Source of the DNA: Spirochaetia bacterium
GTDB lineage: Bacteria; Spirochaetota; Spirochaetia; SZUA-6; Bin103
Assembly (NCBI GenBank): GCA_965203055.1
Contig: OZ241863.1
Span: 416,001 to 480,000, forward strand
DNA length: 64,000 bases
Direction: 5' to 3'
Positions 1 to 64,000 of the stretch are shown one piece after another. The notes beneath the pieces were generated by a model. That model saw only the letters and a list, made by a program, of their open reading frames with translations. It made no database searches and had not been told where the DNA came from. The translations under genes and the position numbers were made by a program. How positions within the stretch are numbered: the stretch's first letter is position 1; every line of letters starts with the position of its first letter.

Positions 1-16
1 ATCCGTTTCGCGCCGG

Positions 17-1528
17 CTAGAGGCGATAGAGCTCGCCGAACTTGCCTTCCAGGTAGTCCAGGAAGTAGCGCGCGTCGAGCGGCTCGCCGGTTACGCGGCG
101 GCAGATCTCGGCGGCGGAATAGACCCGGCCATGGCGATGGATCCGTTCTCGCAGCCAACTCAGGATCGGTGCGAACTCGCCGCCGCGCACCTGCTCCTCC
201 CAGTCGGGAATCTCCCGCGCCATGGCGGCGTGGAACTGGGCGGCGTACAGATTGCCGAGGGTGTAGGTGGGGAAGTAGCCGATCAGGAACATCGACCAAT
301 GGATGTCCTGCAGCACGCCGTCGGCGTCCCGTTGCGGCGCGATTCCCAGCAGGGCGCGCGACTCCTCGCGCCAGGCGGCCGGCAGATCGGCCACCTCCAG
401 GTCGCCGTCGACCAGCCGCCGCTCCAGCGCGAAGCGCAGCAGTACGTGGAGGTTGTAGGTCACCTCGTCCGCCTCCACCCGGATCAGGGAGGGCCGGACC
501 GCGTTGACGGCGCGGTAGAAGCGCTCCCGGTCCACGCCGGCCAGCGCCGGAAAGCGTGGTTGCAGTTGCGGGTAGAAGTGCTCCCAGAAGGCGCGCCGGC
601 GGGCGATCAGGTTCTCCCAGAAGCGCGATTGCGATTCGCAAATGCCGAGCGAGGCGCCGTCGCCCAGCTCGGTCGTGGCCAGCTCCGGCGCCACCCCGAG
701 ACCGTGCAGGCCGTGGCCGCATTCGTGGATGGTGCCGAAGATGCCGGCGCTCAGAAGATTGGGGTAGAAGCGGGTGGTGAGGCGTCCGTCGCGCGCGCCG
801 AGGGTGGTGGAGAAGGGGTGCGCGGACACGTCCAGGCGCCCGGTCTGCGTGGTGAAGCCCAGGGCCTCCAGCAGATGATCGCTGAAGGCGCGCTGCGCGG
901 CAACGTCGTACTCGCGGCGCAGCATGCTGTCGTCGAGCTCCACCGGCGAGGCCGTGATGCGCTGCAACAGGTCCACCAGCGGCGGGCGCAGGTCGGCCAG
1001 CACGCCGCCCAGCTCCGCGGTCGTCATCCATGGCTCGAACGTATCCAGCAACGGATCGTAGCGGGTCTCCCGGTAGCCGAGACAGTCCGCCTTTTCGCGG
1101 GTGAGCCGCACCGTGCGTTCCAGGTCGGCGCGGAACAGCGCGAAGTCGGATTCGCGCCGCGCCTGCACCCAACTGGCGTGATTGACGCTGCTCTGCCGGG
1201 CAATCGCCGTGACCAGCTCCACCGGCAGCCTGGTCTCGCGGTCGTAGGAGCGGCGCAGCTCGCGCGCCAACGCCCGGTCGCGCGGCTCCAGGTCGGGGCG
1301 CGCTTCGGCGGCGGCGATCAGATCGCCCATTTCCGGCGTCGTGCGGCGCTGGTGGACCTCTCCCTCCAGCAACGCGAGCTGTTCGGCGCGCTCCTCCACG
1401 GCGCCCGGCGGCAGACAGGTCTCCTGATCCCACTGCAACAGGGCGGTGACGTGCTCCAGGAGGTGGATTTCGCGGTCGAGCCGCTTCAGACGGGCAAGAG
1501 GGTCAGGCCGGGGCCGGCGGTCATCCAT
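17..1528 (-). CDS. Carboxypeptidase, M32 (Taq-like) family
   Basis: HECGH zinc motif plus ESQSRFWEN, IRVEADEVTYNLH, QDIHWS and GYFPTY motifs. Start set at ATG 1528, 7 nt after a TATGAT hexamer. Confidence 0.92.
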   Translation of the reverse strand: MDDRRPRPDPLARLKRLDREIHLLEHVTALLQWDQETCLPPGAVEERAEQLALLEGEVHQRRTTPEMGDLIAAAEARPDLEPRDRALARELRRSYDRETRLPVELVTAIARQSSVNHASWVQARRESDFALFRADLERTVRLTREKADCLGYRETRYDPLLDTFEPWMTTAELGGVLADLRPPLVDLLQRITASPVELDDSMLRREYDVAAQRAFSDHLLEALGFTTQTGRLDVSAHPFSTTLGARDGRLTTRFYPNLLSAGIFGTIHECGHGLHGLGVAPELATTELGDGASLGICESQSRFWENLIARRRAFWEHFYPQLQPRFPALAGVDRERFYRAVNAVRPSLIRVEADEVTYNLHVLLRFALERRLVDGDLEVADLPAAWREESRALLGIAPQRDADGVLQDIHWSMFLIGYFPTYTLGNLYAAQFHAAMAREIPDWEEQVRGGEFAPILSWLRERIHRHGRVYSAAEICRRVTGEPLDARYFLDYLEGKFGELYRL

Positions 1529-1566
1529 GGCCCCCATCATAGCGAATTCTGTTATGGTCTTTGGCC

Positions 1567-2724
1567 ATGGTGGAGCCGACTGCCTATCCACCGCTGGCCG
1601 AGGTGCGCGGACAGTTGCGTGTCGCGTGGTATCGGTCGCCGGTCGCGCCGGCTACGCTGCGGCGGCTCATGCGGCGCAGCGACCTGCAGGGCTGGCTGCA
1701 GGCCGGCGGCCACTTGGCGCTGGCGGTGGCCACCGCGGCGCTGGCGTGGTGGTTCTGGTCGCGCCAACTGTGGTTCGGGTTCGCGGCGGCGCTGTTCGCG
1801 CACGGGACGGTCGCCAGCTTCTTTACCGGCACGGCGCCGCACGAGCTGGCGCACGGCACCGTGTTCCGCACCCGGTGGCTCAACCGCGTCTTCCTGTACC
1901 TGTACAGCTTGCTGAGCTGGTGGGACCCGTTCGATTACGGCGCCAGCCATACCTATCACCACCGCTATACCCTGCACCCCGCGGGCGACCGCGAGAATCT
2001 GCTGCCGCTGCGGCCCACGGTCGGCCCCACCTTCCTCCTGCAGATGTTCACGGTCAACCTGCTGACCCGGCCGGGGCGCACCTTCGGCAAGGGCGGGCTG
2101 ATCTCCACGGCGGCCATCACGATCCTGGCGGCGCTCGGCCTGGTGGGCTCGACCAGGACGCCGATCCGGCAGTGGATTGCGGCCCTGCACGCCGACCAGC
2201 CGGCCGAGGCGCGCAAGTCGACGTGGTGGGCGCGGACGCAACTGGTGTTTCACGGCGGCGTGCTGGCCGCCGGACTGGTCTCGGGGCTGTGGGTGCTGCC
2301 GCTGATCGTCTCCGCGGCGCCGTTCATCGGCAACTGGCTTTCCTACTTCGTCGGCCTCCCGCAGCACTGCGGCCTGCGGGATAACGTCGCCGATTTCCGC
2401 AAGTGCACCCGTTCGATGAAGCTGGACCCGGTCACCACCTTTCTGTATTGGCGCATGAACTGGCATACCGAACATCACATGTACGCCGGGGTGCCGTGCT
2501 ACCACCTCAAGGAGCTGGCGCGGGAGATCAGCGCCGACCTCCCCGCGCCGCGCACGCTGGCCGGCGCCTGGCGCGAGATGCTCCGCATCTGGAACCGCCA
2601 GCTCCTCGAACCCGGCTACCAGTACGACACGCCGCTGCCGCCGGCCGCCGGCCGAGTGGCGCGCGGCGGGCACGGCAGGCTGGAAAGCTCGATCGGCGAG
2701 TTGGCCCCGGCCGGACTGCGCTAG
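1567..2724 (+). CDS. Fatty acid desaturase family membrane protein
   Basis: Three histidine boxes (HELAH, HTYHH, HTEHH) and hydrophobic segments. Confidence 0.85.
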   Translation: MVEPTAYPPLAEVRGQLRVAWYRSPVAPATLRRLMRRSDLQGWLQAGGHLALAVATAALAWWFWSRQLWFGFAAALFAHGTVASFFTGTAPHELAHGTVFRTRWLNRVFLYLYSLLSWWDPFDYGASHTYHHRYTLHPAGDRENLLPLRPTVGPTFLLQMFTVNLLTRPGRTFGKGGLISTAAITILAALGLVGSTRTPIRQWIAALHADQPAEARKSTWWARTQLVFHGGVLAAGLVSGLWVLPLIVSAAPFIGNWLSYFVGLPQHCGLRDNVADFRKCTRSMKLDPVTTFLYWRMNWHTEHHMYAGVPCYHLKELAREISADLPAPRTLAGAWREMLRIWNRQLLEPGYQYDTPLPPAAGRVARGGHGRLESSIGELAPAGLR

Positions 2725-2769
2725 GCCAGGGCGGCTTCGTCCGAAGACCTAGCCTAGCCGTAGCTTAGC

Positions 2770-3969
2770 TTAGCGCCGGTGCCCGGCGAGGGTGGCGGCG
2801 AGCTGGCGCAGGCTGGCGGCGCTGTGGGCGGCGGCGAACACGTCGACGAACGGGAGCGCGGCCTGCATGCCGCGGGTCTGCGGCTGATAGCCGGGGTTGC
2901 CGAGCAGCGGGTTGAGCCAGATCACCAGCGCCGCGCGGCGCTGGATCTCCGCCATGCCGGCGCCGAGCAGCTCGACGTCGCCGGTGTCCCAGCCGTCGCT
3001 GAGGATCGCCACCACCGTGCGCCGGTCCAGGACGGTGCGCCCATACTGCTCCAGATACTGCTGCAGCGAGACGCCGATGCGGGTGCCGCCGGCCCACTCC
3101 GGCACCTCGGCGGCGAGCCGGTCGAGGGCCAGCGTCAGGTTGCGCCCGCGCAGCTGCTCGGTGACGCGGTGCAGGTTGGTACTGAACACGAAGGTCTCGA
3201 GGCGCCGGTAGGCGCGCTGAAAGGCGAACATGAACTGGATCAGGAAGCGGCTGTAGAGGTCCATCGACTTGCTGACGTCGCAGATCAGGGCCAGCTTGAG
3301 GCGGCGCCGGCGGCGCCTCAGCAGGGCCAGCTCCAGCAGCTCCCCGGAGCGCAGCCCGGCGCGCAGCGTGCGCCGCAGATCGAGGCGCGAGCCGCCGGCG
3401 GCCGGCGCGTAGCGGCGCGACAGGGAGCGCGCGAGCTGCCGTCCGATCAGCATCAGCAGTTCCGAGATCCGTTCCAGCTCGCCGGTACTGAGCTGCGCGA
3501 AGTCGGTATGCGCCGCTACCTGCTGCGGGCTGTACGCCGGCGCGGAGATTTCGCGGTCGGAGTCGGACGCGAGGTGGGCCGCGAACTGCGGGCTTTGGCG
3601 GGCGCGCTGCGGCAGCCGGGCGGGCGGCAACACCCGCTCGGCGGGACCCGGCTCGCCGCCGGCGAGCGCGGCCTGATCTTCCCAGTAGCTGGCGTAGCAG
3701 GCGTCGAACAGCTCCTGCTCGGCGCGCGTCTTGGCGGTGGCGGCGCGCAGCGCGAGGCGGAATCGCTGCGCGTCATGCAACGCCAGCGCCGCGGCGCGCA
3801 ACGCGTCGGCCTGCTCGCCGGGGCCGAGGCCGACCCCCGCGCCGCGCAGCAGCCGGCAAAAGCGAACGATGCGCGCCGACAGGGTGGGGCGGGCGCGCGC
3901 CGCACTGCCCGGAGCGGTGCTGCCCGGAGCGGCGCCGCCCGGAGCGATGCTGCCGGGAGCGGCGTTCAC
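2770..3969 (-). CDS. VWA domain protein, CoxE-like
   Basis: MIDAS DVSKSM, WAGGTRIG, ILSDGWD, WLNPL. GTG start overlaps the upstream MoxR stop (GTGA). Confidence 0.88.
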   Translation of the reverse strand: MNAAPGSIAPGGAAPGSTAPGSAARARPTLSARIVRFCRLLRGAGVGLGPGEQADALRAAALALHDAQRFRLALRAATAKTRAEQELFDACYASYWEDQAALAGGEPGPAERVLPPARLPQRARQSPQFAAHLASDSDREISAPAYSPQQVAAHTDFAQLSTGELERISELLMLIGRQLARSLSRRYAPAAGGSRLDLRRTLRAGLRSGELLELALLRRRRRRLKLALICDVSKSMDLYSRFLIQFMFAFQRAYRRLETFVFSTNLHRVTEQLRGRNLTLALDRLAAEVPEWAGGTRIGVSLQQYLEQYGRTVLDRRTVVAILSDGWDTGDVELLGAGMAEIQRRAALVIWLNPLLGNPGYQPQTRGMQAALPFVDVFAAAHSAASLRQLAATLAGHRR

Positions 3970-4847
3970 CCCGCCGCCGCGGCCAGCATCTGCCGGGTCC
4001 GCCGGCGCACGTGATCCACGTCGTCGCGGCTCTTGAACACGACGCCGAGGGTGGCGGCCACCACCTCCTCGTCCAGGCAGCCGCGATGCAGGGCCACCAG
4101 CGTTGCGGCCCAGTCCAGGGTCTCCGCCACCCCCGGCGCCTTCTGCAGCGGCTCGCTGCGCGCCGCCGCCACGAAGCGGCAGATCTGCTCGGCGAGCGCG
4201 GCGTCGATGCCGGGCACCCGCCGCCGCACGATGGCCAACTCCTTGGCGTAATCCGGATAGTCGATCCACAGGTAGAGGCAGCGGCGCCGCACCGCGTCGG
4301 ACAGCTCGCGGGTACGATTGCTGGTCACCACCACGTAGGGCACGTGGCTGGCGCTCACGGTGCCGAGCTCGGGAATCGAAATCTGCCAGTCAGACAGGAT
4401 TTCGAGCAGAAAGGCCTCGAACTCCTCGTCCGCCCGGTCCAGTTCGTCCACCAGCAGCACCGGACTGCGCGTGCGGGTTATCGCCTGCAGCAACGGCCGC
4501 TTCAGCAGGTAGCGCTCGTCGAACAGCTCCCGCTCCCGTTCCTCCAGCGGCGCGCCTTCCCGCTCGCTCAGGCGGATGTGCAGCAACTGGCGCTTGTAGT
4601 CCCATTCGTAGAGGGCGGTGCCGGCGTCCAGCCCTTCGTAGCACTGCAGCCGGATCAGATCGGTGGCCAACGCGCGGGCCAGCACCTTCGCGATCTCGGT
4701 CTTGCCCACGCCGGCGGGTCCCTCCACCAGCAGCGGCTTGCGCAGTTGCTCGGCGATGAGCAGGGAGGTGACGATGGTCTCGTCGCCGACGTAGTTCTGT
4801 TCCTCCAGCAGCGCCGCGATGCGGGCGGCTTCCTTTGCGGTGTCCAT
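3966..4847 (-). CDS. MoxR/CoxD-family AAA+ ATPase
   Basis: EGPAGVGKT Walker A, RLQCYEG, LLVDELDRAD Walker B, RRRC. Paired with a VWA gene. Confidence 0.92.
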   Translation of the reverse strand: MDTAKEAARIAALLEEQNYVGDETIVTSLLIAEQLRKPLLVEGPAGVGKTEIAKVLARALATDLIRLQCYEGLDAGTALYEWDYKRQLLHIRLSEREGAPLEERERELFDERYLLKRPLLQAITRTRSPVLLVDELDRADEEFEAFLLEILSDWQISIPELGTVSASHVPYVVVTSNRTRELSDAVRRRCLYLWIDYPDYAKELAIVRRRVPGIDAALAEQICRFVAAARSEPLQKAPGVAETLDWAATLVALHRGCLDEEVVAATLGVVFKSRDDVDHVRRRTRQMLAAAAG

Positions 4848-4910
4848 GCGATGCGGGGGAGCATACCATGAGATGACGGCCGCGCCGCACTCTGCGGCGA
4901 TGGCGGCCGG

Positions 4911-5771
4911 TCAGCCCGCGGCGCCCGCCGCGCGGCGCGCGGACCAGCCGCGCGGCAGCGTCCACCCCGCGCCCACGGCGATGAACGGAGGGTTGCGCAG
5001 GTCGTGCTTGTTGTAGCGCAGCGGGCGCCCGGTGCGGGCCTGGAGCATGCGTCCCCCCACGGCGCGCAGCAGGGCGTCGCCGGCCGCCGTGTCCCACTCC
5101 ATGGTGGGGCCGAACCGGGGGTAGTAATCGGCCTCGCCGGCGGCGATCAGGCCCAGTTTGATGGCGCTGCTCAGGCGCCGCAGCTCGACCCCGCCGTAGG
5201 CCGCCTGCAGCAGGGAGATGACCCGTTGCGAGGAGGCCGACAACCGGCTCCGGCTCGCCACCACCACCGGCGCCGAGCGCGCCGGCGCGCTCGGCGCCGG
5301 CAACCGTTCGCCGGCCCCCGGTTCCAGCGCCGCGGCCGCCGCGCGCCGCAGGCGGCCCGCCCCCCAACCGACCGCGCCGTAGAACAGTTCGTCCGCCACC
5401 GGCGCGTAGATCACCCCGAGCCGCGGCTCCCCCGCCACGCACAGCGCGACGTTGACCGAAAATTCGTCTCCGCCGCGGATATAGTCGTTGGTGCCGTCCA
5501 GGGGATCCACCAGCCAGACCCGCTCCCAGCGCTGCCGGCGGGCGCCGGACTCGTTGCCGCCTTCCTCGCCGACGATCGGGATGGCGGCGCACCGTTCGGC
5601 CAGCACTCCCTCGATGGTTGCCTGCGCCTGCCGGTCCGCTTCGGTGACCGGCGTGGCGTCGGCCTTGCGCTGCACCGTCAAGGCGCTGCGCTGCAACCGC
5701 CGCGCCACGGCGCCGCCGGCGACTGCCGCCTGCATGGCCGCGGCCAGCAGCGGCAGGAGCTGGCGGCTCAC
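4911..5771 (-). CDS. cysQ: 3'(2'),5'-bisphosphate nucleotidase CysQ
   Basis: KADATPVTEAD, WLVDPLDGT, YPRFGPTMEWDTAAG, LRYNK. Confidence 0.9.
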   Translation of the reverse strand: MSRQLLPLLAAAMQAAVAGGAVARRLQRSALTVQRKADATPVTEADRQAQATIEGVLAERCAAIPIVGEEGGNESGARRQRWERVWLVDPLDGTNDYIRGGDEFSVNVALCVAGEPRLGVIYAPVADELFYGAVGWGAGRLRRAAAAALEPGAGERLPAPSAPARSAPVVVASRSRLSASSQRVISLLQAAYGGVELRRLSSAIKLGLIAAGEADYYPRFGPTMEWDTAAGDALLRAVGGRMLQARTGRPLRYNKHDLRNPPFIAVGAGWTLPRGWSARRAAGAAG

Positions 5772-5880
5772 GGCAGGCGCCTCCTGCGCGCCGGCGTCAC
5801 GTTGGTGTCCGCAAAGCGATCCAATTTCCGGCGATGATCAGGCGCGCCTGCGGCGCTGTCAAGGCGCCCTTCGGAGCAGC

Positions 5881-5942
5881 GCAATTACCGGGGCAATTAC
5901 CGGGGCAATTGCAGAGCAATTTCACGGCAATTCGGAGCAATG
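5881..5942 (+). repeat. Six GCAAT(T) direct repeats in the divergent cysQ-glmS intergenic region
   Basis: GCAAT starts at 5881, 5893, 5905, 5916, 5927 and 5937 (spacings 12, 12, 11, 11, 10). Confidence 0.85.
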
Positions 5943-6012
5943 CGGGCGGCGGGGCGGTAGACAGGCGCGGGCCATGCGCGTAAGTTTCCGGCGGGGGAGG
6001 GGAACGGTAACC

Positions 6013-7867
<1,855 letters not shown>

Positions 7868-7881
<14 letters not shown>

Positions 7882-9235
7882 GCCGGCGCGGATCCGCCGG
7901 CGCCGATCCCACTACCGTCCCGCGCGGGCGCCCGCGCGCGAGACCGATGTTGCACAACAGGCCGATGCCTATCAGGGCGGTCCACAGTGAGGATCCGCCG
8001 TAGGAGACCAGCATCAAGGGGATGCCGGTAATCGGCAGCACCCCCATCGCCATGCCGACGTTGACCACCGTGTGGAACAGCAGCATGGCCACCACTCCCG
8101 CCGCCGCCAGGGTAGCGAATTCGTTGCCGGCGGCGTACATGATCATGATGCCGCGCACCTGCACCGCCCCGAACAGCGCCAGCACCACGATGCCGCCAAG
8201 GAAGCCCGTCTCCTCGGCGAGAATGGAGAAGATGAAGTCGGTGCTCTGCTGCGGCAGATAGCGGAGGTGGCTCTGCGTGCCTTGCAGAAAGCCGGTGCCG
8301 GTGAGGCCGCCCGCGCCCACCGCGGTGACCGACTGGATGATGTTCCAACCGGCGCCGCGCGGATCCACCCACGGGTTCACGAAGATCACCAGCCGCATGA
8401 TCTGATACTCCTTGAGTACCGTCGCCATGAGCAGCCCGCCGGCGACCGCCAGCCCCAGCAGCGCCGCGCCGTACATCAGCCAGTAGTAGTAGGCGCGCCG
8501 GAACACCCGCAGTCCCACTGCCGCCAGCGCCGCCACCAGACCCAGCGCCAGCAGCGTGTAGGGCGCCACGCCGGCATCGGTGATCAGCCGCAGGACGCCG
8601 GGTTCGGCCGCCGCCCGCAGCCGCTGCACCGCCGGAATCGCCGCGAATGCCACGGTCAGCAGTGCCGCCAGAGCCACGAACGCCAGGTGGCGAATGCGCG
8701 CCCCGGCGATCAGCGCCATGACCAGAAAGATGGGGAAGTAGATCATTCCGGTCCCCATGTCGGGCTGCAGCAGGATCAGCCCCATGGGAGCCGCTATCAC
8801 GAGCAGGGCGAGCAGAAAGCGCGGCAGCTCGGCGATGCCGTTGCCGATTTCCGACAGGTACGCCGCCAGGAACAGGATGGTCGCCAACTTGGCGAACTCG
8901 GAGGGCTGAATTCCCAGGTCGCCGATGCCCAGCCAGGAGCGCGCCCCGTTCACCTCGCGGCCGAGCAGCAGGGTGAGCACCAGGAGCGCCATTGCCGCCA
9001 GGAAGATGTAGGGCGTGCCCGGCTTGTAGCGCTGGTGATTGGTGACCGCGAACAGCGCCAGCAGCCCGTACCCGCTGCCCGCCCAAACGAGTTGCTTGAG
9101 CCACTCATTGGACACCAGGTCCCCGGCGGAATTGACCCCGCTGGAATACACGAACAGTACGCCGATGGCGACCAGCCCCAGACTGGCCGGCAGGAGAACC
9201 GGATCCAGGGCGCGCAGGCTCAAGCGCCTTCTCAC
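7868..9235 (-). CDS. rodA: Rod shape-determining SEDS protein RodA
   Basis: IQPSEFAK, QPDMGT, TDFIFS, SYGGSS. Follows mrdA. Confidence 0.95.
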
Positions 9236-11115
9236 TGCTCGCCGCTCCCGGCGTCCGCCTGCAGCGGATTGAACACCGCCTCACCGTACCACGGCTTGAG
9301 GTAGGCCACCGCCTGCGGCACGGTCTGCCCGGTGAACGCCGCGTGAAAGATCAGATTGGCCGCCTTCGGCGCCCACCACTCCCACAGGTTGACCGCCTCC
9401 ACCATCACCACCACCACGATCTGTTCAAGCGGGTCCGCCGCGTCGTACGGCCCGTAGGCGGCGAACCAGGAGTGATACTGGTCCTCGATCCCCACTTCGC
9501 CGGTGCCGGTCTTGCCGGCCACCGCCACCGCGTCGGTGGTCAACACCGGCCCCGCGGTGCCGTCCGTCACCACCAGGCGCATCGCCTCCCGCACGAAGGA
9601 GAAGGTCTCGCGGCTGATGTCGGCGCGGTGAATCGGCTCCCGTTCGGTGCGCGCAGTGAGCTCGCCGCTGGCGCCGTCGCGAATCTCCTTGACCACGTGC
9701 GGCCGGTAGATCACCCCGTCATTGACCACCATGGCTACCAGATTGGCGATCTGCAGCGGGGTCACGGTGATGAATCCCTGACCGATGGAGAGGTTGACGG
9801 TGTCGCCGCCGACCCACGGCTCGCCGAACTCGCGCCGCTTCCAGGCCGGCGTCGGCACGTTCCCGGCCACCTCGCCCGGCAGATCGATGCCGGACGCCGC
9901 ACCCAGCGCGAACCGTTCCGAATAGCGCGCGATATTGCCAATCCCCAGGGCGGAGCCGGCCAGATAGAAGTAGACGTCGCACGACTGCGCCAACGCGTCG
10001 TCCATATCGATGCGCCCGTGGCCCTCCTTTACCCAGTCGTTGAATATCCGGTCGCCGTACGCCAGGTAGCCGACGCAGCGGATCTCATGGTCGCGGCTGA
10101 AGGTACCCTCCTCCGCCAGCGCCGTGGTCATGAGAATCTTGAACACGCTCGCCGGCGGGTAGGCCGATTGGATTGCGCGGTTGATGAAGGGAAACGAACG
10201 ATCCCCGGTCAGGGCGCGGAACGCGGCGTCGCCGCCGGCGCCGATGAAGGTCTGCGGATCGAACCACGGATAGGAAACCAGCGCCAGAATCGCGCCGGTC
10301 GCCGGCTGCAGTACCACCGCCGAACCGACGCGCGGCCCGAGCGCCTCCTGCGCCGCCTGCTGCAGGTCCCAGTCGATGGTCAGCACCACGTCCCGGCCGG
10401 GCTGCGGGGCCACCGCGGTCTGGCGCAGCTCCGATACCGCCCGTTCGCGCACGTCCACGGTACGGTGGCTGATGCCGTCCACGCCGCGCAGCTCCCCCTC
10501 GTACTGCTTTTCCACGCCGCTCTTGCCCAACGTGCTGTCCGCGGTGTAACCCTGATTGAACAACACCTGCAATTCCTCGCGGGTGATGTCGCCCACGTAA
10601 CCGGTGACGTGCGCCAGGGCGCCGAGCGTTCCGTAGTCGCGTGCCGGCCCGCTATGCCAGGTGACGCCGGGAAACGAATCGATCTGTTCCGCCAGCGTGG
10701 CGATGGTGGCGAATTCCACGTGCCGCTTCAGCTCGACGGGCCGGAACAGGTGCCGCTGGCGTGTCGGAACGCGCGCCGCCAACTGCGCCGGGCTCATCTC
10801 CAGGTGCGGCGCAAGCCGTTCCAGCAGGCGCGGCAATCGATCCGCCGGCACCTCGCCGGGAATCAGGTCCACCGAGAACGCCAGGCGGTTGGTCACCAGC
10901 GGCCGGGTGTAGCTGCGGTCGAAGATCTTGCCGCGTTGCGCCGGAATCGCCACCTCGCGCCGCGCCACGTTGACGGCGAGGGTGCGGAACTCGCCGCCGC
11001 GCACCACCTGCAGCAGGTACAGATAGCCCGCAATGAGCGCGAAGACGACGCCGGTTGCCGCCGCCAGCCCGAGCGTGCGCCGCTTGAGCATGACGCTCGG
11101 TCCCTGATCGCTCAC
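9232..11115 (-). CDS. mrdA: Penicillin-binding protein 2
   Basis: PAQRGKIFDR, SVFK (SxxK), SCD (SxD), KTG motifs. GTG start overlaps the mreD stop. Confidence 0.95.
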   Translation of the reverse strand: MSDQGPSVMLKRRTLGLAAATGVVFALIAGYLYLLQVVRGGEFRTLAVNVARREVAIPAQRGKIFDRSYTRPLVTNRLAFSVDLIPGEVPADRLPRLLERLAPHLEMSPAQLAARVPTRQRHLFRPVELKRHVEFATIATLAEQIDSFPGVTWHSGPARDYGTLGALAHVTGYVGDITREELQVLFNQGYTADSTLGKSGVEKQYEGELRGVDGISHRTVDVRERAVSELRQTAVAPQPGRDVVLTIDWDLQQAAQEALGPRVGSAVVLQPATGAILALVSYPWFDPQTFIGAGGDAAFRALTGDRSFPFINRAIQSAYPPASVFKILMTTALAEEGTFSRDHEIRCVGYLAYGDRIFNDWVKEGHGRIDMDDALAQSCDVYFYLAGSALGIGNIARYSERFALGAASGIDLPGEVAGNVPTPAWKRREFGEPWVGGDTVNLSIGQGFITVTPLQIANLVAMVVNDGVIYRPHVVKEIRDGASGELTARTEREPIHRADISRETFSFVREAMRLVVTDGTAGPVLTTDAVAVAGKTGTGEVGIEDQYHSWFAAYGPYDAADPLEQIVVVVMVEAVNLWEWWAPKAANLIFHAAFTGQTVPQAVAYLKPWYGEAVFNPLQADAGSGEQ

Positions 11116-11621
11116 GGTCGCGCCTCGCGTCTGGACGGCCGCAGCAGGCGCACCCGACCGAGCAGGGCAAACAGGAACGGCGCCAGTACCGCGCTGTAGG
11201 CGGCCTCGATCCAAAACCGTCCCTCCAGCAGGTGCAGGTCGGGCTGCACGTCGAACAGCAGGCCCAGCAGGGCGCTCGTCAGCCCCTTGATGAGGGTCGC
11301 CCCCAGGATCAGCACCGGCACCGCGATTGCGTTGGTGCGTACCAGCCCGTGCAGCAGCCCGCTGGTGAAGCCCACCAGCGTGCGCACCAGGGCATGGAAC
11401 CCAAGCGGGGCGAGGCTCACCAGATCCTCCAGCAGTCCGCCGGCGAACCCGGCAAGCTGGCCGCTCATGGAACCGCGCCGCAGCGCCAGAAACACCAGCA
11501 GGATCAACTGCAGATCGGGCGTGACGCCGCCCACCGCCACGATGCCGAGCACCGTGGTCTGCAGCAGGACTACCGCCCCCATCAGCAGAATCGTGAGGAT
11601 GACAGGCCGATGATCAGCCAC
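11112..11621 (-). CDS. mreD: Rod shape-determining protein MreD
   Basis: Hydrophobic protein with PDL and GFxGGLLED motifs, between mreC and mrdA. Confidence 0.9.
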   Translation of the reverse strand: MADHRPVILTILLMGAVVLLQTTVLGIVAVGGVTPDLQLILLVFLALRRGSMSGQLAGFAGGLLEDLVSLAPLGFHALVRTLVGFTSGLLHGLVRTNAIAVPVLILGATLIKGLTSALLGLLFDVQPDLHLLEGRFWIEAAYSAVLAPFLFALLGRVRLLRPSRREARP

Positions 11622-12495
11622 CGCTCGCCTGCGGCCGGCTCGCGTCGGGGACGATCACGAACACGTATTCCAGGCGCGAGACGTCGATCAGCGGCTCCAC
11701 CAGAAGGTCCAGCGAGTTGCGGTAGGTCTCGGCCCGCACCTCGCGCACCCGCCCGATCTGCAGGCCGCGCGGGAACACGCCGCCAAGGCCGGAGGTAATG
11801 ACCAGTTCGCCCGGGTCGATGACTTCCCGCGCCGCGCTGTTCACGTGGCGCATCAGCAGCCCGAAGGTCCCGGAGCCAAGCCCCTGCACCAGGCCGTCGT
11901 AGCGCAACTGCTGCAGGCGGGCGGCCACGAACGACGCGCGGCCGCTGATCGGCTGCACCAGCGCGCTGCCCCCATCCGCCTCGGTGACGCGCCCTACCAG
12001 GCCCTCCAGCCGGTTCTGCAGCGCCACCACCGCCATTCCGGCGCGGACGCCGTGGCGGGTCCCGCGGTTGATGGTGACGGTGGTAAACAGACTGCCCGGA
12101 TCACGCGCGGTCACCTCGGCGGCAACGGTCCGGTAGGAGGCGCGGGCGCTGAACGAGAGCTGCCGCCGCAGCTCGGCGTTCTGGCGCTCCAGCTCCGCCC
12201 GGTCGCCGGCCAACCGCTCCAACTCCACCAGCCGCTGCCGCGCCGCGGTCAACTCCAGGCGCATGCGGCGCAACTCCGCCAGCGCGTTCCAGGAACCGCC
12301 GAAGAACTTGCCCACGTCGTGCAGCGCGGACTGCATGGTGCCGAAGACGCGGCGCCCCACCTGTTCCGGCTTCGCCGTCCCGTGGGTGAGGGCCACCATG
12401 ACGGTACCGAGCGCCAACAGCGCCGCCAGCACCACCGCGGTGCGGTGACGCGCGACGAACGAGTTGAGCGAAAGCTGGCTCCCGGGACCTACCAC
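11614..12495 (-). CDS. mreC: Rod shape-determining protein MreC
   Basis: TM segment, coiled coil, GLVGRV, TSGLGGVFPRGLQIG. Confidence 0.93.
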   Translation of the reverse strand: MVGPGSQLSLNSFVARHRTAVVLAALLALGTVMVALTHGTAKPEQVGRRVFGTMQSALHDVGKFFGGSWNALAELRRMRLELTAARQRLVELERLAGDRAELERQNAELRRQLSFSARASYRTVAAEVTARDPGSLFTTVTINRGTRHGVRAGMAVVALQNRLEGLVGRVTEADGGSALVQPISGRASFVAARLQQLRYDGLVQGLGSGTFGLLMRHVNSAAREVIDPGELVITSGLGGVFPRGLQIGRVREVRAETYRNSLDLLVEPLIDVSRLEYVFVIVPDASRPQASGG

Positions 12496-12516
12496 GGCGG
12501 CTGACTGCGGGCGGCG

Positions 12517-13542
12517 TCAGTTGCGGTAGTTGATGTACTTGCGGTCGCGGTCGCGCATGCTTTCCAGAAACCGGCCGGCGCCCAGCGCCACGCACAGCAG
12601 CGGGTTTTCGGCCACCGTCACCGGCACTCCGGTTTCCTGCCGGATCAGGCTGGGCAGCCCCTTCAACAGCGATCCGCCGCCGGTCATCACGATTCCGCGC
12701 TCGATGATGTCGGCCGCCAGCTCGGGCGGAGTCTTCCCCAGGTTGCGCTTGACCTCGTCGACCACCTGGTTGGTGATTTCGGTGAGCGATTCGCGGATCT
12801 CCACCGAATCCACCTCCAGGCGCCGCGGCAGCCCGGTAATGGCGTCCCGCCCCATGATCTCCATCTTCTCTATCTTCTTTTCCGGCGCCGCATTGCCGAT
12901 GTTGATCTTGACGCTTTCGGCGGTCTCGTTGCCGATGATCAGGTTGTGCACCGAACGCACGTGCTTGATGATCGCGTCGTCGAACTCGTCGCCGCCGATG
13001 CGGATCGCGCTCGACACCACCATGCCGCCGAGCGAGATGACCGACACCTCGGTGGTGCCCCCGCCGATGTCGCACACCATGTGTCCGGCCGGCTCCAGGA
13101 ACGGGATGTCGGCGCCGATCGCCGCGGCCATCGATTCTTCGATGAGGTACACTTCCCGCGCTCCGGCCTGCTCGGCGCTCTCCCGCACCGCGCGCTGCTC
13201 CACCTCGGTGATGCTGGTGGGAATGCCGATGACCATGCGCGGCTTCACCAGCCAGCGGCGCTGGGTGACGGAGTTGATGAAGTAGCGGATCATCTTCTCG
13301 GTGTGCTCCAGATCGGCGATGACGCCGTCCCGCAACGGTCGTATCGCCGCGATGTCCTCGGGCGTCTTCCACAACATCCGCTTGGCTTCCTTGCCCACCG
13401 CCACGACGTTCTTGGTGCTCTTCTCCACCGCCACCACCGATGGCTCGGAGAGGACGATGCCCTTGCCCTTGACGTGCACCAGGGTGTTGCAGGTGCCCAG
13501 ATCAATACCGATGTCCATGGCGAAATTGCCGAATATGCTCAC
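12517..13542 (-). CDS. mreB: Actin-like protein MreB
   Basis: [32 protein letters not shown]. Confidence 0.98.
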
Positions 13543-13551
13543 TCTGGTCTC

Positions 13552-14562
13552 CTAACCCCGCAACCGCAAGTTGGCCCCGTGATGCCGTTGATCGATGCTC
13601 CGCGCCCGCCGCCACTCGGCGCGCGCCCGCGCGTTGTCGCCCAGCCCCGCATAGGCGTCGCCCAGGAACAGGCGCGCGTCCGCGGAATCGGGAACGAGGT
13701 CCAGCAGGCGCTGATACTGCTCCCCCGCGTCCGCGAACCGACCCCGCTGCAACAGTAATGCTCCCAGCATGAATCGGGCGCGGATTTCCAGCGCCGGGGC
13801 GCGCGCCCCGGCGCCCGCCTCGGCGGCCGCCTCACCGCCCTCCGCCGCCGCCCGGAACTGCCCTTCCGCCTCTTCGTACCGCCCCAGGCGTTCCAGCAAC
13901 TGGCCCGCCGCCAGGTGCAGCGGGCCGCTCGGGCGCCGCTGCAAGGCGCTGCGAAAGTGCTCCAGGCCGCGTTCCGGCGCGCCGGAACGCACCAGCGCCA
14001 TACCCAGGTACTCGTGGGTGTCAGCCGCGTCGTAGCCCTGCTCCAGCGACTCGGTGAGAAAGCGGACCGCCAGATCGAAGTAGTGGCGGCCCTTGTGGTA
14101 GTAGGCCTTGCCCAGCACGTAGGCGGCCTCGTTGCGATAGCGCAACTCGCGCTTGAGGCGCGCGCGGCGCAGCGCAACGATCGCCTGATCCAGGCGCGGG
14201 ATCGGGTCGCTCCGCTCCGCCTCCGCCAGCGCCAGGTAGAAGTGAGCGATGCCGCGCACCACCAGCGCCTCGCCATCCAGCGGCCGCTGCGCCAGGATAT
14301 CCGCGCTCCGGTCGAGCACTTCGGCGTAGCTGCCGTTGTTCGACAACTCGACCAGCGCCGGCCGGCGGACCGCGCGCGCCATCTCCGTGAGGCTCGCCGG
14401 GACGCCGAAGATCACGGCCGCGGCCACCGCCAGACCTGCGCCCCCTGCGCCAAGCAACGGCAGCCACCGTACCCGGGGATGACGCGGCGCCGTGTACCGA
14501 TACCGCTGCAGCCGGAAATCGTTTCTTCTGACCAAGCGCGGATACCCGCGCCGCCGGTCCAT
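13552..14562 (-). CDS. Membrane-anchored tetratricopeptide repeat protein
   Basis: One TM segment followed by several TPR-like helix pairs. Start chosen at MDRRRG. Confidence 0.8.
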   Translation of the reverse strand: MDRRRGYPRLVRRNDFRLQRYRYTAPRHPRVRWLPLLGAGGAGLAVAAAVIFGVPASLTEMARAVRRPALVELSNNGSYAEVLDRSADILAQRPLDGEALVVRGIAHFYLALAEAERSDPIPRLDQAIVALRRARLKRELRYRNEAAYVLGKAYYHKGRHYFDLAVRFLTESLEQGYDAADTHEYLGMALVRSGAPERGLEHFRSALQRRPSGPLHLAAGQLLERLGRYEEAEGQFRAAAEGGEAAAEAGAGARAPALEIRARFMLGALLLQRGRFADAGEQYQRLLDLVPDSADARLFLGDAYAGLGDNARARAEWRRARSIDQRHHGANLRLRG

Positions 14563-14608
14563 TGCTGGCACCTTGCAGACTACTGTACTCCAAGAGCGCG
14601 GGAAAACA

Positions 14609-15034
14609 AAGAGGCGGGCCTGTAAGCCGGGTTCTGTACCGCGCGCGCCTCGCAAGGCGCCCGCGGTCGCGCACCATCTATCTCGACCGGCCGTCACCGG
14701 CCGGTTCGTGCAGCCTACCCGCAGGCCGGAGGGTCGCTCCCGGACGGGCCGTCCACCTGCTGCTCGGCTTTGCTCCTGGCGAGGTTTACCGTGCCGCCGC
14801 TGTCGCCAGCGGCGCGGTGGGCTCTTACCCCACCTTTTCACCCTCACCGGCGGGGGCGCGGCGCAGCCGCGCCCCCGCCGGCAGTATGTTTTCTGTGGCA
14901 CTGTCTGTCCGCGCCGCCGCCAGGCGCCGCGGCCCGGGAGTTACCCGGCGCCATGCCCTTGCGGAGCCCGGACTTTCCTCCACCGGCCCGCGTCCCGAAC
15001 GGGGCGGCCGGCGGCGGTGCGCCGGCCCGCCTCT
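14609..15034 (-). ncRNA. rnpB: RNase P RNA, bacterial type A
   Basis: Minus strand has GAGGAAAGTCCGGGCTCC near the 5' end and ACAGAACCCGGCTTA near the 3' end. The terminal GAGGCGGGCC and GGCCCGCCTC pair as helix P1. Confidence 0.95.
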
Positions 15035-15056
15035 CACTTGCTTCCTGACCGTCTGA

Positions 15057-15986
15057 TCAGGCGTCCTCGGACGCCTCGGTCCGCGTCTCCGCCAGCGCGG
15101 CCGCTTCGTTCTCCTCGGCCTCCTCCCCGTCCGTCGAGTCGTCGTCGAACATCAGGTCCTCGTCGTCGAACTCGGCGCCGGAGGCATCGACGGCGTCGCC
15201 TTCGAATTCGTCGTCTCCGCCGTAGAATACGATACGACTGCAATTCGGGCAAAACATGATCACCTCGCCGGTACGCACCCGATTGGCGAAGAACGGCGGC
15301 AGAATCATCTGGCAGCCGGTGCACACCCCCGCGCGCAACGCCACGATGCCGAAGTCCTTCTTGGTGCGGATGATGCGTTCGAACTTGAACAGCAACTCGG
15401 GGTCGAGGCCGGGCGTGATCCCGGACTCCTCGGCAATCAGTTCCTGCAGAACCGTCTCGCGTTCGGCTATCTCGGACTCGATGCGCTGCTGCTCGTCCGC
15501 TACCTCCTGGTCCTGCTGCTCGATGAGCGCCCCCTCCTGTTCCAGGGCGGCCTCCATCTCGTCGAGATGCTCCTCCTCGCGCTGCAGCTCGCGCCGCACT
15601 TCGTCCTCACGCTCCCCGGAGTCGCGTATTTCCTTGTCCAGCGCCTCATATTCGCGTTGCGTGTGGATCACGGCCATCTGCCCCTCGTAGTGCTCGCGCT
15701 CACGCTCCGCCTCGATGGCGCGGTCGCGCAGTTCGCGGATGCGCTCCTTGAGCCGGTCGTACAGTTCGCTCTTCTCCACGTAGGAGCGCTTGAGCCGATT
15801 GAGCACTTCGGTCTTGGTGGACAGGGCGCGCGGAATCTCGCTGATCTCGTGCTCGGTGCGAAAGCGCTGTAACTGCACTTCCTGCAGGGTGCGCAACTTG
15901 CGGAGCACCTCCTCCAGGTTCCTGCCCGCGGTCGAGGCCGTCGCTCCGAGGTGCACGGCTGCCGGTTGCATGTTGCTACTACTCAT
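15057..15986 (-). CDS. Coiled-coil protein with C4 zinc ribbon (CT398/HP0958-like) and acidic tail
   Basis: Long coiled coil, CTGC...CPNCSRI, D/E-rich C-terminus. Directly downstream of rpoD. Confidence 0.88.
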
Positions 15987-17728
15987 CTGTCATCGTCCTG
16001 ATGATGGTCCCTCAGGCGATGGCTGAGAAGGGGATGGCGCAAGCGGCGCAACGCCTTGGCTTCGATCTGCCGGATCCGCTCGCGGGTGACGTTGAATATC
16101 AGACCCACCTCCTCCAAGGTAAGCGAGTAGCCGTCAACCAACCCGAACCTCAGCTTGAGCACGTCCTGCTCCCGCTTCGGCAGCTTCCGGAGCACGGCGT
16201 CGAGCTGTTCCTGCAGCAGGGTGAACGCCGTCTGGTTGGCCGGGTTCTCGACGTCCTTGTCCTCGATGAAATCGCCGAGAATCGAGTCCTCCTCCTCTCC
16301 GATGGGGGTCTCCAGCGAGATCGGTTCCCGGGCCACGCCCTTTACCGACTTGATGCGCGTCTCCGACCAGCCGAGGCGCTCGGCAACTTCCTCGTCGGTC
16401 GGCTCGCGGCCGAGCACCTGCATGAGCTGGCGCGACTCCCGCACCACCTTGTTGATCTGTTCGATCATGTGCACCGGAACGCGGATCGTCCGCGCCTGAT
16501 CGGAGATGGAACGGGTAATCGCCTGCCGAATCCACCACGTGGCGTAGGTGGAGAACTTGTAGCCCTTGCGGTACTCGAACTTCTCCACCGCCTTGATCAG
16601 GCCGATGTTGCCCTCCTGCACCAGATCGAAGAAATGCAGCCCGCGGTTGGTGTACTTCTTGGCAATGCTCACCACCAGCCGCAGGTTGGCCTGGATCAGC
16701 CGATCCTTGGCCCCCTTCATCATGACCCGGCCGTGCTCGATCTCCCGGGTCATGGCGAGGATCTCGTCGCAGGTCTGCTCGAACTCGTTCTCCAGGGCGG
16801 CCAGCTTGCGCTCGTTGACCTGGAAGATGCGGATCAGCTCCTTGATCTCCTCCGCCGACAGGCCCAGCTCCTCCTCGATGCGCGCCTGCTTGGCCTTCTG
16901 CGCCAGCCCGCGGCCGAGGTTGCGCAGCTCCCTGGCGTTCGCGACCCGCAACTGCTGCTCGATGTTGTCCTGGTCCTCGGTAATCCGGCGGATCTTGCGC
17001 GCCGCGCCGGCGAACAGCTCGGAGGCCTCGTTGATCTCGTCCTGGTGGAACGCGATGTTCTTGAGGGCGCGCAGAATCGGGGGGCGCAGCGCGGCCAGCC
17101 GATCGTTGCCGAGCACCGCGCCGCCTTCCTCCGAGATCTGCGACTTGGCGTCCAGGTAGCCCTTCAGACTGGCGTACAGCTCGCGGATCGTTTCCTTGTA
17201 CCAGGCGTTCAGCCGCCGGCGGTGGGCGAGGAACTCCGAGGCCTCCTTCTTGGTGAGGTTGAGCTCGCGCGGGTCGCGGGCGGAGCGGGCGCGCTCGGCA
17301 ATGTCGTAGAATTGCGGAATCAGGGCGCCGCTGGAGGTCAACACCTCCTTGATGATGTTCTCGCCGGTCTCCATCTCCTTCGACAGGCGCACCTCGTCCT
17401 CCGCGGTCAGCAGCGTCTCGCGGCCGATCTCGCGCAGGTACAGGCGGATCGGATCGTCCACCGCCGAGTCCTTGTCGCTGTAGACCAGCTTGCGGCTGGC
17501 CGCCGCCGGCGGCTTGTCGGTGTCGTCGGCGACCTCTTCGTCTTCCAGCTTGATGCCGTTCTTCTCCAGAATCGCCCCCACCTCGTCGATACGGTCGGAG
17601 TTGACGATCCAGTCCGGCAGGCGGTCACTCACCTCGTCGTAGGTCACCGTCTTCTTGTGGCGAGCGAAGTCCAGCAGACTTTCCACTACCGGTTCCTGCT
17701 CGAGATCGGTCACCGGTGGCGCTCTCAT
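15983..17728 (-). CDS. rpoD: RNA polymerase primary sigma factor
   Basis: [49 protein letters not shown]. Confidence 0.97.
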
Positions 17729-19596
17729 CGAGACACCTCCTCCCCGCGCAGCTTGTTCAGCTCGCTGTCCAAATGGATCTTGTCGGCCAGCAGTTCAGTC
17801 ACCTCCCGCGCCGCGCCGGCGTGCTCCGCCTGGCGTACCTGCTCCAGCAGCCGGTCACGCTTGCGCTCCAGCGCCTGAGACTTCACGCGGCGGATCCCGT
17901 CATTGACGTAGACCTCGGCGTTGACGGTAAATTCGTCACTGCCCAGCTTCTGGGCAACCAGCGCGCGCAGCCTGGGTGATTCCAGGCGCAGCAACAGATT
18001 CTCGGTGTCGTTCTGAGCGTTCCGATAGCAATCCTCCAACGCAATGTACAGGGCGCGCGCGTGCGCGTCCGCCAATTCATCGACCTCCAGCCGCGCGCGC
18101 GTTACGACAAACAGCTCCCGGTTCACGGCTACCGCCAGCATCAGCCGCAGTTCCGACTCCTCCGCTACCGCGCCCGGGTCGGCATCGGCGGCGTCCGGCG
18201 CCGGCGGACGCCGCCGGACGCCGGCCGGAGCGGCGACGCGCCGCCGGAACTCGGCGCGCACGGTATCGTAGTCCAACCGCAGGTGCGCCGCCGCCTCCTG
18301 CAGCAGCGCCTCGCGGGCAATCGCCGATTCGACCTCGCTCACGTAGGGATAGAGGTCGCCAAACGCCTGCTCCTTGCCCTGCGCGGTGCTCAGGTCCTTG
18401 CCGGCGCAGGCCGCCTGAATCATGTATCGGGATGCTGTTATAGGCGATTGCAGCAGGTGCTGCAACTCACTTGCCGCGCCCGCGGCCACCAGGTCCGCCG
18501 GGTCGCGCTGCGCGGGCAGCGGCGCCACCGTTGCCGGCACCTCCTGCCGGGCCAGCTCGCGCAGCGAGCGCAGCGCCGCGCCGTGGCCGGCGCTGTCGGC
18601 ATCGAACATCACCACCGCCCCCAGCCGATAGCGCTTCAGCAGACGCGCGTGCGCGGCGCCGAACGCCGTCCCCAACGTGGCCACCGCCGGCACCCCGAGA
18701 CCGGTAAGGGCAATCACGTCGGTGTAGCCCTCCACCACCACTACCCGCGGCTCGGCGGCGAACGCCCCCGCCACCTCCCCGGCGCCCGCCGGTTCCTCCG
18801 CCGCGGTGGGCGCCGCGCCGCCCCGCCGGGCGGCGCGCAGCAACGGCAGCGCGTGGTTCAACCCGAACATCTGCTCCTGCTTGCGAAAGAAGGGGGTCTC
18901 GGCGGAGTTGACGTACTTCGGAACTCCCTCCGCGGCAAGCGTGCGGCCGCCAAACGCGAGCACCTCGCCGCGCGCGTTGACGATTGGAAACATCAGGCGG
19001 GCGCGAAACAGGGCAGGGAGGTCCTGTCCGCCGCCGCCGCGGCGCCCGAACAGACCGGACTGGGCCAGGAACTGAGCGGAAAACTGCTTGCCGCGCAGGA
19101 AGCGCAGCAGCCAGCCGCGCTCCGCCGGCGCCCAGCCCAGCTTGAAGGCCGCCGCCGCCTGCTGCCCGATGCCGCGTTGCGCCAGGTAGGCGCGGGCGGC
19201 TGCGGCCTCGGCGGAGGTGCGCAGCACGTGCCGGAAGGTGTCCGCGAGGCGGCGGTTGAGCTCCACGTACTCGCGCCGGGTAATCGCTCCGGCCGGCCGT
19301 TGCTCGGTCTCGAGCTGGACGCCGGCGCGCTCCGCCAGCATGCGCACCGCCTCGGGGAACGAGAGCTGCTCCACGTCCATCACGAACTGGATCAACCCGC
19401 CGCCCTTGCCGCAGCCGAAGCAGTAGAACGCCGACTTGTCGGGCGACACGGTGAACGACGGGGTCTTCTCGGTGTGGAACGGACACAGCCCCCAGTGGCG
19501 GCCGCCGCGCGGCCGCAGCGCCGTGTACTCCGCCACCACGTCGACGATTTCGAGCCGGTCGACGATCTGGGCGATCTGCGCCTCAGGAATGCGCAC
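17725..19596 (-). CDS. dnaG: DNA primase
   Basis: CPFHxEKTPSF...CFGC zinc finger, [25 protein letters not shown]. Confidence 0.96.
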
Positions 19597-20650
19597 GGCC
19601 CGGGGACTGAGCGACTTGCTTCAGGTAGACGAACTTCGCCTCCGAGTGCTCGCTCAGGACACTGGAGAAGTGATGCGACCCGGTGTCCGGATCCTTGACC
19701 ACGAAGTACCGGAAGTCGGTTTCCGCCGGCTGCAGCGCGGCCTGCAGGGCGACGAGCCCCGGATTGGCGATCGGGGCCGGCGGCAGTCCCCGGCGCCGGT
19801 AGGTGTTGAACTCCGATTGGATATCCAGATCCGCCTCGTAGATGCGCTTCGGGTGGGCGGCTCCCTGCAGCTCGGTAATGATGTAGACGATGGTGGCGCA
19901 CGATTCCAGGCGCGCGTTGCTCCGCAGCCGGTTGACGAACACCGACGCAATGATCGGCGCTTCGCTCGCTACCCGATACTCGCGCTCGATGATGGAGGCC
20001 AGGATCACCGTATCGTGCAGCGCGGGCGCCGCGGGCGCTGCGCCCGCGGGCTGAATCTGGGCCAGGCGGTCGAAGAAGGTATCGATCATGCGCCGCGCGG
20101 CCGCTTCGGCGCCGTATCCGCGCGGGAAGTGGTAGGTATCGGGAAACAGATAGCCTTCGGCGCTGCCGGCCTCGACTCCGTAGCTGCGCATCAACTCCGG
20201 GGAGTTCACCGCGGCGCGGAATTCGGCGGCGGCGGTAATGCCGTGCTGCTCCAGATGGGCGGCGATCCTGGTGCTGGTCCAGCCCTCGGGAATCGTGACC
20301 CGCAGCGTGTCGTGCGCGCCGCCGTCTACCAGCAGCTCGAGGATCTCGCCGGCGGTGGCCCCCGCCGGCAGGCGAAAGTAGCCCGCCTGGATCGCCGTTT
20401 CAGCGCCGCGCGCCTTGGCCAGCGCCCGCAGCAGCAGCGGCGAGCGAATGAACCCCGCGCGGTGCAGGCGGTGCGCTACGCCGGTCAGGGACTCGCCGGA
20501 CTGCACGGTGAACAACTGCGCCGCGGGCGGGCTGCCCGGCGCCTGATTCAGGTACCAGACGGCGGCCGCCGCGGCGCCCGCCAACAGCAGGGCGAGCGCC
20601 GCTAGGCGCCGCGACTGGTAAGAATGAACTCGACTCGTCGATTCTTCCAT
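19583..20650 (-). CDS. mltG: Endolytic transglycosylase MltG
   Basis: TIPEG, EGYLFPDTY, LASIIERE, NTY...GLPPAPIANPG. Confidence 0.93.
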   Translation of the reverse strand: MEESTSRVHSYQSRRLAALALLLAGAAAAAVWYLNQAPGSPPAAQLFTVQSGESLTGVAHRLHRAGFIRSPLLLRALAKARGAETAIQAGYFRLPAGATAGEILELLVDGGAHDTLRVTIPEGWTSTRIAAHLEQHGITAAAEFRAAVNSPELMRSYGVEAGSAEGYLFPDTYHFPRGYGAEAAARRMIDTFFDRLAQIQPAGAAPAAPALHDTVILASIIEREYRVASEAPIIASVFVNRLRSNARLESCATIVYIITELQGAAHPKRIYEADLDIQSEFNTYRRRGLPPAPIANPGLVALQAALQPAETDFRYFVVKDPDTGSHHFSSVLSEHSEAKFVYLKQVAQSPGRAHS

Positions 20651-23600
20651 CGGTTCTGCTGATCCTCGAACGGCACCACCGGGTGCGCGCCGCCGACTCC
20701 TTCCGTGGTTATCCGGTCCGCGCTCACGCCCAAGGCCACCAACTCCCGCTTCACGGCCTCGGCGCGCACCGCGGACAGCGGCAGCAACACGTCCTGCTGC
20801 TCCTGCGCCGCCGCCGCCGCGTCCCCATAGAATACGCTGTTGGCGTGCCCCTCGATCAGGATGGTGTGGCCGAGGTTGGCGTTGAAGATCTCCCCCAGAC
20901 GCAAGATGGTGCGCGCGTTGCGTTCCGCCGCCTCGCCGCTCACCAGCGAAAGATCCGCGGAGTCGGGAGGAAAGGTAATGGCAGCGACGCGAATTCTCAA
21001 CTTGTCGCCGTCGCGGATCAGCAACACGTCCACCGGAATCAAGGCGTTGACGATCGCCGCGTTCCCCACCACGTCGCCTACCGCCAGAGCTACCGGGTAC
21101 TCCATCGCCGACTGCACCAGCTCCCCGCGGTCCGACAACCCGTTCCAGGTGATGCTGCCGGCGGGCGCGCCGCGGCCCGAGAAGGTGGTGAACGGGGCCC
21201 CCAGCGGATCGGCGATGGTCATGCTCCAGCCGGCGATCGGGCTGAGGTCGTCGATCGCGATCTCCAGGGTAAGCTCGTCGTTCACGCCGTCGGCGTCCGG
21301 CGAGAACGGTTGCGGCGCCAGCGCCAGCCGGACGCGCGGCGGGGTGCGGTCCAGGAAGAACGACGCCGAGCGCGCGCGCGGCCGGTTGCCCTTCAGGTAG
21401 TCGGCGGACACCTCGGCGACGTAGGCGCCCTCCGGCGCCGGCAGGCCGCGGTCGGTCAACCCGTCCCACACCACTCGTTCCGGCGCCGCTCCGGCGCCGC
21501 CCATGGCGCGCTGCGCCCCCTGCTCGGCATGGATGAGCCGCACCTCCCAGCTACGCATCCCGTTCAACTCCGCGGTGAGGCCGATGGCCTGGGTGTCGCG
21601 CACGTCGTCGCCGTTGGGGGAGAACGCTTCCGCTGCCAGCGTCGCGAACAGCGGCGTCGGCCGGCCGTCGACCTCGATGCCTTCCAGCACCGCGGTGGCG
21701 GCGTTGCCGGCCAAGTCGCGGCCGGTTACCCGGTAGGCGTAGGTTCCGTCCGGCACCACGTTGCCGTTCTCGTCATGGGCGTCCCAGGTGAAGTCGGCCA
21801 GTTCGCTGCGCCAGAAGAAGCTGCGTACCACGTTGCCGGCCCCGTCGATGATCTCCCCCTGCCACCGCTCCTCGCTGGTGGAGGATTGCCGTATCTGCAG
21901 CAGGTCGCGGCGGCCGTCACCGTCGGGCGACAGCAGCAGCAGGTCGGCGGTCAACTCCGCTTCCGGATATCCGGTATCGATCGTGAACGGCGGGCTGCTG
22001 GCGCTGGGGTTGTTGCCCTTGACGTAGGACACCTCCAGCGACCCGAAGTAGTCGCCGTCGGCGACCCGATCGCCGGCGTCGTCGATGCCGTCCCAGATGA
22101 TCTGCTCGGGCACGCCGCCGCGGCCCGAAAGAGTACGCACCACCGGCGCCGCGGCCGGGTCGCCGCGCCCGGCATGGATGCGCAGGGTATAGCGTTCGAT
22201 CCCCTCGCTGTCGTCCAACCTCGGCAGCAGCATCACGTGGTCGGCGACGCCGTCGGAGTTGGGCGAGAAGTGGGTGGCGCTGGTGGTCATGAATACCGCG
22301 GTATCGCCGGTGTCGATACGCAGGTCGATGGCATTGGAGCGGCCTTCGTTGCCGGCGGCGTCGCGCGCCGCCAGGGTATAGCGGTAGGTGCCGTCGGCGG
22401 TCGGGCGGCCGTCGGCGCGGCGTCCGTCCCAGGTATAGCTGGCCGCGGGGCTGCCGCGCCAGGTCCTGGTATGGACCACGGTACCGTCCGCGTCGCGCAC
22501 GGTGGCGGTCCACACCGCCTCGTCGTAGCTCTCATGGACCACCGTCACCGTGTCCTTGATGCCATCTCCGTTCGGCGAAAATACCGTCAGGTCCGCCTTG
22601 ATGACCGCGGCCGGCGCCGTGAGATCGATGACCAGATCGGGCGGCGCGGCCTGCGGCCGATTGCCGCTGGCGTAGACCAGGTCCAGATGCGCGTGGTAGC
22701 GGCCCTCGGGCAGGACGCGGCCGACGGAGTCGCGGCCGTCGAAGACCAGTTCCTCCGGCACGAGCGCGCCGCCGCCGAAGCGGCGCACCACCTCGTCGGC
22801 GGCGTTGCGCACCACCAGTTCCCAGCGCTCGACGCCGGACCGCACCGGGACCTCCAACCGATAGCTGGTGCGGTCATTGCGGCCGTCGCCGTTGGGCGAG
22901 ATGTGTGCGTCGGTGATCCGCACCGCGACCGGTGTGGCCTGCGTACTGATCACGATGTTGCTGAGCCGCGCCGCCGCCGTGTTGCCGGCGCGGTCGGTAG
23001 CGAACAGACGGTAGCTGTAGACGCCGTCGGCGGCCGGGCTGCCGTCGGCGCGCCGGCCATCCCACGACACCGCGGCGGGCGCCGCGCCGTCCCACACGAA
23101 GTCCGCCACCGGCGCGCCGGACGCATCGAGCACCTGCGCCTGCCAGCGCTCTTCGGCGGAGACCTGTTGCTCGATGGTCAGGGTGTCATTGTGGCCGTCG
23201 CCGTTGGGCGAGAACGTCAGTACTTCGGCGCGCGCGGAAGCCTGCGGCGGAGTGTTGTCCACGATCACGGTACGGAGCCTGCTCCGGGCGTGGTTGCCGC
23301 GATCGTCCCACGCTTCCAGGTAGTACCGGTAGGTGCCGTCGGGGACGACGTTGCCGCCGGAGGAGCGGCCGTCCCAACGCAGGGAATCGGGCACCTCGAT
23401 CCCGGTGCGGACGGCAAACAACCGTTCGACCGCGTCCGGTACGCCGGGCGCTTCCGGCTGCCAGTCGCGGTTGCGGATCATGCGGACCACGTTGCCGTCC
23501 GCGTCTTCGATTACCAGTTCGAAGCCCGCCACCAGGCCGCTGTCGACGATGCTGATCGGCAGGATCAGATCATCCTGCACGCCGTCCAGGTTGGGGGAGC

Positions 23601-24684
23601 GGTAGGTTACCTCGGGGCTGTCGATGACGATCGCCGGCGGCTCCGGATCGACGCCGCCCAGGGCCACCCCGGCGCCCAACCCGACGCCCCACAGCTCTTT
23701 GTCCAACGGCGCCGCCGCCACCTGAACCCGCACCTCGCCGGGCGTAGCGGCGCGTTCTTCCGGCGCGGCCCCCAGCGCCGGCGCGTCGAAGCCGAAGCTG
23801 ACGTCGATCCCGAAGCCGGGGCCTCTGCCGGGGGCCCGGTCTCCTACCGCGCCCCCGAACACCGTAACCGGGTAATGGGCCATCAGCCGCAGCACGTCGC
23901 CGATCGCCAGTTCCGCGCCCAGCTCCAGCTTCAGCGCCTGGAGGGTGGGCGCCCAAATGTCGAACTTGGCCCCTACCGACACCTCCTCGTTCGCCAGCGG
24001 GTAGACCGCTACCCCCGCGGCCAGGGTGAACGGCGGCGCGTAGACCTCATACTCGTCCGATTCTTCGCCGACCCCCAGGCCGATCCCGCGGAAGGCAAAC
24101 CCCCAGCTCAGATCCTGCAGCGGCCCGACGGCGCCCACCTGGTGCAGCAATCCAAGGTCGAGCCCGAGGCCGAAGGCGAATCCTTCGCTGCGGTGTTCGC
24201 TGCCCATCAGCAGGCCGGCGCCGGCCCCCACCGAGAAACCGCGGTACAGCTCTCTGGCGAACGACGCGTGCAGGGCGCCCATCGGCCCAAAGGACCACTT
24301 GGGCAACTTCGAGCCGAAGTAGTGGGCGCTGAATCCCCAGGTCCCGGCCGGGGTGGGGACGCTGGCGCCGGCGCTTACCGCGTGGCCGAGCTTTTGGCCC
24401 TGCGTCACCGGAACCAGAGCGGTGTAGCCCAGATCGAAGTTCAAGCGTTGATCGACGGCGGTGACGGCCGGATTGAGGACGTGGGCGGTGGACACGCCGG
24501 TCGTGGTGACGTGGCGCCCGCCGGCCAGCAGAGCGGGCGCGTACAGGGAAAGCAGGTCGCCGCTGTGGGGCACGCCGCCGGCCAGCCCAGCCACCAGCGG
24601 CAGCGCGGCGCCAAGCAGCAGGCGCAGGCGCCCGGCAACGTGGATTCTTCGCGGCGGCGAATGGCGGCGACTTCGGGTGCTCAT
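20602..24684 (-). CDS. Large envelope protein: putative N-terminal beta-barrel, 8 FlgD-Ig-like repeats, C-terminal OmpA-like domain
   Basis: Signal-like N-terminus, amphipathic strands, eight SP(N/D)xDG-type ... WDG ... GxY repeats, and IEGHAN...LSxxRA...NRRVEF at the end. Confidence 0.85.
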   Translation of the reverse strand: MSTRSRRHSPPRRIHVAGRLRLLLGAALPLVAGLAGGVPHSGDLLSLYAPALLAGGRHVTTTGVSTAHVLNPAVTAVDQRLNFDLGYTALVPVTQGQKLGHAVSAGASVPTPAGTWGFSAHYFGSKLPKWSFGPMGALHASFARELYRGFSVGAGAGLLMGSEHRSEGFAFGLGLDLGLLHQVGAVGPLQDLSWGFAFRGIGLGVGEESDEYEVYAPPFTLAAGVAVYPLANEEVSVGAKFDIWAPTLQALKLELGAELAIGDVLRLMAHYPVTVFGGAVGDRAPGRGPGFGIDVSFGFDAPALGAAPEERAATPGEVRVQVAAAPLDKELWGVGLGAGVALGGVDPEPPAIVIDSPEVTYRSPNLDGVQDDLILPISIVDSGLVAGFELVIEDADGNVVRMIRNRDWQPEAPGVPDAVERLFAVRTGIEVPDSLRWDGRSSGGNVVPDGTYRYYLEAWDDRGNHARSRLRTVIVDNTPPQASARAEVLTFSPNGDGHNDTLTIEQQVSAEERWQAQVLDASGAPVADFVWDGAAPAAVSWDGRRADGSPAADGVYSYRLFATDRAGNTAAARLSNIVISTQATPVAVRITDAHISPNGDGRNDRTSYRLEVPVRSGVERWELVVRNAADEVVRRFGGGALVPEELVFDGRDSVGRVLPEGRYHAHLDLVYASGNRPQAAPPDLVIDLTAPAAVIKADLTVFSPNGDGIKDTVTVVHESYDEAVWTATVRDADGTVVHTRTWRGSPAASYTWDGRRADGRPTADGTYRYTLAARDAAGNEGRSNAIDLRIDTGDTAVFMTTSATHFSPNSDGVADHVMLLPRLDDSEGIERYTLRIHAGRGDPAAAPVVRTLSGRGGVPEQIIWDGIDDAGDRVADGDYFGSLEVSYVKGNNPSASSPPFTIDTGYPEAELTADLLLLSPDGDGRRDLLQIRQSSTSEERWQGEIIDGAGNVVRSFFWRSELADFTWDAHDENGNVVPDGTYAYRVTGRDLAGNAATAVLEGIEVDGRPTPLFATLAAEAFSPNGDDVRDTQAIGLTAELNGMRSWEVRLIHAEQGAQRAMGGAGAAPERVVWDGLTDRGLPAPEGAYVAEVSADYLKGNRPRARSASFFLDRTPPRVRLALAPQPFSPDADGVNDELTLEIAIDDLSPIAGWSMTIADPLGAPFTTFSGRGAPAGSITWNGLSDRGELVQSAMEYPVALAVGDVVGNAAIVNALIPVDVLLIRDGDKLRIRVAAITFPPDSADLSLVSGEAAERNARTILRLGEIFNANLGHTILIEGHANSVFYGDAAAAAQEQQDVLLPLSAVRAEAVKRELVALGVSADRITTEGVGGAHPVVPFEDQQNRWKNRRVEFILTSRGA

Positions 24685-24784
24685 CGCGTCTCTGACCAGG
24701 GCGTGCCCTACGCGCCGCGTACGCCGCAGCCGGCCTACGCGGCGCGTCCCCGGCGGGCGCCGCCGGCCGCCGGCCGCCGGCGCT

Positions 24785-25270
24785 TCACCCGTCCGCCGCG
24801 CCGGGCTGCGAATCACTCGGCGGCGCGCGGTCGACGGCGAGCAGCGGCTCCTCCGCCCGCCGCGCCAGCCAGTAGTCGATCTCGAGCGCACTGCGCAGCG
24901 GCCCCACACCGATGCCCGGACAATCTCGTGCGGCCGCGTCCCAGTTCTCCTGATCGACCAGTTGCGAGGCCCAGAACGGGAAGCTGCGGCACTGCAGCGG
25001 CCGCCCCGGATACACCGCGCACCCGCCCTCTCCCCAGAACACGCAATCGTAATCGGCGCGTTCCCGCAGGCTCAGGCGCGTGGCGCCGCCCCACTGCACC
25101 TCGCGACAGTGGCGCGCCCGCACCTCTTCCGGGGTCAGCCCCAGGAAGGCGGCGAGTTGCTCCAGGTCGTTGCGCGACAGAAACACGTAGCCAGGCTGAT
25201 GCCGGCAGCAACGCTGGCAGCGCGTACAGTCGAAGCGCAACCCGCCGGCGTAGAACCGGCCCTCATCCAT
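24785..25270 (-). CDS. YkgJ-family cysteine cluster (Fe-S/Zn) protein
   Basis: FDCTRCQRCC, CVFW, CAVYxGRPLQCRSFPFW, CPG. Confidence 0.9.
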   Translation of the reverse strand: MDEGRFYAGGLRFDCTRCQRCCRHQPGYVFLSRNDLEQLAAFLGLTPEEVRARHCREVQWGGATRLSLRERADYDCVFWGEGGCAVYPGRPLQCRSFPFWASQLVDQENWDAAARDCPGIGVGPLRSALEIDYWLARRAEEPLLAVDRAPPSDSQPGAADG

Positions 25271-25286
25271 GGCGGTCGAACTCAAT

Positions 25287-25368
25287 TGGGGAGAGCAGGA
25301 TTCGAACCTGCGAAGGCGCTGCCAACAGATTTACAGTCTGCCCCCTTTGGCCACTCGGGAATCTCCCC
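25287..25368 (-). tRNA. tRNA-Tyr(GTA)
   Basis: GGGGAGA acceptor stem, CTGTAAA anticodon loop, long variable arm, GGTTCGAATCC T-arm. CCA not encoded. Confidence 0.96.
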
Positions 25369-25477
25369 CTGCGCCCGGGACGGCCGGTGCGGCCGCCCCG
25401 CGGGTGCGATAACCCACATTGATCGGCAATGCTATACCGTCAGGCGCACGTCATTGTCAACCGATCGTCAACCGGCA

Positions 25478-25550
25478 AGCCACCTGTCGGATTCGAACCG
25501 ACGACCTCGAGATTACAAGTCACGCGCTCTGCCAACTGAGCCAAGGTGGC
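25478..25550 (-). tRNA. tRNA-Thr(TGT)
   Basis: GCCACCT/AGGTGGC acceptor stem, CTTGTAA anticodon loop, GGTTCGAATCC. One T-T mismatch in the anticodon stem. Confidence 0.94.
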
Positions 25551-25586
25551 GTAGGATGAGTATAGCATACCCGGGAGGCGCGGGAT

Positions 25587-25955
25587 TCAGGACCGGGCAG
25601 CCTCCTCCAGGTCGGGGCGCAGGCGTTGCGCGCCATTCAGGTAGACCGGCTGCGGGCGCTCGCCGCGCGGCGTGTCGTAGGTCACCAGCAGGCGCACGAC
25701 GCGCGCCATCTGCCCGTCGACCGCGGCTTCCTGCACGCAGAACAGCGGGACCTCGCCGAATCGGTCCAGACGCAGGCCGGTCGCCGGATTCGCAACCGTG
25801 AGATCTGGGGTCAGCGAGCAGATGATGGAGATGATCCGCTCGATCTCGATCTGATTTCGGGCGACGATCTCCCCCGCCAGCTTGACCGCCGCGGCGTGGA
25901 TCGCCTGTTTGTCATTGGCGCCCACCCGAATGGCGCCGCGTACCGCCACTACCAC
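25587..25955 (-). CDS. aroH: Chorismate mutase, AroH class
   Basis: AVRGA, TPDL, PLFCVQE, VYLNGAQRLRPDL. Confidence 0.9.
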   Translation of the reverse strand: MVVAVRGAIRVGANDKQAIHAAAVKLAGEIVARNQIEIERIISIICSLTPDLTVANPATGLRLDRFGEVPLFCVQEAAVDGQMARVVRLLVTYDTPRGERPQPVYLNGAQRLRPDLEEAARS

Positions 25956-25982
25956 GTCAACTCCGATTGTAGCGCCCCGGCC

Positions 25983-26342
25983 TCAGAGTTGAAACCAGAT
26001 CAGCAGGTACATCGAGGCCAGCACCATCGCCGCGGCAAACAGCGTGGCGAGCAGGGTGGCGAGCAGCCGCAGCAGCGGCAGCGAACCGGTCGCGCAGGCC
26101 CGCGCGATGCCATAGCAGAGCCGATAGGTCCCGGCGCCGGCGGCGGCGCCGGCGGCGAACTGCATGAGACGCAGCAACAGGAGTTGGGTCCGATCGAGAA
26201 ACTCCTGGACGTTGCCGAGCAGATACAGGGCGACGAAGATCAGCAGGTGGATGAAGGAGTACCAGAGGACCCGGCCACTGATCTCGCCGAGGGCCTTGAC
26301 CATGCCGCGCAGGTCCAGGCGCCACGGTTGCACCGCGCTCAA
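25983..26342 (-). CDS. Small hypothetical membrane protein
   Basis: Three hydrophobic segments with YLLGNVQEFLD. Start uncertain. Confidence 0.65.
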   Translation of the reverse strand: MSAVQPWRLDLRGMVKALGEISGRVLWYSFIHLLIFVALYLLGNVQEFLDRTQLLLLRLMQFAAGAAAGAGTYRLCYGIARACATGSLPLLRLLATLLATLFAAAMVLASMYLLIWFQL

Positions 26343-26363
26343 CGAATCCCCGATACTCGCGCC

Positions 26364-27221
26364 ATGAAAGCCGTGCTCGGCATTCTGGTGCTGCTAGGCG
26401 CAGCCGGCGCCATCTTCGTGGCCGGCTGGATCCAGCTCCTGCTGCCGCACGCCACGTACGCGGTACTCTTTTCGAAGACCGGGGGCCTCGACCGCCGGGT
26501 AATTGCTGCCGGCACCTTCGTCTGGCGCTGGGAGCGCGTCATTCCCAACAATGTTACGTTGTTCGTGTTCGAAGTACAGCCCTACTCGGTCGAGACGCAG
26601 GTCAGCGGCGAGCTGCCGGCTGCGGACGCCGTTGCCGGTATGCTGCCGGGCAGCGCCGACTTCCACTATCAGGCGACCGTCGCCGTGACCTTCTCGGTGC
26701 GTCCCGACGCCCTGCCGCAACTGGTGGCCGACGCCGGGCTGACCCCGGAGCGCCTGCCGCAATGGACCGGGACGCAGGGCGCCGACGTCGCCGGCGCCGC
26801 GCTGGAACTGCTGCAGCGCCGCGGCGCGGCGGCCGCGCTGCTGGATTCCGGCGCGACCGAGGCGGAGCTGCTCGAGCGGCTGGCCGCCGGGTTTCCGCAT
26901 CTGCGGATAACCGGAATCCGCTTTACCGATCTCCGACTGCCGGATCTCGAAATCTACCAACGCGGGCGCCAAGCCTACCTGGCGCTGATGGACGCTCAGT
27001 ATGAAGCGCGCCGGGCCGCGGCAATCGATCTTGCCGGCGAGTTCGAGCGGGAGCGCGCAGCGCAGGAGACGCGCCGCGCCGCGGCGCAGGTGCTGCGCGA
27101 GTACGGCGCACTGCTGCAGGAGTATCCCATTCTGATCCAGTTTCTGGCGCTGCAAAGCGACGCCGGCCGGGATGCATTCCTCGAGCTCCCGGAGCCGCTG
27201 GCAGCTCCGCAGGAACCGTAG
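26364..27221 (+). CDS. Membrane-anchored hypothetical protein, possibly SPFH-like
   Basis: N-terminal TM segment, SKTGG, FVWRWERVIP, C-terminal helical region. Confidence 0.7.
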   Translation: MKAVLGILVLLGAAGAIFVAGWIQLLLPHATYAVLFSKTGGLDRRVIAAGTFVWRWERVIPNNVTLFVFEVQPYSVETQVSGELPAADAVAGMLPGSADFHYQATVAVTFSVRPDALPQLVADAGLTPERLPQWTGTQGADVAGAALELLQRRGAAAALLDSGATEAELLERLAAGFPHLRITGIRFTDLRLPDLEIYQRGRQAYLALMDAQYEARRAAAIDLAGEFERERAAQETRRAAAQVLREYGALLQEYPILIQFLALQSDAGRDAFLELPEPLAAPQEP

Positions 27222-27255
27222 AGCGCCCGGGCCGCGGTTCTCCCGCGGTCCGCTT

Positions 27256-27918
27256 TCAGCCCGGCGGAATCGGGAGCGGGGCCAGGTTGCGGACCATCAA
27301 CAGGCGGCCTCGGCCCACCGTCACCTGCCACCGGTCGGCGACCACCACGTTGCTGACGCTGGCGCAGCCGCGCGGGAGCTCCAGGCCGTCCAGCGGCCAG
27401 CGCAGGCCGCGCGAAGCCAGGCCGGACGCCGTGGCCGAGAGCGGGAACAGCGACACGGTAGCGTGCCGATGGCCGGCGAAGCGCGCCGTTCCGGCGATCA
27501 CCTCCATGTGTTCGGCGGCGGTGAGCCAGACGCGCAGCCGGCGGTCGCGCTCGAAGAGTCCCAGCACGGCGAGCTGGTGATCGAACCGTCCGCCCCCGGC
27601 CCCGGCGACGATCACGCGGCTGCAGCCGAGTTCCGCCAGCGCCCGCAGGCCGAGCTCGGCGTCGGTCAGCGCCTTGTCCGGGGCGGCGCGCCGCCGGCGC
27701 GCTGCCGGCCGCGCATCCAGTTCCCGCCGGCGGCGTACCGAGTCGAAGTCGCCGACCACCAGGTCCGGCTGCAGATCCAGCGCCAACGCCAGGTCGAAGC
27801 CGCTGTCTGCCGCCACCACCGCGCTGACGCGCGGCAGGTAGGGCGCCACCGCCGCCCGCGACGGCCCTTCGCCGCCAAGCAGCAGCAGTCCGGCCGGAGA
27901 CGCGGGCGCAGCCATCAC
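27256..27918 (-). CDS. thiN: Thiamine diphosphokinase
   Basis: AADSG, VGDFDS, DKxxTD, GGRFDH, GLRWPL, SN. Confidence 0.92.
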   Translation of the reverse strand: MMAAPASPAGLLLLGGEGPSRAAVAPYLPRVSAVVAADSGFDLALALDLQPDLVVGDFDSVRRRRELDARPAARRRRAAPDKALTDAELGLRALAELGCSRVIVAGAGGGRFDHQLAVLGLFERDRRLRVWLTAAEHMEVIAGTARFAGHRHATVSLFPLSATASGLASRGLRWPLDGLELPRGCASVSNVVVADRWQVTVGRGRLLMVRNLAPLPIPPG

Positions 27919-27975
27919 GGTGTCACTGTAGCGCGCTGTCCCGGGCGGTCACAATCGGCCTACACTGCGGCTGCC

Positions 27976-29403
27976 GTGCCGGTGGTTCCGAAGGTCGTGA
28001 AACGCTTCGCGCGCCCGTTCGCCGCCCGCGGTTTGCAGTGCTGGCTGGTGGGCGGCGCGGTGCGCGATCTGTTCCTGCGCCGCGCCGGCGGCGATTACGA
28101 CGTGGCTACCGACGCCCATCCCGAGCAGGTGCGCGCGCTGTACCGGCAGGCCATTCCCACCGGCCTGCGGCACGGGACGGTAACGGTGCCGTTCGCCGGC
28201 CACCGGATCGAAGTCACCACCTTCCGCAGCGAGTCCGACTACCGCGACGGGCGGCGCCCGGCGCAGGTCTCGTTCGGCGCCGCCATCGAGGACGATCTGA
28301 GCCGGCGCGACTTCACCATCAACGGTATCGCCATGGAGGTGCCGGGCGGGCGTATCGTCGATCCGTTCGACGGCCGCGGCGACCTGCGGCGCAAGCTGAT
28401 CCGCGCCATCGGAGACGCCACCGCGCGCTTCGCCGAGGATGGGCTGCGGCCGTTGCGCGCCTGCCGCATCGCGGCGCAACTGGAGTTTCGGGTGGACGGG
28501 CCGACGCTGGCGGCCATCCGCCCCAGCCTGGGCACCGTGCGGCGCGTCGCCGCGGAGCGCATTCGCGCCGAGATCGAGGCTATCCTGCTTGCGCCGCGCC
28601 CCTCCGCGGGTCTCCGGTTGATGCTCGAAACCGGCCTGCTGGAGCTGCTGCTCCCCGAGTTGCAGCGCTGCGTGGGGGTAGAGCAACGCCAGCCGCCCGG
28701 ACGCCCGTCCGGGGCGCCGCAGTTCGACGTGTTCATCCACTCGCTGGCTGCCTGCGACGCCAGCGACCCGGAGCTGGAGCTGCGCTGGGCGGGACTGCTG
28801 CATGACGTCGGCAAGGCCACGACCCTGGAGCGCGGCGCCGGCGGAACGTTGAGCTTCCATCATCACGACCGGGAGTCGGCGCGCATGGCCCGCGAAATCC
28901 TCGACCGGCTCCGGTCGCCGCACGCGCTGCGGGACGGCGTTGCCCACCTGGTGGCTCACCACATGTTCAACTATGACGAGGATTGGTCGGACGCCGCGGT
29001 GCGCCGCTTCGTGGCGCGCGTGGGCCGCGACCGGATCGACCGGCTGCTGGCGCTGCGCCGGGCTGACCAACTGGGGCGCTACGGTGAGCAGCACCGCGCC
29101 CGTCCGTCCCGCCGGCTGACGGCCCTGGCGCAGCGCATCAGCACCGTAATGGAGCGCCGGGATGCGGTGACGGTGCGTGACCTGGCGGTAGACGGCAACG
29201 ATCTGATGGCGCACCTGAAGCTGGCGCCGGGACCGGTCATCGGCATCCTGCTGCGGCAGCTCCTGGAGGCGGCGCTGGAAGATCCGGCGCTCAACCGGCG
29301 TGAAGCCCTGCTGACCATCGCCGGGAACTTCTACCGTTCGCGGTTGGCGGGCAGCTCCGCGCAGCCGGCGCAGCCCGCGCAGCCGGACGCCGCCGCCGAC
29401 TGA
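27976..29403 (+). CDS. CCA tRNA nucleotidyltransferase/poly(A) polymerase family protein with HD domain
   Basis: LVGGAVRD, DYDVAT, EVTTFR, RRDFTIN, LLHDVGK. Confidence 0.92.
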   Translation: MPVVPKVVKRFARPFAARGLQCWLVGGAVRDLFLRRAGGDYDVATDAHPEQVRALYRQAIPTGLRHGTVTVPFAGHRIEVTTFRSESDYRDGRRPAQVSFGAAIEDDLSRRDFTINGIAMEVPGGRIVDPFDGRGDLRRKLIRAIGDATARFAEDGLRPLRACRIAAQLEFRVDGPTLAAIRPSLGTVRRVAAERIRAEIEAILLAPRPSAGLRLMLETGLLELLLPELQRCVGVEQRQPPGRPSGAPQFDVFIHSLAACDASDPELELRWAGLLHDVGKATTLERGAGGTLSFHHHDRESARMAREILDRLRSPHALRDGVAHLVAHHMFNYDEDWSDAAVRRFVARVGRDRIDRLLALRRADQLGRYGEQHRARPSRRLTALAQRISTVMERRDAVTVRDLAVDGNDLMAHLKLAPGPVIGILLRQLLEAALEDPALNRREALLTIAGNFYRSRLAGSSAQPAQPAQPDAAAD

Positions 29404-29411
29404 CCTGAACC

Positions 29412-30206
29412 TCAGGGGCGGGCGCGCCGGTTGCCGGCGTCGGCGGCGGCATCGCGCAACGCGGCGTAGGCGTCGGCGGCGGCCTCCTGCTCGGCTTCCT
29501 TCTTGTTCTTGCCGGAACCCGGCCCGTAGACGTGCCCGTTGAGCTTCACTTCGATCCAGAAGGTACGGTCGTGATCGGGTCCCTCCCGGCGCACCACGCG
29601 GTAGCGCGGATAGGAGTGGTAGCGCTGCTGAGCCAGCTCCTGCAGCAGGGTCTTGTAGTCCTGCCGATGGGTGTTGCTCAGCACCCGGCGGATCTCGGCC
29701 CGCAGGTGACGAAGCACGAACTCCCGGGCCGCGGCGCCTCCCGAATCGAGGTAGTAGGCGCCGATCATCGCTTCCATGGCGTCGGCCACGATCGCCTTCT
29801 TGCCGCGCCCGCCGGAACGCTCCTCGCCGCGCCCGATCAGGAGGTACTCCTGCAAACCCAGTTGCAGCGCCCAGCGGTACAGGGCGTCCTCGCTGATCAC
29901 GAACGACTTGATGCGCGCCAGCTCGCCTTCGGTGCGCCGCCCGCTCGTGGCGTAGAGCTCGTCGCTGATCGCCAGACTCAGGACCGCATCACCGAGAAAC
30001 TCCAGCTTCTCGTTGTTGGCAACGGCGCCGGGGCCCGCCTCATGCGCATAGGAGCGGTGACACAACGCCAGATTGAGCAGACTCAGGTCGCGGAACCGGG
30101 TAGCCGCGCGGCGCTCCAGGCGCCGCAACTCAGCCGCCCGGACGCGGTCCACCTGCGGGCCGCGCTCAGGTACTGCGCGGTTCTTGCGGCGGCGGATGAA
30201 GGGCAT
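29412..30206 (-). CDS. rnc: Ribonuclease III
   Basis: NEKLEFLGDAVL, ADAMEA, dsRBD DYKTLLQE...KKEAEQ. Confidence 0.96.
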   Translation of the reverse strand: MPFIRRRKNRAVPERGPQVDRVRAAELRRLERRAATRFRDLSLLNLALCHRSYAHEAGPGAVANNEKLEFLGDAVLSLAISDELYATSGRRTEGELARIKSFVISEDALYRWALQLGLQEYLLIGRGEERSGGRGKKAIVADAMEAMIGAYYLDSGGAAAREFVLRHLRAEIRRVLSNTHRQDYKTLLQELAQQRYHSYPRYRVVRREGPDHDRTFWIEVKLNGHVYGPGSGKNKKEAEQEAAADAYAALRDAAADAGNRRARP

Positions 30207-30289
30207 GGGTCCGCCCCACCGGCGGCGCGGCGCGGCGGGGTGGCGAAGCTGCGGCGCGGGGTGTCCGGCCACGCCCGGCCGCCGGCGGG

Positions 30290-30535
30290 CTACTTGCTGC
30301 TGACCTGAGACTCGATGAAGGCGAGCGCGTCCTGGACGGTCTCGAACTCGTTGGCTTTCTCGTCGGGGATGGTGATCCCCAACTCTTCCTCGATGGCATA
30401 CACGAGCTCGTAGGTGTCCAGGCTGTCAGCTCCAAGGTCCTGGCGAAATGAAGATTCGAGGGTAATCTTGCCCTCATCGATCTCCAGACGATCGGCAATG
30501 AGCTTCTTCATCTTGTCGAAAAGCTGGTCGTCCAT
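30290..30535 (-). CDS. acpP: Acyl carrier protein
   Basis: DLGADSLD motif, acidic, preceded by GGAGG. Confidence 0.96.
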   Translation of the reverse strand: MDDQLFDKMKKLIADRLEIDEGKITLESSFRQDLGADSLDTYELVYAIEEELGITIPDEKANEFETVQDALAFIESQVSSK

Positions 30536-30565
30536 CGAAATGACCTCCAAAATCTACGAGCCGGG

Positions 30566-30760
30566 CTACGCCAGATCTTCCGGGTCGAGCACCTGACGTC
30601 CGCGATAGTAACCGCAGGCATGGCACACGCGGTGCAATACCATCCGACTGCCGCATTGCGAGCATTCGATGATGCTTGGAAGTGAAACACGCATGTTTAC
30701 TGCACGCCGGCGACGGCTCCGCGCTTTGGAGTGCTTCCGTCTCGGCCCTATAGACGCCAT
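30566..30760 (-). CDS. rpmF: 50S ribosomal protein L32 (zinc-binding type)
   Basis: PRRKHSKAR...CSQC...HRVCHACGYYRGRQV. Confidence 0.93.
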   Translation of the reverse strand: MASIGPRRKHSKARSRRRRAVNMRVSLPSIIECSQCGSRMVLHRVCHACGYYRGRQVLDPEDLA

Positions 30761-30869
30761 TCTCTGTTCCCAATTCGGCGCGCCGGCGAACGACGCTCAC
30801 GTAATAGTGTAATGGACGCCGCGGTCTCCGGGCCCCTCGCGGAGCGCGGGCCGCGGCAAAGCTGCGCGC

Positions 30870-30899
30870 AAGCTACCGCACCGCGCGTACCAGTGTCAA
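30870..30899 (-). promoter_or_regulatory. Putative sigma70 promoter for rpmF-acpP-rnc
   Basis: Minus strand TTGACA-N18-TAGCTT. Confidence 0.55.
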
Positions 30900-30917
30900 G
30901 CCCCGGTCGCGGCGCGG

Positions 30918-31418
30918 TCAGCAGGGAGGAGGAGGCGCCGGGGCGCGCCCCAGCTTCTCCGTAAGCGCCTGCGCCACCACTTCCGGCACCATGCTGCGGA
31001 TGTCGCCGCCGAAGCGGGCCACCTCCTTGATGCCGGAAGAACGTAACACGAAGTACTTCTGGTCGGTGGGGAGGAAGATCGTCTCGATGCTCGGGAACAG
31101 CGCCTTGTTCATCATCGACAGCTCGAACTCGTACTCGAAGTCGGAGAGGGCGCGCACGCCGCGCAGCAGCGTATGGATCCCCGCGCGGCGGGCGAACTCG
31201 ACGATCAGCCCCTGCCACACGCGCACCTCGGCGTTGGGGAGGTCCTGCACCAGACTGGTGAGCATCTCCAGCCGCTCGCGCGCCGTGAACAGGGCGGCCT
31301 TGTCAGGATTGACGGCGATCACCACCACCACCCGTCCGAACATGCGCGCGGCGCGCCGCAGCAGGTCGAGGTGGCCGTTCGTGGGAGGGTCGAAGGTACC
31401 GGGAAAGATCACCTGCAT
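30918..31418 (-). CDS. coaD: Phosphopantetheine adenylyltransferase
   Basis: FPGTFDPPTNGH, RGVRALSDFEYE. Confidence 0.96.
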   Translation of the reverse strand: MQVIFPGTFDPPTNGHLDLLRRAARMFGRVVVVIAVNPDKAALFTARERLEMLTSLVQDLPNAEVRVWQGLIVEFARRAGIHTLLRGVRALSDFEYEFELSMMNKALFPSIETIFLPTDQKYFVLRSSGIKEVARFGGDIRSMVPEVVAQALTEKLGRAPAPPPPC

Positions 31419-31453
31419 GGGACGCTGCTCTTGAGGCGGCGGCGGGCTCCCGG

Positions 31454-31654
31454 CTAGTGGGCGCAGCCGTTGCAGCCGTTGGCTCGCCAGGAGCCTCCGT
31501 TGTGGTGGCTGCCGCGAACGGCGCGGTGGTCGCCCAGCGCCAGCATGTCGACCAGCGCCGAGGCCACCTGCGCCAGCGCATGCGCAAGGTAGCGGGGATC
31601 GCGCAGCTTCCGTCGGTACTCCGCCAGACGGTGCGGGTCCAGCGCTCCGCTCAC
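31454..31654 (-). CDS. Small hypothetical protein
   Basis: GTGA-coupled to yraN; helical EYRRKLRDPRYLAHAL. Confidence 0.5.
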   Translation of the reverse strand: MSGALDPHRLAEYRRKLRDPRYLAHALAQVASALVDMLALGDHRAVRGSHHNGGSWRANGCNGCAH

Positions 31655-32049
31655 CCTTCGAACGCTCCGACGACATGTAGCGCGACCCCGCCGCGGCGTA
31701 TCAGGATGACGTCGAACCGCTGCCTCAAAGACATATATTGAAACGAATTACGCGCCACGTAGGCGCGCGCTACCGAGACCATGCGCCACTGTTTTCGGCG
31801 GTCGATGGCATGTTCCAGTCCCTCCGTCGGGAGCCGGCGCCAGGACTTCACTTCCACGAACACCAACTCTTCGCCATGGCGGGCGACCAGGTCGATTTCG
31901 CCGCGCCGGGTGCGCACGTTGCGGTCCACGATCCGATAGCCGAGCTTGCGCAGGTAGACCGCCGCAATGGATTCACCGATAGGTCCCCGTTGTGCCGAAT
32001 CACGCGCCAATTTCGCCGCACCCCCAAAGGCGGGCGTTGCCGGCCGCAC
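31651..32049 (-). CDS. yraN: YraN family (UPF0102) endonuclease-like protein
   Basis: GEIDLVA, LVFVEVK, RFDV. Start uncertain. Confidence 0.88.
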   Translation of the reverse strand: MRPATPAFGGAAKLARDSAQRGPIGESIAAVYLRKLGYRIVDRNVRTRRGEIDLVARHGEELVFVEVKSWRRLPTEGLEHAIDRRKQWRMVSVARAYVARNSFQYMSLRQRFDVILIRRGGVALHVVGAFEG

Positions 32050-32376
32050 CGCGGCGCGCGGATCTCCGGCGCGCCGCCGGCGGTGCGGTTTCCGCCGCCT
32101 GCCACCAACATCAATGCCGTTCGCGGCGCGGCGCTTTTACCGAGTGGCCGTTTTTCATTCACGTCAGTCAGTCATGAGGCCGCGCCGGCGGCGCAGGACC
32201 ATCCGCGGAGGCAGCGCCGCGAGGCGCCGCCGGCGGCGGACGGCGCACTGCCGGGCGGCCACCGGGCCCCCCGCGAGCTGCGCGCCGCGCGCCGACTCCA
32301 CGCTAATAGTATCGTCAACTTCGCGCCGCAGGTTATGAACTTTCGAGCCTCCGAGCCGCCGGGCGCAGCGCCCGGC

Positions 32377-32733
32377 TCAGCGCCGGGCGATCAGTTCCTT
32401 GACCTTGGCGGCCTTGCCCACGCGGTCGCGCAGGTAGTAGAGCTTGGCGCGGCGCACGCGGCCGCGGCGGACCACCTCGATGCGGGCGATCTTGGGGCTG
32501 TGCATCGGGAATACCCGCTCCACGCCGACCCCGTAGGAAATCTTGCGCACCATGCAGGTGCGGCCCAGGCCCTTGCCGCGGATGCCGATGCAGATCCCTT
32601 CGTAGACCTGTATCCGTTCCGTCTTGCCCTCGATGATCTTGAAGTGCACGCGGATCGTGTCCCCCACCGCGAACGGCGCCAGATCGTCCCGCGTCTGCGG
32701 CTGCTCCACCTCGCGGATGAGCTGATTACTCAT
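32377..32733 (-). CDS. rplS: 50S ribosomal protein L19
   Basis: [26 protein letters not shown]. Confidence 0.98.
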
Positions 32734-33443
32734 TTCCTTTCCTCCGTTGTACATGACTCCTGACCCGCCGGACCTCGCGGCAACAGGTCGGGCCGGTAGC
32801 GCCGGGTCTTCTCCAGCCGCTGCGCGCGGCGCCAGGCGGCGATGCGCGCGTGGTTGCCGGACAGCAGTACCTCAGGGACGCGCTGGCCTTCGAATTCCTC
32901 CGGCCTGGTGTAGTGCGGGTACTCCAGCAGATTCTCGGAGAAGCTTTCATCGCGCAGCGAGTCGCGGTTGATCACCCCGCGCACTACCCGCGCCACGGCT
33001 TCCATCACCACCATGGCGGCCACCTCGCCCCCGCCGAGCACGTAATCGCCAATTGACAGCTCCTCATCGACGTAGCGGTCGATGATGCGCTGATCGATCC
33101 CCTCGTAGCGCCCGGCGATCAGGAGGATCGACTCGCGGCCCGCATATTCGTGCACCACGCGCTGGTTGAGCAACCGCCCCGCCGGGGAAAGATATACCGT
33201 CCACCGGTGCCGCGCCTGCAGGCCGCCGAGGGCGGCCGCGAGCGGTTCGGGCCGCAGTACCATACCGGCGCCGCCGCCGTAGGGGTAGTCGTCGCAGGTA
33301 CGATGGCGGTCCCTGGCAAATTCGCGGAGCGGCACCAGCTCGATCGCCACCTGCCCGCTGCGCCGCGCCCGGCCGAGGATGCTGGTCTCCAGGAACCCGG
33401 CGAAGATTTCCGGGAACAGGGTGACGACGGTGAACCTCATCAT
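32730..33443 (-). CDS. trmD: tRNA (guanine-N1)-methyltransferase
   Basis: [40 protein letters not shown]. Confidence 0.97.
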
Positions 33444-34009
33444 GGCCGCTCGAATTCGTCCGCCAGGTCGATGCGCCGGGCGTCCAGATCCACGCGCGGT
33501 ACGAAGAGCTCGCGAAACGGGACCAGGAACGGCGCGCCCGCGGGGTCGGTGACCTCGAGCACGTCGCCGCCGCCGGCCGGGATCACGTTGCTCACCATAC
33601 CCACGGCGCGGCCCCCCTGAAACACCGCGCAGCGACACAGGTCGGCCGCATAGAACTCGCCGGGCCGCAGCCGGCTGGCCTCGCCGCGCGGGACCCAGAG
33701 CTCCCATCCGGTAAGGAGGCGCGCCTGCTCGCGCGCGCTCACGCCGGCGAACCGCATCACCACCTTGTTGGCGCCCACCTGCCGCACCTCCGCCACGCGG
33801 CAGCGCCGGCGGCGGCCGCTGCGCCGCTCGCGGAGCTCCACCTCGCGCAGCCGAAACAGATGCTCAGTATCGCCGGAGTAGCTGAGGACCGCTTGCAGAC
33901 CGCGCACGCCGTACGGCGCGCCGAGCCGGGCCGTGGCGAGCTTCGCGTCGGGCAGGGGAGCTGCGGCCGCCGGCGCCGCGCCGTTCCCGCCGGGGCAGTG
34001 CGGCGTCAG
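33440..34009 (-). CDS. rimM: 16S rRNA processing protein RimM (probable CTG start)
   Basis: [11 protein letters not shown] lies upstream of the first standard start codon. Also EFYAADL and LVPF. Sits between khpA and trmD. Confidence 0.88.
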
Positions 34010-34239
34010 TCAAGGATCTCCAATACCACGCGCTTGCCGGTCTTGGTGGCGGAAGCGCTCAGAATCGTGCGAATCGACTTGGCGATCCTGCCATGCTTGC
34101 CGATCACCTTACCGAGATCGCCGCCGGCAACACGCAGTTCGAGAATCGTCGACTTCTCACCTTCGATCATGTTCACCATGACCTCGTCCGGCTCGTCTAC
34201 CAACGATCGTGCTATGAACTCTACGAGTTCCTTTTCCAC
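34006..34239 (-). CDS. khpA: KH-domain RNA-binding protein KhpA
   Basis: [17 protein letters not shown]. Downstream of rpsP. Confidence 0.93.
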
Positions 34240-34296
34240 GTGATGCTCCTTGCCTCGTGCGCAAGCCCGCGCTGCCGGGCAGTCCCGGCTGGCTCG

Positions 34297-34554
34297 CTAG
34301 CCGCTGGTGACGTGCACCGACTTCTTGTTCAGAAGCCGGCGCACGGTCGGGCTTGGGCGCGCCCCACGCTGCAGCCACGCTCGGACGCGCGCTTCGTCGA
34401 TGCGGATCTGCTCCTCTTCCGGCTCGATGGGGTGATACAGGCCCACCTCCTCGATGGCGCGGCCATCGCGGGGAGCGCGGGAATCCATGACCACCATCCG
34501 ATAGTAGGGGCGCTTCCTGGTCCCGAAGCGCTTCAAGCGTATCTTGACACTCAA
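34297..34554 (-). CDS. rpsP: 30S ribosomal protein S16
   Basis: VKIRLKRFG, RDGRAIE, GARPS. Confidence 0.97.
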   Translation of the reverse strand: MSVKIRLKRFGTRKRPYYRMVVMDSRAPRDGRAIEEVGLYHPIEPEEEQIRIDEARVRAWLQRGARPSPTVRRLLNKKSVHVTSG

Positions 34555-34579
34555 TCTGATCTGACTCCTTGGCAGCGCG

Positions 34580-35929
34580 TCAGCCGCCGCCCAACTGCGC
34601 CGCCATCCGCTGCTGCAGCTTCTTGTTCCTGGTCATCTTCTTCATCGCCAGCGACATCTTGTCGAACCTGCGCACCAGGCGGTTCACCTCCGACACCGAG
34701 GAGCCGCTGCCGCGCGCCACCCGCTTGCGCCGGCTGGGGCCGAGAATGCGCGGGTTGTCACGCTCCTCCGGGGTCATGGAAAGCATGATCGCCTCCTCAC
34801 GGCGCAGCCCCTGCTCGTTTACCGCCCCGGAGGCTACCGCCGACTGCATGCCCGGCAGCTTCTCGAGCACCGAAGTCAAGCTCCCCATCCGGCGCATCTC
34901 GACGAGCTGCTCCAGGTAGTCGGCCATGGTAAAGCGGCGGCGCTTCATCTTGCGCACCAAGCGCTGCGCCCGCTCCTGGTCGAAGGTCTGCTGCGCCTGC
35001 TCGACCAGCGTCACGACGTCGCCCATCCCCAGAATCCGGGATGCCATCCGGTCGGGAAAGAACGGCTCCAACGCGGTGTGCGACTCGCCGGTACCGACGA
35101 ACTTGATCGGCTTGCCGGTAACCTCGCGGATCGACAGCGCCGCCCCGCCGCGCGTATCGGAGTCGAACTTACTAAGAATGACCCCGCTGAGTCCCACCAG
35201 ACGATCGAATTCGCCGGCCACGTCGACGGCGCTCTGACCGGTCATGGCGTCGGCCACGAGCAACGTTTCGTGCGGCGCGGCCGCGGCGTGGATTTCGCGC
35301 AGTTCGGCCATCAACTCGTCGTCGACCTGCAGCCGGCCGGCGCTGTCGACCAGCGCCGTGTCGCAGCCGACCTGGCGCGCGTGGCGCAACCCGTCGCGCA
35401 CCGCGGCCACCGCCGCGCCGCGCGTCCCGCGCGCGCCGGCGGCGCCGCCGAATACCGGCACGTCGAGCGCCGCGCCGAGCTGCTGCAACTGTTCGACCGC
35501 CGCCGGGCGCACCCGATCGGCGGCGATCAGCAAGGGCCGCCGGCCCTGCCCGGTCAGATGGTGCGCCAACTTGGCGGCGGTCGTGGTCTTGCCGGAGCCT
35601 TGCAGCCCCACCAACAGAATCGTCGTCAAGGTATCGGGGCCCTTGAGCGCCAGCTCGGCCCGCTCCCCGCCCAGCAGGGCGGTCATTCGCTCCAGCACGA
35701 TCCTGGTGAACTGCTGCCCCGGCGACACGTCGCGCAGCACGCGCGCGCCGAGGGCGGCCTCGGTCGTACGGTTGACGAAACGGCGCACGACGCGCAGATT
35801 TACATCCGCTTCGAGCAGGGCTACCTTGATCTCGCGGACTGCATCCTGAATGTTCTTCTCGGTGATGTGCGCCTTCCCGGAGACTTGACGCATCACGTCC
35901 CCGAGCTTGCTGGTGAGCCCGTCGAACAT
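34580..35929 (-). CDS. ffh: Signal recognition particle protein Ffh
   Basis: ALLEADV, GLQGSGKTT, DSAGR, RILGMGD, M-domain SMTPEER. Confidence 0.97.
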   Translation of the reverse strand: MFDGLTSKLGDVMRQVSGKAHITEKNIQDAVREIKVALLEADVNLRVVRRFVNRTTEAALGARVLRDVSPGQQFTRIVLERMTALLGGERAELALKGPDTLTTILLVGLQGSGKTTTAAKLAHHLTGQGRRPLLIAADRVRPAAVEQLQQLGAALDVPVFGGAAGARGTRGAAVAAVRDGLRHARQVGCDTALVDSAGRLQVDDELMAELREIHAAAAPHETLLVADAMTGQSAVDVAGEFDRLVGLSGVILSKFDSDTRGGAALSIREVTGKPIKFVGTGESHTALEPFFPDRMASRILGMGDVVTLVEQAQQTFDQERAQRLVRKMKRRRFTMADYLEQLVEMRRMGSLTSVLEKLPGMQSAVASGAVNEQGLRREEAIMLSMTPEERDNPRILGPSRRKRVARGSGSSVSEVNRLVRRFDKMSLAMKKMTRNKKLQQRMAAQLGGG

Positions 35930-35981
35930 AGGCGTAGTTGTATAGCCGTCCCGCTATCCCCGTGTCAACGTGGAGGGGTTG

Positions 35982-37379
35982 ATGTCGCTGAGCTTCCCGC
36001 TTTGCCGGCGCCGCGGCGCGCCGGTATCATTGCTGCATGCGCCCGGCCCGCCAGTGTTAGCTGCCGCCCGCAACAGGTCCGCCTGCGCCGTCCTCGCGTT
36101 CCTGGCCGCGCTGCTGCCGGTGGCCGGTTGCGATTCCCGCGACCGGACGCCGGCGGAGAAGGCGCCCTTCGCGGCGGCGGAGCAGGAGCAGGCGGTCCGC
36201 AGTCAGGACAGCGGCGACCCGACCCAGTCGCTGCTCAGCGTTCAGCTTCGCACCTTCGACGAGCTGGTCGGCGCGCTGCGCGAGCACTACGTGCACAGCG
36301 AGCATCACGCGGTGCCCTGGGACGACCTGGAGAGCCGCTACCGCACCAAGGTGCTGGGCCTGCTGCGCGGCGACGAGTTTCCCGAGGTGGTGCGCGGCCT
36401 GATGGCCGAGTTGCCGCCCGATGCCGCGGTCTGGCAATCGCGTGACGAACGCATCGATCTGCAGTCCACCGACGCCCGTACCTACGAGGGGATCGGAGCG
36501 TACATCGCCTTCCGCGCCGACCCGTCGCCGCGGGTAATTCTCCTGTCGGTGTTGCCCGGGTCGCCCGCGGCCCAGGCCGGACTGCGCGACCACGACAGTC
36601 TGCTGGCGGTGGACGGAATCCCGGTGCGCCGCGACGAGGGCGAAGAGGTGGTGACGCGCATTCGCGGACCGGCCGGTTCGGTGGTGAATCTCAGCGTGCG
36701 CTCGCCGAATCAGCAGCCGCGCGCGGTGGCGGTCACCCGCGGCCGGGTGCAGCTCACCGAGGGGGCCAACCGCGTGCGCTACGCGCTGCTGCCCCAGTCC
36801 GACGTCGGCTATCTCCTGCTGCCGCGTCAGACCACCGGGTCGCTGGCCGCCGAAGTGGCCCAGTCGCTCACCCTCATGACCCAACAGACGGCCGTGCGCG
36901 GGTTGATCCTGGACCTGCGCATCGCGGCGCTGGGCAGCGGCTGGCCGCTCGAAGAGTTGCTCACCCTGTTCGGCGACGGCTCCCTGGGCGAGATGTATAC
37001 GACGCAGGAGATCCAGCCGGTGGAAATAGCCGGACAGGACGTGGCCGGATCGCAGTCGCTGCCGCTGGCGCTGCTGGTGGGACCCGACACCGAGGGCCTG
37101 CCGGAGATCTTCGCCGCCGCGCTGCAGAGCAGCGGGCGCGCCGTCCTGTTCGGCGGCCGTACCAGCGGAGAGATCGAGAACAATCATCTGGTGTCCCTCC
37201 CGGATGGCTCGCGGGTGCTGATTTCCAGCACCTCGTACCGCACTGCGACCGGTCTGGACGTGGGCCTCAGCGGCCTGGAACCGAACCTCGCGGTGAGATA
37301 CGACTGGGACGCCGTTACCGAGCAGGAAGACCCGGTGCGCGACGCGGCGCAGGCGGCGTTGCTGAGGATGGGCGGCTGA
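35982..37379 (+). CDS. S41/CtpA-like PDZ lipoprotein with degenerate catalytic motifs
   Basis: LPVAGC lipobox, YEGIG...GSPAAQAGL PDZ, LILDLR. The usual SASE and GKG motifs read TEGLPE and GEI. Start uncertain. Confidence 0.8.
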   Translation: MSLSFPLCRRRGAPVSLLHAPGPPVLAAARNRSACAVLAFLAALLPVAGCDSRDRTPAEKAPFAAAEQEQAVRSQDSGDPTQSLLSVQLRTFDELVGALREHYVHSEHHAVPWDDLESRYRTKVLGLLRGDEFPEVVRGLMAELPPDAAVWQSRDERIDLQSTDARTYEGIGAYIAFRADPSPRVILLSVLPGSPAAQAGLRDHDSLLAVDGIPVRRDEGEEVVTRIRGPAGSVVNLSVRSPNQQPRAVAVTRGRVQLTEGANRVRYALLPQSDVGYLLLPRQTTGSLAAEVAQSLTLMTQQTAVRGLILDLRIAALGSGWPLEELLTLFGDGSLGEMYTTQEIQPVEIAGQDVAGSQSLPLALLVGPDTEGLPEIFAAALQSSGRAVLFGGRTSGEIENNHLVSLPDGSRVLISSTSYRTATGLDVGLSGLEPNLAVRYDWDAVTEQEDPVRDAAQAALLRMGG

Positions 37380-38746
37380 TGCGGGTCGCGCCGGCGGCGC
37401 CCGCGGCCGGTCGCGCCCGGCGCCTCCCCGCGGCCCGCCGGCGGCGGCTGGCCGGCGGCGGCCTGCTGGCGCTCGGCGCGCTGCTGCTGGCGGCGGCCTG
37501 CTCGCGCGACGAGGTCACCATCGGCCAAAGCCCCCTGCTGCGCTTCGTGGAACGCAAGTCGGGGCGCATTGCGGTGATGGGCGCGGACGGCAACATCTAC
37601 ACCATGGATCAGGCCGGCGGGGCGCTGGTAGCGGTGACCGAAGACGCCGTCATTCCCGACGAGACCCAGGGCCTGGTCCGCTACTACCAGTTTCCGGCCT
37701 GGGCTCCCGACGATTCGCGCCTCGCGTTCATCGGCTACCAGGGCAACGACCAGTTCGCCACCACCACCAGCGTGTTCACCACGGCGCCGGACGGCTCCAA
37801 CATCGTGCAGGCATTCTCCAGCGGGCAATACCTGCCGCGCAACCTCTACTGGTCCCCGGACGGCGAGTGGCTCACCTTCCTTACCTCCACCTCCGGCAGC
37901 ACCGCGTCGGCACTGCAGATGGTGCCGGCGGCGGGCGGCGAAGCCACCAGACTGGACGCCGGCAACCCGTTCTACTGGTCGTGGGCGCCGGACGGGCGCA
38001 CCATCCTGGTGCATGCGGGCGGGGCGGGAATGCGCTACCGCGCGCGCCTCGCCTTTCTCAACGTCGACGGCGTGATCTACGAAGAAGGGATGGCGGTGCG
38101 GCCGGCCGCGTTCCAGGCTCCCGCGTGGTCGCCGGACGGCACGCGCCTGCTGGTGGCGGCGCAGGCGGGCGACCAGGCCGAGCTGGTGGTGACCAACCGC
38201 GGCGGCTCGCTGTACCGGGTGCTGGCCCGGGCCAGCGCCGCCCTCGCCTTCGCCTGGTCGCCGAACGGCAACCAGGTGGCCTACGTGGCGCGCGACCGCG
38301 GCGAGTCCGGGCTGCAGGCGAACCTGGCGGTGGTCGATCTGGAAGCGCGCGGCGCCGAGCCCGAGGTGTTGACCGAAGAGACCTTCGTCCTGGGCTTCTT
38401 CTGGTCGCCGGACAGCGACAAGATCGCCTACTTCGTGCCCGGCACCTACGTCGACCCCGACGACGAGGAGCAACAGACCATCTTCCTGACCCTGCACGTG
38501 CACAACCTGCGCCGGCAGACCACCCGCGAGATCCAGAGCTTCATCCCCACCTCCCAGTTCATGGCCGTGGTGCAGCAGTTCGATCAGTACTATCTCGCGA
38601 CCCGGGTCTGGTCGCCGGACAGCCGCAACATCCTGTTCGCGGCGCTCTCGCAGCAGGGGCCCGGCATCATGGTGGCGAAGGCCGACGGCAACATCGCCCC
38701 GCGCCGGATCACCGACGGCCTGATCGGCTTCTGGTCTTGGCGCTGA
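37379..38746 (+). CDS. TolB-like (PD40) beta-propeller lipoprotein 1
   Basis: LLAAAC lipobox; repeated W(S/A)PDG motifs. Confidence 0.85.
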   Translation: MRVAPAAPAAGRARRLPAARRRRLAGGGLLALGALLLAAACSRDEVTIGQSPLLRFVERKSGRIAVMGADGNIYTMDQAGGALVAVTEDAVIPDETQGLVRYYQFPAWAPDDSRLAFIGYQGNDQFATTTSVFTTAPDGSNIVQAFSSGQYLPRNLYWSPDGEWLTFLTSTSGSTASALQMVPAAGGEATRLDAGNPFYWSWAPDGRTILVHAGGAGMRYRARLAFLNVDGVIYEEGMAVRPAAFQAPAWSPDGTRLLVAAQAGDQAELVVTNRGGSLYRVLARASAALAFAWSPNGNQVAYVARDRGESGLQANLAVVDLEARGAEPEVLTEETFVLGFFWSPDSDKIAYFVPGTYVDPDDEEQQTIFLTLHVHNLRRQTTREIQSFIPTSQFMAVVQQFDQYYLATRVWSPDSRNILFAALSQQGPGIMVAKADGNIAPRRITDGLIGFWSWR

Positions 38747-40095
38747 CGCCGGGGAGCGGCGCCGGGCGGCGCGCCGCGGTCGGCCGCGGCGTCCTGCTGC
38801 TGGCGCTGGCCGCGGCGCTGCTGAGCGGCTGCGGGGAGCGGCGGCTCCAGCTTCAGCCGAGCCCGCTGCTGCAGGCGCTGCAGCGCAACGCCGGACGCAT
38901 CGGGTTCATCGGGCCGGACGGCAACGTCTACCGTATTGCGCAGCGCGGCGGCGAGCCGACGCCGGTGACCGCGGACGCCGGCGCCGACCGGGCGGCGCGC
39001 ACCGCGGTGGCCTACCTGCAACCCACCTGGGCGCCCGACGGGCGGAGCATGGCGTTCGCCCGCACCGCGCTCACGGGGGCGCGCAGCCTGCAGGCCTCGA
39101 TCTGGGTCACCGGCGGCCGCAACGACCCGCCGCGCGAGGTGTTCAACACCAGCTCCCTGCGCCCCATCTACCTCTATTGGTCGCCCGACGGCGAACGCCT
39201 CACCCTGTTGTCCCAACCGCTGGGCTCCGCGGAGTTGGAGCTGGGCGTCATCGACCTCGACCGGGACGGCTATCGGACGCTGGATCACGGCCAGCCCTAC
39301 TACTGGAGCTGGCTGCCGGACAACAGCGCGCTGGTGACCCACGTGGGCGGCGACGTGCGCTTCAACGCGGCGGCGCGCCTGTCGCTCGTGCCCCTCGATC
39401 CACTGCGCGGCAAGTCCGACTTCAACCTGGCGCCGACCGCCTTCCAGTCGCCCGCGGTCTCGCCGGACGGCCGCTACGTGGCGTTCGTGACCACCGCCGC
39501 GGGCGGCACCGGCCTGGTCGCGCGCGAGCTCGACGGCCCTGACGAACGACTGCTCACCGAGGTGCCGGGCTTCGCCTACTTCGCCTACGCCCCGCGCGGC
39601 AACCGGATCGCGGTGCTGAAGAGCGCCACGCCGGGGCCCGCCGCGGACGGTGAACTGACGATCATCGACACGCGCAGCGGGCGGGAGACGGCGCTGCCGC
39701 ACGGCGACGTCATCGCCTTCTTCTGGGCGCCGAACGGGCAGCGCATCGCCTATCTGGTGCCGGCGCGCGCCGCGCAGGAACAGGGTCTGGAGTTGGATCC
39801 GAGGTTTGCCCGCCAGCCGCGGTTGTTCTACGCCGAGCTGCGGGTGGCCGACGTAGGCCGGGGGAATTCATGGCGCGTGGTACAGTTCCCCATCAGCGAA
39901 GGGTTCCTGCGCCTGCACCTGCCGTTCTTCGACCAGTACCTGCGCTCCACCTCTATCTGGTCGCCAAACAGCCGCTTCCTGACCTACGCCGCGCTCACCG
40001 CCGACGGCGGCCCCGGCATCTTCGTGTCGGCCGCCAGCGGGACGCTGCGCCCCCAGTTCCTGGCCGCCGGCGACCTCGCCTCCTGGTCGCCCTGA
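38737..40095 (+). CDS. TolB-like (PD40) beta-propeller lipoprotein 2, paralog of the upstream gene
   Basis: LLSGC lipobox and WSPDG repeats. Shares QxSPLL...GRI...GxDGN and FDQY...WSP with gene 1. Confidence 0.85.
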   Translation: MALTPGSGAGRRAAVGRGVLLLALAAALLSGCGERRLQLQPSPLLQALQRNAGRIGFIGPDGNVYRIAQRGGEPTPVTADAGADRAARTAVAYLQPTWAPDGRSMAFARTALTGARSLQASIWVTGGRNDPPREVFNTSSLRPIYLYWSPDGERLTLLSQPLGSAELELGVIDLDRDGYRTLDHGQPYYWSWLPDNSALVTHVGGDVRFNAAARLSLVPLDPLRGKSDFNLAPTAFQSPAVSPDGRYVAFVTTAAGGTGLVARELDGPDERLLTEVPGFAYFAYAPRGNRIAVLKSATPGPAADGELTIIDTRSGRETALPHGDVIAFFWAPNGQRIAYLVPARAAQEQGLELDPRFARQPRLFYAELRVADVGRGNSWRVVQFPISEGFLRLHLPFFDQYLRSTSIWSPNSRFLTYAALTADGGPGIFVSAASGTLRPQFLAAGDLASWSP

Positions 40096-40143
40096 AAGAG
40101 CAGGCCGCCAACGACCGCGGCCGCGCGCCGCCAAGCTGCCGCG

Positions 40144-42117
40144 TCAGCCTGCGGCCGCCGGCTCCTTCGGCAGGTCGTCGCGCTCCTTGGCCGGCAGCGC
40201 CGCCGCGGCCGCGGCCGCCGGGGTCTCCGCCGCGACCGGGGGCGGCGGCAGCAACTCGGCCGGAGTCTGCGGCCGGTTGGGGCCGAGGATGGCGAGCACC
40301 TGCCTGGTGCTGAGGGAGTTGTGATCCATCAGGTTCTCCGCCAGTTCGATCAGCTCCGCCCGATGGTCGCGCAACAGCCGCTCGGTGCGTTCCTGCAGGT
40401 CGAGCCACATGCGCCGCAACGCGGCCTGGGCATCGCGATCGGCGACCGCGCCGCCGGTCGAGTCGCGGCCGGTGCGCCAGTCGACCACCGGCGGGCCGAA
40501 GTAGCCTTCATTGTACAGCCGCCACAACCGCTCCCGCACCATCGGGTAGTCACCGCCGGAAGCGCCGGTGTAGGACTCGCCCAGTATCACCCGCATGGCC
40601 GCCTGACCGGCCATGCAGACCATCATGTCCCGCACGATGCGGCTGAGCGGCTGCGAAAAGATCTCCACTTCGTCCATCGGCAGGACGAAGCCGAGCGCGT
40701 CCCCGCGCCGGACGATGGTGATGTGGGCGATGCGGGTGTCGGGCATCAGGTAGTGCTGCGCCACCGCATGTCCGGCCTCGTGCACCGCCACCTCCCAGCG
40801 CTGCCGATCCTCCATCTCCTCGATCGGGTTCTCGATGCCGGTGTACTGCTGCAGGAACGCCTTCTCGATATCTTCCTGCGACACCGCGGAGCGGTGATCG
40901 AACAGGGCGATGCGCACCGCGTCCTTGGTGATGGCGGCCATGATCTGCGCCGGCGTGGCGGCGCGGTTGTTCATGACGATCGCCTCGATGTCCACCGAAT
41001 CGTCGTGGTTGACGGTGCGCAGGTAGCCTTCGACGATCTCGCGCCGGCCGGTGCGGTCCGGCAGGTCCACCTTGATGAGCTGGTCGAACCGTCCGGGGCG
41101 CTTCAGGGCCGGGTCCAGCACGTCGGGCCGGTTGGTGGAGCCCATGAACAACACGTGCCAGTTGCGGTCCGGCGGCTTCTTGCCCATGATCTGGAACAGC
41201 TTGCCCTTGAGCCGCTCCTTGAGGGTCTTGCTGTCGATTCCGTCCATCTCGTACAGCAGGCGGGTGAGGGCGCCGGTGCCGGCCCCCATCATGCCGCCCA
41301 TGCCGGCGCCGCCGTCGCCGCCGCCTCCGCCCATCACGCCGCCGCGGCTCTGGCCGACCGCGTCGATCTCGTCGATGTAGGCGATGGCCGCGCCGTAGCG
41401 TTGCGCCAGGCGGCGCGCCTTGCGGATGAACCAGATCATCTTCATCACGTCCACGCCCCAGAACATGGCGCGGAATCCCGATCCCTCGATCGACAGGAAG
41501 GCGACCCCCGCCTCGCCGGCCATCGCCTTGGCGAGCATGGTCTTGCCGGTGCCGGGCGGGCCGTAGAGCAGCAGGCCGTTGATGTAGCGCCCGCCCATCT
41601 CCACGAACTGCTGGCGGTCGGAGAGCAGGCCCAGCCACTGCCGTACCAGCCGCTTCAGACGCGGCTGCCCCCAGTAATCGTCGAAGGTGATGATCTTGGG
41701 GTCTTCCGGGCGGATGCGCTCGATCTTGGAGCGCGACATGAACCAGAACAGCGACCCGAACTGGACCAGCATGAACAGAATCGCGAACAGGAGCTGGCCC
41801 ACGAAGCCGAGGAGCTGCAGGAAGATGTTGAGCAGCGTCTCGTTGGACCAGATCAGGATCGCGGCGCCGGCGACCACCACCAGCGGCACCACCTTGCGGA
41901 TGAGCTGGCGCATCTTCTTGGTCAGACGGCGCTGCTGCTTGACCACCTCGATGCGGTGCTTGACCAGGTCGGGCACCCGCACGTTCTGCCAGAAGCTCTG
42001 CTGCCTGGAGTTCGGCGGACTGCCGTTTCGGGCCGGGTCGGGCGCCGCGGCGGGGGCCTGCGCCGGCTCGGCTTGCGGATTCTCGACGGCGCGCTCGGGC
42101 TTGGGCTTGTCGGACAT
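40144..42117 (-). CDS. Divergent FtsH-like membrane AAA+ metalloprotease (M41)
   Basis: N-terminal TM segments, GPPGTGKT, IDEID, TNRPDVLDPALKRPGRFD, HEAGH. Confidence 0.88.
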   Translation of the reverse strand: MSDKPKPERAVENPQAEPAQAPAAAPDPARNGSPPNSRQQSFWQNVRVPDLVKHRIEVVKQQRRLTKKMRQLIRKVVPLVVVAGAAILIWSNETLLNIFLQLLGFVGQLLFAILFMLVQFGSLFWFMSRSKIERIRPEDPKIITFDDYWGQPRLKRLVRQWLGLLSDRQQFVEMGGRYINGLLLYGPPGTGKTMLAKAMAGEAGVAFLSIEGSGFRAMFWGVDVMKMIWFIRKARRLAQRYGAAIAYIDEIDAVGQSRGGVMGGGGGDGGAGMGGMMGAGTGALTRLLYEMDGIDSKTLKERLKGKLFQIMGKKPPDRNWHVLFMGSTNRPDVLDPALKRPGRFDQLIKVDLPDRTGRREIVEGYLRTVNHDDSVDIEAIVMNNRAATPAQIMAAITKDAVRIALFDHRSAVSQEDIEKAFLQQYTGIENPIEEMEDRQRWEVAVHEAGHAVAQHYLMPDTRIAHITIVRRGDALGFVLPMDEVEIFSQPLSRIVRDMMVCMAGQAAMRVILGESYTGASGGDYPMVRERLWRLYNEGYFGPPVVDWRTGRDSTGGAVADRDAQAALRRMWLDLQERTERLLRDHRAELIELAENLMDHNSLSTRQVLAILGPNRPQTPAELLPPPPVAAETPAAAAAAALPAKERDDLPKEPAAAG

Positions 42118-42271
42118 ACTCCTCTCCAGCGCCGCTCGGCGGCGGCACTCACGGACAACGGTAGATAATCTACCAGATTCTGCCGTATAGTCCAGACAGA
42201 CTTACGCCACCGCCCGGGGACCCTCCGGCGGCCGGACCGGCCTGCCTCCGGCAGGCGGCAGAGGAGTGGCC

Positions 42272-42526
42272 ATGGGACAACGCGGTGAGTTGTTCAGCAC
42301 CCGCGCGAACACCGCGAAACGGACCTATTTCTTCAACGTCAAGGAAAATCGCATCGGCGACCTGTTCCTCAACATCGTCGAGAGCCGCAAGCGCGAGGCG
42401 CCGGACGGCGCCGGGCGCGGCTTCGAGCGCCAGTCGGTGATGGTGTACGAAGAGGACCTGGCGGCGTTCATCGCCGCCTTCGACGAGGCCGTGGGGTACG
42501 CCCGCCGCAACCGCCGGCGAAGTTGA
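42272..42526 (+). CDS. PUR-domain (DUF3276/BpuR-like) nucleic-acid-binding protein
   Basis: RGELFS...[21 protein letters not shown]; preceded by GAGGAG. Confidence 0.88.
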
Positions 42527-43070
42527 TGCGGAACGAGTGGCGGTGGATCGGCGAGCGGCCGTGCAGGCGCACCAGAAAGCGGTGCTGCGGCGTGGCGTAT
42601 CCCTTGTGTTCCTGAAACCGATACGCCGGCTCGATGCGCGCGTAGCGGGTCATGAAGCGGTCGCGCTCCGTCTTGGCGATGATCGAGGCGGCCATGATCT
42701 CCGGTACCGTGGCGTCTCCCTTGACGATGGCGGCGCACGGCACGGCCAGCGGCAGGCGAAAGCGGCCGTCGATCAGCACCTCGTCGGGCTGGACGCGCAG
42801 GGCGCGCAGGGCGCGCCACATCGCCAGCAGCGACGCGTGGTGGATGTTGATGCGGTCGATCTCCTCGGCGGAGCACCAGCCGGTGGCCCACGCCGTCGCC
42901 CGGCGCCGGATCACGGCGGCTGCGGCGGCGCGTTCCTCGGCGGTGAGCTGCTTGGAGTCGTTCAGGCAGGCCGCCGGAAACCCCCGCGGCAGCACCACCG
43001 CGGCCGCGGTGACCGGTCCGGCCAGGGGGCCGCGGCCCGCCTCATCGATACCGCAACGCAGCACTGACAC
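42468..43070 (-). CDS. rnhB: Ribonuclease HII
   Basis: [32 protein letters not shown]. Confidence 0.96.
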
Positions 43071-43171
43071 CGCGCCAGCATAGCGCCGCGCCGCCCTCCG
43101 GCACAGGCCCCGCTCCGGACAGCGTTTGACCGGGCTGCGCGCCCGGTGCTACGGTGGCGGCGAACTGGGAG

Positions 43172-45952
43172 ATGGCCCTCCTCAAACGAGTCGAGTTGCT
43201 CGGCTTCAAATCGTTTCCCGAGCGGACCATCGTAGACTTCTCCGCGGGCATCTCGGCCGTCGTGGGGCCCAATGGCGGCGGCAAGAGCAACGTCGTCGAT
43301 GCCATCCGCTGGGTACTTGGCGAGCAGAACCCGCGCGCGTTGCGCGCCGAACGCATGGAAGACGTGATCTTCGGCGGCACCGAAGACCGCAGCCGCGTGG
43401 CGGTGGCAGAGGTCACGCTGGTCCTGGAGAACGACGACCAGTCGTTCCCGATCGACGTTGCCGAGGTTGAACTGCGCCGCCGGCTGTACCGGTCGGGCGA
43501 GAGCGAGTACCTGGTAAATCGCCAGCCGGTGCGGCTGCGCGACCTGCGCGAGCTGTTCCTGGATACCGGGGTCGGCAAGAACGCCTACTCGGTGATGGAG
43601 CAGGGACGCATCGATCTGCTGCTCGCGGCCAGACCCGAAGAGCGGCGCCAGGTATTCGAAGAGGCGGCCGGCATCGCTCGTTACGGCGCGCGCGGGGCGG
43701 AAGCGGAGCGCCGGCTGCAGCAGACCCGCCGCAACATGAACCAGATCGAAGCGATCATCGCCGAGATAAAGCGCTCTCGTGACGTACTCGCCGATCAGGT
43801 GGAACGCGCCAACCGGTACCGCAGTCTCCGGGAGCGGGTGTTCGGCGCCGAGCGCGACCTGGAGCTGATCCGCCTGCGCGAACTGGAGGCGCGGAGCGCG
43901 GCCATCGGGCGCGACTTGGCGCAGGCACAGGAGCGCCACGAAGAACTGCGCGCGAAGCGCGGCCGGGCATTGGCCGCGGCGCAGCACGGCGCGAGCCGCG
44001 CCCGCACCATGGAAGCGGAGGTGGTGAAGCTCGAACGGCAGCTCTACGGAGTGGATCTTACCCGCGGCAACACCCGTGAACGGATGGCCGCGGCCCGCGA
44101 GCGCATCGCCGAGAGCGAGCGCAGCATGGCCGGCTACCGCGACCGGGACCGCGCGGCAGCCGCCAAGATCGCGGACCTGGAACGGTTGCGCGGCAGCAGA
44201 CTGGATGCCCTGCAGGCCGCCGGCATCCGGCTGGGACAACTGCAGGATGCTCACACCCAGGCCGGCGCCGCGGCCGGCGGCGTGGAGCAGCGCATGCGCC
44301 GCAACGACGCCGCCGCGGCGCAGGCCGGCCGCGCCACCGGCGCGGGCGACCAGCGGCTGGAGGAGCTGCGCGCCCGCCTGCGGGAGACCACCGAGGACAT
44401 CGTCGCCAGTCTCGACTCCAGACTGCAGGCCTCCGGCTATTCCCCGGAAGCGCGCGCCGCGGCGGAACAGGACATCGCGCGCCGGTTGCGGGCGCTGACC
44501 GCCACGTTGAGCGCGGACTCCGCGGACGCCCGGCGCCTGGAGGCAGCCCGCCGCCAGGTGGCGGAACTGGAGGCGCTGATCCGCTCCTACGGCCAGCTCG
44601 CGTCGGCGTTCATCGACGACTTCCTCTCGCCGCGCGGCATCGTCACCCAGAAACGGCGGCTCGACGAGGAACTGGGCGCCACCATGATGCGGATTGCCGC
44701 GGCCCGCGAGCGGGCCGATGCGGCGCGGCGCGCCAATCGCGAGTTGGCCGGCGAGCTCGAACGCCTGCGGCGCAAGATTCACGACCTGCAGGTAGAACGC
44801 GCGCGCAATCAGGCGCGCAAGGACAGTCTCGCCGCCGAGTGCGGGCGCATCGACGGCGAAATCGCCGAGCAGCAGGGACGGCGCCGCGAACTGGCCAACG
44901 ACGCGCGTAGCGCCTCCGAAGCGGTAGCCGCCATGACCGCGGCGCTCGGCGGCCTGGAAGCGCGGCAGGCTGAGTTGGAGCAGGAGGAGCAAGCGCTGCG
45001 GCAGCGCCACGCCGAGCTGGACGCCGCGCTGCAGGGGGAAGGCGACAAGCAGGCCGCCTGCCGCCGCGAGGTGCGGCAGTTGGAGGAGAAGCTGGAACGC
45101 TCCGGCGCGGCGACCGGGCGGCTGCAGCTACGCGCTACCGAGGTTGCCACCGAGATTCGCGCCACGCTGCGCAACTTCCGGGAGACGCATGCCCTGGATC
45201 TGTCGCAGTACCGGTTGGAGCCCGCCCCAACGGAGTCGCGCGGCGAGCTGCGCGCCGCGCTGGCGCGGCTGCGCGAGCAAGTGCGCCGCATCGGGCACGT
45301 GAACCTGATGGCGCCGGAGCAGTTCCGCGAGGTGGATGAACGCTACCGGTTTCTGCGCGGCCAACTCCGCGACCTGGAAACCGCCTCGCGCGACCTGGAG
45401 CGGGTGACCGACCAGATCCGCGCCGAGTCGAGCGCTTTGTTCCGGCAGTCGTTCCGGGAGATCCGGGAAGCGTTCCAGGCCATGTTCCGGCGCCTGTTCG
45501 GCGGCGGCCGCACCGAACTGAAACTCACCGATCCGGATGACGCGCTGGGGTCCGGCATCGAGTTCTACGCCCAGCCGCCCGGCAAGAAGCTGGAGAACAT
45601 CGCGCTGCTGTCCGGCGGCGAACGCGCCTTGACCGCGGTGGCGCTGCTGTTCGCCCTCTACCGCGTGCGCCCGTCACCGTTCTGCATTCTCGACGAGATC
45701 GACGCCGCGCTGGACGATGAGAACGTGGGCCGACTGGTGGAACTGCTCACCGAGTTCAGCGCCCGGACCCAGTTCCTGGTCATTACCCACAACAAGCGCA
45801 CCGCCGCCGGAGCCACTCACCTGTACGGCATTACGATGGAGGAACAGGGCGTGTCGCGGCTGGTCACGCTGCGCCTGCCCGCCGCCGAACGCGCCGCGCG
45901 GGCCGCCGAACGCGAACCGGCAGCCGTTACCACCGCCGCAACCGCCACCTGA
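43172..45952 (+). CDS. smc: Chromosome segregation SMC-family ATPase, short form
   Basis: GFKSF, GPNGGGKSN, LSGGE, PFCILDEIDAALD, ITHN. About 926 aa. Confidence 0.92.
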   Translation: MALLKRVELLGFKSFPERTIVDFSAGISAVVGPNGGGKSNVVDAIRWVLGEQNPRALRAERMEDVIFGGTEDRSRVAVAEVTLVLENDDQSFPIDVAEVELRRRLYRSGESEYLVNRQPVRLRDLRELFLDTGVGKNAYSVMEQGRIDLLLAARPEERRQVFEEAAGIARYGARGAEAERRLQQTRRNMNQIEAIIAEIKRSRDVLADQVERANRYRSLRERVFGAERDLELIRLRELEARSAAIGRDLAQAQERHEELRAKRGRALAAAQHGASRARTMEAEVVKLERQLYGVDLTRGNTRERMAAARERIAESERSMAGYRDRDRAAAAKIADLERLRGSRLDALQAAGIRLGQLQDAHTQAGAAAGGVEQRMRRNDAAAAQAGRATGAGDQRLEELRARLRETTEDIVASLDSRLQASGYSPEARAAAEQDIARRLRALTATLSADSADARRLEAARRQVAELEALIRSYGQLASAFIDDFLSPRGIVTQKRRLDEELGATMMRIAAARERADAARRANRELAGELERLRRKIHDLQVERARNQARKDSLAAECGRIDGEIAEQQGRRRELANDARSASEAVAAMTAALGGLEARQAELEQEEQALRQRHAELDAALQGEGDKQAACRREVRQLEEKLERSGAATGRLQLRATEVATEIRATLRNFRETHALDLSQYRLEPAPTESRGELRAALARLREQVRRIGHVNLMAPEQFREVDERYRFLRGQLRDLETASRDLERVTDQIRAESSALFRQSFREIREAFQAMFRRLFGGGRTELKLTDPDDALGSGIEFYAQPPGKKLENIALLSGGERALTAVALLFALYRVRPSPFCILDEIDAALDDENVGRLVELLTEFSARTQFLVITHNKRTAAGATHLYGITMEEQGVSRLVTLRLPAAERAARAAEREPAAVTTAATAT

Positions 45953-45982
45953 CGGCCGGCGCTGCCGGCGCTTTCCGGGTAG

Positions 45983-46012
45983 TGGACACGGCCGCGGGCA
46001 GCCCGCTATCCT
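45983..46012 (+). promoter_or_regulatory. Putative promoter of tRNA-Gly
   Basis: TGGACA-N18-TATCCT ending 8 nt before the tRNA. Confidence 0.55.
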
Positions 46013-46020
46013 GCGCCTGC

Positions 46021-46092
46021 GCGCCTGTCGTATAACGGTCATTACCCGAGCCTTCCAAGCTCGTGATGGCGGTTCGATTCCGCTCGGGCGCT
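46021..46092 (+). tRNA. tRNA-Gly(TCC)
   Basis: GCGCCTG/CGGGCGC acceptor stem, CGAGC-CTTCCAA-GCTCG anticodon arm, GGTTCGATTCC. Confidence 0.94.
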
Positions 46093-46167
46093 CTATTTCG
46101 ACACCCCGCCGGCATGAGCGGCCACGGCGCCGCGCCCTGGCGGGGTGGGCGCGGCGCGCGGCCGTGT

Positions 46168-47838
46168 CTACCGGTACATGCGGTCGTAGGCGATCTGCAG
46201 GAGTTCCACGAAGCGGTCCACCTTCAGCGCCTCCAACTGGGCCAGATAGTTGTTCCAATCGGCGTCGGAGTTGACGTCCAGGTCGCCGGTCACGAAGCGG
46301 GCGAAGCTCTGGTCGACGAATTCCTTGAGCGGCGCGCGGAGCTGGCCATACTCGCGGCCTTCGTCGAAGTCGTGGATCAGCGGGCGCACGATCTCGTCGG
46401 GCTGGTGGCCCTCATACTTGTCGAGCGACTCCCAGTACAGGCGCGGCTCGATCGACAGCGGATCGTCAGATACCGGCACCTGGCGGTCGAAGAACCCCTC
46501 CTCGAAGTAGTTGGGATACATGTGCCCCACCTTGTGGTTGTGGGCGGTGTTGAACACGTTGATCTGCTTCCACAGCGCCGTCTCCCCGGTGTAGGCCATC
46601 TCGCCCGCCTCGGCCCAGCGCCAGCCTTCGCCTTCGGGGCCGAAGAACGGCACCATGCGCGACGCTCCGGGCCGGTGCACGAAGTCGAAGTACTTGATGA
46701 TCGCCACCTGCTCCAGGCCGCTGGCCGCGGTGGTCAGGCTGAACTTGGAGCCGCGCTGGTTCTTGGGGTAGTAACCGGTGAACTGCGCGCCGTTGGGCCC
46801 CACCAGCGGCGGCACCGAGCGGTACTGGCGGTGCATGGTGCCCTGCGGCGCCAGCGCACCCCACGGCACGCCGGCCTGGTGCGCGCCAACGCGGGCCGGC
46901 CCCTCGACGCCGCCGTTGTTCAGGGTGTGGAGCTGGTTGCGGTCCATCACGAACGCCTCGCCGTCGAACAAGCCGTCGGCGTAGAGGCCGTGCAGGAAGC
47001 TCAGGCCTTGCCGCCACTCGTCGGTCGTGAACGCCGGCGAGATCACGCCGCCGCTTACCACCATGCGGTGCGAGTTGGTGGGGTCGCCGAAGCCGTCGTC
47101 GTAGATGAAGGCGTTCATCACGAACGCGCCCGGCCGGCTGCGCCAGTAGTTGATCAGCCCCGAGTAGGGTATCTCGTCGTTCGGATCGCCATTGCCGTTG
47201 GCGTCCTGATCGCGGAACGCCTCCAGCACGGCGCGCAGCTCGGCGGTGGTGGCGGGCATTTCCAGCCCCAGCCGTTCCAGCCACTCGACGTTGATCCACA
47301 GTTTCTGCGACAGCGTGGAGTGGTAGGCCACCGGCCGCTCCGACAGCGCGTAGATGTGGCCGTCGGGCGCGGTGAGCTGGCGCGGCACCAGCGGATCCTC
47401 GGCGAACACGCGCTTGATGTCGACGGTGTGCTCCTCGATCAGCCCTTCCAGCGGCGCCAGGTAACCTTGCGAGCCATACAGGAACTGCTGTTCGGTGGTG
47501 ATGCCGGAGTTGATGATCATGTCCGGCAGGTCGGAGCCGGCGGCCAGCACCAGGTTGATCTTCTGCCCGGCGTCGGAGCCGGTCACCACGTCCCATTCGA
47601 CGTGCAGATTGGTCTGCTCCTCCAGCCAAGTCACCGCGTGGTTGGTGGTGATGTCCTGGATGCGCGCGTCGACGTTGGCCAGCGCCGTCACGGTGATCAG
47701 CTCGTCGCTGATCGGGTAGACGCCGGGCGCCGACAGCTCCTCCGGCGCGGCGCCGGCGCCCTCTCCTTCGGCGCCGGCGAAGGCCGGTGCGGGAGCCAGC
47801 AGCAGCGCGGCCCCCATGATCGCGTGGAGTCGTTTCAT
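46168..47838 (-). CDS. Carbohydrate ABC transporter extracellular solute-binding protein
   Basis: Signal peptide, DLPD, PDGHIYAL, WLERLGL, DANGNG. Downstream of two permeases. Confidence 0.9.
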   Translation of the reverse strand: MKRLHAIMGAALLLAPAPAFAGAEGEGAGAAPEELSAPGVYPISDELITVTALANVDARIQDITTNHAVTWLEEQTNLHVEWDVVTGSDAGQKINLVLAAGSDLPDMIINSGITTEQQFLYGSQGYLAPLEGLIEEHTVDIKRVFAEDPLVPRQLTAPDGHIYALSERPVAYHSTLSQKLWINVEWLERLGLEMPATTAELRAVLEAFRDQDANGNGDPNDEIPYSGLINYWRSRPGAFVMNAFIYDDGFGDPTNSHRMVVSGGVISPAFTTDEWRQGLSFLHGLYADGLFDGEAFVMDRNQLHTLNNGGVEGPARVGAHQAGVPWGALAPQGTMHRQYRSVPPLVGPNGAQFTGYYPKNQRGSKFSLTTAASGLEQVAIIKYFDFVHRPGASRMVPFFGPEGEGWRWAEAGEMAYTGETALWKQINVFNTAHNHKVGHMYPNYFEEGFFDRQVPVSDDPLSIEPRLYWESLDKYEGHQPDEIVRPLIHDFDEGREYGQLRAPLKEFVDQSFARFVTGDLDVNSDADWNNYLAQLEALKVDRFVELLQIAYDRMYR

Positions 47839-47974
47839 GCGACTTCCTCCTTGTTTGACGGGTTGCCGGCGGGCCGCCGCCGCGGCCGCCGAGCCAGGTT
47901 CACGCGCCGCGCCGAGGCGGCGGGACGCAAGGGATTGTACCACCATCCCCCGCGCCGTGCCGATCAGCCCTCAT

Positions 47975-48904
47975 TCAGCCCTTCAGCGATCCGATCATCA
48001 CCCCGCGCACGAAGTACTTCTGCACGAACGGGTAGGCCGCCAGCACCGGCAGGCTGGCGACGATGATCAGCGCGAACTGCAGCAGGTCGCGCATCCCCTC
48101 CAGCGCCTCCATCTCCTTGGGATCGATCAGATCCGCCTCGATGGTGTTGATGATCAGGATGGCGCGCAGGAAGAGCTGCAGCGGGAACAGCTCCTCCTTG
48201 CTGAGGTAGATGAAGGCGTCGAAGAAGGAGTTCCAGTGAAATACGGCGTAGAACAGGGCGTTGACCGCGGTGATGGCGCCCGACAGCGGCACCACGATCG
48301 ACCACACGAAGCGCAGGTCGCTGCAGCCGTCGATGCGCGCGGCCTCCAGCAGGTCGGGGCTGATGGTGGTCTGGTAGTAGGTGCGGGTGATGATCACGTT
48401 CCACACCAGGAGGCCCTGCGGCAGCAGCATCGCCCAGCGCGTGTTGAGCATGCCCAGGTCGCGCACCAGCAGGTAGCTGGGGATGATGCCGCCGTTGAAC
48501 AGCATGGTGAAGACCAACAGCGCCATGTAGATGTGGCGCGCCTTGAAGTCGGGGCGCGACAGCGGGTAGGCGGCCATCACGGTGAGCACGATGTTGATGG
48601 CGGTGCCCGCGATGGCGTAGAACAGGCTGTTGCCGTAGCCGATCCACACCTTGCGGTACTCGAAGATGGCGTCGTAGGCGCGTAGCGTGGGGCGCACCGG
48701 CAGCAGCCACATCTCGCCGCCCACGGTCGCCTCCGGCGCGCTGACCGAAGCGCTGGCGATGTAGATCAGCGGATAGGCGACGCCGATCAGCACCAGCGCC
48801 AGGAAGGCGTAGTTGAAGCCGTCGAAGATGCGGTCGACGCGGCTCTTGCCGATGCGCCGGCGCACCACGCGGTCGAGGGCGAGGACCGGCTCCCGGGCTA
48901 CCAC
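47975..48904 (-). CDS. Carbohydrate ABC transporter permease
   Basis: EAARIDG motif, WNSFF, YPFVQKYF...G.LKG. Confidence 0.93.
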   Translation of the reverse strand: MVAREPVLALDRVVRRRIGKSRVDRIFDGFNYAFLALVLIGVAYPLIYIASASVSAPEATVGGEMWLLPVRPTLRAYDAIFEYRKVWIGYGNSLFYAIAGTAINIVLTVMAAYPLSRPDFKARHIYMALLVFTMLFNGGIIPSYLLVRDLGMLNTRWAMLLPQGLLVWNVIITRTYYQTTISPDLLEAARIDGCSDLRFVWSIVVPLSGAITAVNALFYAVFHWNSFFDAFIYLSKEELFPLQLFLRAILIINTIEADLIDPKEMEALEGMRDLLQFALIIVASLPVLAAYPFVQKYFVRGVMIGSLKG

Positions 48905-49833
48905 AGACTGGTGCCGCTGACGCGGCGCGCGATCTGGTTGACGACCAGGATCAGCGCCAGGTTGACCACCGAGTTGAACAGGCCGATGGCGGTGGCGAAC
49001 GAGTAGTCGGGCACCGGCGAGGCCAGCCCGATCTTGTAGACGTAGGTCTGAATCACCTCCGAGGCGGTCAGGTTCAAGGGCGTCTGCAGCAGGAACGCCT
49101 TCTCGAACCCCACCTGCATGATGCGCCCGGTCTCCAGGATCAGCAGGATGATGGCGACCGGCAGGATGCCCGGAACGTCGATGTGGCGGGTGCGCTGCAG
49201 CTTGGAGGCGCCGTCCACGATCGCCGCCTCGTGGAGCTGCGGGTCGACGCCGGCGAGCGCCGCCAGGTAGATGATCGTGCCCCAGCCGGCGTTCTGCCAG
49301 ATGCCGGAGATCACGTACACCGACTGGAACAGATCCGGTCTGCTCATGAAGGAGATCCGTTCCAGTCCGAGCCCTTCCAGCACGTTGTTGACCACCCCGG
49401 TGTGCAGCGCCAGATAGCGCATGATCATGCCGGCCATCACCACCGTGGAGATGAAGTGGGGCGCGTAGGTGGTCAACTGCACCGTCTTCTTGAAGCGGCG
49501 GTGTTCGACGTTGTTGAGGGCCAGGGCGAGGATGATCGGGACCGGAAACGAAGCCGCGATCTGATACGCGGACAGGCCGAAGGTGTTGCGCACCACGGTC
49601 CAGAACTGCGGCGACTCGAAGAAGCGCTCGAAGTTGGCCAGGCCGACCCAGGGACTGCCCCAGATGCCGCTTCTGGTAAAGAAGTCGCGGAACGCGATCT
49701 GCGCGCCTGCCATCGGCAGGTACTTGAAGACGATCAGGTAGATCAGCGGCAGCGCCAGCAGCAGGTGCAACTGCCAGTTCACCCGCGCGTCGCGCAGCAG
49801 CGAAAACCGTGAGGTGGCGGCGGGCGGCCTCAT
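48898..49833 (-). CDS. Carbohydrate ABC transporter permease (LplB-like)
   Basis: SPWVGL, PHFISTVV, EAAIVDGA, GFEK. Confidence 0.93.
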   Translation of the reverse strand: MRPPAATSRFSLLRDARVNWQLHLLLALPLIYLIVFKYLPMAGAQIAFRDFFTRSGIWGSPWVGLANFERFFESPQFWTVVRNTFGLSAYQIAASFPVPIILALALNNVEHRRFKKTVQLTTYAPHFISTVVMAGMIMRYLALHTGVVNNVLEGLGLERISFMSRPDLFQSVYVISGIWQNAGWGTIIYLAALAGVDPQLHEAAIVDGASKLQRTRHIDVPGILPVAIILLILETGRIMQVGFEKAFLLQTPLNLTASEVIQTYVYKIGLASPVPDYSFATAIGLFNSVVNLALILVVNQIARRVSGTSLW

Positions 49834-49904
49834 CGGGCGCGCATCCTATCCCACTGTTCCGGCGGTCGCAAAGACGCCGCGCGCCGCACTCGCCGCACTC
49901 GCCG

Positions 49905-51431
49905 TCAGCGGCGGCGGTCGGTGGCGCGCGGGACCACGTCGCAGGTTTCCTGGTACCAACGCAGCAGCCGCAACCGCAGCTCGCCCAGCACCTCGCGCCA
50001 GGCGGGCTCGTCGACGAGGTTGCGTCGTTCCCCCGGATCGCGCGTGAGGTCGTAGAGCTCGTCCTTCTCGTACAGGCGCTGCACGTACTTGTGCGCCGCG
50101 GTACGGCACATCGCCGCCTTGCCGTGGTACGGCGCGTCGAGTTGGACCTGGAGCCGAATCCGGGGCGCGTACAGGCCCAGCGGTCCGGCGGCGCTGGCGC
50201 TCTCGCGCTCGCTGGCCTGCGCCTCGCCCAGGCGCCGGCCGCCTTCGCAGAACACGGCGTCGCGCCCGGCGCCGGAACCGCTCAGCAGGGGCAGCAGACT
50301 GCGCCCGAAGTGGTCGTAGCCGGGGTCGATGCCGGTGAGGTCGTAGACGGTCGCGGTAAAGTCCACCAGCTCCACCAGCGCGTCGCAGACGCGCGGCGTC
50401 ACCGCCGTGCCCGCCGGCGGCTTGACGACCAGCGGCACGCGGGTCAGGCAGTCTTCGAACGTGTTCTGGGTCTTCTCGACCAGCCCGTAGTCGCCGGTAA
50501 AGTCGCCGTGGTCGGAGAACAGGAAGATGGCGGCATCTTCGTAACGCCCGCAGTCGCGCAGCGCGGCGGCAAGCAGACCGAACTGATGATCGACGCGCGC
50601 GCACATGCCGTAGTAGGTGGCGCGCAACTCGCTCCAGCGCGCTTCGCTCCAGCCCTGCAGACCCTGCCCCCGGCGGATGCCGCCCAGAATCGACGGCTTG
50701 CCGGTTTCGTCCGCCGGCGCCGGGATGCGGCGCGGCAGCGCGCTGCGGTCCACACTCCCGTACCACGGCTCCTCCACGCAATACGGGGGGTGCGGGTAGG
50801 TAAGGGGCAGGTAGATGCACAGCGGCTGCGGGCCGCGGTAGGCGCGCAGAAAGTCGATGGCGCCGAGCACCATCGCCCAGTCGTGGTCGCAGTAGCAGGG
50901 TTCCTCCCCCCGCTCCAGCCGGCCCTTGAAGAAGCTGTAGAAGTTGTCGCCGTCCGGGCCGCCGCGCCACGCCAGCTCGCCGCCGTGATTGCCGGCCCGC
51001 GGGGTGCATCCCCAGCGCCGGTAATCGGCCGCCGTCGGCTCGAACCGCACGTCGCAACAGGGGGACAGGTCCGCCTGCCCCGGTACCAGGTCGTTCTTGC
51101 CGCCCCACCACACGAAGTAGCCGTGTTGCTTGAGGATGCGCAGCAGGTTGGGTTCGTCCCACTCGGAATGGAGCATGTGATGCATGGTGCGGTGCCCGCG
51201 CACGTGCGGGTACCAGCCGCTCATGAAGCTGCAGCGGCTCGGCGTGCACACCGGGTTCTGGCAGAAGGCGCGCGAGAAGGAGACCCCGTCCTCCCGCACC
51301 AGGCGGTCGATGGCCGGCGTCAGCGCCGCCGGGTTGCCGGCGTGGCCGAGCACGTCGCCGCGCCACTGATCGGGGTTGAAGATGATGAGGTCGGGGCGGC
51401 CGGCGGTCCGCGGCGCGGCGCTCTCTTGCAT
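49905..51431 (-). CDS. Sulfatase (Cys-type, formylglycine-dependent)
   Basis: DQWR, CTPSR (CxPxR), YPHPPY, SDHGD, ELYDLxxDPxE. Confidence 0.92.
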   Translation of the reverse strand: MQESAAPRTAGRPDLIIFNPDQWRGDVLGHAGNPAALTPAIDRLVREDGVSFSRAFCQNPVCTPSRCSFMSGWYPHVRGHRTMHHMLHSEWDEPNLLRILKQHGYFVWWGGKNDLVPGQADLSPCCDVRFEPTAADYRRWGCTPRAGNHGGELAWRGGPDGDNFYSFFKGRLERGEEPCYCDHDWAMVLGAIDFLRAYRGPQPLCIYLPLTYPHPPYCVEEPWYGSVDRSALPRRIPAPADETGKPSILGGIRRGQGLQGWSEARWSELRATYYGMCARVDHQFGLLAAALRDCGRYEDAAIFLFSDHGDFTGDYGLVEKTQNTFEDCLTRVPLVVKPPAGTAVTPRVCDALVELVDFTATVYDLTGIDPGYDHFGRSLLPLLSGSGAGRDAVFCEGGRRLGEAQASERESASAAGPLGLYAPRIRLQVQLDAPYHGKAAMCRTAAHKYVQRLYEKDELYDLTRDPGERRNLVDEPAWREVLGELRLRLLRWYQETCDVVPRATDRRR

Positions 51432-51499
51432 CCGCTACAGGATAGCACGGCGGCGGCGGCTCGACGAAGTGGCCGCCCGGCCCTATGCTGGCAGCGGTG

Positions 51500-53257
51500 A
51501 TGAGTAACGCTCCTCCGCAGATACCCTACGGCTGGGCCGACTTCCGGATGATACGCCGCGAGCGCGCCCTGTACGTCGACAAGACCCGGTTTCTGCATGA
51601 CCTGGAGCAGGAGCGGTACGCCTTTCTGATCCGCCCGCGGCGCTTCGGCAAGTCGTGCTGGGTGTCGCTGCTGGCGTACTACTACGACCGCGCGCGCGCC
51701 GACCGCTTCGCCACCCTGTTCGCCGGCACCGACGTCGGGCGCCGGCCGACGCCCAACCGCCACCGGTACGTGATCCTGCACTTCGACTTCTCCGCCTTCG
51801 ACGACACCCTGGAGACGCTGCGCGAACGGTTCGAGATCTACTGCTTCATCAAGCTGCGCGCGGCGCTGGAACGGAATCGGGATCTGTTTCCACAACCGGT
51901 AATCGATCGCATCCTGGCGCACCCGGCCATCGACGGTCGCCTGAACGAGCTGTTCTCCTACGCCGGCGAGCAGGGCATCCCGCTGTACGTGCTGATCGAC
52001 GAGTACGACAACTTCGCCAACACCGTGCTGGCCTGGCATGGCGCCGAGGCGTACCATTCCTTCACCCACGGCGGCGGCTTCTACCGCAACTTCTTCGCCA
52101 CCCTCAAGGCCGGCGCCGGCTACGGCGGCGGCATCGAACGCCTGTTCGTCACGGGCGTCTCTCCCATCACCATGGACGACGTGACCAGCGGCTTCAACAT
52201 CGGCGCCAACATCAGCCTGCGCCAGAGGTTCAACGAGCTGCTCGGCTTCACCGGGGCGGAGGTACGCGGCCTCCTGGAGAGCTATCGGGACCACGGCGTA
52301 TTCGATCAGGACGTCGACGAGGCGATGGCCGTGATGGGCGAGTGGTACAATGGCTACCGGTTCGCCGAGGACGCCGCGAACGATATCTACAACACCGACA
52401 TGGTGCTCTACTACCTTAAGGCATCGATCCCGAACGATCGTCCTCCGCGCGAACTGATCGACACCAACGTGCGGATCGACTACGGCAAGCTGCGTCACCT
52501 GCTGACGGTCAACCGGCAGCTCAACGGCAACTTCGACCTGCTGCGCCACGTCATCGGCGAAGGCTGGGCGGACAGCGAAATCACGAGCGGCTTCCCGCTG
52601 GAGCGGCTGCAGGAGCGGGAGAACTTTCTGTCGCTGCTGCACTTCTTCGGGCTGCTCAGCATCCGCGAGGCGCGCGCCGGCATGCCCCGGCTGGGAATAC
52701 CGAATCAGACCGTCAAGCGGCTGATGTACGGCTACCTGCGCGACGGCTACCGCGACGTCGGCGTGTTCTCGGTGGACCTGTACGCCTTTGCCAACCTGGT
52801 GCACGAGATGGCGCACCGCGGCGCCTGGCGGCCGGTGCTGGAGTTCCTGGCGGGCGCGATCTCCCGGCAGAGCAGCATCCGCGACTACATCGACGGCGAG
52901 AAGGTGATTCAGGGGTTCCTGGCCGCATACCTGAGCTGCACCGATCACTTCGTGTTCCACTCCGAGCGGGAGCTGGGCGGCGGCTACGCCGACATCTGCC
53001 TGGAACCTCACCTGCAGCGCTACGCCGGCATGCGCCACGGGTACGTGATCGAACTGAAGTATCTGACGCGGCGGGAAGGAGCGAACGCGGCGCAGGTCGC
53101 GCAGGCGGCGCGGCAAGCCGCCGCGCAGGTAGGGCGCTACCTGGCCGATGAACGCCTGGCGCGCCAGTATCCGGCGGTGGGCTTCACCGGACTGGCCGTC
53201 GTGTTCCACGGCTGGGAGCTGGCGCACTGCGCCGCCGTATCCGCCGCGCGCGGCTAA
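51500..53257 (+). CDS. AAA-ATPase-like domain plus C-terminal PD-(D/E)XK nuclease protein
   Basis: YVDKT, RPRRFGKS, LIDEYD, WYNGY; C-terminal E...GYADI...IELKY. Confidence 0.9.
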   Translation: MSNAPPQIPYGWADFRMIRRERALYVDKTRFLHDLEQERYAFLIRPRRFGKSCWVSLLAYYYDRARADRFATLFAGTDVGRRPTPNRHRYVILHFDFSAFDDTLETLRERFEIYCFIKLRAALERNRDLFPQPVIDRILAHPAIDGRLNELFSYAGEQGIPLYVLIDEYDNFANTVLAWHGAEAYHSFTHGGGFYRNFFATLKAGAGYGGGIERLFVTGVSPITMDDVTSGFNIGANISLRQRFNELLGFTGAEVRGLLESYRDHGVFDQDVDEAMAVMGEWYNGYRFAEDAANDIYNTDMVLYYLKASIPNDRPPRELIDTNVRIDYGKLRHLLTVNRQLNGNFDLLRHVIGEGWADSEITSGFPLERLQERENFLSLLHFFGLLSIREARAGMPRLGIPNQTVKRLMYGYLRDGYRDVGVFSVDLYAFANLVHEMAHRGAWRPVLEFLAGAISRQSSIRDYIDGEKVIQGFLAAYLSCTDHFVFHSERELGGGYADICLEPHLQRYAGMRHGYVIELKYLTRREGANAAQVAQAARQAAAQVGRYLADERLARQYPAVGFTGLAVVFHGWELAHCAAVSAARG

Positions 53258-53258
53258 A

Positions 53259-55046
53259 CTAAACCGGGGTACCCCGCAACGTGACGTGACCGTTATCATG
53301 CAACTTGAACTTCGGCTTCTGCAGGTAGGTGTTGACACTGGCAGCGCTGACCCCAAACTTTGCGGGGATTTCCTTGAATAATCGGCTGGTGGTGGTGACT
53401 CCTCCTCCTTCTTCAATGCGCTGAACAATTTCGGCTTCGATGCCTTCGTATTTGTCATCGATCCATTCGGAAAGACCCCACCGCGACTTGTCAGCTCGTA
53501 CGACGTTTGGAAAGCCCGACAAGTATGATCCCACCTTGGCTGAGCCGAGACCGCAGACCTCGGCGATCTCCTCGCGGGTGGCGGGAGCGCCGATCGAAAG
53601 AAGCGCAGCTTTCGTCCGGGCTCTGTCAGAGTCTCGCAGCGCCAGGAAGCCGAACACGTCATAGAACGCGCAGCACTCCAACAGCAGGGTCCAATGTTGC
53701 TCCCATCCCTGATCAGGCAAGATGGCCTTCAGGCGCGCTTCGTCGATGATGCCGTCCTCCGCGACGGCAGGCGCAGCGCGTCGTAGTCGGTCAACGATCA
53801 GGCAGGCCGATGCGTCGAGACATACGCCATTCGTTATCCGCGGGTATTGCAGGCCGCTCTTGATCGCGTGACGTGCGAGCGCTGCGCCTTGGGTGCCGTC
53901 ATCAACGATCAATCTGTCGATCCGTGAATCGACCTCACGCTCTCTGACGATCGCTCCCAGTTGGGTTCTGAGTACCAGGGAAATAGTACTCAGTTCCCGG
54001 CCAAATACCTGCTCATATTTCGTTATCAGCGCCACCTGTATCTGCCGAACACGTTCCCGGGTAACGCCTACCATGTTGCCGACTTCCACGAGGGTATCCG
54101 GCGGATCAGCGAGAATACGACGGTCGAGCACGGTTCGTCGCGTCGACGTCAAGGTGTTGCACATACGCTTTGCTTCAGTCAACAATACGGCTGAAAGGTG
54201 TGTGTGGTGTGCTGATAGGGCGTCGATATCGATACCTATGAGCTTATCTTGGATGCCGATTATGGTGGCCAGTCGAGCAAAGTTTGATGCAAGCAAATCA
54301 GCCATCGAAGTGGCGCCATAGAATTCAGAAGAAGCTGCAAGCAACTGGCTCAATGGTGCTCGAACGATCTCTGCCGATGCGGTATCATGATGGGAATTCG
54401 GTGCAGGCGAGTGCTCATATGGATGCGGAGCACCCTCGATGCACGTTAGCAAGTAATCCTCAACCACGAGAAGCATATCTTGTAGTGAAGTCTGCCCAAA
54501 GTGTCGAATGGGGATCAGGTCTTTCACCAAGACGTGGTCGGTTCCACTGAACAGCCCGGCGGCGGTCAGGCAATTCCACGTACGAACGCTGAACGGCTGA
54601 GTTTTCAGTAGTGATCGATCAAGACCGCTCGGAAAGGCGACGCAAGAAAGTCCCGGCTGGTCGCCGGCGTGAACGGCCGCCAGCGCCTCATTCATGTCGG
54701 CGAGATGGCGGCGCGCGTCATCGGCAGACGGCCGGAGCGTGATGTTGTAGAGTGGGGAGCGGCCGGGGGTAACGGCGGGCTCCAGCACGCCTTTGGTGAC
54801 CAGGTCATTGACGGCTCGTTGAATGGTGGAGGGGGCGATGCCGGGCAGATCCGATCGACATGTCGCGTGCACCTCCGCGGCGGTCATCGGCCGGCCATGA
54901 GATTCGATGGATGCCCGTATGGTCTCACGGAGTTCACGTCGAAACGTCACGGAGTCGAAATGATCGGAGTCGTTCGTGAGTACGGTCGTCTGTTTATGGG
55001 GTTGGCCAACGCGCGGCGGGATGGCTCCGGCTGGAAGATCAGGCAC
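53259..55046 (-). CDS. Multi-HTH protein with RNAP alpha-CTD-like and sigma70 region 4-like segments
   Basis: FSVRTWNCL...FGQTSL (alphaCTD-like) and TLVEVGNMVGVTRERVRQI (sigma4 HTH). Visibly lower GC than its flanks. Start uncertain and C-terminus possibly truncated. Confidence 0.7.
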   Translation of the reverse strand: MPDLPAGAIPPRVGQPHKQTTVLTNDSDHFDSVTFRRELRETIRASIESHGRPMTAAEVHATCRSDLPGIAPSTIQRAVNDLVTKGVLEPAVTPGRSPLYNITLRPSADDARRHLADMNEALAAVHAGDQPGLSCVAFPSGLDRSLLKTQPFSVRTWNCLTAAGLFSGTDHVLVKDLIPIRHFGQTSLQDMLLVVEDYLLTCIEGAPHPYEHSPAPNSHHDTASAEIVRAPLSQLLAASSEFYGATSMADLLASNFARLATIIGIQDKLIGIDIDALSAHHTHLSAVLLTEAKRMCNTLTSTRRTVLDRRILADPPDTLVEVGNMVGVTRERVRQIQVALITKYEQVFGRELSTISLVLRTQLGAIVREREVDSRIDRLIVDDGTQGAALARHAIKSGLQYPRITNGVCLDASACLIVDRLRRAAPAVAEDGIIDEARLKAILPDQGWEQHWTLLLECCAFYDVFGFLALRDSDRARTKAALLSIGAPATREEIAEVCGLGSAKVGSYLSGFPNVVRADKSRWGLSEWIDDKYEGIEAEIVQRIEEGGGVTTTSRLFKEIPAKFGVSAASVNTYLQKPKFKLHDNGHVTLRGTPV

Positions 55047-55168
55047 GCAAGGAGTATAGCATAACGTCGTGTGCCGGCCCGGCTCCGGGCGGCGCCACCG
55101 AAGCCGCATCCCGTCCGTGTGTCGGGTGGGTGAATCGGCTATCATGTGATGTGACCGAGGGACGATAG

Positions 55169-56176
55169 ATGAGTGCATTCTGGGAGCAGGTGGGCGGCAG
55201 TCTCGAACGGGGTGAGCGGGTGTTCGTGGCCTGCGTAGCCGAGCATACCCGCGGTTCGCCCGGCACCGCGGGGGCGAAGCTGATGGTGGCCGAGGGCGGG
55301 GACCGGTGCGGCACCATCGGCGGCGGCATGATGGAGCACCGGCTGGTCGAGCAGGCGCGGGCGGCGCTGCGCGGCGGCGCGGCGGCGCCGGAGAAGCGCA
55401 CCCTGGTGCATAGCGACACCGGCGACGGCGCGGCGGGCGAGCGGTCCGGCCTGGTGTGCGAGGGCCGCCAGACCAACGTCTTCTGCGTGCTGGCCGGGGA
55501 TCGTGATCGGGCGACCGTACGCGCGGTTGCCGCGGCGCTGCGCGAGGACCGGCCGGCGTGGATGGTGATCGATGCGGCCGGCCTGCGCCTCACGCGGCGG
55601 GAGCCGGACTTCTCCCGGCCGCCGTTCGTTCTGAGCGAGGAGGAAGGCGGAGGCTGGCGCTACGAGGAGGACCTGCTCAACCGGCGCCGGCTGGCGGTCA
55701 TCGGCGGCGGCCACTGCGCGGCAGCGTTGGCCGAGGTGACGGCGCGGCTCGGCTACCGGGTGCGGCTGTTCGACACCCGCGCCGAGGTGGTCGCCCACGA
55801 CCGGGCGGCGGCGTTCGGCGCCGTGTCCCACGTGGCCGATTACGCGGCGGCGGGACCGCGCATCGCCTACCCGGAGTTGACCGCGGTGGTGGTGATGACC
55901 GCCGACTACCGCACCGACGCGCGCGCGTTGCTCGGCGTCCTGAGCCTGCCCGTTCCCTTCGTCGGGCTGATGGGCGGCAGAAAGAAGATCGACCGGATAT
56001 TCTCCCTGCTGCAGGAGGAAGGCATCGCACGCCAGGCGCTCGACCGGGTTCGCGCACCGGTGGGGCTCGACATCGGCAGCGAGACGCCGGAGGAGATCGC
56101 CGTCAGCGTCGCCGCGCAGCTCCTGCGCGAACGGCACCGAGCACCCGCTCCGTCCCCTCCGCGACCGCGGCCGTGA
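55169..56176 (+). CDS. xdhC: XdhC/CoxI family xanthine dehydrogenase accessory protein
   Basis: GSxPG..GAKL, GTIGGG, GLVCEG, GGGH, VGLDIGSETPEEIAVS. Confidence 0.9.
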   Translation: MSAFWEQVGGSLERGERVFVACVAEHTRGSPGTAGAKLMVAEGGDRCGTIGGGMMEHRLVEQARAALRGGAAAPEKRTLVHSDTGDGAAGERSGLVCEGRQTNVFCVLAGDRDRATVRAVAAALREDRPAWMVIDAAGLRLTRREPDFSRPPFVLSEEEGGGWRYEEDLLNRRRLAVIGGGHCAAALAEVTARLGYRVRLFDTRAEVVAHDRAAAFGAVSHVADYAAAGPRIAYPELTAVVVMTADYRTDARALLGVLSLPVPFVGLMGGRKKIDRIFSLLQEEGIARQALDRVRAPVGLDIGSETPEEIAVSVAAQLLRERHRAPAPSPPRPRP

Positions 56177-56196
56177 GGACGGCCTCGTGACGGGTG

Positions 56197-57012
56197 TTAT
56201 TCGACTTCCATGATCTCGGGATCGAGCTGATACCAGAACACGGCTCCGGCATCGATGCTGTCGCCGATGCGGTCATCTCGCCGCATGCCTGACACCACGG
56301 CGTAGGCGTTCCGGCCCGTGAATCGGGTAAGGAAATCCGCGTTGCGGAGCGCCCGGGTCGTATCCCTTCCGTTGGCGGTGTAGGAGATCTCCACGGCGAC
56401 GTAGCAGGATTCGCCTGCCTCATCGGTCGCCTCCATGATCAGGTCGGCTCTTCGGAAGCTGCGCAGGTCGGCGCGGTCGATCGCGGTCGTGTCGGCGCGG
56501 TCGGTCAGCTCCCATAGATCATCGTGCGTCAGCGTCTTCGTGCGCCGCAAACCCAGGTCCCGAGCGATGGTGGAAGCCTCCGCGACCGCCGCATTTCTGG
56601 CATGGGCGCCTTTGAGGACGCCCAGGTCGTCCATCATCCTGTCGGTCTTGGTCTCCAGACGATCGAAGCGACGATCGGTAGCGGCGATGAAGCTATGCAC
56701 TTCCTCGCGGAGTGCAACCTGTTGTTCGGCCAACTCGGAGAGCCGCTCGCCCAACGCCGAGAGCCGTTCGGTCAACGCCGAGACCTGTTCGGCCAACGCC
56801 GAGACCCGCTCGGTCAACGCCGAGACCCGTTCGGCCAACTCCGAGACCCGCGCCGGCAGCTCGAGCAGTTCACGCGTGAGTATCCGGGATCGGAGGGCTT
56901 CCAGCCACTGCGGATGCCGGTCCAGCAGTGCGATCAGGTCTTCTATCGTATCGACGGCGTTCGTCGCGGGCATCTTGGCAAACAACTCCGGGGCGGTCGT
57001 CACGACCACCAT
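56197..57012 (-). CDS. Coiled-coil repeat protein with probable PD-(D/E)XK-like C-terminus
   Basis: Heptad repeats (ERVSAL), then ADLI...VAVEIS...RA. Start uncertain. Confidence 0.7.
   Translation of the reverse strand: MVVVTTAPELFAKMPATNAVDTIEDLIALLDRHPQWLEALRSRILTRELLELPARVSELAERVSALTERVSALAEQVSALTERLSALGERLSELAEQQVALREEVHSFIAATDRRFDRLETKTDRMMDDLGVLKGAHARNAAVAEASTIARDLGLRRTKTLTHDDLWELTDRADTTAIDRADLRSFRRADLIMEATDEAGESCYVAVEISYTANGRDTTRALRNADFLTRFTGRNAYAVVSGMRRDDRIGDSIDAGAVFWYQLDPEIMEVE
56720..56850 (-). repeat. About six 21-bp tandem repeats encoding coiled-coil heptads
   Basis: Recurrent cggtcaacgccgagacc / cggccaacgccgagacc units at 21-nt period. Confidence 0.8.
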
Positions 57013-57035
57013 AGCAGGTTCCGACCGTAAGCGCC

Positions 57036-57760
57036 AATCTGCAGCAGGTGTTGGGGAGCCGTAGCGGCGCCCGCTGGTGCGGTCCACGTAGCGGCCGCGG
57101 TCGCGCCGCCGCACCTCGCGCTTGACCGCCGCCGGGATAGCGCGGCCGGTCACGCCTGTCTTCGGCGCCGAAGTGGCGTCGGTCGCCGGCTTCGCTGCCG
57201 AAGTGACCGGGCGGTCAGCGGCTTCGTCTCCCGGCTGCGCCGGCGCCTGAGCCGATACCTTCGCCGCCGAAGGAGCGGCGCTGTCCGCGCCGGCCTCCTG
57301 CTTCGCTGCCGAGGCAGCGCCGCGAGCCGAGGCTGCCTGCGTCTTCGCCGCCGAAGTTTGCTCGGCGCCTTTGGCCGGCGCGGCGCGCCGCCCGGGCCGG
57401 ATCGTGGCGGTCGAGCCCTTCCCGCACCAGCCGCCCCATGAACTGCCCCAACGTCAGGTGCGGGTCAACGTGGGACAGGAGGCCCTTGAGCCGCTCCAAG
57501 CCCCGCCGGTACTCATCGTCGATCACCGCCTTGAGTTCCCAGCGCCCGCCGCCCAGCGGCCGCACCCGATCCGCCGGCGCCGCCAGCTCCGGGTCCACCT
57601 CGGCCAGCACTGCATCACCTGCCGGCTGCTCTTGCCGGACGCCTGCTCCACCAAGTCCCGCCGCGCCTCCGAGTTCAGCACCGGCGCCGGCACCGGCTTC
57701 CGCTCCGCCGGCTTCCGCTCTGCCGAACGCGGCGGCGCCGAGCCCTCCTGCGACTGAGCG
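57036..57760 (-). pseudogene. Fragmented HNH-endonuclease-type gene
   Basis: RAIPAAVKREVxRRD.GR, then a frameshifted QHLLQI that breaks off before the HNH Asp-His. Upstream pieces (ELKAVID..GLERLKGLLSH) lie in other frames. Confidence 0.7.
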
Positions 57761-57899
57761 GCAGCCCCGCACCCGGCCCCGCGCGGCGCGCTACGCGCCG
57801 CGCGTTCCTTCTTGCGCTCCTGCCGGTCGAACGCATGCTGCAACTGCGCGGCCGCTTTCAGCGTCATCGTGCCATTCTGCAGTATAATCATGGAAACTA

Positions 57900-57988
57900 C
57901 TTGAGTCGCCGGCGCGGGCGGCGTTGAGGGCAAGCAGGCGGGCGAGCACTTCGTCGCGGACTTCGTCGGGCCAACGCCAGCGGTAGTG
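57900..57988 (-). pseudogene. C-terminal scrap of a type II (IIG/IIL-like) restriction-modification methyltransferase
   Basis: Minus strand reads HYRWRWPDEVRDEVLARLLALNAARA with no upstream gene body. Family assignment is from recall. Confidence 0.6.
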
Positions 57989-58155
57989 AGGTGGTCCCGG
58001 TTGGTTAGACAGTCCGAGGGGTAGGTTAAGGTGTATCCGTCCTCAAGTTGAGGCGTTACCTGCTGAACCGCTCGGTAGACGCCGCTTCTCAGGGGTAGTA
58101 TGCTCGGTCTGCGGGTCCGTTGGGTCCTAACTCTTGTTCGGGAGGAATGAGTCGT

Positions 58156-58371
58156 ATGTCACAACACGTCGTTTCACGAGATGGCAAGTGGGCGGTGCGC
58201 AGGGGCGGTGCCGATCGCGTTACGCGACGTTTCGACACGCAACGTGAAGCCATCGACGCTGCACGTGAGCTTGCCCGTAAGCAGAAAACCATATTGTACA
58301 TCCATGGAGAGGATGGCAGAATTATAAAGCGAGACTCTTATGGGGAGGACCCATTTCCACCGAAAGGGTAA
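58156..58371 (+). CDS. DUF2188 family protein
   Basis: HVV..DGKWAV...FDTQREAI..AR...IHGEDGRI..RDSYG.DP.PPKG; GGAGG upstream. Confidence 0.88.
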   Translation: MSQHVVSRDGKWAVRRGGADRVTRRFDTQREAIDAARELARKQKTILYIHGEDGRIIKRDSYGEDPFPPKG

Positions 58372-58383
58372 TCACAGCGCCGG

Positions 58384-58918
58384 TTGACCCCAACTTTGAT
58401 CGAAACGTATTCCTGAACGAAGTGATGCTGGCGAATCACGGGTGGAGAAGATCATTCAACTTATTGAGTCATCCCGTTACTCGATTCACGACCTGAGCAG
58501 ATGCCAAGCCCGCGCGGCGCGGGAACACTACCGGCTCAACATGCCCTTTGAGCTTGGATTGGACTTCGGATGCCGACGTTATGGGGGCGAACCTCTTTCG
58601 GGGAAGGTCATTCTGATACTCGAGGAAAAGCCCTATCGCTATCAGGCGGCAATTTCCGACTTGGCAGGAAATGATATTGAAGCGCATGGCGGCGATCCGG
58701 AAACTGCCGTAAGGAAGGTCAGAAACTGGATTGACGGGCTCGGTGACTTCGAACTTATCGGACCTCATCGCATATTTTCAGAATATGAGGACTTCTATGA
58801 GTGGTACTACGAACGCCAACTGGAGGCCGGCTTTTCCGAACGTGACATCCAAGACTATTCCACCCCGAAACTCTTGAAGGAAATGCGCCATTGGACCGAA
58901 AAAGATAGGCCGCGATAA
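58384..58918 (+). pseudogene. Disrupted TIR/nucleoside-deoxyribosyltransferase-like protein
   Basis: The N-terminal PNFDRNVFLN is out of frame with ERSDAGESRVEKI...SIHDLSR...NMPFELG. Low GC. Confidence 0.6.
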
Positions 58919-58990
58919 GCATTCAGCGCCGCCGGAAGGAGTTCCCCGCTACCCAGGCTGGACGAAAGCTCCCGGTAAGCATCCGGCGGC

Positions 58991-60954
58991 CTAATCGGCC
59001 AGCTCCACCAGAAGCTGTTTGCCGGCCAGCGTCTGGCGCGCCCAATAGAGGTTCTGGTACTGATCGTAGCCGCCCTCTGCCAGCTTGGCCGTGCCGGTCG
59101 CGGTGGTGCCGCTGGCCGGCGCCGAAAAGGTCACGGTTGGGGCAGATTGGTAGCCGCTTCCCCCGTTCGTGACCGTCACCGACGCTACGCGCAGGGCCGC
59201 GGTGCCGGCGGCCGTGGTGCCGCCGCCCGGCGCCGCGCCGAAGGTCACGGTCGGGGCGGAGGTGTAGCCGCTCCCCCGGTTCGTGATCGTCACCGACGCT
59301 ATGCCGTAGCGCAGCACCGCGGTGCCGGCGGCGGTGGTGCCGCCGCTCGGCGCTGCGCCGAAGGTCACGGTGGGGGCGGAGGTGTAGCCGCTCCCCCCGT
59401 TCGTGATCGTCACCGACGCTACGCCGTAGCGCAGCACCGCGGTGCCGGCGGCGGTGGTGCCGGCGCCCGGCGCTGCGCCGAAGGTCACGGTCGGGACAGA
59501 GGTGTAGCCGCTTCCGGGGTTCGTGATCGTTACCTCCGCTACGCCGCTTTGCAGCACCGCGGTGCCGGTTGCCGTGTACGCGCTGCCCGTCGGCGAGGCC
59601 GAAAACGTCACGGAAGGGGCAGCCGTGTAGCCGCTCCCCGGGTTCGTGATCGTCACTGCCTCTATTCTGCTGGTTCTCAGCGTCGCGGTGCCGGCCGCAC
59701 CGCTGCCCCCTCCGCCCGAAAACGTCACGGATGGGGCGGTAGTGTAGCCGCTCCCCCGGTTCGTGATGCTTATGGTTAGCACTTGACCGCCGTGTATCGT
59801 CGCTGTTCCCGTTGCCCGGGTGCCACCGGACGGCGGAGCGCCAAACGTCACGGTTGGGGCCGACGTGTAACCGGTCCCAAAATTCGTCATCGTCACGCCG
59901 TCTAATTCGGTTCGCCGCGTTGCGGCGCCGGTCGCCGTGGTGCCGCCGGGCGGCGGCGCGCTGAACGTCACGGTCGGGTCAGAGGTATAGAATAGCCCCC
60001 GGAACGTGAGAGTCACTGCCGCTACGCCGCTTTGCCGCACCGCGGTGCCGGTGGCCGTGGTGCCGCCGGCCGGCGCCGCTCCGAACGTGACGCTGGGAAC
60101 CGACGTGTAGCCGCTCCCGGCGGTCCCGACCGTCACCGAATCGACGTACCTGGACCCAACGACGGTGCCGGTTGCCGTGGCGCCGCCGGCCGTCGGCGCT
60201 CCGAACGTGACGCTGGGAACCGACGTGTAGCCGCTTCCTGCAGTTCCCACCGTCACCGAATCGACGGTACCGGAGCCCACCACCGCGGCGCCGGTTGCCG
60301 TGGCGCCGCCGGCCGGCGGCGCCCCGAACGTCACGCTGGGAACCGTCGCGTAGCCGCTCCCTGCGGTCCCGACCGTCACGGAATCGACGGAGCCGACTGC
60401 GGCGCCGGTTGCCGTAGTGCCGCCGGCCGGCGGCGCCTCGAACGTGACGCTGGGAACCGACGCATAGCCGCTCCCCGGGTTCGCTATCGTGACCGATTCA
60501 ACCGTGTCGGAGGCGCCCGACTGATCCGGGGCGGTGAGCACCAGCGCCACCGCGCCCGCCCGGACGTCCGCGGTAACCGTCCACTCCGCGCCGGAGATGT
60601 CGGACGCGAAGACCGGCTTGGCGCTCGTGCTGGTGAACGGCAGCTCGTGCCCGCCAATCGAAACGCGCGCGCTGCCGCCGGTGAGCCGCTCCCAGGCATA
60701 CGGCGCGGAACGGCTGGACACGGCGCCCGTCAGGTTCGGTTCATCATCGCCAAAGTCAGCCGCGTTGATCGTCCAGCGCTTCTCCGCCGGCGCTGCCGGC
60801 TGCGGGGTTGGCGCGGGCTCGGTCGGCGGTTTACCCCCCCCCCTGAAGCCGGGTCGGCGGGCGCGGCGGCCGGGCGCGCCGCCTGGGAACAGGCCATCAG
60901 CGCGGCGATGCCGGCGGCCAGCAACAGCAATAACGGCGGCGATACCTTACTCAC
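58991..60954 (-). CDS. Repeat-rich surface lipoprotein copy 1, split by a frameshift at a G10 tract
   Basis: GGAGG plus GTG 60954, signal peptide LLLLLAAGIAALMAC, G10 at 60834-60843, then the -1 frame is open to the stop at 58991. Twelve GSGY..P.VTF repeats. Confidence 0.85.
60834..60843 (-). repeat. G10 homopolymer (slippage site), copy 1
   Basis: C10 on the + strand. G11 or G8 would fuse the two ORFs. Confidence 0.9.
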
Positions 60955-60992
60955 GATTCCTCCGGTGGCGTGTCCGCCCGTCGATCCGTCGA

Positions 60993-61325
60993 TCATGGTA
61001 GCACGGCTACGCTATGGGCGGTTTCGTGCGAATCTGCGGACGATTGAGACTCGGATGCGGGCATCCCCAACTCGTTCTCGATGCGCGCCAGGCGATCAGC
61101 CACGGCAACACGTAGATCGTCTACCTTCTCATCAAGCGCGTCGATACTACCCTCAATCTTGGCTATGTCGGCGCGGGCCTCGGCGATGGTCACGCTGGTT
61201 GCCTTCACGTCGCCGGATAGGTCGCCGATCTTACCGCTCAATACCCAGGCGGCACCGACGATAGCGATAACGACGGTCACCACCACACCGACGGCGGTAA
61301 CTATCAGGGTCTTGTTCTCACTCAC
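60993..61325 (-). CDS. Small TM plus coiled-coil hypothetical protein
   Basis: AGGAGG upstream of GTG; hydrophobic N-terminal helix followed by heptads. Confidence 0.7.
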   Translation of the reverse strand: MSENKTLIVTAVGVVVTVVIAIVGAAWVLSGKIGDLSGDVKATSVTIAEARADIAKIEGSIDALDEKVDDLRVAVADRLARIENELGMPASESQSSADSHETAHSVAVLP

Positions 61326-61401
61326 GGTCCACCTCCTGCCAGAACGGCAACAGGCAAGGCGGCCAACCTGCGGCCGCGTGATTCATGGCGCCAGCATACC
61401 A

Positions 61402-61476
61402 CGGCGCCAGATCCGCGGCAAGAAGATCGATATCAACGACAGCCTGTGGCTGGCTCGCATCTGCCAATTTGGTCTT
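61402..61476 (+). mobile_element. IS110-family transposase fragment
   Basis: Reads RRQIRGKKIDINDSLWLARICQFGL, resembling the IS110 GRKTDxxDAxWLA motif. Confidence 0.6.
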
Positions 61477-61509
61477 TCACAGCAAAGCTCCGGGTCGCTA
61501 GCCGGCGGC

Positions 61510-63470
61510 CTAATCGGTTAGCTCCACCAGAAGCTGCTTGCCGGCCAGCGTCTGGCGCGCCCAATAGAGGTTCTGGTATTGATCGTAGCCGCCCGAGGCC
61601 AAGTTCGCCGTGCCGGTCGCGGTGGTGCCGCTGGCCGGCGCCGAAAAGGTCACGGTCGGGGCAGATTGGTAGCCGCTTCCCCCGTTCGTGACCGTCACCG
61701 ACGCTACGCGCAGGGCCGCGGTGCCGGCGGCCGTGGTGCCGGCGCCCGGCGCCGCTCCGAAGGTCACGGTGGGGGCGGAGGTGTAGCCGCTCCCCCCGTT
61801 CGTGATCGTCACCGACGCTACGCCGTAGCGCAGCACCGCAGTGCCGGCGGCGGTGGTGCCGCCGCTCGGCGCTGCGCCGAAGGTCACGGTTGGGACAGAG
61901 GTGTAGCCGCTCCCCCCGTTCGTGATCGTCACCGACGCTACGCCGTAGCGCAGCACCGCGGTGCCGGCGGCGGTGGTGCCGGCGCCCGGCGCTGCGCCGA
62001 AGGTCACGGTTGGGACAGAGGTGTAGCCGCTCCCAGGGTTCGTGATCGTTACCTCCGCTACGCCGCTTTGCAGCACCGCGGTGCCGGTTGCCGTCTGGGA
62101 GTTGAGGCCCGATGCTGCGCCGAAGGTCACGGTCGGGGCAGAGGTGTAGCCGCTTCCGGGGTTCGTGATCGTCACTTCCAGTATTCTTCTGGCCCATACA
62201 TACGCGGTGGCGACGGCGCCGCTGCCCCCTCCTCCCGAAAACGTAACGGTCGGGCGGGAGGTGTAGCCGCTCCCCCGGTTCGTTATGGTTACGCTGAGCA
62301 CACCACCGCCCTGTATCGTCGCGGTTCCGGTTGCCTGCGTGCCACCGGCCTGCTGCGGAGCGCCAAAGGTCACGGTTGGGGCGGACGTGTAACCGCTCCC
62401 CGCGTTCGTAACGAGCACGGTAAATAGTTCGGGCCGGCGCGTTGCGGTGCCGGTCGCGGTGGTGCCGCCGGACGGCGGAGCGCTGAACGTCACGGTCGGG
62501 TCACCATTTGGATAGTTCCCGTTGATCACCATCGTCACTGACGTTACGCCGCTTTGCAGCACCGCGGTGCCGGTTGCCGTGGTGCCGCCGGACGGCGGCG
62601 CTCCAAACGTGACGCTGGGAACCGACGTGTAGCCGCTCCCGGCGGTCCCGACCGTCACCGAATCGACGTACCTGGGCCCAACGACGGTGCCGGTTGCCGT
62701 GGCGCCGCCGGCCGGCGCCGCTCCGAACGTCACGGTGGGAACCGACGCATAGCCGCTTCCTGCAGTTCCCACCGTCACCGAATCGACGGTACCGGAGCCC
62801 ACCGCGGCGCCGGTTGCCGTAGTGCCGCCGGCCGTCGGCGTCCCGAACGTCACGGTGGGAACCGACGCGTAGCCGTTCCCGGCGGTCCCGACCGTCACGG
62901 AATCGACGGAGCCCGCCGCGGCGCCGGTTGCCGTGGTGCCGCCGGCCGTCGGCGCCCCGAACGTGACGCTGGGAACCGACGCATAGCCGCTTCCCGGGTT
63001 CGCTATCGTGACCGACTCGACCGTGTCGGAGGCGCCCGACTGATCCGGGGCGGTGAGCACCAGCGCCACCGCGCCCGCCCGCACCTCGGCGGCAACCGTC
63101 CACTCCGCGCCGGAGAGATCGGACGCGAAGACCGGCTTGGCGCTCGTGCTGGTGAACGGCAGCTCGTGCCCGCCAATCGAAACGCGCACGGCGCCGCCGG
63201 TGAGCCGCTCCCACGCATACGGCGCGGAACGGCTGGACACGGCGCCCGTCAGGTTCGGTTCATCATCGCCAAAGTCAGCCGCGTTGATCGTCCAGCGCTT
63301 CTCCGCCGGCGCTGCCGGCTGCGGAGTTGGCGCGGGCTCGGTCGGCGGTTTACCCCCCCCCCTTGGGCCGGGTCGGCGGGCGCAACGGCCGGGCGCGCCG
63401 CCTGGGAACAGGCCATCAGCGCGGCGATGCCGGCGGCCAGCAACAGCAATAACGGCGATACCTTACTCAC
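61510..63470 (-). CDS. Repeat-rich surface lipoprotein copy 2, split by a frameshift at a G10 tract
   Basis: GGAGG plus GTG 63470, same lipobox, G10 at 63353-63362, -1 frame open to the stop at 61510. Twelve repeats. Confidence 0.85.
63353..63362 (-). repeat. G10 homopolymer (slippage site), copy 2
   Basis: C10 on the + strand with the same frame offset as copy 1. Confidence 0.9.
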
Positions 63471-63699
63471 GTTCCCTCCGGTGGCGTGTCCGCCCGTCGG
63501 TCATGGTAGCACGCGCCCCCCAAGCTGACCACCCGTCCCCGCGCGGGCGTGGGCGGGCGCGCCGCTCCGGTGGTCGCCTGCGGGTCGATCGGCTATCATG
63601 CGAGGCGAGATGAGCGAGTTCCCGGAGCGGATGGCCGGTCAGCGCGATCCCGGCGTCCCTGCGCAGACCCCGCGCGAGCGCTGCCGGCCCTGACCGGCC

Positions 63700-64000
63700 A
63701 TGCAGCCGCGCACGCGCTTCATCCTCAACGACCGCGAGGTTGAGACCGCGGCCCCGGCCGGGCTGCTGCTGCTCGACTACCTGCGCGCCGGCGCGCGCCT
63801 GACCGGCACCAAGGAGGGCTGCAAGGAGGGCGACTGCGGCGCCTGCGCGGTCCTGATCGGGGAGCTTCAGGGCGGCGCCGTCCGCTACCAGCCGGTCACC
63901 TCCTGTCTGGTGCCGCTGGCCGAGGCGCACGGCGCGCACGTGGTGACCATCGAAGGGTGCAATCCGGCGGTCGGGCTCGACCCCGTGCAGCGCGCGGTGG
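63700..64000 (+). CDS. xdhA: Xanthine dehydrogenase small subunit (2Fe-2S), runs off the window
   Basis: LLDYLR...LTGTKEGCKEGDCGACAV...SCL...VVTIEG. Confidence 0.88.
   Translation, partial: MQPRTRFILNDREVETAAPAGLLLLDYLRAGARLTGTKEGCKEGDCGACAVLIGELQGGAVRYQPVTSCLVPLAEAHGAHVVTIEGCNPAVGLDPVQRAV

Follow-up and report, generated by a model that had tools for sequence, protein, structure and literature searches.

Neighboring spirochaetal lipoprotein genes interrupted by G10 tracts are probable members of a phase-variable family

The window, a stretch of 64,000 nt with 68.8% GC, carries two neighboring paralogous genes on its minus strand, copy A (58991-60954) and copy B (61510-63470). In each, a GGAGG ribosome-binding site leads into a GTG start and a lipoprotein signal (…AAGIAALMA-C), followed by a G10 tract and a long body that lies one base out of frame (Table 1). 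The upstream ORFs, which open at GTG 60954 and GTG 63470, read VSKVSP(P)LLLLLAAGIAALMAC SQAARP...GGG and continue into an Arg-rich tail. In copy B, the cysteine is followed by a Pro/Ala linker, GGG, and the out-of-frame Arg-rich tail up to a stop at 63249, while in copy A the linker, GGG, and Arg-rich tail end at a stop at 60730. Two 576-aa ORFs (58991-60721 and 61510-63240, minus strand) begin within the bodies at internal GTG starts as MSSRSAPYAW and lack a signal peptide. The body of copy B contains 12 repeats of ~40 aa (…GSGYTSxPTVTF…) and the C-terminal motif QYQNLYWARQTLAGKQLLVELTD. Identity between the copies is 91-97% over the 5′ 900 nt and 3′ 450 nt, and falls to 77-85% over the central 600 nt. 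Between the two genes lies a 110-aa ORF, possibly co-transcribed with copy A, that gave only weak, sub-threshold matches to family profiles (Pfam, NCBIfam). A scan of 58800-63700 returned 0 promoter-like sites and 2 terminator-like sites, against 2.7 expected.

Table 1. Sequence features of the twin genes and of the ORF between them
Feature	Positions	Strand	Description
Copy B ribosome-binding site GGAGG	63475..63479	-	Read from sequence; 4 nt before GTG 63470
Copy B signal-peptide ORF as assembled	63249..63470	-	VSKVSPLLLLLAAGIAALMA-C, Cys codon 63408-63410
Copy B G10 tract	63353..63362	-	C10 on + strand; context CAA[Gn]TAAACC
Copy B body frame	61510..63360	-	Pro-rich linker, N-terminal domain of ~100 aa, repeats, C-terminal motif
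110-aa ORF between the twins	60993..61325	-	One N-terminal membrane helix and a coiled coil
Copy A ribosome-binding site GGAGG	60959..60963	-	Read from sequence
Copy A signal-peptide ORF as assembled	60730..60954	-	VSKVSPPLLLLLAAGIAALMA-C, Cys codon 60889-60891
Copy A G10 tract	60834..60843	-	C10 on + strand; context TCA[Gn]TAAACC
Copy A body frame	58991..60841	-	Architecture as in copy B

In both twins, the long body frame stays open back through the tract, where it reads GGGKPPTEPAPTPQPAAPAEKRWTINAADFGDDEPNLTGAVSSRS, and by translation the signal and body are in frame only if the number of G's is 2 mod 3 (8, 11, 14...). At G10, the signal ORF of each twin terminates after its Arg-rich tail, while one extra G would join it to the body, giving predicted products of 654 aa for copy A (37+4+613) and 653 aa for copy B (36+4+613). 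A change in repeat number would, as judged from translation, switch the reading frame of both genes. The sole difference between the linkers (ACC vs ACT, positions 60806 vs 63325) is silent in the body frame and changes Pro to Leu in the signal frame, and the tract is preceded by different codon pairs (GCT TCA vs GCC CAA), with G10 identical. That both window copies stand at exactly G10 could stem from a systematic call and not from two states reached independently. A homopolymer census of the whole window found nine C6 runs, two G6 runs, and none of 7-9 bases, leaving the two C10 runs of the plus strand as the only homopolymers of at least 7 bases in the 64 kb. GGG makes up just 18-21% of Gly codons in this setting, so the amino-acid sequence does not demand an all-GGG run, and since homopolymers are otherwise strongly depleted, the G10 tracts exceed chance. 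Both twins carry, inside an ORF, a homopolymer of hypermutable length, as is characteristic of contingency loci. A sequence-only reading of this DNA had described the signal-less 576-aa ORFs, the short upstream ORFs that run through G10 into Arg-rich tails, the tract positions, the joining of the two frames by an extra G, the linker substitution, the altered codons beside an unchanged G10, and the lack of a comparable homopolymer elsewhere in the window, and this description was reproduced throughout.

The predicted N terminus of each twin has the positive n-region, hydrophobic core, and lipobox cysteine of a bacterial lipoprotein signal, a call made by pattern match and not by a dedicated predictor. 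The Met at position -2 is unusual for a classical lipobox, and spirochaetal lipoboxes are looser than classical ones. Across the family, pattern matching finds the lipobox and h-region kept in 76 of 95 proteins, with the other 19 lacking a signal peptide, and the products of the twins are putatively surface exposed. Neither twin protein matched a Pfam or NCBIfam family at E up to 0.1. A PDB sequence search with the twin protein gave nothing meaningful (best E 0.57, a pilin), and the ESM Atlas returned scores of 0.80 or less only. An AlphaFold2 model of the 616-aa body (mean pLDDT 70.4, pTM 0.41) is all-beta with a C-terminal helix, and a Foldseek comparison of this model with the PDB gave no match at E ≤0.001 (best 1.7); the N-terminal domain modeled alone was poorer (pLDDT 61.7). 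These same sequence and fold searches gave no sign of homology to the Tpr/major sheath protein family. A search of the open-access literature on this protein family and on environmental contingency loci found nothing for this family or lineage.

For comparison with the twins, four Spirochaetia MAGs supplied 36 related loci. Seven of these, in a closely related genome, hold poly-G at the same linker site, as G12, G18, G18, G20, G20, G21, and G22, where exact lengths in long-read assemblies are uncertain and those of G18-G22 unreliable; one of the seven is in frame. Locus L001 (OZ241907.1), the syntenic ortholog of copy B, aligns at 91% identity across 2505 nt that reach the end of the window, with flanks at 93% and 98.6%, and forms one supported clade with both twins (SH-aLRT 97). 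It has G18 where copy B has G10, in the same context and between near-identical flanks. The flanks are also the same in the sister paralogs L012, with G20, and L013, with GGG only, and the family tree requires 5 changes of tract state. Close relatives thus appear to differ in repeat number at the same site. Among database proteins, single 90%-identity clusters contain variants at this site (QGGGGEPP, QGGGGKPP, QGGGVKPP, KGEGGTP, KGGEGTP, and QGTPSEP), and other cluster members have their start at the tract or directly ahead of it (MGGGGKPP, MGGGKPP, and MTAAPAKGGGG); the tract lengths behind P0004, P0012, and other database proteins are estimates from Gly counts only. Because related genomes show variable-length tracts at the same site, we consider it probable that the twins belong to a slipped-strand, phase-variable lipoprotein family. 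The sequence-only reading had put forward such a contingency locus and proposed the search of related MAGs for paralog tract lengths; run here, that search favors the proposal through the G12-G22 paralogs, the G18 ortholog, the tract-less sisters, and the variable cluster proteins.

The tracts could instead be real in genes that are stably in frame (G11 in the window), with breaks and length differences arising as long-read homopolymer miscalls. The related records are single-contig MAG chromosomes, which suggests long reads, the frame states look random, and each window copy is one G short. In PMC9262707, homopolymers of at least 10 bases are reported as still problematic in Nanopore R10.4 consensus, so the window G10 could be a miscalled G11. 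Miscalls, however, cannot yield in-frame variants by whole Gly codons or interrupted tracts (GEGG, GGEG), nor do they explain the absence of the tract between near-identical flanks, and the 8-base difference at the syntenic locus is too large for them. Runs of G18-G22 are, moreover, not expected to be genetically stable, given what is generally known of slipped-strand mispairing. Assembly errors are not general in the window, since the inspected housekeeping genes (among them M32 peptidase, MreB, RpoD, DnaG, Ffh, TrmD, and RNase III) gave full- or near-full-length profile matches; the Pfam scan took in 36 window ORFs. We regard an artefact as unlikely, and a miscall in the window would alter the ON/OFF call alone, not the nature of the locus. 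The window copies may truly be G10, and hence OFF, as the sequence-only reading took them to be, rather than miscalled in-frame lengths.

With the window included, the frame is broken in 8 of 9 tract-bearing genes vs 3 of 27 tract-less ones (Fisher p = 4e-5), the remaining 24 of the 27 paralogs with a recognized signal peptide and no intragenic tract being in frame. The three exceptions (L033, L034, and L035) lose the frame within the linker despite having no long tract, so long tracts are not the only setting in which frame breaks occur in this family. An ON count of 1 in 9 fits random lengths, for which 1 in 3 is expected (P = 0.14), so the frame states carry no information and were dropped as evidence for switching.

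Outside the tract, the gene bodies show dN/dS of 0.42-0.54 over 610-612 codons and of 0.17-0.32 over the first 125 codons, at dS of 0.15-0.18, with no further stop or shift over 610-612 codons in the bodies of the twins. These ratios indicate that the bodies are under purifying selection, and because dN/dS is well below 1 and no extra stop or shift has accumulated, the genes are not decaying. It is accordingly hard to see the twins as dead copies of a large family, with the tract as a mutational scar. Such decay would account for the broken frames of both twins, for the broken tract-less paralogs, and for the signal peptides missing from some database proteins, but in 8 of 8 broken tract-bearing genes the ribosome-binding site, start codon, and lipobox are intact and the break always falls at the tract, making pseudogenes the most improbable of the explanations weighed here.

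The shift needed to restore the frame is not uniform: four of these 8 genes (winA, winB, L003, and L012) need +1 G, while the other four (L001, L002, L010, and L004) need -1 or +2 G. This difference bears on whether the DNA is fixed out of frame and the lipoprotein restored by programmed recoding, through RNA polymerase slippage or -1 ribosomal frameshifting on G GGG GGG, as the sequence-only reading had also entertained. Ribosomes can slip on any G run of at least 7 bases, as can RNA polymerase on long runs, and both the excess of out-of-frame tract-bearing copies and the selection acting on the bodies would suit such a mechanism. Because the shift directions differ among paralogs and folding of the 90 nt to each side of the tract shows no stimulatory RNA structure (z = -0.10, -1.11, +0.45, and +0.82 against 200 shuffles each, no better than the shuffled sequences), we nevertheless find it very unlikely, the more so as one paralog with a tract, and many relatives lacking one, need no shift at all. 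Slippage may still add leaky expression on top of DNA-level switching.

Long homopolymers are concentrated at the 5′ ends of family genes, where 24 of the 25 runs of at least 9 bases in the window and loci (~362 kb) are located; as the loci were picked for holding family genes, this is an enrichment within a biased sample. Some paralogs have C9-C17 directly 5′ of the GGAG ribosome-binding site instead of poly-G in the linker, poly-C in this position being found in the OZ251573/OZ251575 paralogs, and L033 has C28 there (G28 on the locus + strand). Tracts of C15 and C31 lie inside a small upstream ORF of family genes, and L011 bears both an intragenic poly-G and an upstream poly-C.

Under slipped-strand phase variation, a lineage-restricted family of surface lipoproteins would be gated by hypermutable homopolymers, which in the subclade of the twins would be the poly-G that the linker codons carry directly behind the lipobox cysteine. 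During replication, slipped-strand mispairing would add or remove G's, and within a population such changes would presumably be frequent and reversible. In the ON state, the signal peptide and 613-codon body would be in frame (here G8, G11, or G14), while in the OFF state they would be out of frame, with a short lipopeptide as the only product. Every paralog would switch independently, so that many combinations of coat proteins could arise within one population. A more tentative and rather doubtful extension is that the family as a whole forms a two-tier hypermutable coat, with intragenic poly-G acting on frame or poly-C at the ribosome-binding site or small upstream ORF acting on expression, for combinatorial antigenic variation. 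Such a coat might comprise ~20 paralogous repeat lipoproteins per genome in high-GC uncultured Spirochaetia, with tracts up to 22-31 nt and mosaic central gene parts, as from gene conversion. Variation of the Mycoplasma or Neisseria type would then extend outside known host-adapted pathogens, driven perhaps by phages or grazers and not by immunity.

Homopolymer contingency loci are textbook features of a few host-adapted pathogens and commensals. Here, a known slippage device appears to gate a whole orphan family of repeat lipoproteins in uncultured Spirochaetia of 66-73% GC, set apart by unusually long tracts and two tract positions. If switching is confirmed at the read level, stochastic variation of the cell surface would be established in a new lineage, and perhaps in a new ecological setting, and tract length would become a marker of population heterogeneity in MAGs. 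Annotators would also be warned against labeling such 'split' genes as pseudogenes or correcting them without comment. The twins are, in addition, well suited for testing how accurately long-read MAGs render homopolymers.

Several known systems resemble the proposed one in part. The Vlp, Vsa, and Vpma proteins of Mycoplasma, wall-less host-associated bacteria, are switched by promoter poly-A tracts or DNA inversions. They share with the twins a multigene set of repetitive surface lipoproteins, independent switching, and mosaic or repeat variation in the mature part, and differ in having no sequence relationship and other switch types. For Mycoplasma variable lipoproteins, PMC2268961 concerns site-specific recombination. 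In Listeria monocytogenes, PMC2831843 describes a 5′ poly(A) that reversibly inactivates inlA, with a frameshift rate ~1000-fold above point mutation, and a general 5′ bias of homopolymeric tracts in genes. Both cases involve a surface-protein gene whose 5′ end holds a homopolymer, although inlA is a single gene with a poly(A) of 7-8 bases (PMC2831843). Treponema pallidum, another spirochaete, likewise has variable poly-G at putative surface proteins of a paralogous family, and at tprE/G/J, tp0126, and tprL the measured length of 7-11 controls expression, according to PMC7864442. The poly-C just 5′ of the ribosome-binding site in OZ251573/OZ251575 resembles this upstream type of tract, whereas the T. 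pallidum tracts of that account are in promoters and act on transcription, and the in-ORF tract here would act on frame (PMC7864442). T. pallidum is also a low-GC host-restricted pathogen, unlike the 66-73% GC MAGs that hold the window's family.

In Neisseria, the pilC tract lies in the signal-peptide region. In PMC3786947 and PMC5953494, pilC, hmbR, and hpuA carry intragenic poly-G and turn ON or OFF by frameshift; as here, poly-G lies in the 5′ part of surface-protein genes and many loci form a 'phasome', while the proteins and organism are unrelated and Neisseria tracts are typically 8-14 nt. In Bifidobacterium breve, the pilin genes described in PMC9187656 have a Sec signal and an LPXTG body in two ORFs, with an intervening G-tract that slips at replication. 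There, the pilin is LPXTG-anchored, one or two loci occur per genome, and tracts are 8-12 nt, in contrast to a lipoprotein, a ~20-paralog family, and G18-G22 in the window's relatives. Like the twins, the B. breve pilus switch (bbr_0113a/b, bbr_1889a/b; PMC9187656) combines a high-GC bacterium with an intragenic poly-G between secretion signal and body of a surface protein, each half appears in annotations as an ORF of its own, and related species also have the tract. The frame is restored in B. breve by replication slippage, as measured there, and the same process would restore it in the twins.

Both twin genes are read from the minus strand of the window, each behind a GGAGG (coordinates in the table). 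Their N-termini carry a lipoprotein-type signal, VSKVSP(P)LLLLLAAGIAALMA-C, which leads into an Ala/Pro linker, and ten G's come after 37 codons in copy A and 36 codons in copy B. In the assembled signal frame, a GGG is followed by 34 Arg-rich codons up to a stop, while shifting back by one base gives a frame that stays open across the tract, where it reads GGGKPPTEPAPTPQPAAPAEKRW..., and continues for 613 further codons. Joining signal to body gives the junction ...ADPA(S/Q)GGGGKPPTEPAPTPQPAAPAEK; on translation, a G11 tract would yield 654-aa and 653-aa products and a G8 tract one Gly fewer. The two tracts are the only places in the window at which frame breaks were found. The sequence-only reading of twin genes gated by G10 tracts is confirmed as an observation, as is its account of 576-aa ORFs that begin at an internal GTG and lack a signal. 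Comparison of the copies likewise bears out that the single linker substitution is silent in the body frame only, and that G10 is kept though two codons 5′ of it differ.

Coordinates of the twin genes, their tracts and two neighboring genes in the window
Feature	Position	Strand	Remark
Copy A	GTG 60954 to stop 58991	minus	from sequence
Copy B	GTG 63470 to stop 61510	minus	from sequence
GGAGG before copy A start	60959-60963	minus	
GGAGG before copy B start	63475-63479	minus	
Copy A tract	60834-60843		C10 on + strand, G10 in gene sense
Copy B tract	63353-63362		C10 on + strand, G10 in gene sense
DUF2188 gene	58156-58371	+	
158-aa ORF	58442-58918	+	

Homopolymers of this length stand out in the window, where GC content is 68.8%. 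The census gives nine C6 and two G6 runs, none of 7, 8 or 9 bases in the 64 kb, and exactly two runs of 10, in agreement with the earlier claim that nothing comparable occurs elsewhere in the window. A pure G run is not expected from glycine coding alone, since GGG makes up only 21% of Gly codons in ten window housekeeping genes and 18% in the two family genes. Nor is the assembly generally riddled with frameshifts, because in a Pfam scan of 36 other window ORFs the inspected housekeeping genes match their profiles at full or near-full length (M32 peptidase, 2-489 of 489; MreB, 2-324 of 327; also RpoD, DnaG, Ffh, TrmD, RNase III and SMC).

Scanning a species-representative genome collection with the N-domain alignment returned 36 loci (here numbered L001 onward), all from four assemblies named 'MAG: Spirochaetia bacterium' (OZ241907.1, OZ251573.1, OZ251575.1 and CATQHW01). 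Relatives had been proposed as a source of further paralogs and tract lengths, and 7 of the 36 loci carry G12-G22 at the same site: these are seven OZ241907.1 paralogs with poly-G at the exact linker position of the window tracts (L001 G18, L002 G18, L003 G21, L004 G22, L010 G12, L011 G20, L012 G20). Judged from the flanks, the length class that restores the frame varies between paralogs, being n = 2 mod 3 for the CAA/TCA/TCT[Gn]TAAxCC type, 1 mod 3 for L003, and 0 mod 3 for L012 and L004; L011 is the sole member of the seven in frame. Among the 29 loci that lack a tract inside the gene, 27 have a recognizable signal peptide, which is in frame in 24 of these 27, so that breaks affect 8/9 genes with a tract (window included) vs 3/27 without (Fisher p = 4e-5). 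The three exceptions, L033 (~1780-1830), L034 (~3960-3985) and L035 (~3960-4000), are broken without a long homopolymer, having only C5/C6 runs or none, and may be real pseudogenes or assembly errors.

These comparisons bear on the alternative that the twins are expressed through programmed transcriptional or -1 ribosomal slippage. As the main route, programmed recoding is unlikely: the required shift differs, with one more G needed in four broken genes and one fewer or two more in four, in-frame relatives exist, and predicted folding of the 90-nt flanks of the tract is no stronger than that of shuffled sequences. Some leaky expression via polymerase or ribosome slippage may still occur on such long runs. 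Sequencing error also needs to be weighed, as PMC9262707 describes most homopolymers as resolved in Nanopore R10.4 consensus only when shorter than 11 bases and calls those of at least 10 'probably still problematic'. Because of this weakness, the window G10 could be a true G11, and the G18-G22 lengths are approximate. The frame states prove nothing either way, since one gene in nine with signal and body in frame fits random lengths (P = 0.14), and the OFF state proposed for both window copies is putative. Whatever the exact tract numbers, the conclusion that the site is a hypermutable switch of variable length holds.

The most direct comparison is with L001, the counterpart of copy B by synteny. 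The two are 91% identical over 2505 nt reaching the window end, and past the 3′ end of the gene two more blocks, of 474 nt and 649 nt, match at 93% and 98.6%, respectively. In the sequence flanking the tract (150 nt on the 5′ side, 70 nt on the 3′ side) they differ by only a few substitutions, while the tract itself is G18 in L001 vs G10 in copy B. Gene number also differs at the syntenic site, with one gene in OZ241907.1 and two in the window; save for a paralogous match of copy A, window positions 56645-61509 have no counterpart there. This segment holds copy A, a 110-aa membrane/coiled-coil ORF, the DUF2188 gene, the 158-aa ORF and part of a coiled-coil ORF. Within it, positions 57158-57862 share 91% identity with sequence lying upstream of a further paralog, L010 (2677-3373 in that locus), which suggests that family loci recombine with one another. 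Identity between copies A and B is 91-97% in the 5′ 900 nt and the 3′ 450 nt and drops to 77-85% in the middle 600 nt, a mosaic pattern that would fit recombination between paralogs. Upstream of the two genes, the sequences at 61000-61060 and 63480-63580 are divergent.

In the N-domain tree, both window copies and L001 form one clade (SH-aLRT 97), and tract genes are concentrated in one 13-member group (8/13), interleaved with tract-less paralogs; at least 5 tract-state changes are needed, 2 of them forced by starred branches. The sister pair L012/L013 has the same flanks, with G20 vs GGG. Public predicted proteins vary at the tract site even inside single 90%-identity clusters (QGGGGEPP, QGGGGKPP, QGGGVKPP, QGGGGASEP; KGEGGTP, KGGEGTP, PKGGPP, QGTPSEP). 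Whole-codon differences, interrupted tracts and tract loss could not arise through plus-or-minus-one errors in base calling. Some cluster members start at the tract or immediately ahead of it (MGGGGKPP, MGGGKPP, MTAAPAKGGGG), and others at an internal GTG (MSNRS...), like the window ORFs.

Coding signatures indicate that the twin genes are 'alive'. Over 610-612 codons, dN/dS is 0.54 (A vs B), 0.53 (B vs L001) and 0.42 (A vs L001), with dS of 0.15-0.18, and for the first 125 codons the values are 0.26, 0.17 and 0.32, respectively. The bodies of the twins and L001 contain no other stops or shifts, and all eight broken tract-bearing genes keep an intact RBS, start codon and lipobox.

The 36 loci (298 kb) contain 23 runs of at least 9 bases, which makes 25 with the window's two. 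Nine are linker tracts, twelve are poly-C runs (C9-C17) upstream of family genes, two (C15 and C31) fall within a small upstream ORF in L005, and L033 has a C28 of the upstream type on the other strand (5210-5237, read as G28 on the locus + strand). In all, 24/25 lie in 5′ regions of family genes, ~4% of the sequence by a rough denominator in a sample biased to family genes. The only long run away from them is a C10 in L024 (1922-1931), at the 3′ end of a minus-strand ORF that resembles an ABC permease. In OZ251573.1 and OZ251575.1 paralogs (L022, L025-L032 around 3771-3801), poly-C stands directly 5′ of GGAG-N8-ATG and no intragenic tract is present, while L011 has an upstream C17 and its intragenic G20 together. 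Upstream poly-C would be a second kind of homopolymer switch within the family. In L005 (OZ241907.1), two of three tandem family genes have a small, conserved ORF ~170 nt upstream of the signal peptide (1380-1500 and 6395-6560), with the RBS GAGGAGGA. Each of these ORFs reads MH(L/V)TDTLAGNRDVFPLPAL... up to a poly-C tract (C15 in one ORF, C7-T-C31 in the second), beyond which lies the conserved tail LIDEY(D/A)NLT. Translated, the tract would give poly-Pro, and the number of C's decides whether the tail is in frame.

The twin proteins are recognized by no Pfam or NCBIfam family. Besides a proline-rich linker they have a conserved ~100-residue domain at the N-terminus, twelve ~40-residue repeats that share the core GSGYTSxPTVTF and, at the C-terminus, the conserved motif (Q/N)xxxNLYWARQTLxGKxLLV. 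In the AlphaFold2 model (mean pLDDT 70.4, pTM 0.41) the structure is all-beta apart from a single helix at the C-terminus; the model has no PDB fold match (best E 1.7), and the protein has no PDB sequence match. From the lipoprotein signal and repeat architecture only, we infer a protein of the surface-coat or adhesin type. Thousands of 'beta strand repeat-containing' proteins match the repeat by itself; the family is lineage-restricted, because the N-terminal domain profile finds just 61 clusters at E up to 0.001 (47 at 1e-10) in 1.84 billion representatives. The signal peptide is in frame in 76/95 family proteins and absent by pattern in 19/95, including P0003 (truncated signal) and P0136 (a fragment). 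In L016 (2540-4000), the N-domain follows a long GNAQV/GDAxV-type short-repeat region in one open frame, with no lipoprotein signal seen there, and may be a fusion or have a different N-terminal module. Antisense to the repeat genes (59000-60500, 61520-63020), the window + strand carries long ORFs (e.g., 60032-61264, 410 aa; 62554-63528, 324 aa), which are Arg/Gly-rich by-products of GC-rich repeats, not genes. Elsewhere in the window, a 1489-aa protein (20605-25071, minus strand) has FlgD Ig-like, Big_13, CHU_C (type IX secretion sorting) and C-terminal OmpA domains.

Slipped-strand phase variation is the best-supported reading on this comparative evidence, with the earlier proposal of a contingency locus gaining support from differences in tract length and presence among relatives. 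Poly-G slipped-strand mispairing would change tract length, switching each paralog ON or OFF (signal in or out of frame with the body) stochastically and reversibly, with the OFF state producing a short lipopeptide only. The mechanism is a classical one. What is new is the family and its lineage, how long the tracts are and the two positions that they occupy. The window tracts agree with the general role of 5′ homopolymers as presented in PMC2831843. The arrangement is like that reported for Bifidobacterium breve pilin genes, in which Sec signal and LPXTG body are two ORFs flanking a replication-slipping G-tract, so that signal and body are split as they are here (as described in PMC9187656). 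The upstream poly-C type, in turn, recalls the promoter poly-G tracts described for Treponema pallidum at tpr genes, tp0126 and tprL (as set out in PMC7864442).

Follow-up and report, generated by a model that had tools for sequence, protein, structure and literature searches.

In the explanation that we favour, and which we consider fairly probable as a whole, the two neighbouring genes studied here (copies A and B) are tandem paralogues of a multi-copy lipoprotein family, phase-variable, with a repeat array that runs out and back from a base formed by the N-domain and the C-tail. Both genes lie in a stretch of 64,000 nucleotides of Spirochaetia DNA, which is called the window below. The first-pass annotation of this DNA had described the repeats and the mosaic identity of the two copies, and both observations were confirmed; its interpretation is supported in part, while the candidate poly-G switch in front of both proteins was missed.

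Two ORFs of 576 aa are present on the minus strand (58991-60721 and 61510-63240), and the duplicated stretch that contains them (58965-60986 vs 61484-63502) is 90.9% identical over 2035 aligned bases. The full-length genes and their parts are the following:

58991..60954, minus strand, gene copy A, full length; GTG start at 60954, stop codon at 58991-58993, frame broken at G10
60889..60954, minus strand, copy A signal peptide and lipobox (VSKVSPPLLLLLAAGIAALMAC), assigned by sequence pattern, with a GGAGG ribosome-binding site just upstream
60834..60843, minus strand, copy A G10 homopolymer (C10 on the plus strand), candidate slipped-strand switch
60788..60835, minus strand, copy A Pro-rich linker (GKPPTEPAPTPQPAAP)
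60509..60787, minus strand, copy A N-domain, 93 aa, AEKRW to SGAS, family-specific
60032..60508, minus strand, copy A units 1-4, of which units 2-4 are of the VDSVTVGTAGSGY subtype
59549..60031, minus strand, copy A units 5-8, which form the divergent central cassette, with the 6/7 Gly-Gly junction near 59789
59081..59548, minus strand, copy A units 9-12, of which units 9-11 are of the GVASVTITNGGSGY subtype
58994..59080, minus strand, copy A C-tail, a predicted helix (YDQYQNLYWARQ) and the last strand (QLLVEL), conserved family-wide
60993..61325, minus strand, ORF of 110 aa between the copies, one membrane helix and a coiled coil
61510..63470, minus strand, gene copy B, full length; GTG start at 63470, frame broken at G10
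63353..63362, minus strand, copy B G10 homopolymer (C10 on the plus strand), position and frame state as in copy A
62068..62553, minus strand, copy B units 5-8, divergent cassette

The 110-aa ORF lies outside the duplicated stretch, gives a weak spanin-like match in PHROGs and has no counterpart at any of the 33 related loci. The neighbours of the gene pair (XdhC, a Fer2 protein, an ABC permease, SMC and an FtsH-like protein) form an ordinary chromosomal context, and no capsid, terminase or tail genes that would place the pair in a prophage were found near it. Apart from that of the ORF, the only nearby matches to phage families were a DUF2188 protein (PHROG 3220, a function-unknown family) and a weak sigma-factor match (PHROG 351, E 9.5e-05).

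Lipoprotein signal and homopolymer tract

A lipid anchor had been proposed for both proteins, and a signal peptide with a lipobox (LLAAGIAALMAC) is indeed encoded in both copies, from the GTG starts at 60954 (A) and 63470 (B), where VSKVSP(P)LLLLLAAGIAALMAC follows the GGAGG site in a pattern typical of a putative lipoprotein. However, this signal stands in a different frame from the body of the protein, and anchoring would need a frame change at the G tract; as assembled, with G10, neither window copy has an in-frame signal peptide. In copy A, G11 or G8 would join the signal peptide to the body, and G9 runs directly into TAA. The two G10 tracts are the only homopolymers of at least 7 bases in the 64 kb. 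Of the Gly codons, only 17 of 96 (copy A) and 18 of 98 (copy B) are GGG. According to the proposed mechanism, a hypermutable G tract just after the lipobox would set expression: G10 would leave the signal peptide out of frame, and slippage to G11 or G8 would turn the gene ON.

Tracts at the equivalent site in relatives are G18, G18, G21, G22, G20, G20 and G12, and the G10 of the window corresponds to G18 in the orthologue L002, with flanks 92-97% identical. Among the eight copies scored, the window pair included, one (L008) is in frame and the other seven, both window copies among them, are out, although these ON/OFF calls are unreliable because tract lengths were taken from assemblies, in which long homopolymers are possibly miscalled. 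Some orthologous database proteins have an in-frame signal peptide, and others are truncated at the tract. In 15 further copies, a C8-C31 tract is found 5' of the gene, mostly directly before the GGAG ribosome site, which brings the gene copies with a tract of at least 8 bases to 24 of 36. Of the 34 related gene copies examined (36 with the window pair), 30 have a similar lipobox; L020, which has doubtful matches only, is counted among the 34. The homopolymer thus stands where its length alters the frame, and both length variation and the two frame states are found in the assembly data; on this sequence pattern, we read the gene family as a contingency (phase-variable) family.

It seems distinctly unlikely that a switch is lacking, and that the broken frames reflect homopolymer miscalls in the assembly or the decay of both genes into pseudogenes. 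G10 and the frame state are identical in both copies, which would agree with such an explanation, as would the single in-frame copy among the eight and the nature of the related records (single-chromosome MAG assemblies, whose tracts of 12-31 bases would be hard to call). On the other hand, the tract recurs at the matching codon position across diverged paralogues and species, with lengths from 10 to 22 and flanks 90-95% identical, while other clades of the family have poly-C in the leader instead. The 64 kb contain no further homopolymer of at least 7 bases, and both ORFs after the tract are intact for 576 codons, with omega below 1 for the majority of regions, though not for units 2 and 3 (1.1-1.35). 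A length miscall, moreover, would not abolish the tract itself.

Repeat units, phage relatives and the divergent centre

Twelve repeat units per protein had been counted before, and this agrees with the G-x-G-Y-type anchors, which are 38-41 aa apart, and with an HMM built from the units, which finds 12 in each copy; unit 5, with GLFY in A and GNYP in B, is degenerate. Both subtypes named earlier, VDSVTVGTAGSGY in units 2-4 and G[VI]A.VTITN.GSGY in units 9-11, were recovered, and the strings TATIHGGQV / TATIQGGGV, LTFRGLFYTSD / MVINGNYPNGD and TLRTSR / YVWARR are all present. The repeats are of phage type, as was also suspected, with PHROGs matches down to E 1e-57 that cover the repeats only. 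For copy A, E values are 1.5e-57, 2.4e-49 and 8.9e-47 (copy B is similar), and the families matched are 460 ('head closure Hc2'), 5342 and 17885 ('tail fiber'), 701 ('virion structural protein') and 708 ('baseplate wedge'). In BFVD, 54 models match at E <= 1e-3, mostly proteins of cyanophages and uncultured Caudovirales. The GSGY repeat is common, being present in at least 5955 database proteins; it has no match in Pfam, PDB or NCBIfam, and neither a Pfam model nor a solved structure was found for the phage form of the repeat.

Comparison of A with B at the DNA level upholds the claim of near-identical flanks (identity 0.95 in the N-domain, 0.92-0.96 in units 1-4, 0.96-0.98 in units 9-12 and 0.92 in the C-tail) around strongly diverged units 5-8 (0.76-0.79). 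The divergent block is sharp-edged (approx. 60036-59576 in copy A) and holds four hypervariable patches of 45-60 nt each, with 49-64% identity in 45-nt windows. In units 5-8, dS equals 0.33-0.44 with omega of 0.5-0.8, while elsewhere dS is 0.06-0.21; omega is below 1 in most regions and reaches 1.1-1.35 in units 2 and 3. Since dS is raised together with dN in units 5-8, a swapped or unhomogenised cassette explains the block better than positive selection, so the dN/dS comparison suggested in the first-pass annotation gives no support to selection on these units, and the sequences point to recombination instead. The central difference between A and B would come from homogenisation of the flanks or from a cassette being swapped in.

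The cassette of the orthologue L002 is A-like (83-91% to A vs 70-78% to B), and units 5-8 of copy B have no match above 80% among the family loci compared. Copy A and the paralogue L005b are evenly diverged, with no central excess, while in the 6-unit subfamily the central units are the most variable. The idea of a variable tip therefore applies to A vs B and to the 6-unit subfamily, but not to A vs L005b.

Arrangement of the repeat array

Unit number is even in 67 of 71 family members, with a natural series of 0, 2, 4 ... 14, and in all six complete proteins of a hold-out set, although these parity counts ignore relatedness, so that binomial p-values overstate the case. Odd counts belong to L010 (9), one L005 copy (11), P0008 (7) and P0074 (9, a splitting artefact). 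Among other GSGY proteins, 35 of 66 have even and 31 have odd totals, with unit calling that is rough in these divergent controls. The N-domain co-occurs with the C-tail in 38 of the 39 hits that bear a C-tail. In the zero-unit members (L033 and P0155), the N-domain is joined straight to the C-tail, and the two-unit member P0131 has one unit of the unit-1 type and one of the unit-12 type. Judged by these sequences, the N-domain and C-tail seem to act as a single module into which the repeats are inserted.

Cysteines are present in the repeats of 35 of 71 sequences, always as two or four. The pair joins unit 2 to unit 3 in the 4-unit members P0119 and P0124, and in the 12-unit L032 it connects the unit-7 loop with the beginning of c6; 8-unit members have the pair b4-b5, and P0059 retains b6-c6 only, so that b4-b5 is the other pair. 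In 6-unit members, the two Cys would be at equal height on opposite arms when read under the arm model. These disulfides are putative, being placed from Cys positions alone, and in five subfamilies the pairs would agree with contacts at the centre or at equal height.

In the AF2 model of copy A (pTM 0.39), strands are continuous across all junctions but 6/7 (Gly-Gly), the C-tail has a pLDDT of approx. 90, and units 4 and 12 are disordered. The model of a 6-unit homologue (pTM 0.54, with a C-tail pLDDT below that of copy A) has breaks at 1/2, 3/4 and 5/6, which may also fit a zig-zag of two-unit modules. A tip-like junction is off-centre in L001 (4/5 of 10) and P0001 (3/4 of 8), and also in L010. 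By homology, the 6-unit core maps to window units 1, 5, 6, 7, 8 and 11 or 12, with the last-unit type (unit 12) assigned by eye.

In the mature protein, the N-domain and the C-terminal helix and strand would fold together as the base, with 40-residue three-strand units inserted between them. With such a joint base, the array would have to go out and return, which would account for members with 0, 2, 4 ... 14 units. On the indirect evidence of unit parity, central Cys pairs, co-occurrence of N-domain and C-tail and the lone 6/7 break, the repeat array probably runs out and back. Its most likely form would be a two-armed stalk with a U-turn at the central junction (6/7 here), where the sheets of both arms would lie against one another and turn their Thr-rich faces to the outside. 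The central units, which vary most between A and B, would be the farthest from the base.

The evenness could instead come from the fold itself, if the protein were a string of independent two-unit domains (1+2, 3+4 and so on) as in phage proteins, with no pairing of arms. The tightest superpositions on phage BFVD models are those of two-unit blocks (79-82 columns, rmsd 0.7-1.7 Å, 36-46% identity), compared with approx. 5 Å for four units and 11-14 Å for six; the best PHROG stretches are approx. 78 aa long, and both the breaks in the 6-unit model and the low pTM of the AF2 models are in line with this. We nevertheless find it unlikely, because odd totals in 31 of the 66 other GSGY proteins (rough unit calls) indicate that the fold does not force evenness, and because the Cys pairs (2/3 of 4, 4/5 of 8, 6/7 of 12) would in that phase join different domains. 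Partners would also need reshuffling to account for the 6-unit core, with its homology to units 1, 5, 6, 7, 8 and 11 or 12, and the copy A model has its single break at 6/7. That the protein forms a straight homotrimeric fibre of the phage tail-fibre kind, with a trimerising C-tail and the N-domain at the far end by the lipid anchor, is in our opinion very improbable. The repeat is common to tail-fibre, baseplate-wedge and virion proteins, each three-strand unit would have, from its sequence pattern, one hydrophobic face in need of a partner, and strands are continuous at most junctions in the copy A model, all of which such a fibre would accommodate. It leaves the even-number rule and the central Cys pairs unexplained, as the link from c6 to the unit-7 loop would span approx. 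60 Å on a straight strand, and zero-unit members connect the N-domain and C-tail directly.

Family range, known systems and significance

The N-domain, for which the first-pass annotation had proposed a search, is rare: it occurs in 57 of 1.84 billion cluster representatives and at 33 loci of four "Spirochaetia bacterium" MAGs, with 16 of these loci on one chromosome. The family is thus narrow, and its host, judging by the records in which it was found, is uncultured high-GC Spirochaetia. Pfam search of the proteins gave nothing at E <= 1 except one chance-level match, and with no match in Pfam, NCBIfam or PDB the suggestion of an undescribed lipoprotein family holds.

The window lipoproteins share their 40-residue unit with phage GSGY virion proteins but are encoded by chromosomal genes without phage genes nearby, and they differ from them in the lipoprotein signal, the family-specific N-domain and C-tail, and the homopolymer switch. 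Neisseria PilC has poly-G in its signal-peptide region. An intragenic G-tract switch is described for pilus genes of Bifidobacterium breve (PMC9187656), and promoter poly-G phase variation for tpr genes of Treponema pallidum (PMC7864442). The likeness to such homopolymer-switched surface proteins is a G or C run whose length would set the expression of an exported protein, located within the ORF close to the signal peptide or else in the leader. However, the protein family is unrelated, the tracts of the relatives are much longer (reaching G22 and C31), the hosts, uncultured high-GC Spirochaetia, are not known pathogens, and switching is here predicted from assemblies.

Recombining multigene families of surface lipoproteins are represented by Vmp/VlsE in Borrelia and Vlp/Vsa in Mycoplasma. 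The family described here resembles them in the large number of paralogues in a genome, in its tandem arrays, in export as lipoproteins and in the mosaic identity between copies, but it is unrelated to them in sequence, a silent-cassette archive was not seen for it, its variable part is a block of repeat units, and unit number steps by two. The stalk of streptococcal antigen I/II, to which the first-pass annotation had compared these proteins, consists of an alpha helix and a polyproline helix wound together, and its anchoring is by sortase. The shared idea is that of an out-and-return chain presenting a distal head on a stalk; unlike in antigen I/II, both arms would be beta repeats of one kind and the anchor an N-terminal lipid, and no A-, V- or P-region domains of antigen I/II were found in the Pfam search of the window proteins.

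The proteins are predicted from sequence to be surface or periplasm-facing lipoproteins, and they would probably serve as stalks for binding or shielding at the cell surface that can be switched and adjusted in length. Since phage fibre and baseplate proteins contain the repeat too, a plausible guess at the target would be a glycan or something related to phages. A more far-reaching reading, possible in our view but put forward tentatively, is that of a previously undescribed beta-repeat architecture, in which a small clasp domain is split by a fold-back insert of phage-fibre type and stalk length changes two units at a time (0 to 14). This would belong to a large contingency family of free-living high-GC spirochaetes, with its own G/C tract for each copy and with distal units that recombine, and one possible use would be as switchable mimics or decoys of phage receptor-binding fibres.

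Phase-variable, recombining families of surface lipoproteins are a textbook trait of mycoplasmas and of spirochaetes that cause disease. The same logic in uncultured high-GC Spirochaetia, with tracts on 24 of the 36 copies, suggests a driving pressure beyond immune evasion, perhaps from phages or grazers. For a very common phage repeat, a concrete testable prediction of packing is offered by the even-number rule together with the central Cys pairs.

The tandem genes and their surroundings

The two lipoprotein genes, copies A and B, lie among ordinary chromosomal neighbours (XdhC, a Fer2 protein, an ABC permease, SMC and an FtsH-like protein), and no virion genes were found near them in the surroundings examined.

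Features around copies A and B (coordinates, strand, description)
51485-53254, plus: predicted AAA-ATPase (PF09820, E 1e-45) with a PD-(D/E)XK nuclease (PF08011); overlaps a longer opposite-strand ORF without family
55169-56176, plus: XdhC-family gene (family match)
56197-57153, minus: 318-aa protein with near-identical coiled-coil heptads (…LAERVSALTERVSALAEQVSALTERLSALGERLSELAEQ…)
58120-58371, plus: DUF2188 protein (E 6e-23; also PHROG 3220)
58442-58918, plus: 158-aa ORF without family
58991-60721, minus: ORF A, 576 aa
60993-61325, minus: 110-aa ORF between A and B, with one membrane helix and a coiled coil; single, just outside the duplication
61510-63240, minus: ORF B, 576 aa
63700-63999, plus: 2Fe-2S (Fer2) gene (family match)

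Copies A and B are a tandem duplication (58965-60986 versus 61484-63502, 90.9% identity over 2035 aligned bases). The first-pass annotation had counted 12 GSGY units in each protein; the G-x-G-Y anchors, set in units of 38–41 residues, bear this out, the unit HMM likewise gives 12 per protein, and the unit subtypes and strings quoted at that time are all present. Alternating short and long b-c loops were considered as a marker of two-unit domains and discarded, as by eye the pattern was inconsistent.

The 110-aa ORF has weak Rz-like spanin matches in PHROGs (E 3.7e-06) and no counterpart by tblastn in the 33 related family loci from other MAGs (L001-L033). The XdhC and Fer2 genes, likely components of a single dehydrogenase system, are set apart by a 7.5-kb stretch with both lipoprotein genes and small ORFs, which looks like an insertion. 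GC falls to 0.62 at 58001-60000, downstream of copy A. Part of the 158-aa ORF is found again beside L002, the single orthologue in a related genome. The sequence right after L002 also shares 85% identity with the C-terminal half of the 318-aa protein, and since the first 33 residues of the latter recur beside L003, L010 and L011, this protein travels with the family.

Family definition and relatives

The family is defined by the frame around the repeats and not by the repeat itself: a lipobox, a Pro linker, a 93-aa N-domain and, after the repeats, a C-tail (GxDQYQNLYWARQTLxGKxLLV). The repeat is very common, with at least 5955 matches at E <= 1e-3 among the best 8000 candidates, and some of the matching proteins carry only the name "beta strand repeat-containing protein". 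It is matched strongly by PHROG 460, 5342 and 701 (E down to 1e-57), as well as by 54 models in BFVD. Among the 120 matches listed, both N-domain and C-tail occur in 38, the N-domain alone in 15 (these look like fragments), the C-tail alone in one and neither in 66.

Neither A nor B has a match in Pfam or NCBIfam, the PDB gave no match below E 0.3 by sequence or by two-unit profile, and Foldseek against the PDB gave 0 matches at E <= 1e-3 for models of A and of a 6-unit homologue. The Bxb1 tail tip, Thermus RNA polymerase beta-prime and cyanobacterial Si3 were dropped as fold relatives at TM 0.1–0.17. The HMM search with the non-repeat N-domain, which had been suggested as a check, returned 57 cluster representatives out of 1.84 billion, with 43 reaching E <= 1e-10; six distant matches (P0145, P0157, P0160, P0161, P0163 and P0164) were judged spurious, because each falls on several stretches of an fn3, PKD, WD40 or repetitive protein. 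The best N-domain score in the ESM Atlas was 0.88, where 0.9 is the level for more than a lead. No description of the phage GSGY repeat or of this family was found in full text. The feature is real and, as far as the literature search reaches, not yet described, in agreement with the earlier proposal of an undescribed family built on phage-type repeats.

Two peptide patterns searched against one-genome-per-species contigs gave 33 loci, all in four "Spirochaetia bacterium" MAG records, with 16 of them on one 4.1-Mb chromosome. Several are tandem arrays like the A-B pair, with three genes in L005 (3442-10521) and two each in L023, L026 and L029. The flank identity of 92–97% to L002 suggests that the window organism is a relative of the MAG that holds this locus. 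The copy at L007 (6034-6519), which has N-domain, one unit and C-tail, lacks an upstream signal peptide and is probably what a deletion left behind; its database versions, P0121 and P0122, are frameshifted fragments.

Homopolymer tracts and the central units

The 576-aa ORFs begin at an internal GTG; upstream of it, their reading frame also encodes a Pro-rich linker and the conserved AEKRW strand. A different frame holds the lipoprotein signal peptide (…LLAAGIAALMAC), which starts at a GTG after GGAGG (60954 in A, 63470 in B), and in both copies a G10 run marks the point where this frame meets that of the body. By sequence reading, the frames would be joined by G11 or G8, while G9 reads into TAA. 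The two G10 runs are the sole homopolymers of at least 7 within the 64-kb window, and GGG makes up only 17/96 (A) and 18/98 (B) of the Gly codons. At the same position, paralogues of the closest genome have G18, G18, G21, G22, G20, G20 and G12, and one of eight scored copies (six of these paralogues and the two window copies) is in frame, although exact tract lengths and ON/OFF states are unreliable, because assemblies easily miscall long homopolymers. Some database proteins of the same subfamilies have the signal peptide in frame via GGG or GGGG, and others are truncated or misframed at the tract.

Family members without an internal tract mostly have a poly-C run of 8–31 bases, either immediately upstream of the GGAG ribosome site or right behind a -10-like TATTAT, and a tract of at least 8 is present in 24 of the 36 gene copies examined.

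Poly-C tracts at related loci (among others; all lack internal poly-G except L008, which has both tracts)
L005, 3453-3467 and 8464-8494
L008, 5707-5723
L021, 5757-5773
L025, 5784-5800

We read the tract-bearing genes as a putative contingency family, in which the frame break at G10 would act as a homopolymer switch. This contingency reading has precedents in the pilus genes of Bifidobacterium, where an intragenic G-tract switch is described (PMC9187656), and in the promoter poly-G of Treponema pallidum tpr genes (PMC7864442). A scan of 58800-63800 for promoters and terminators gave none scoring above shuffles. Very long homopolymers at L029 7099-7126 (G28), L031 4931-4954 (G24) and L028 10096-10111 (C16) were assigned to no family gene, and related genomes may use such tracts widely.

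The flanks of A and B had been described as near-identical and units 5-8 as divergent, and this holds: nucleotide identity is 0.92–0.98 in the N-domain, units 1-4, units 9-12 and the C-tail, and 0.76–0.79 in units 5-8, where the block has sharp edges (~60036 and ~59576) and four hypervariable patches inside. The sliding-identity and dN/dS check confirmed the block and spoke against positive selection behind it, which was rejected, as dS rises together with dN: dS is 0.33–0.44 in units 5-8, compared with 0.06–0.21 in the other repeat units and 0.22 in the C-tail. Since dS is raised and omega is 0.5–0.8, units 5-8 have a different history, not faster protein evolution. L002, whose flanks resemble A and B about equally, carries an A-like block (83–91% to A versus 70–78% to B), and B's units 5-8 have no match above 80% among the related loci examined; therefore, either homogenisation affected the flanks, or a cassette from another paralogue entered B. 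The centre is also the most variable part of the 6-unit subfamily (per-unit mean pairwise identity 0.67, 0.47, 0.49, 0.55, 0.61, 0.64). However, A and the paralogue L005b diverge evenly along their length, so the variable tip claimed earlier is a tendency, not a rule.

Course of the repeat array and biological meaning

It had been proposed that the array is a hairpin with unit i pairing with unit 13-i. In such an array, the chain would leave a clasp (the proposed joint base of N-domain and C-tail), turn at the central junction and come back. The N-domain and C-tail are nearly always found together, natural members with zero units join one to the other (L033, P0155), and the only two units of P0131 are of unit-1 and unit-12 type. 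The unit count is 4, 6, 8, 10, 12 or 14 in 67/71 members, uncorrected for relatedness; the exceptions are L010 (9), one L005 copy (11), P0008 (7) and P0074, a splitting artefact. All six complete hold-out proteins have an even number, and GSGY proteins without the clasp have odd totals in 31/66, by rough unit calling and again uncorrected for relatedness. At the DNA level, units have been gained otherwise than in two-unit steps. The window proteins consist of a 6-unit core (window units 1, 5, 6, 7, 8 and last) plus three units per half, L004 adds two to each half of this core, and L008 has lost the central pair.

Cysteines occur in the repeats of 35/71 members, invariably 2 or 4, and presumably form disulfides. 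In 8-unit members, they are at strand-b core positions of units 4 and 5, with two more in unit 6; as P0059 keeps only the unit-6 pair, 4-5 is the other pair. Cysteines lie in units 2 and 3 of the 4-unit P0119 and P0124, and at equal height on opposite arms in two 6-unit subfamilies. In the 12-unit L032, they are at the strand-c start of unit 6 and in the post-strand-a loop of unit 7, two points that touch only given a chain turn at the 6|7 junction.

The main rival explanation is that the array is a chain of two-unit modules. The model of the 6-unit homologue breaks at 1|2, 3|4 and 5|6, and the closest fits to phage models and to PHROG profiles span two units, both as expected of such modules; the AF2 model of A, however, has its sole strand break at the 6|7 Gly-Gly, with all other junctions continuous, and pLDDT ~90 for the C-terminal helix and strand. 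The structure-prediction check thus returned the central break in A, but pTM is low in both models (0.39 for A, 0.54 for the homologue, which has a clean alignment). Complex prediction of units 1-6 against 7-12 of A scored 0.29, where the mark is 0.32, and weighs on neither side. In L001, P0001 and L010 the tip-like junction is off-centre. The hairpin claim gains indirect support from parity, cysteine positions, N-domain/C-tail co-occurrence and the 6|7 break, and loses from the low pTM, the homologue's breaks, the two-unit phage matches and the off-centre tips. On balance, we lean towards an array that runs out and back, with its turn at the centre, as the best single explanation.

An adjacent Cys pair (SGCCPTVTF) is conserved in unit 2 of the 6-unit subfamily (14 sequences, e.g., P0009 and L009), with a vicinal disulfide and a metal site as candidate explanations; a similar CC lies close to the central junction of P0152.

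The repeat is, judging by its sequence matches, borrowed from, or common to, phage fibre and baseplate proteins, and in our reading of the VTITN, TVTF and TATGTA patterns it would turn Thr-rich faces outward. The proteins appear as exported lipoproteins, most copies carry a putative switch, paralogues are numerous within a genome and the central units are mosaic. Together with these faces and a phage-like repeat, such features are compatible with a surface or envelope protein that faces fluctuating selection. Adhesin, shield and phage-related decoy or receptor are candidate roles, and we commit only to a putative switchable surface stalk. The family would thus be a phase-variable multigene type of surface lipoprotein, with an uncharacterised repeat fold as its basis and a structural prediction that can be tested.
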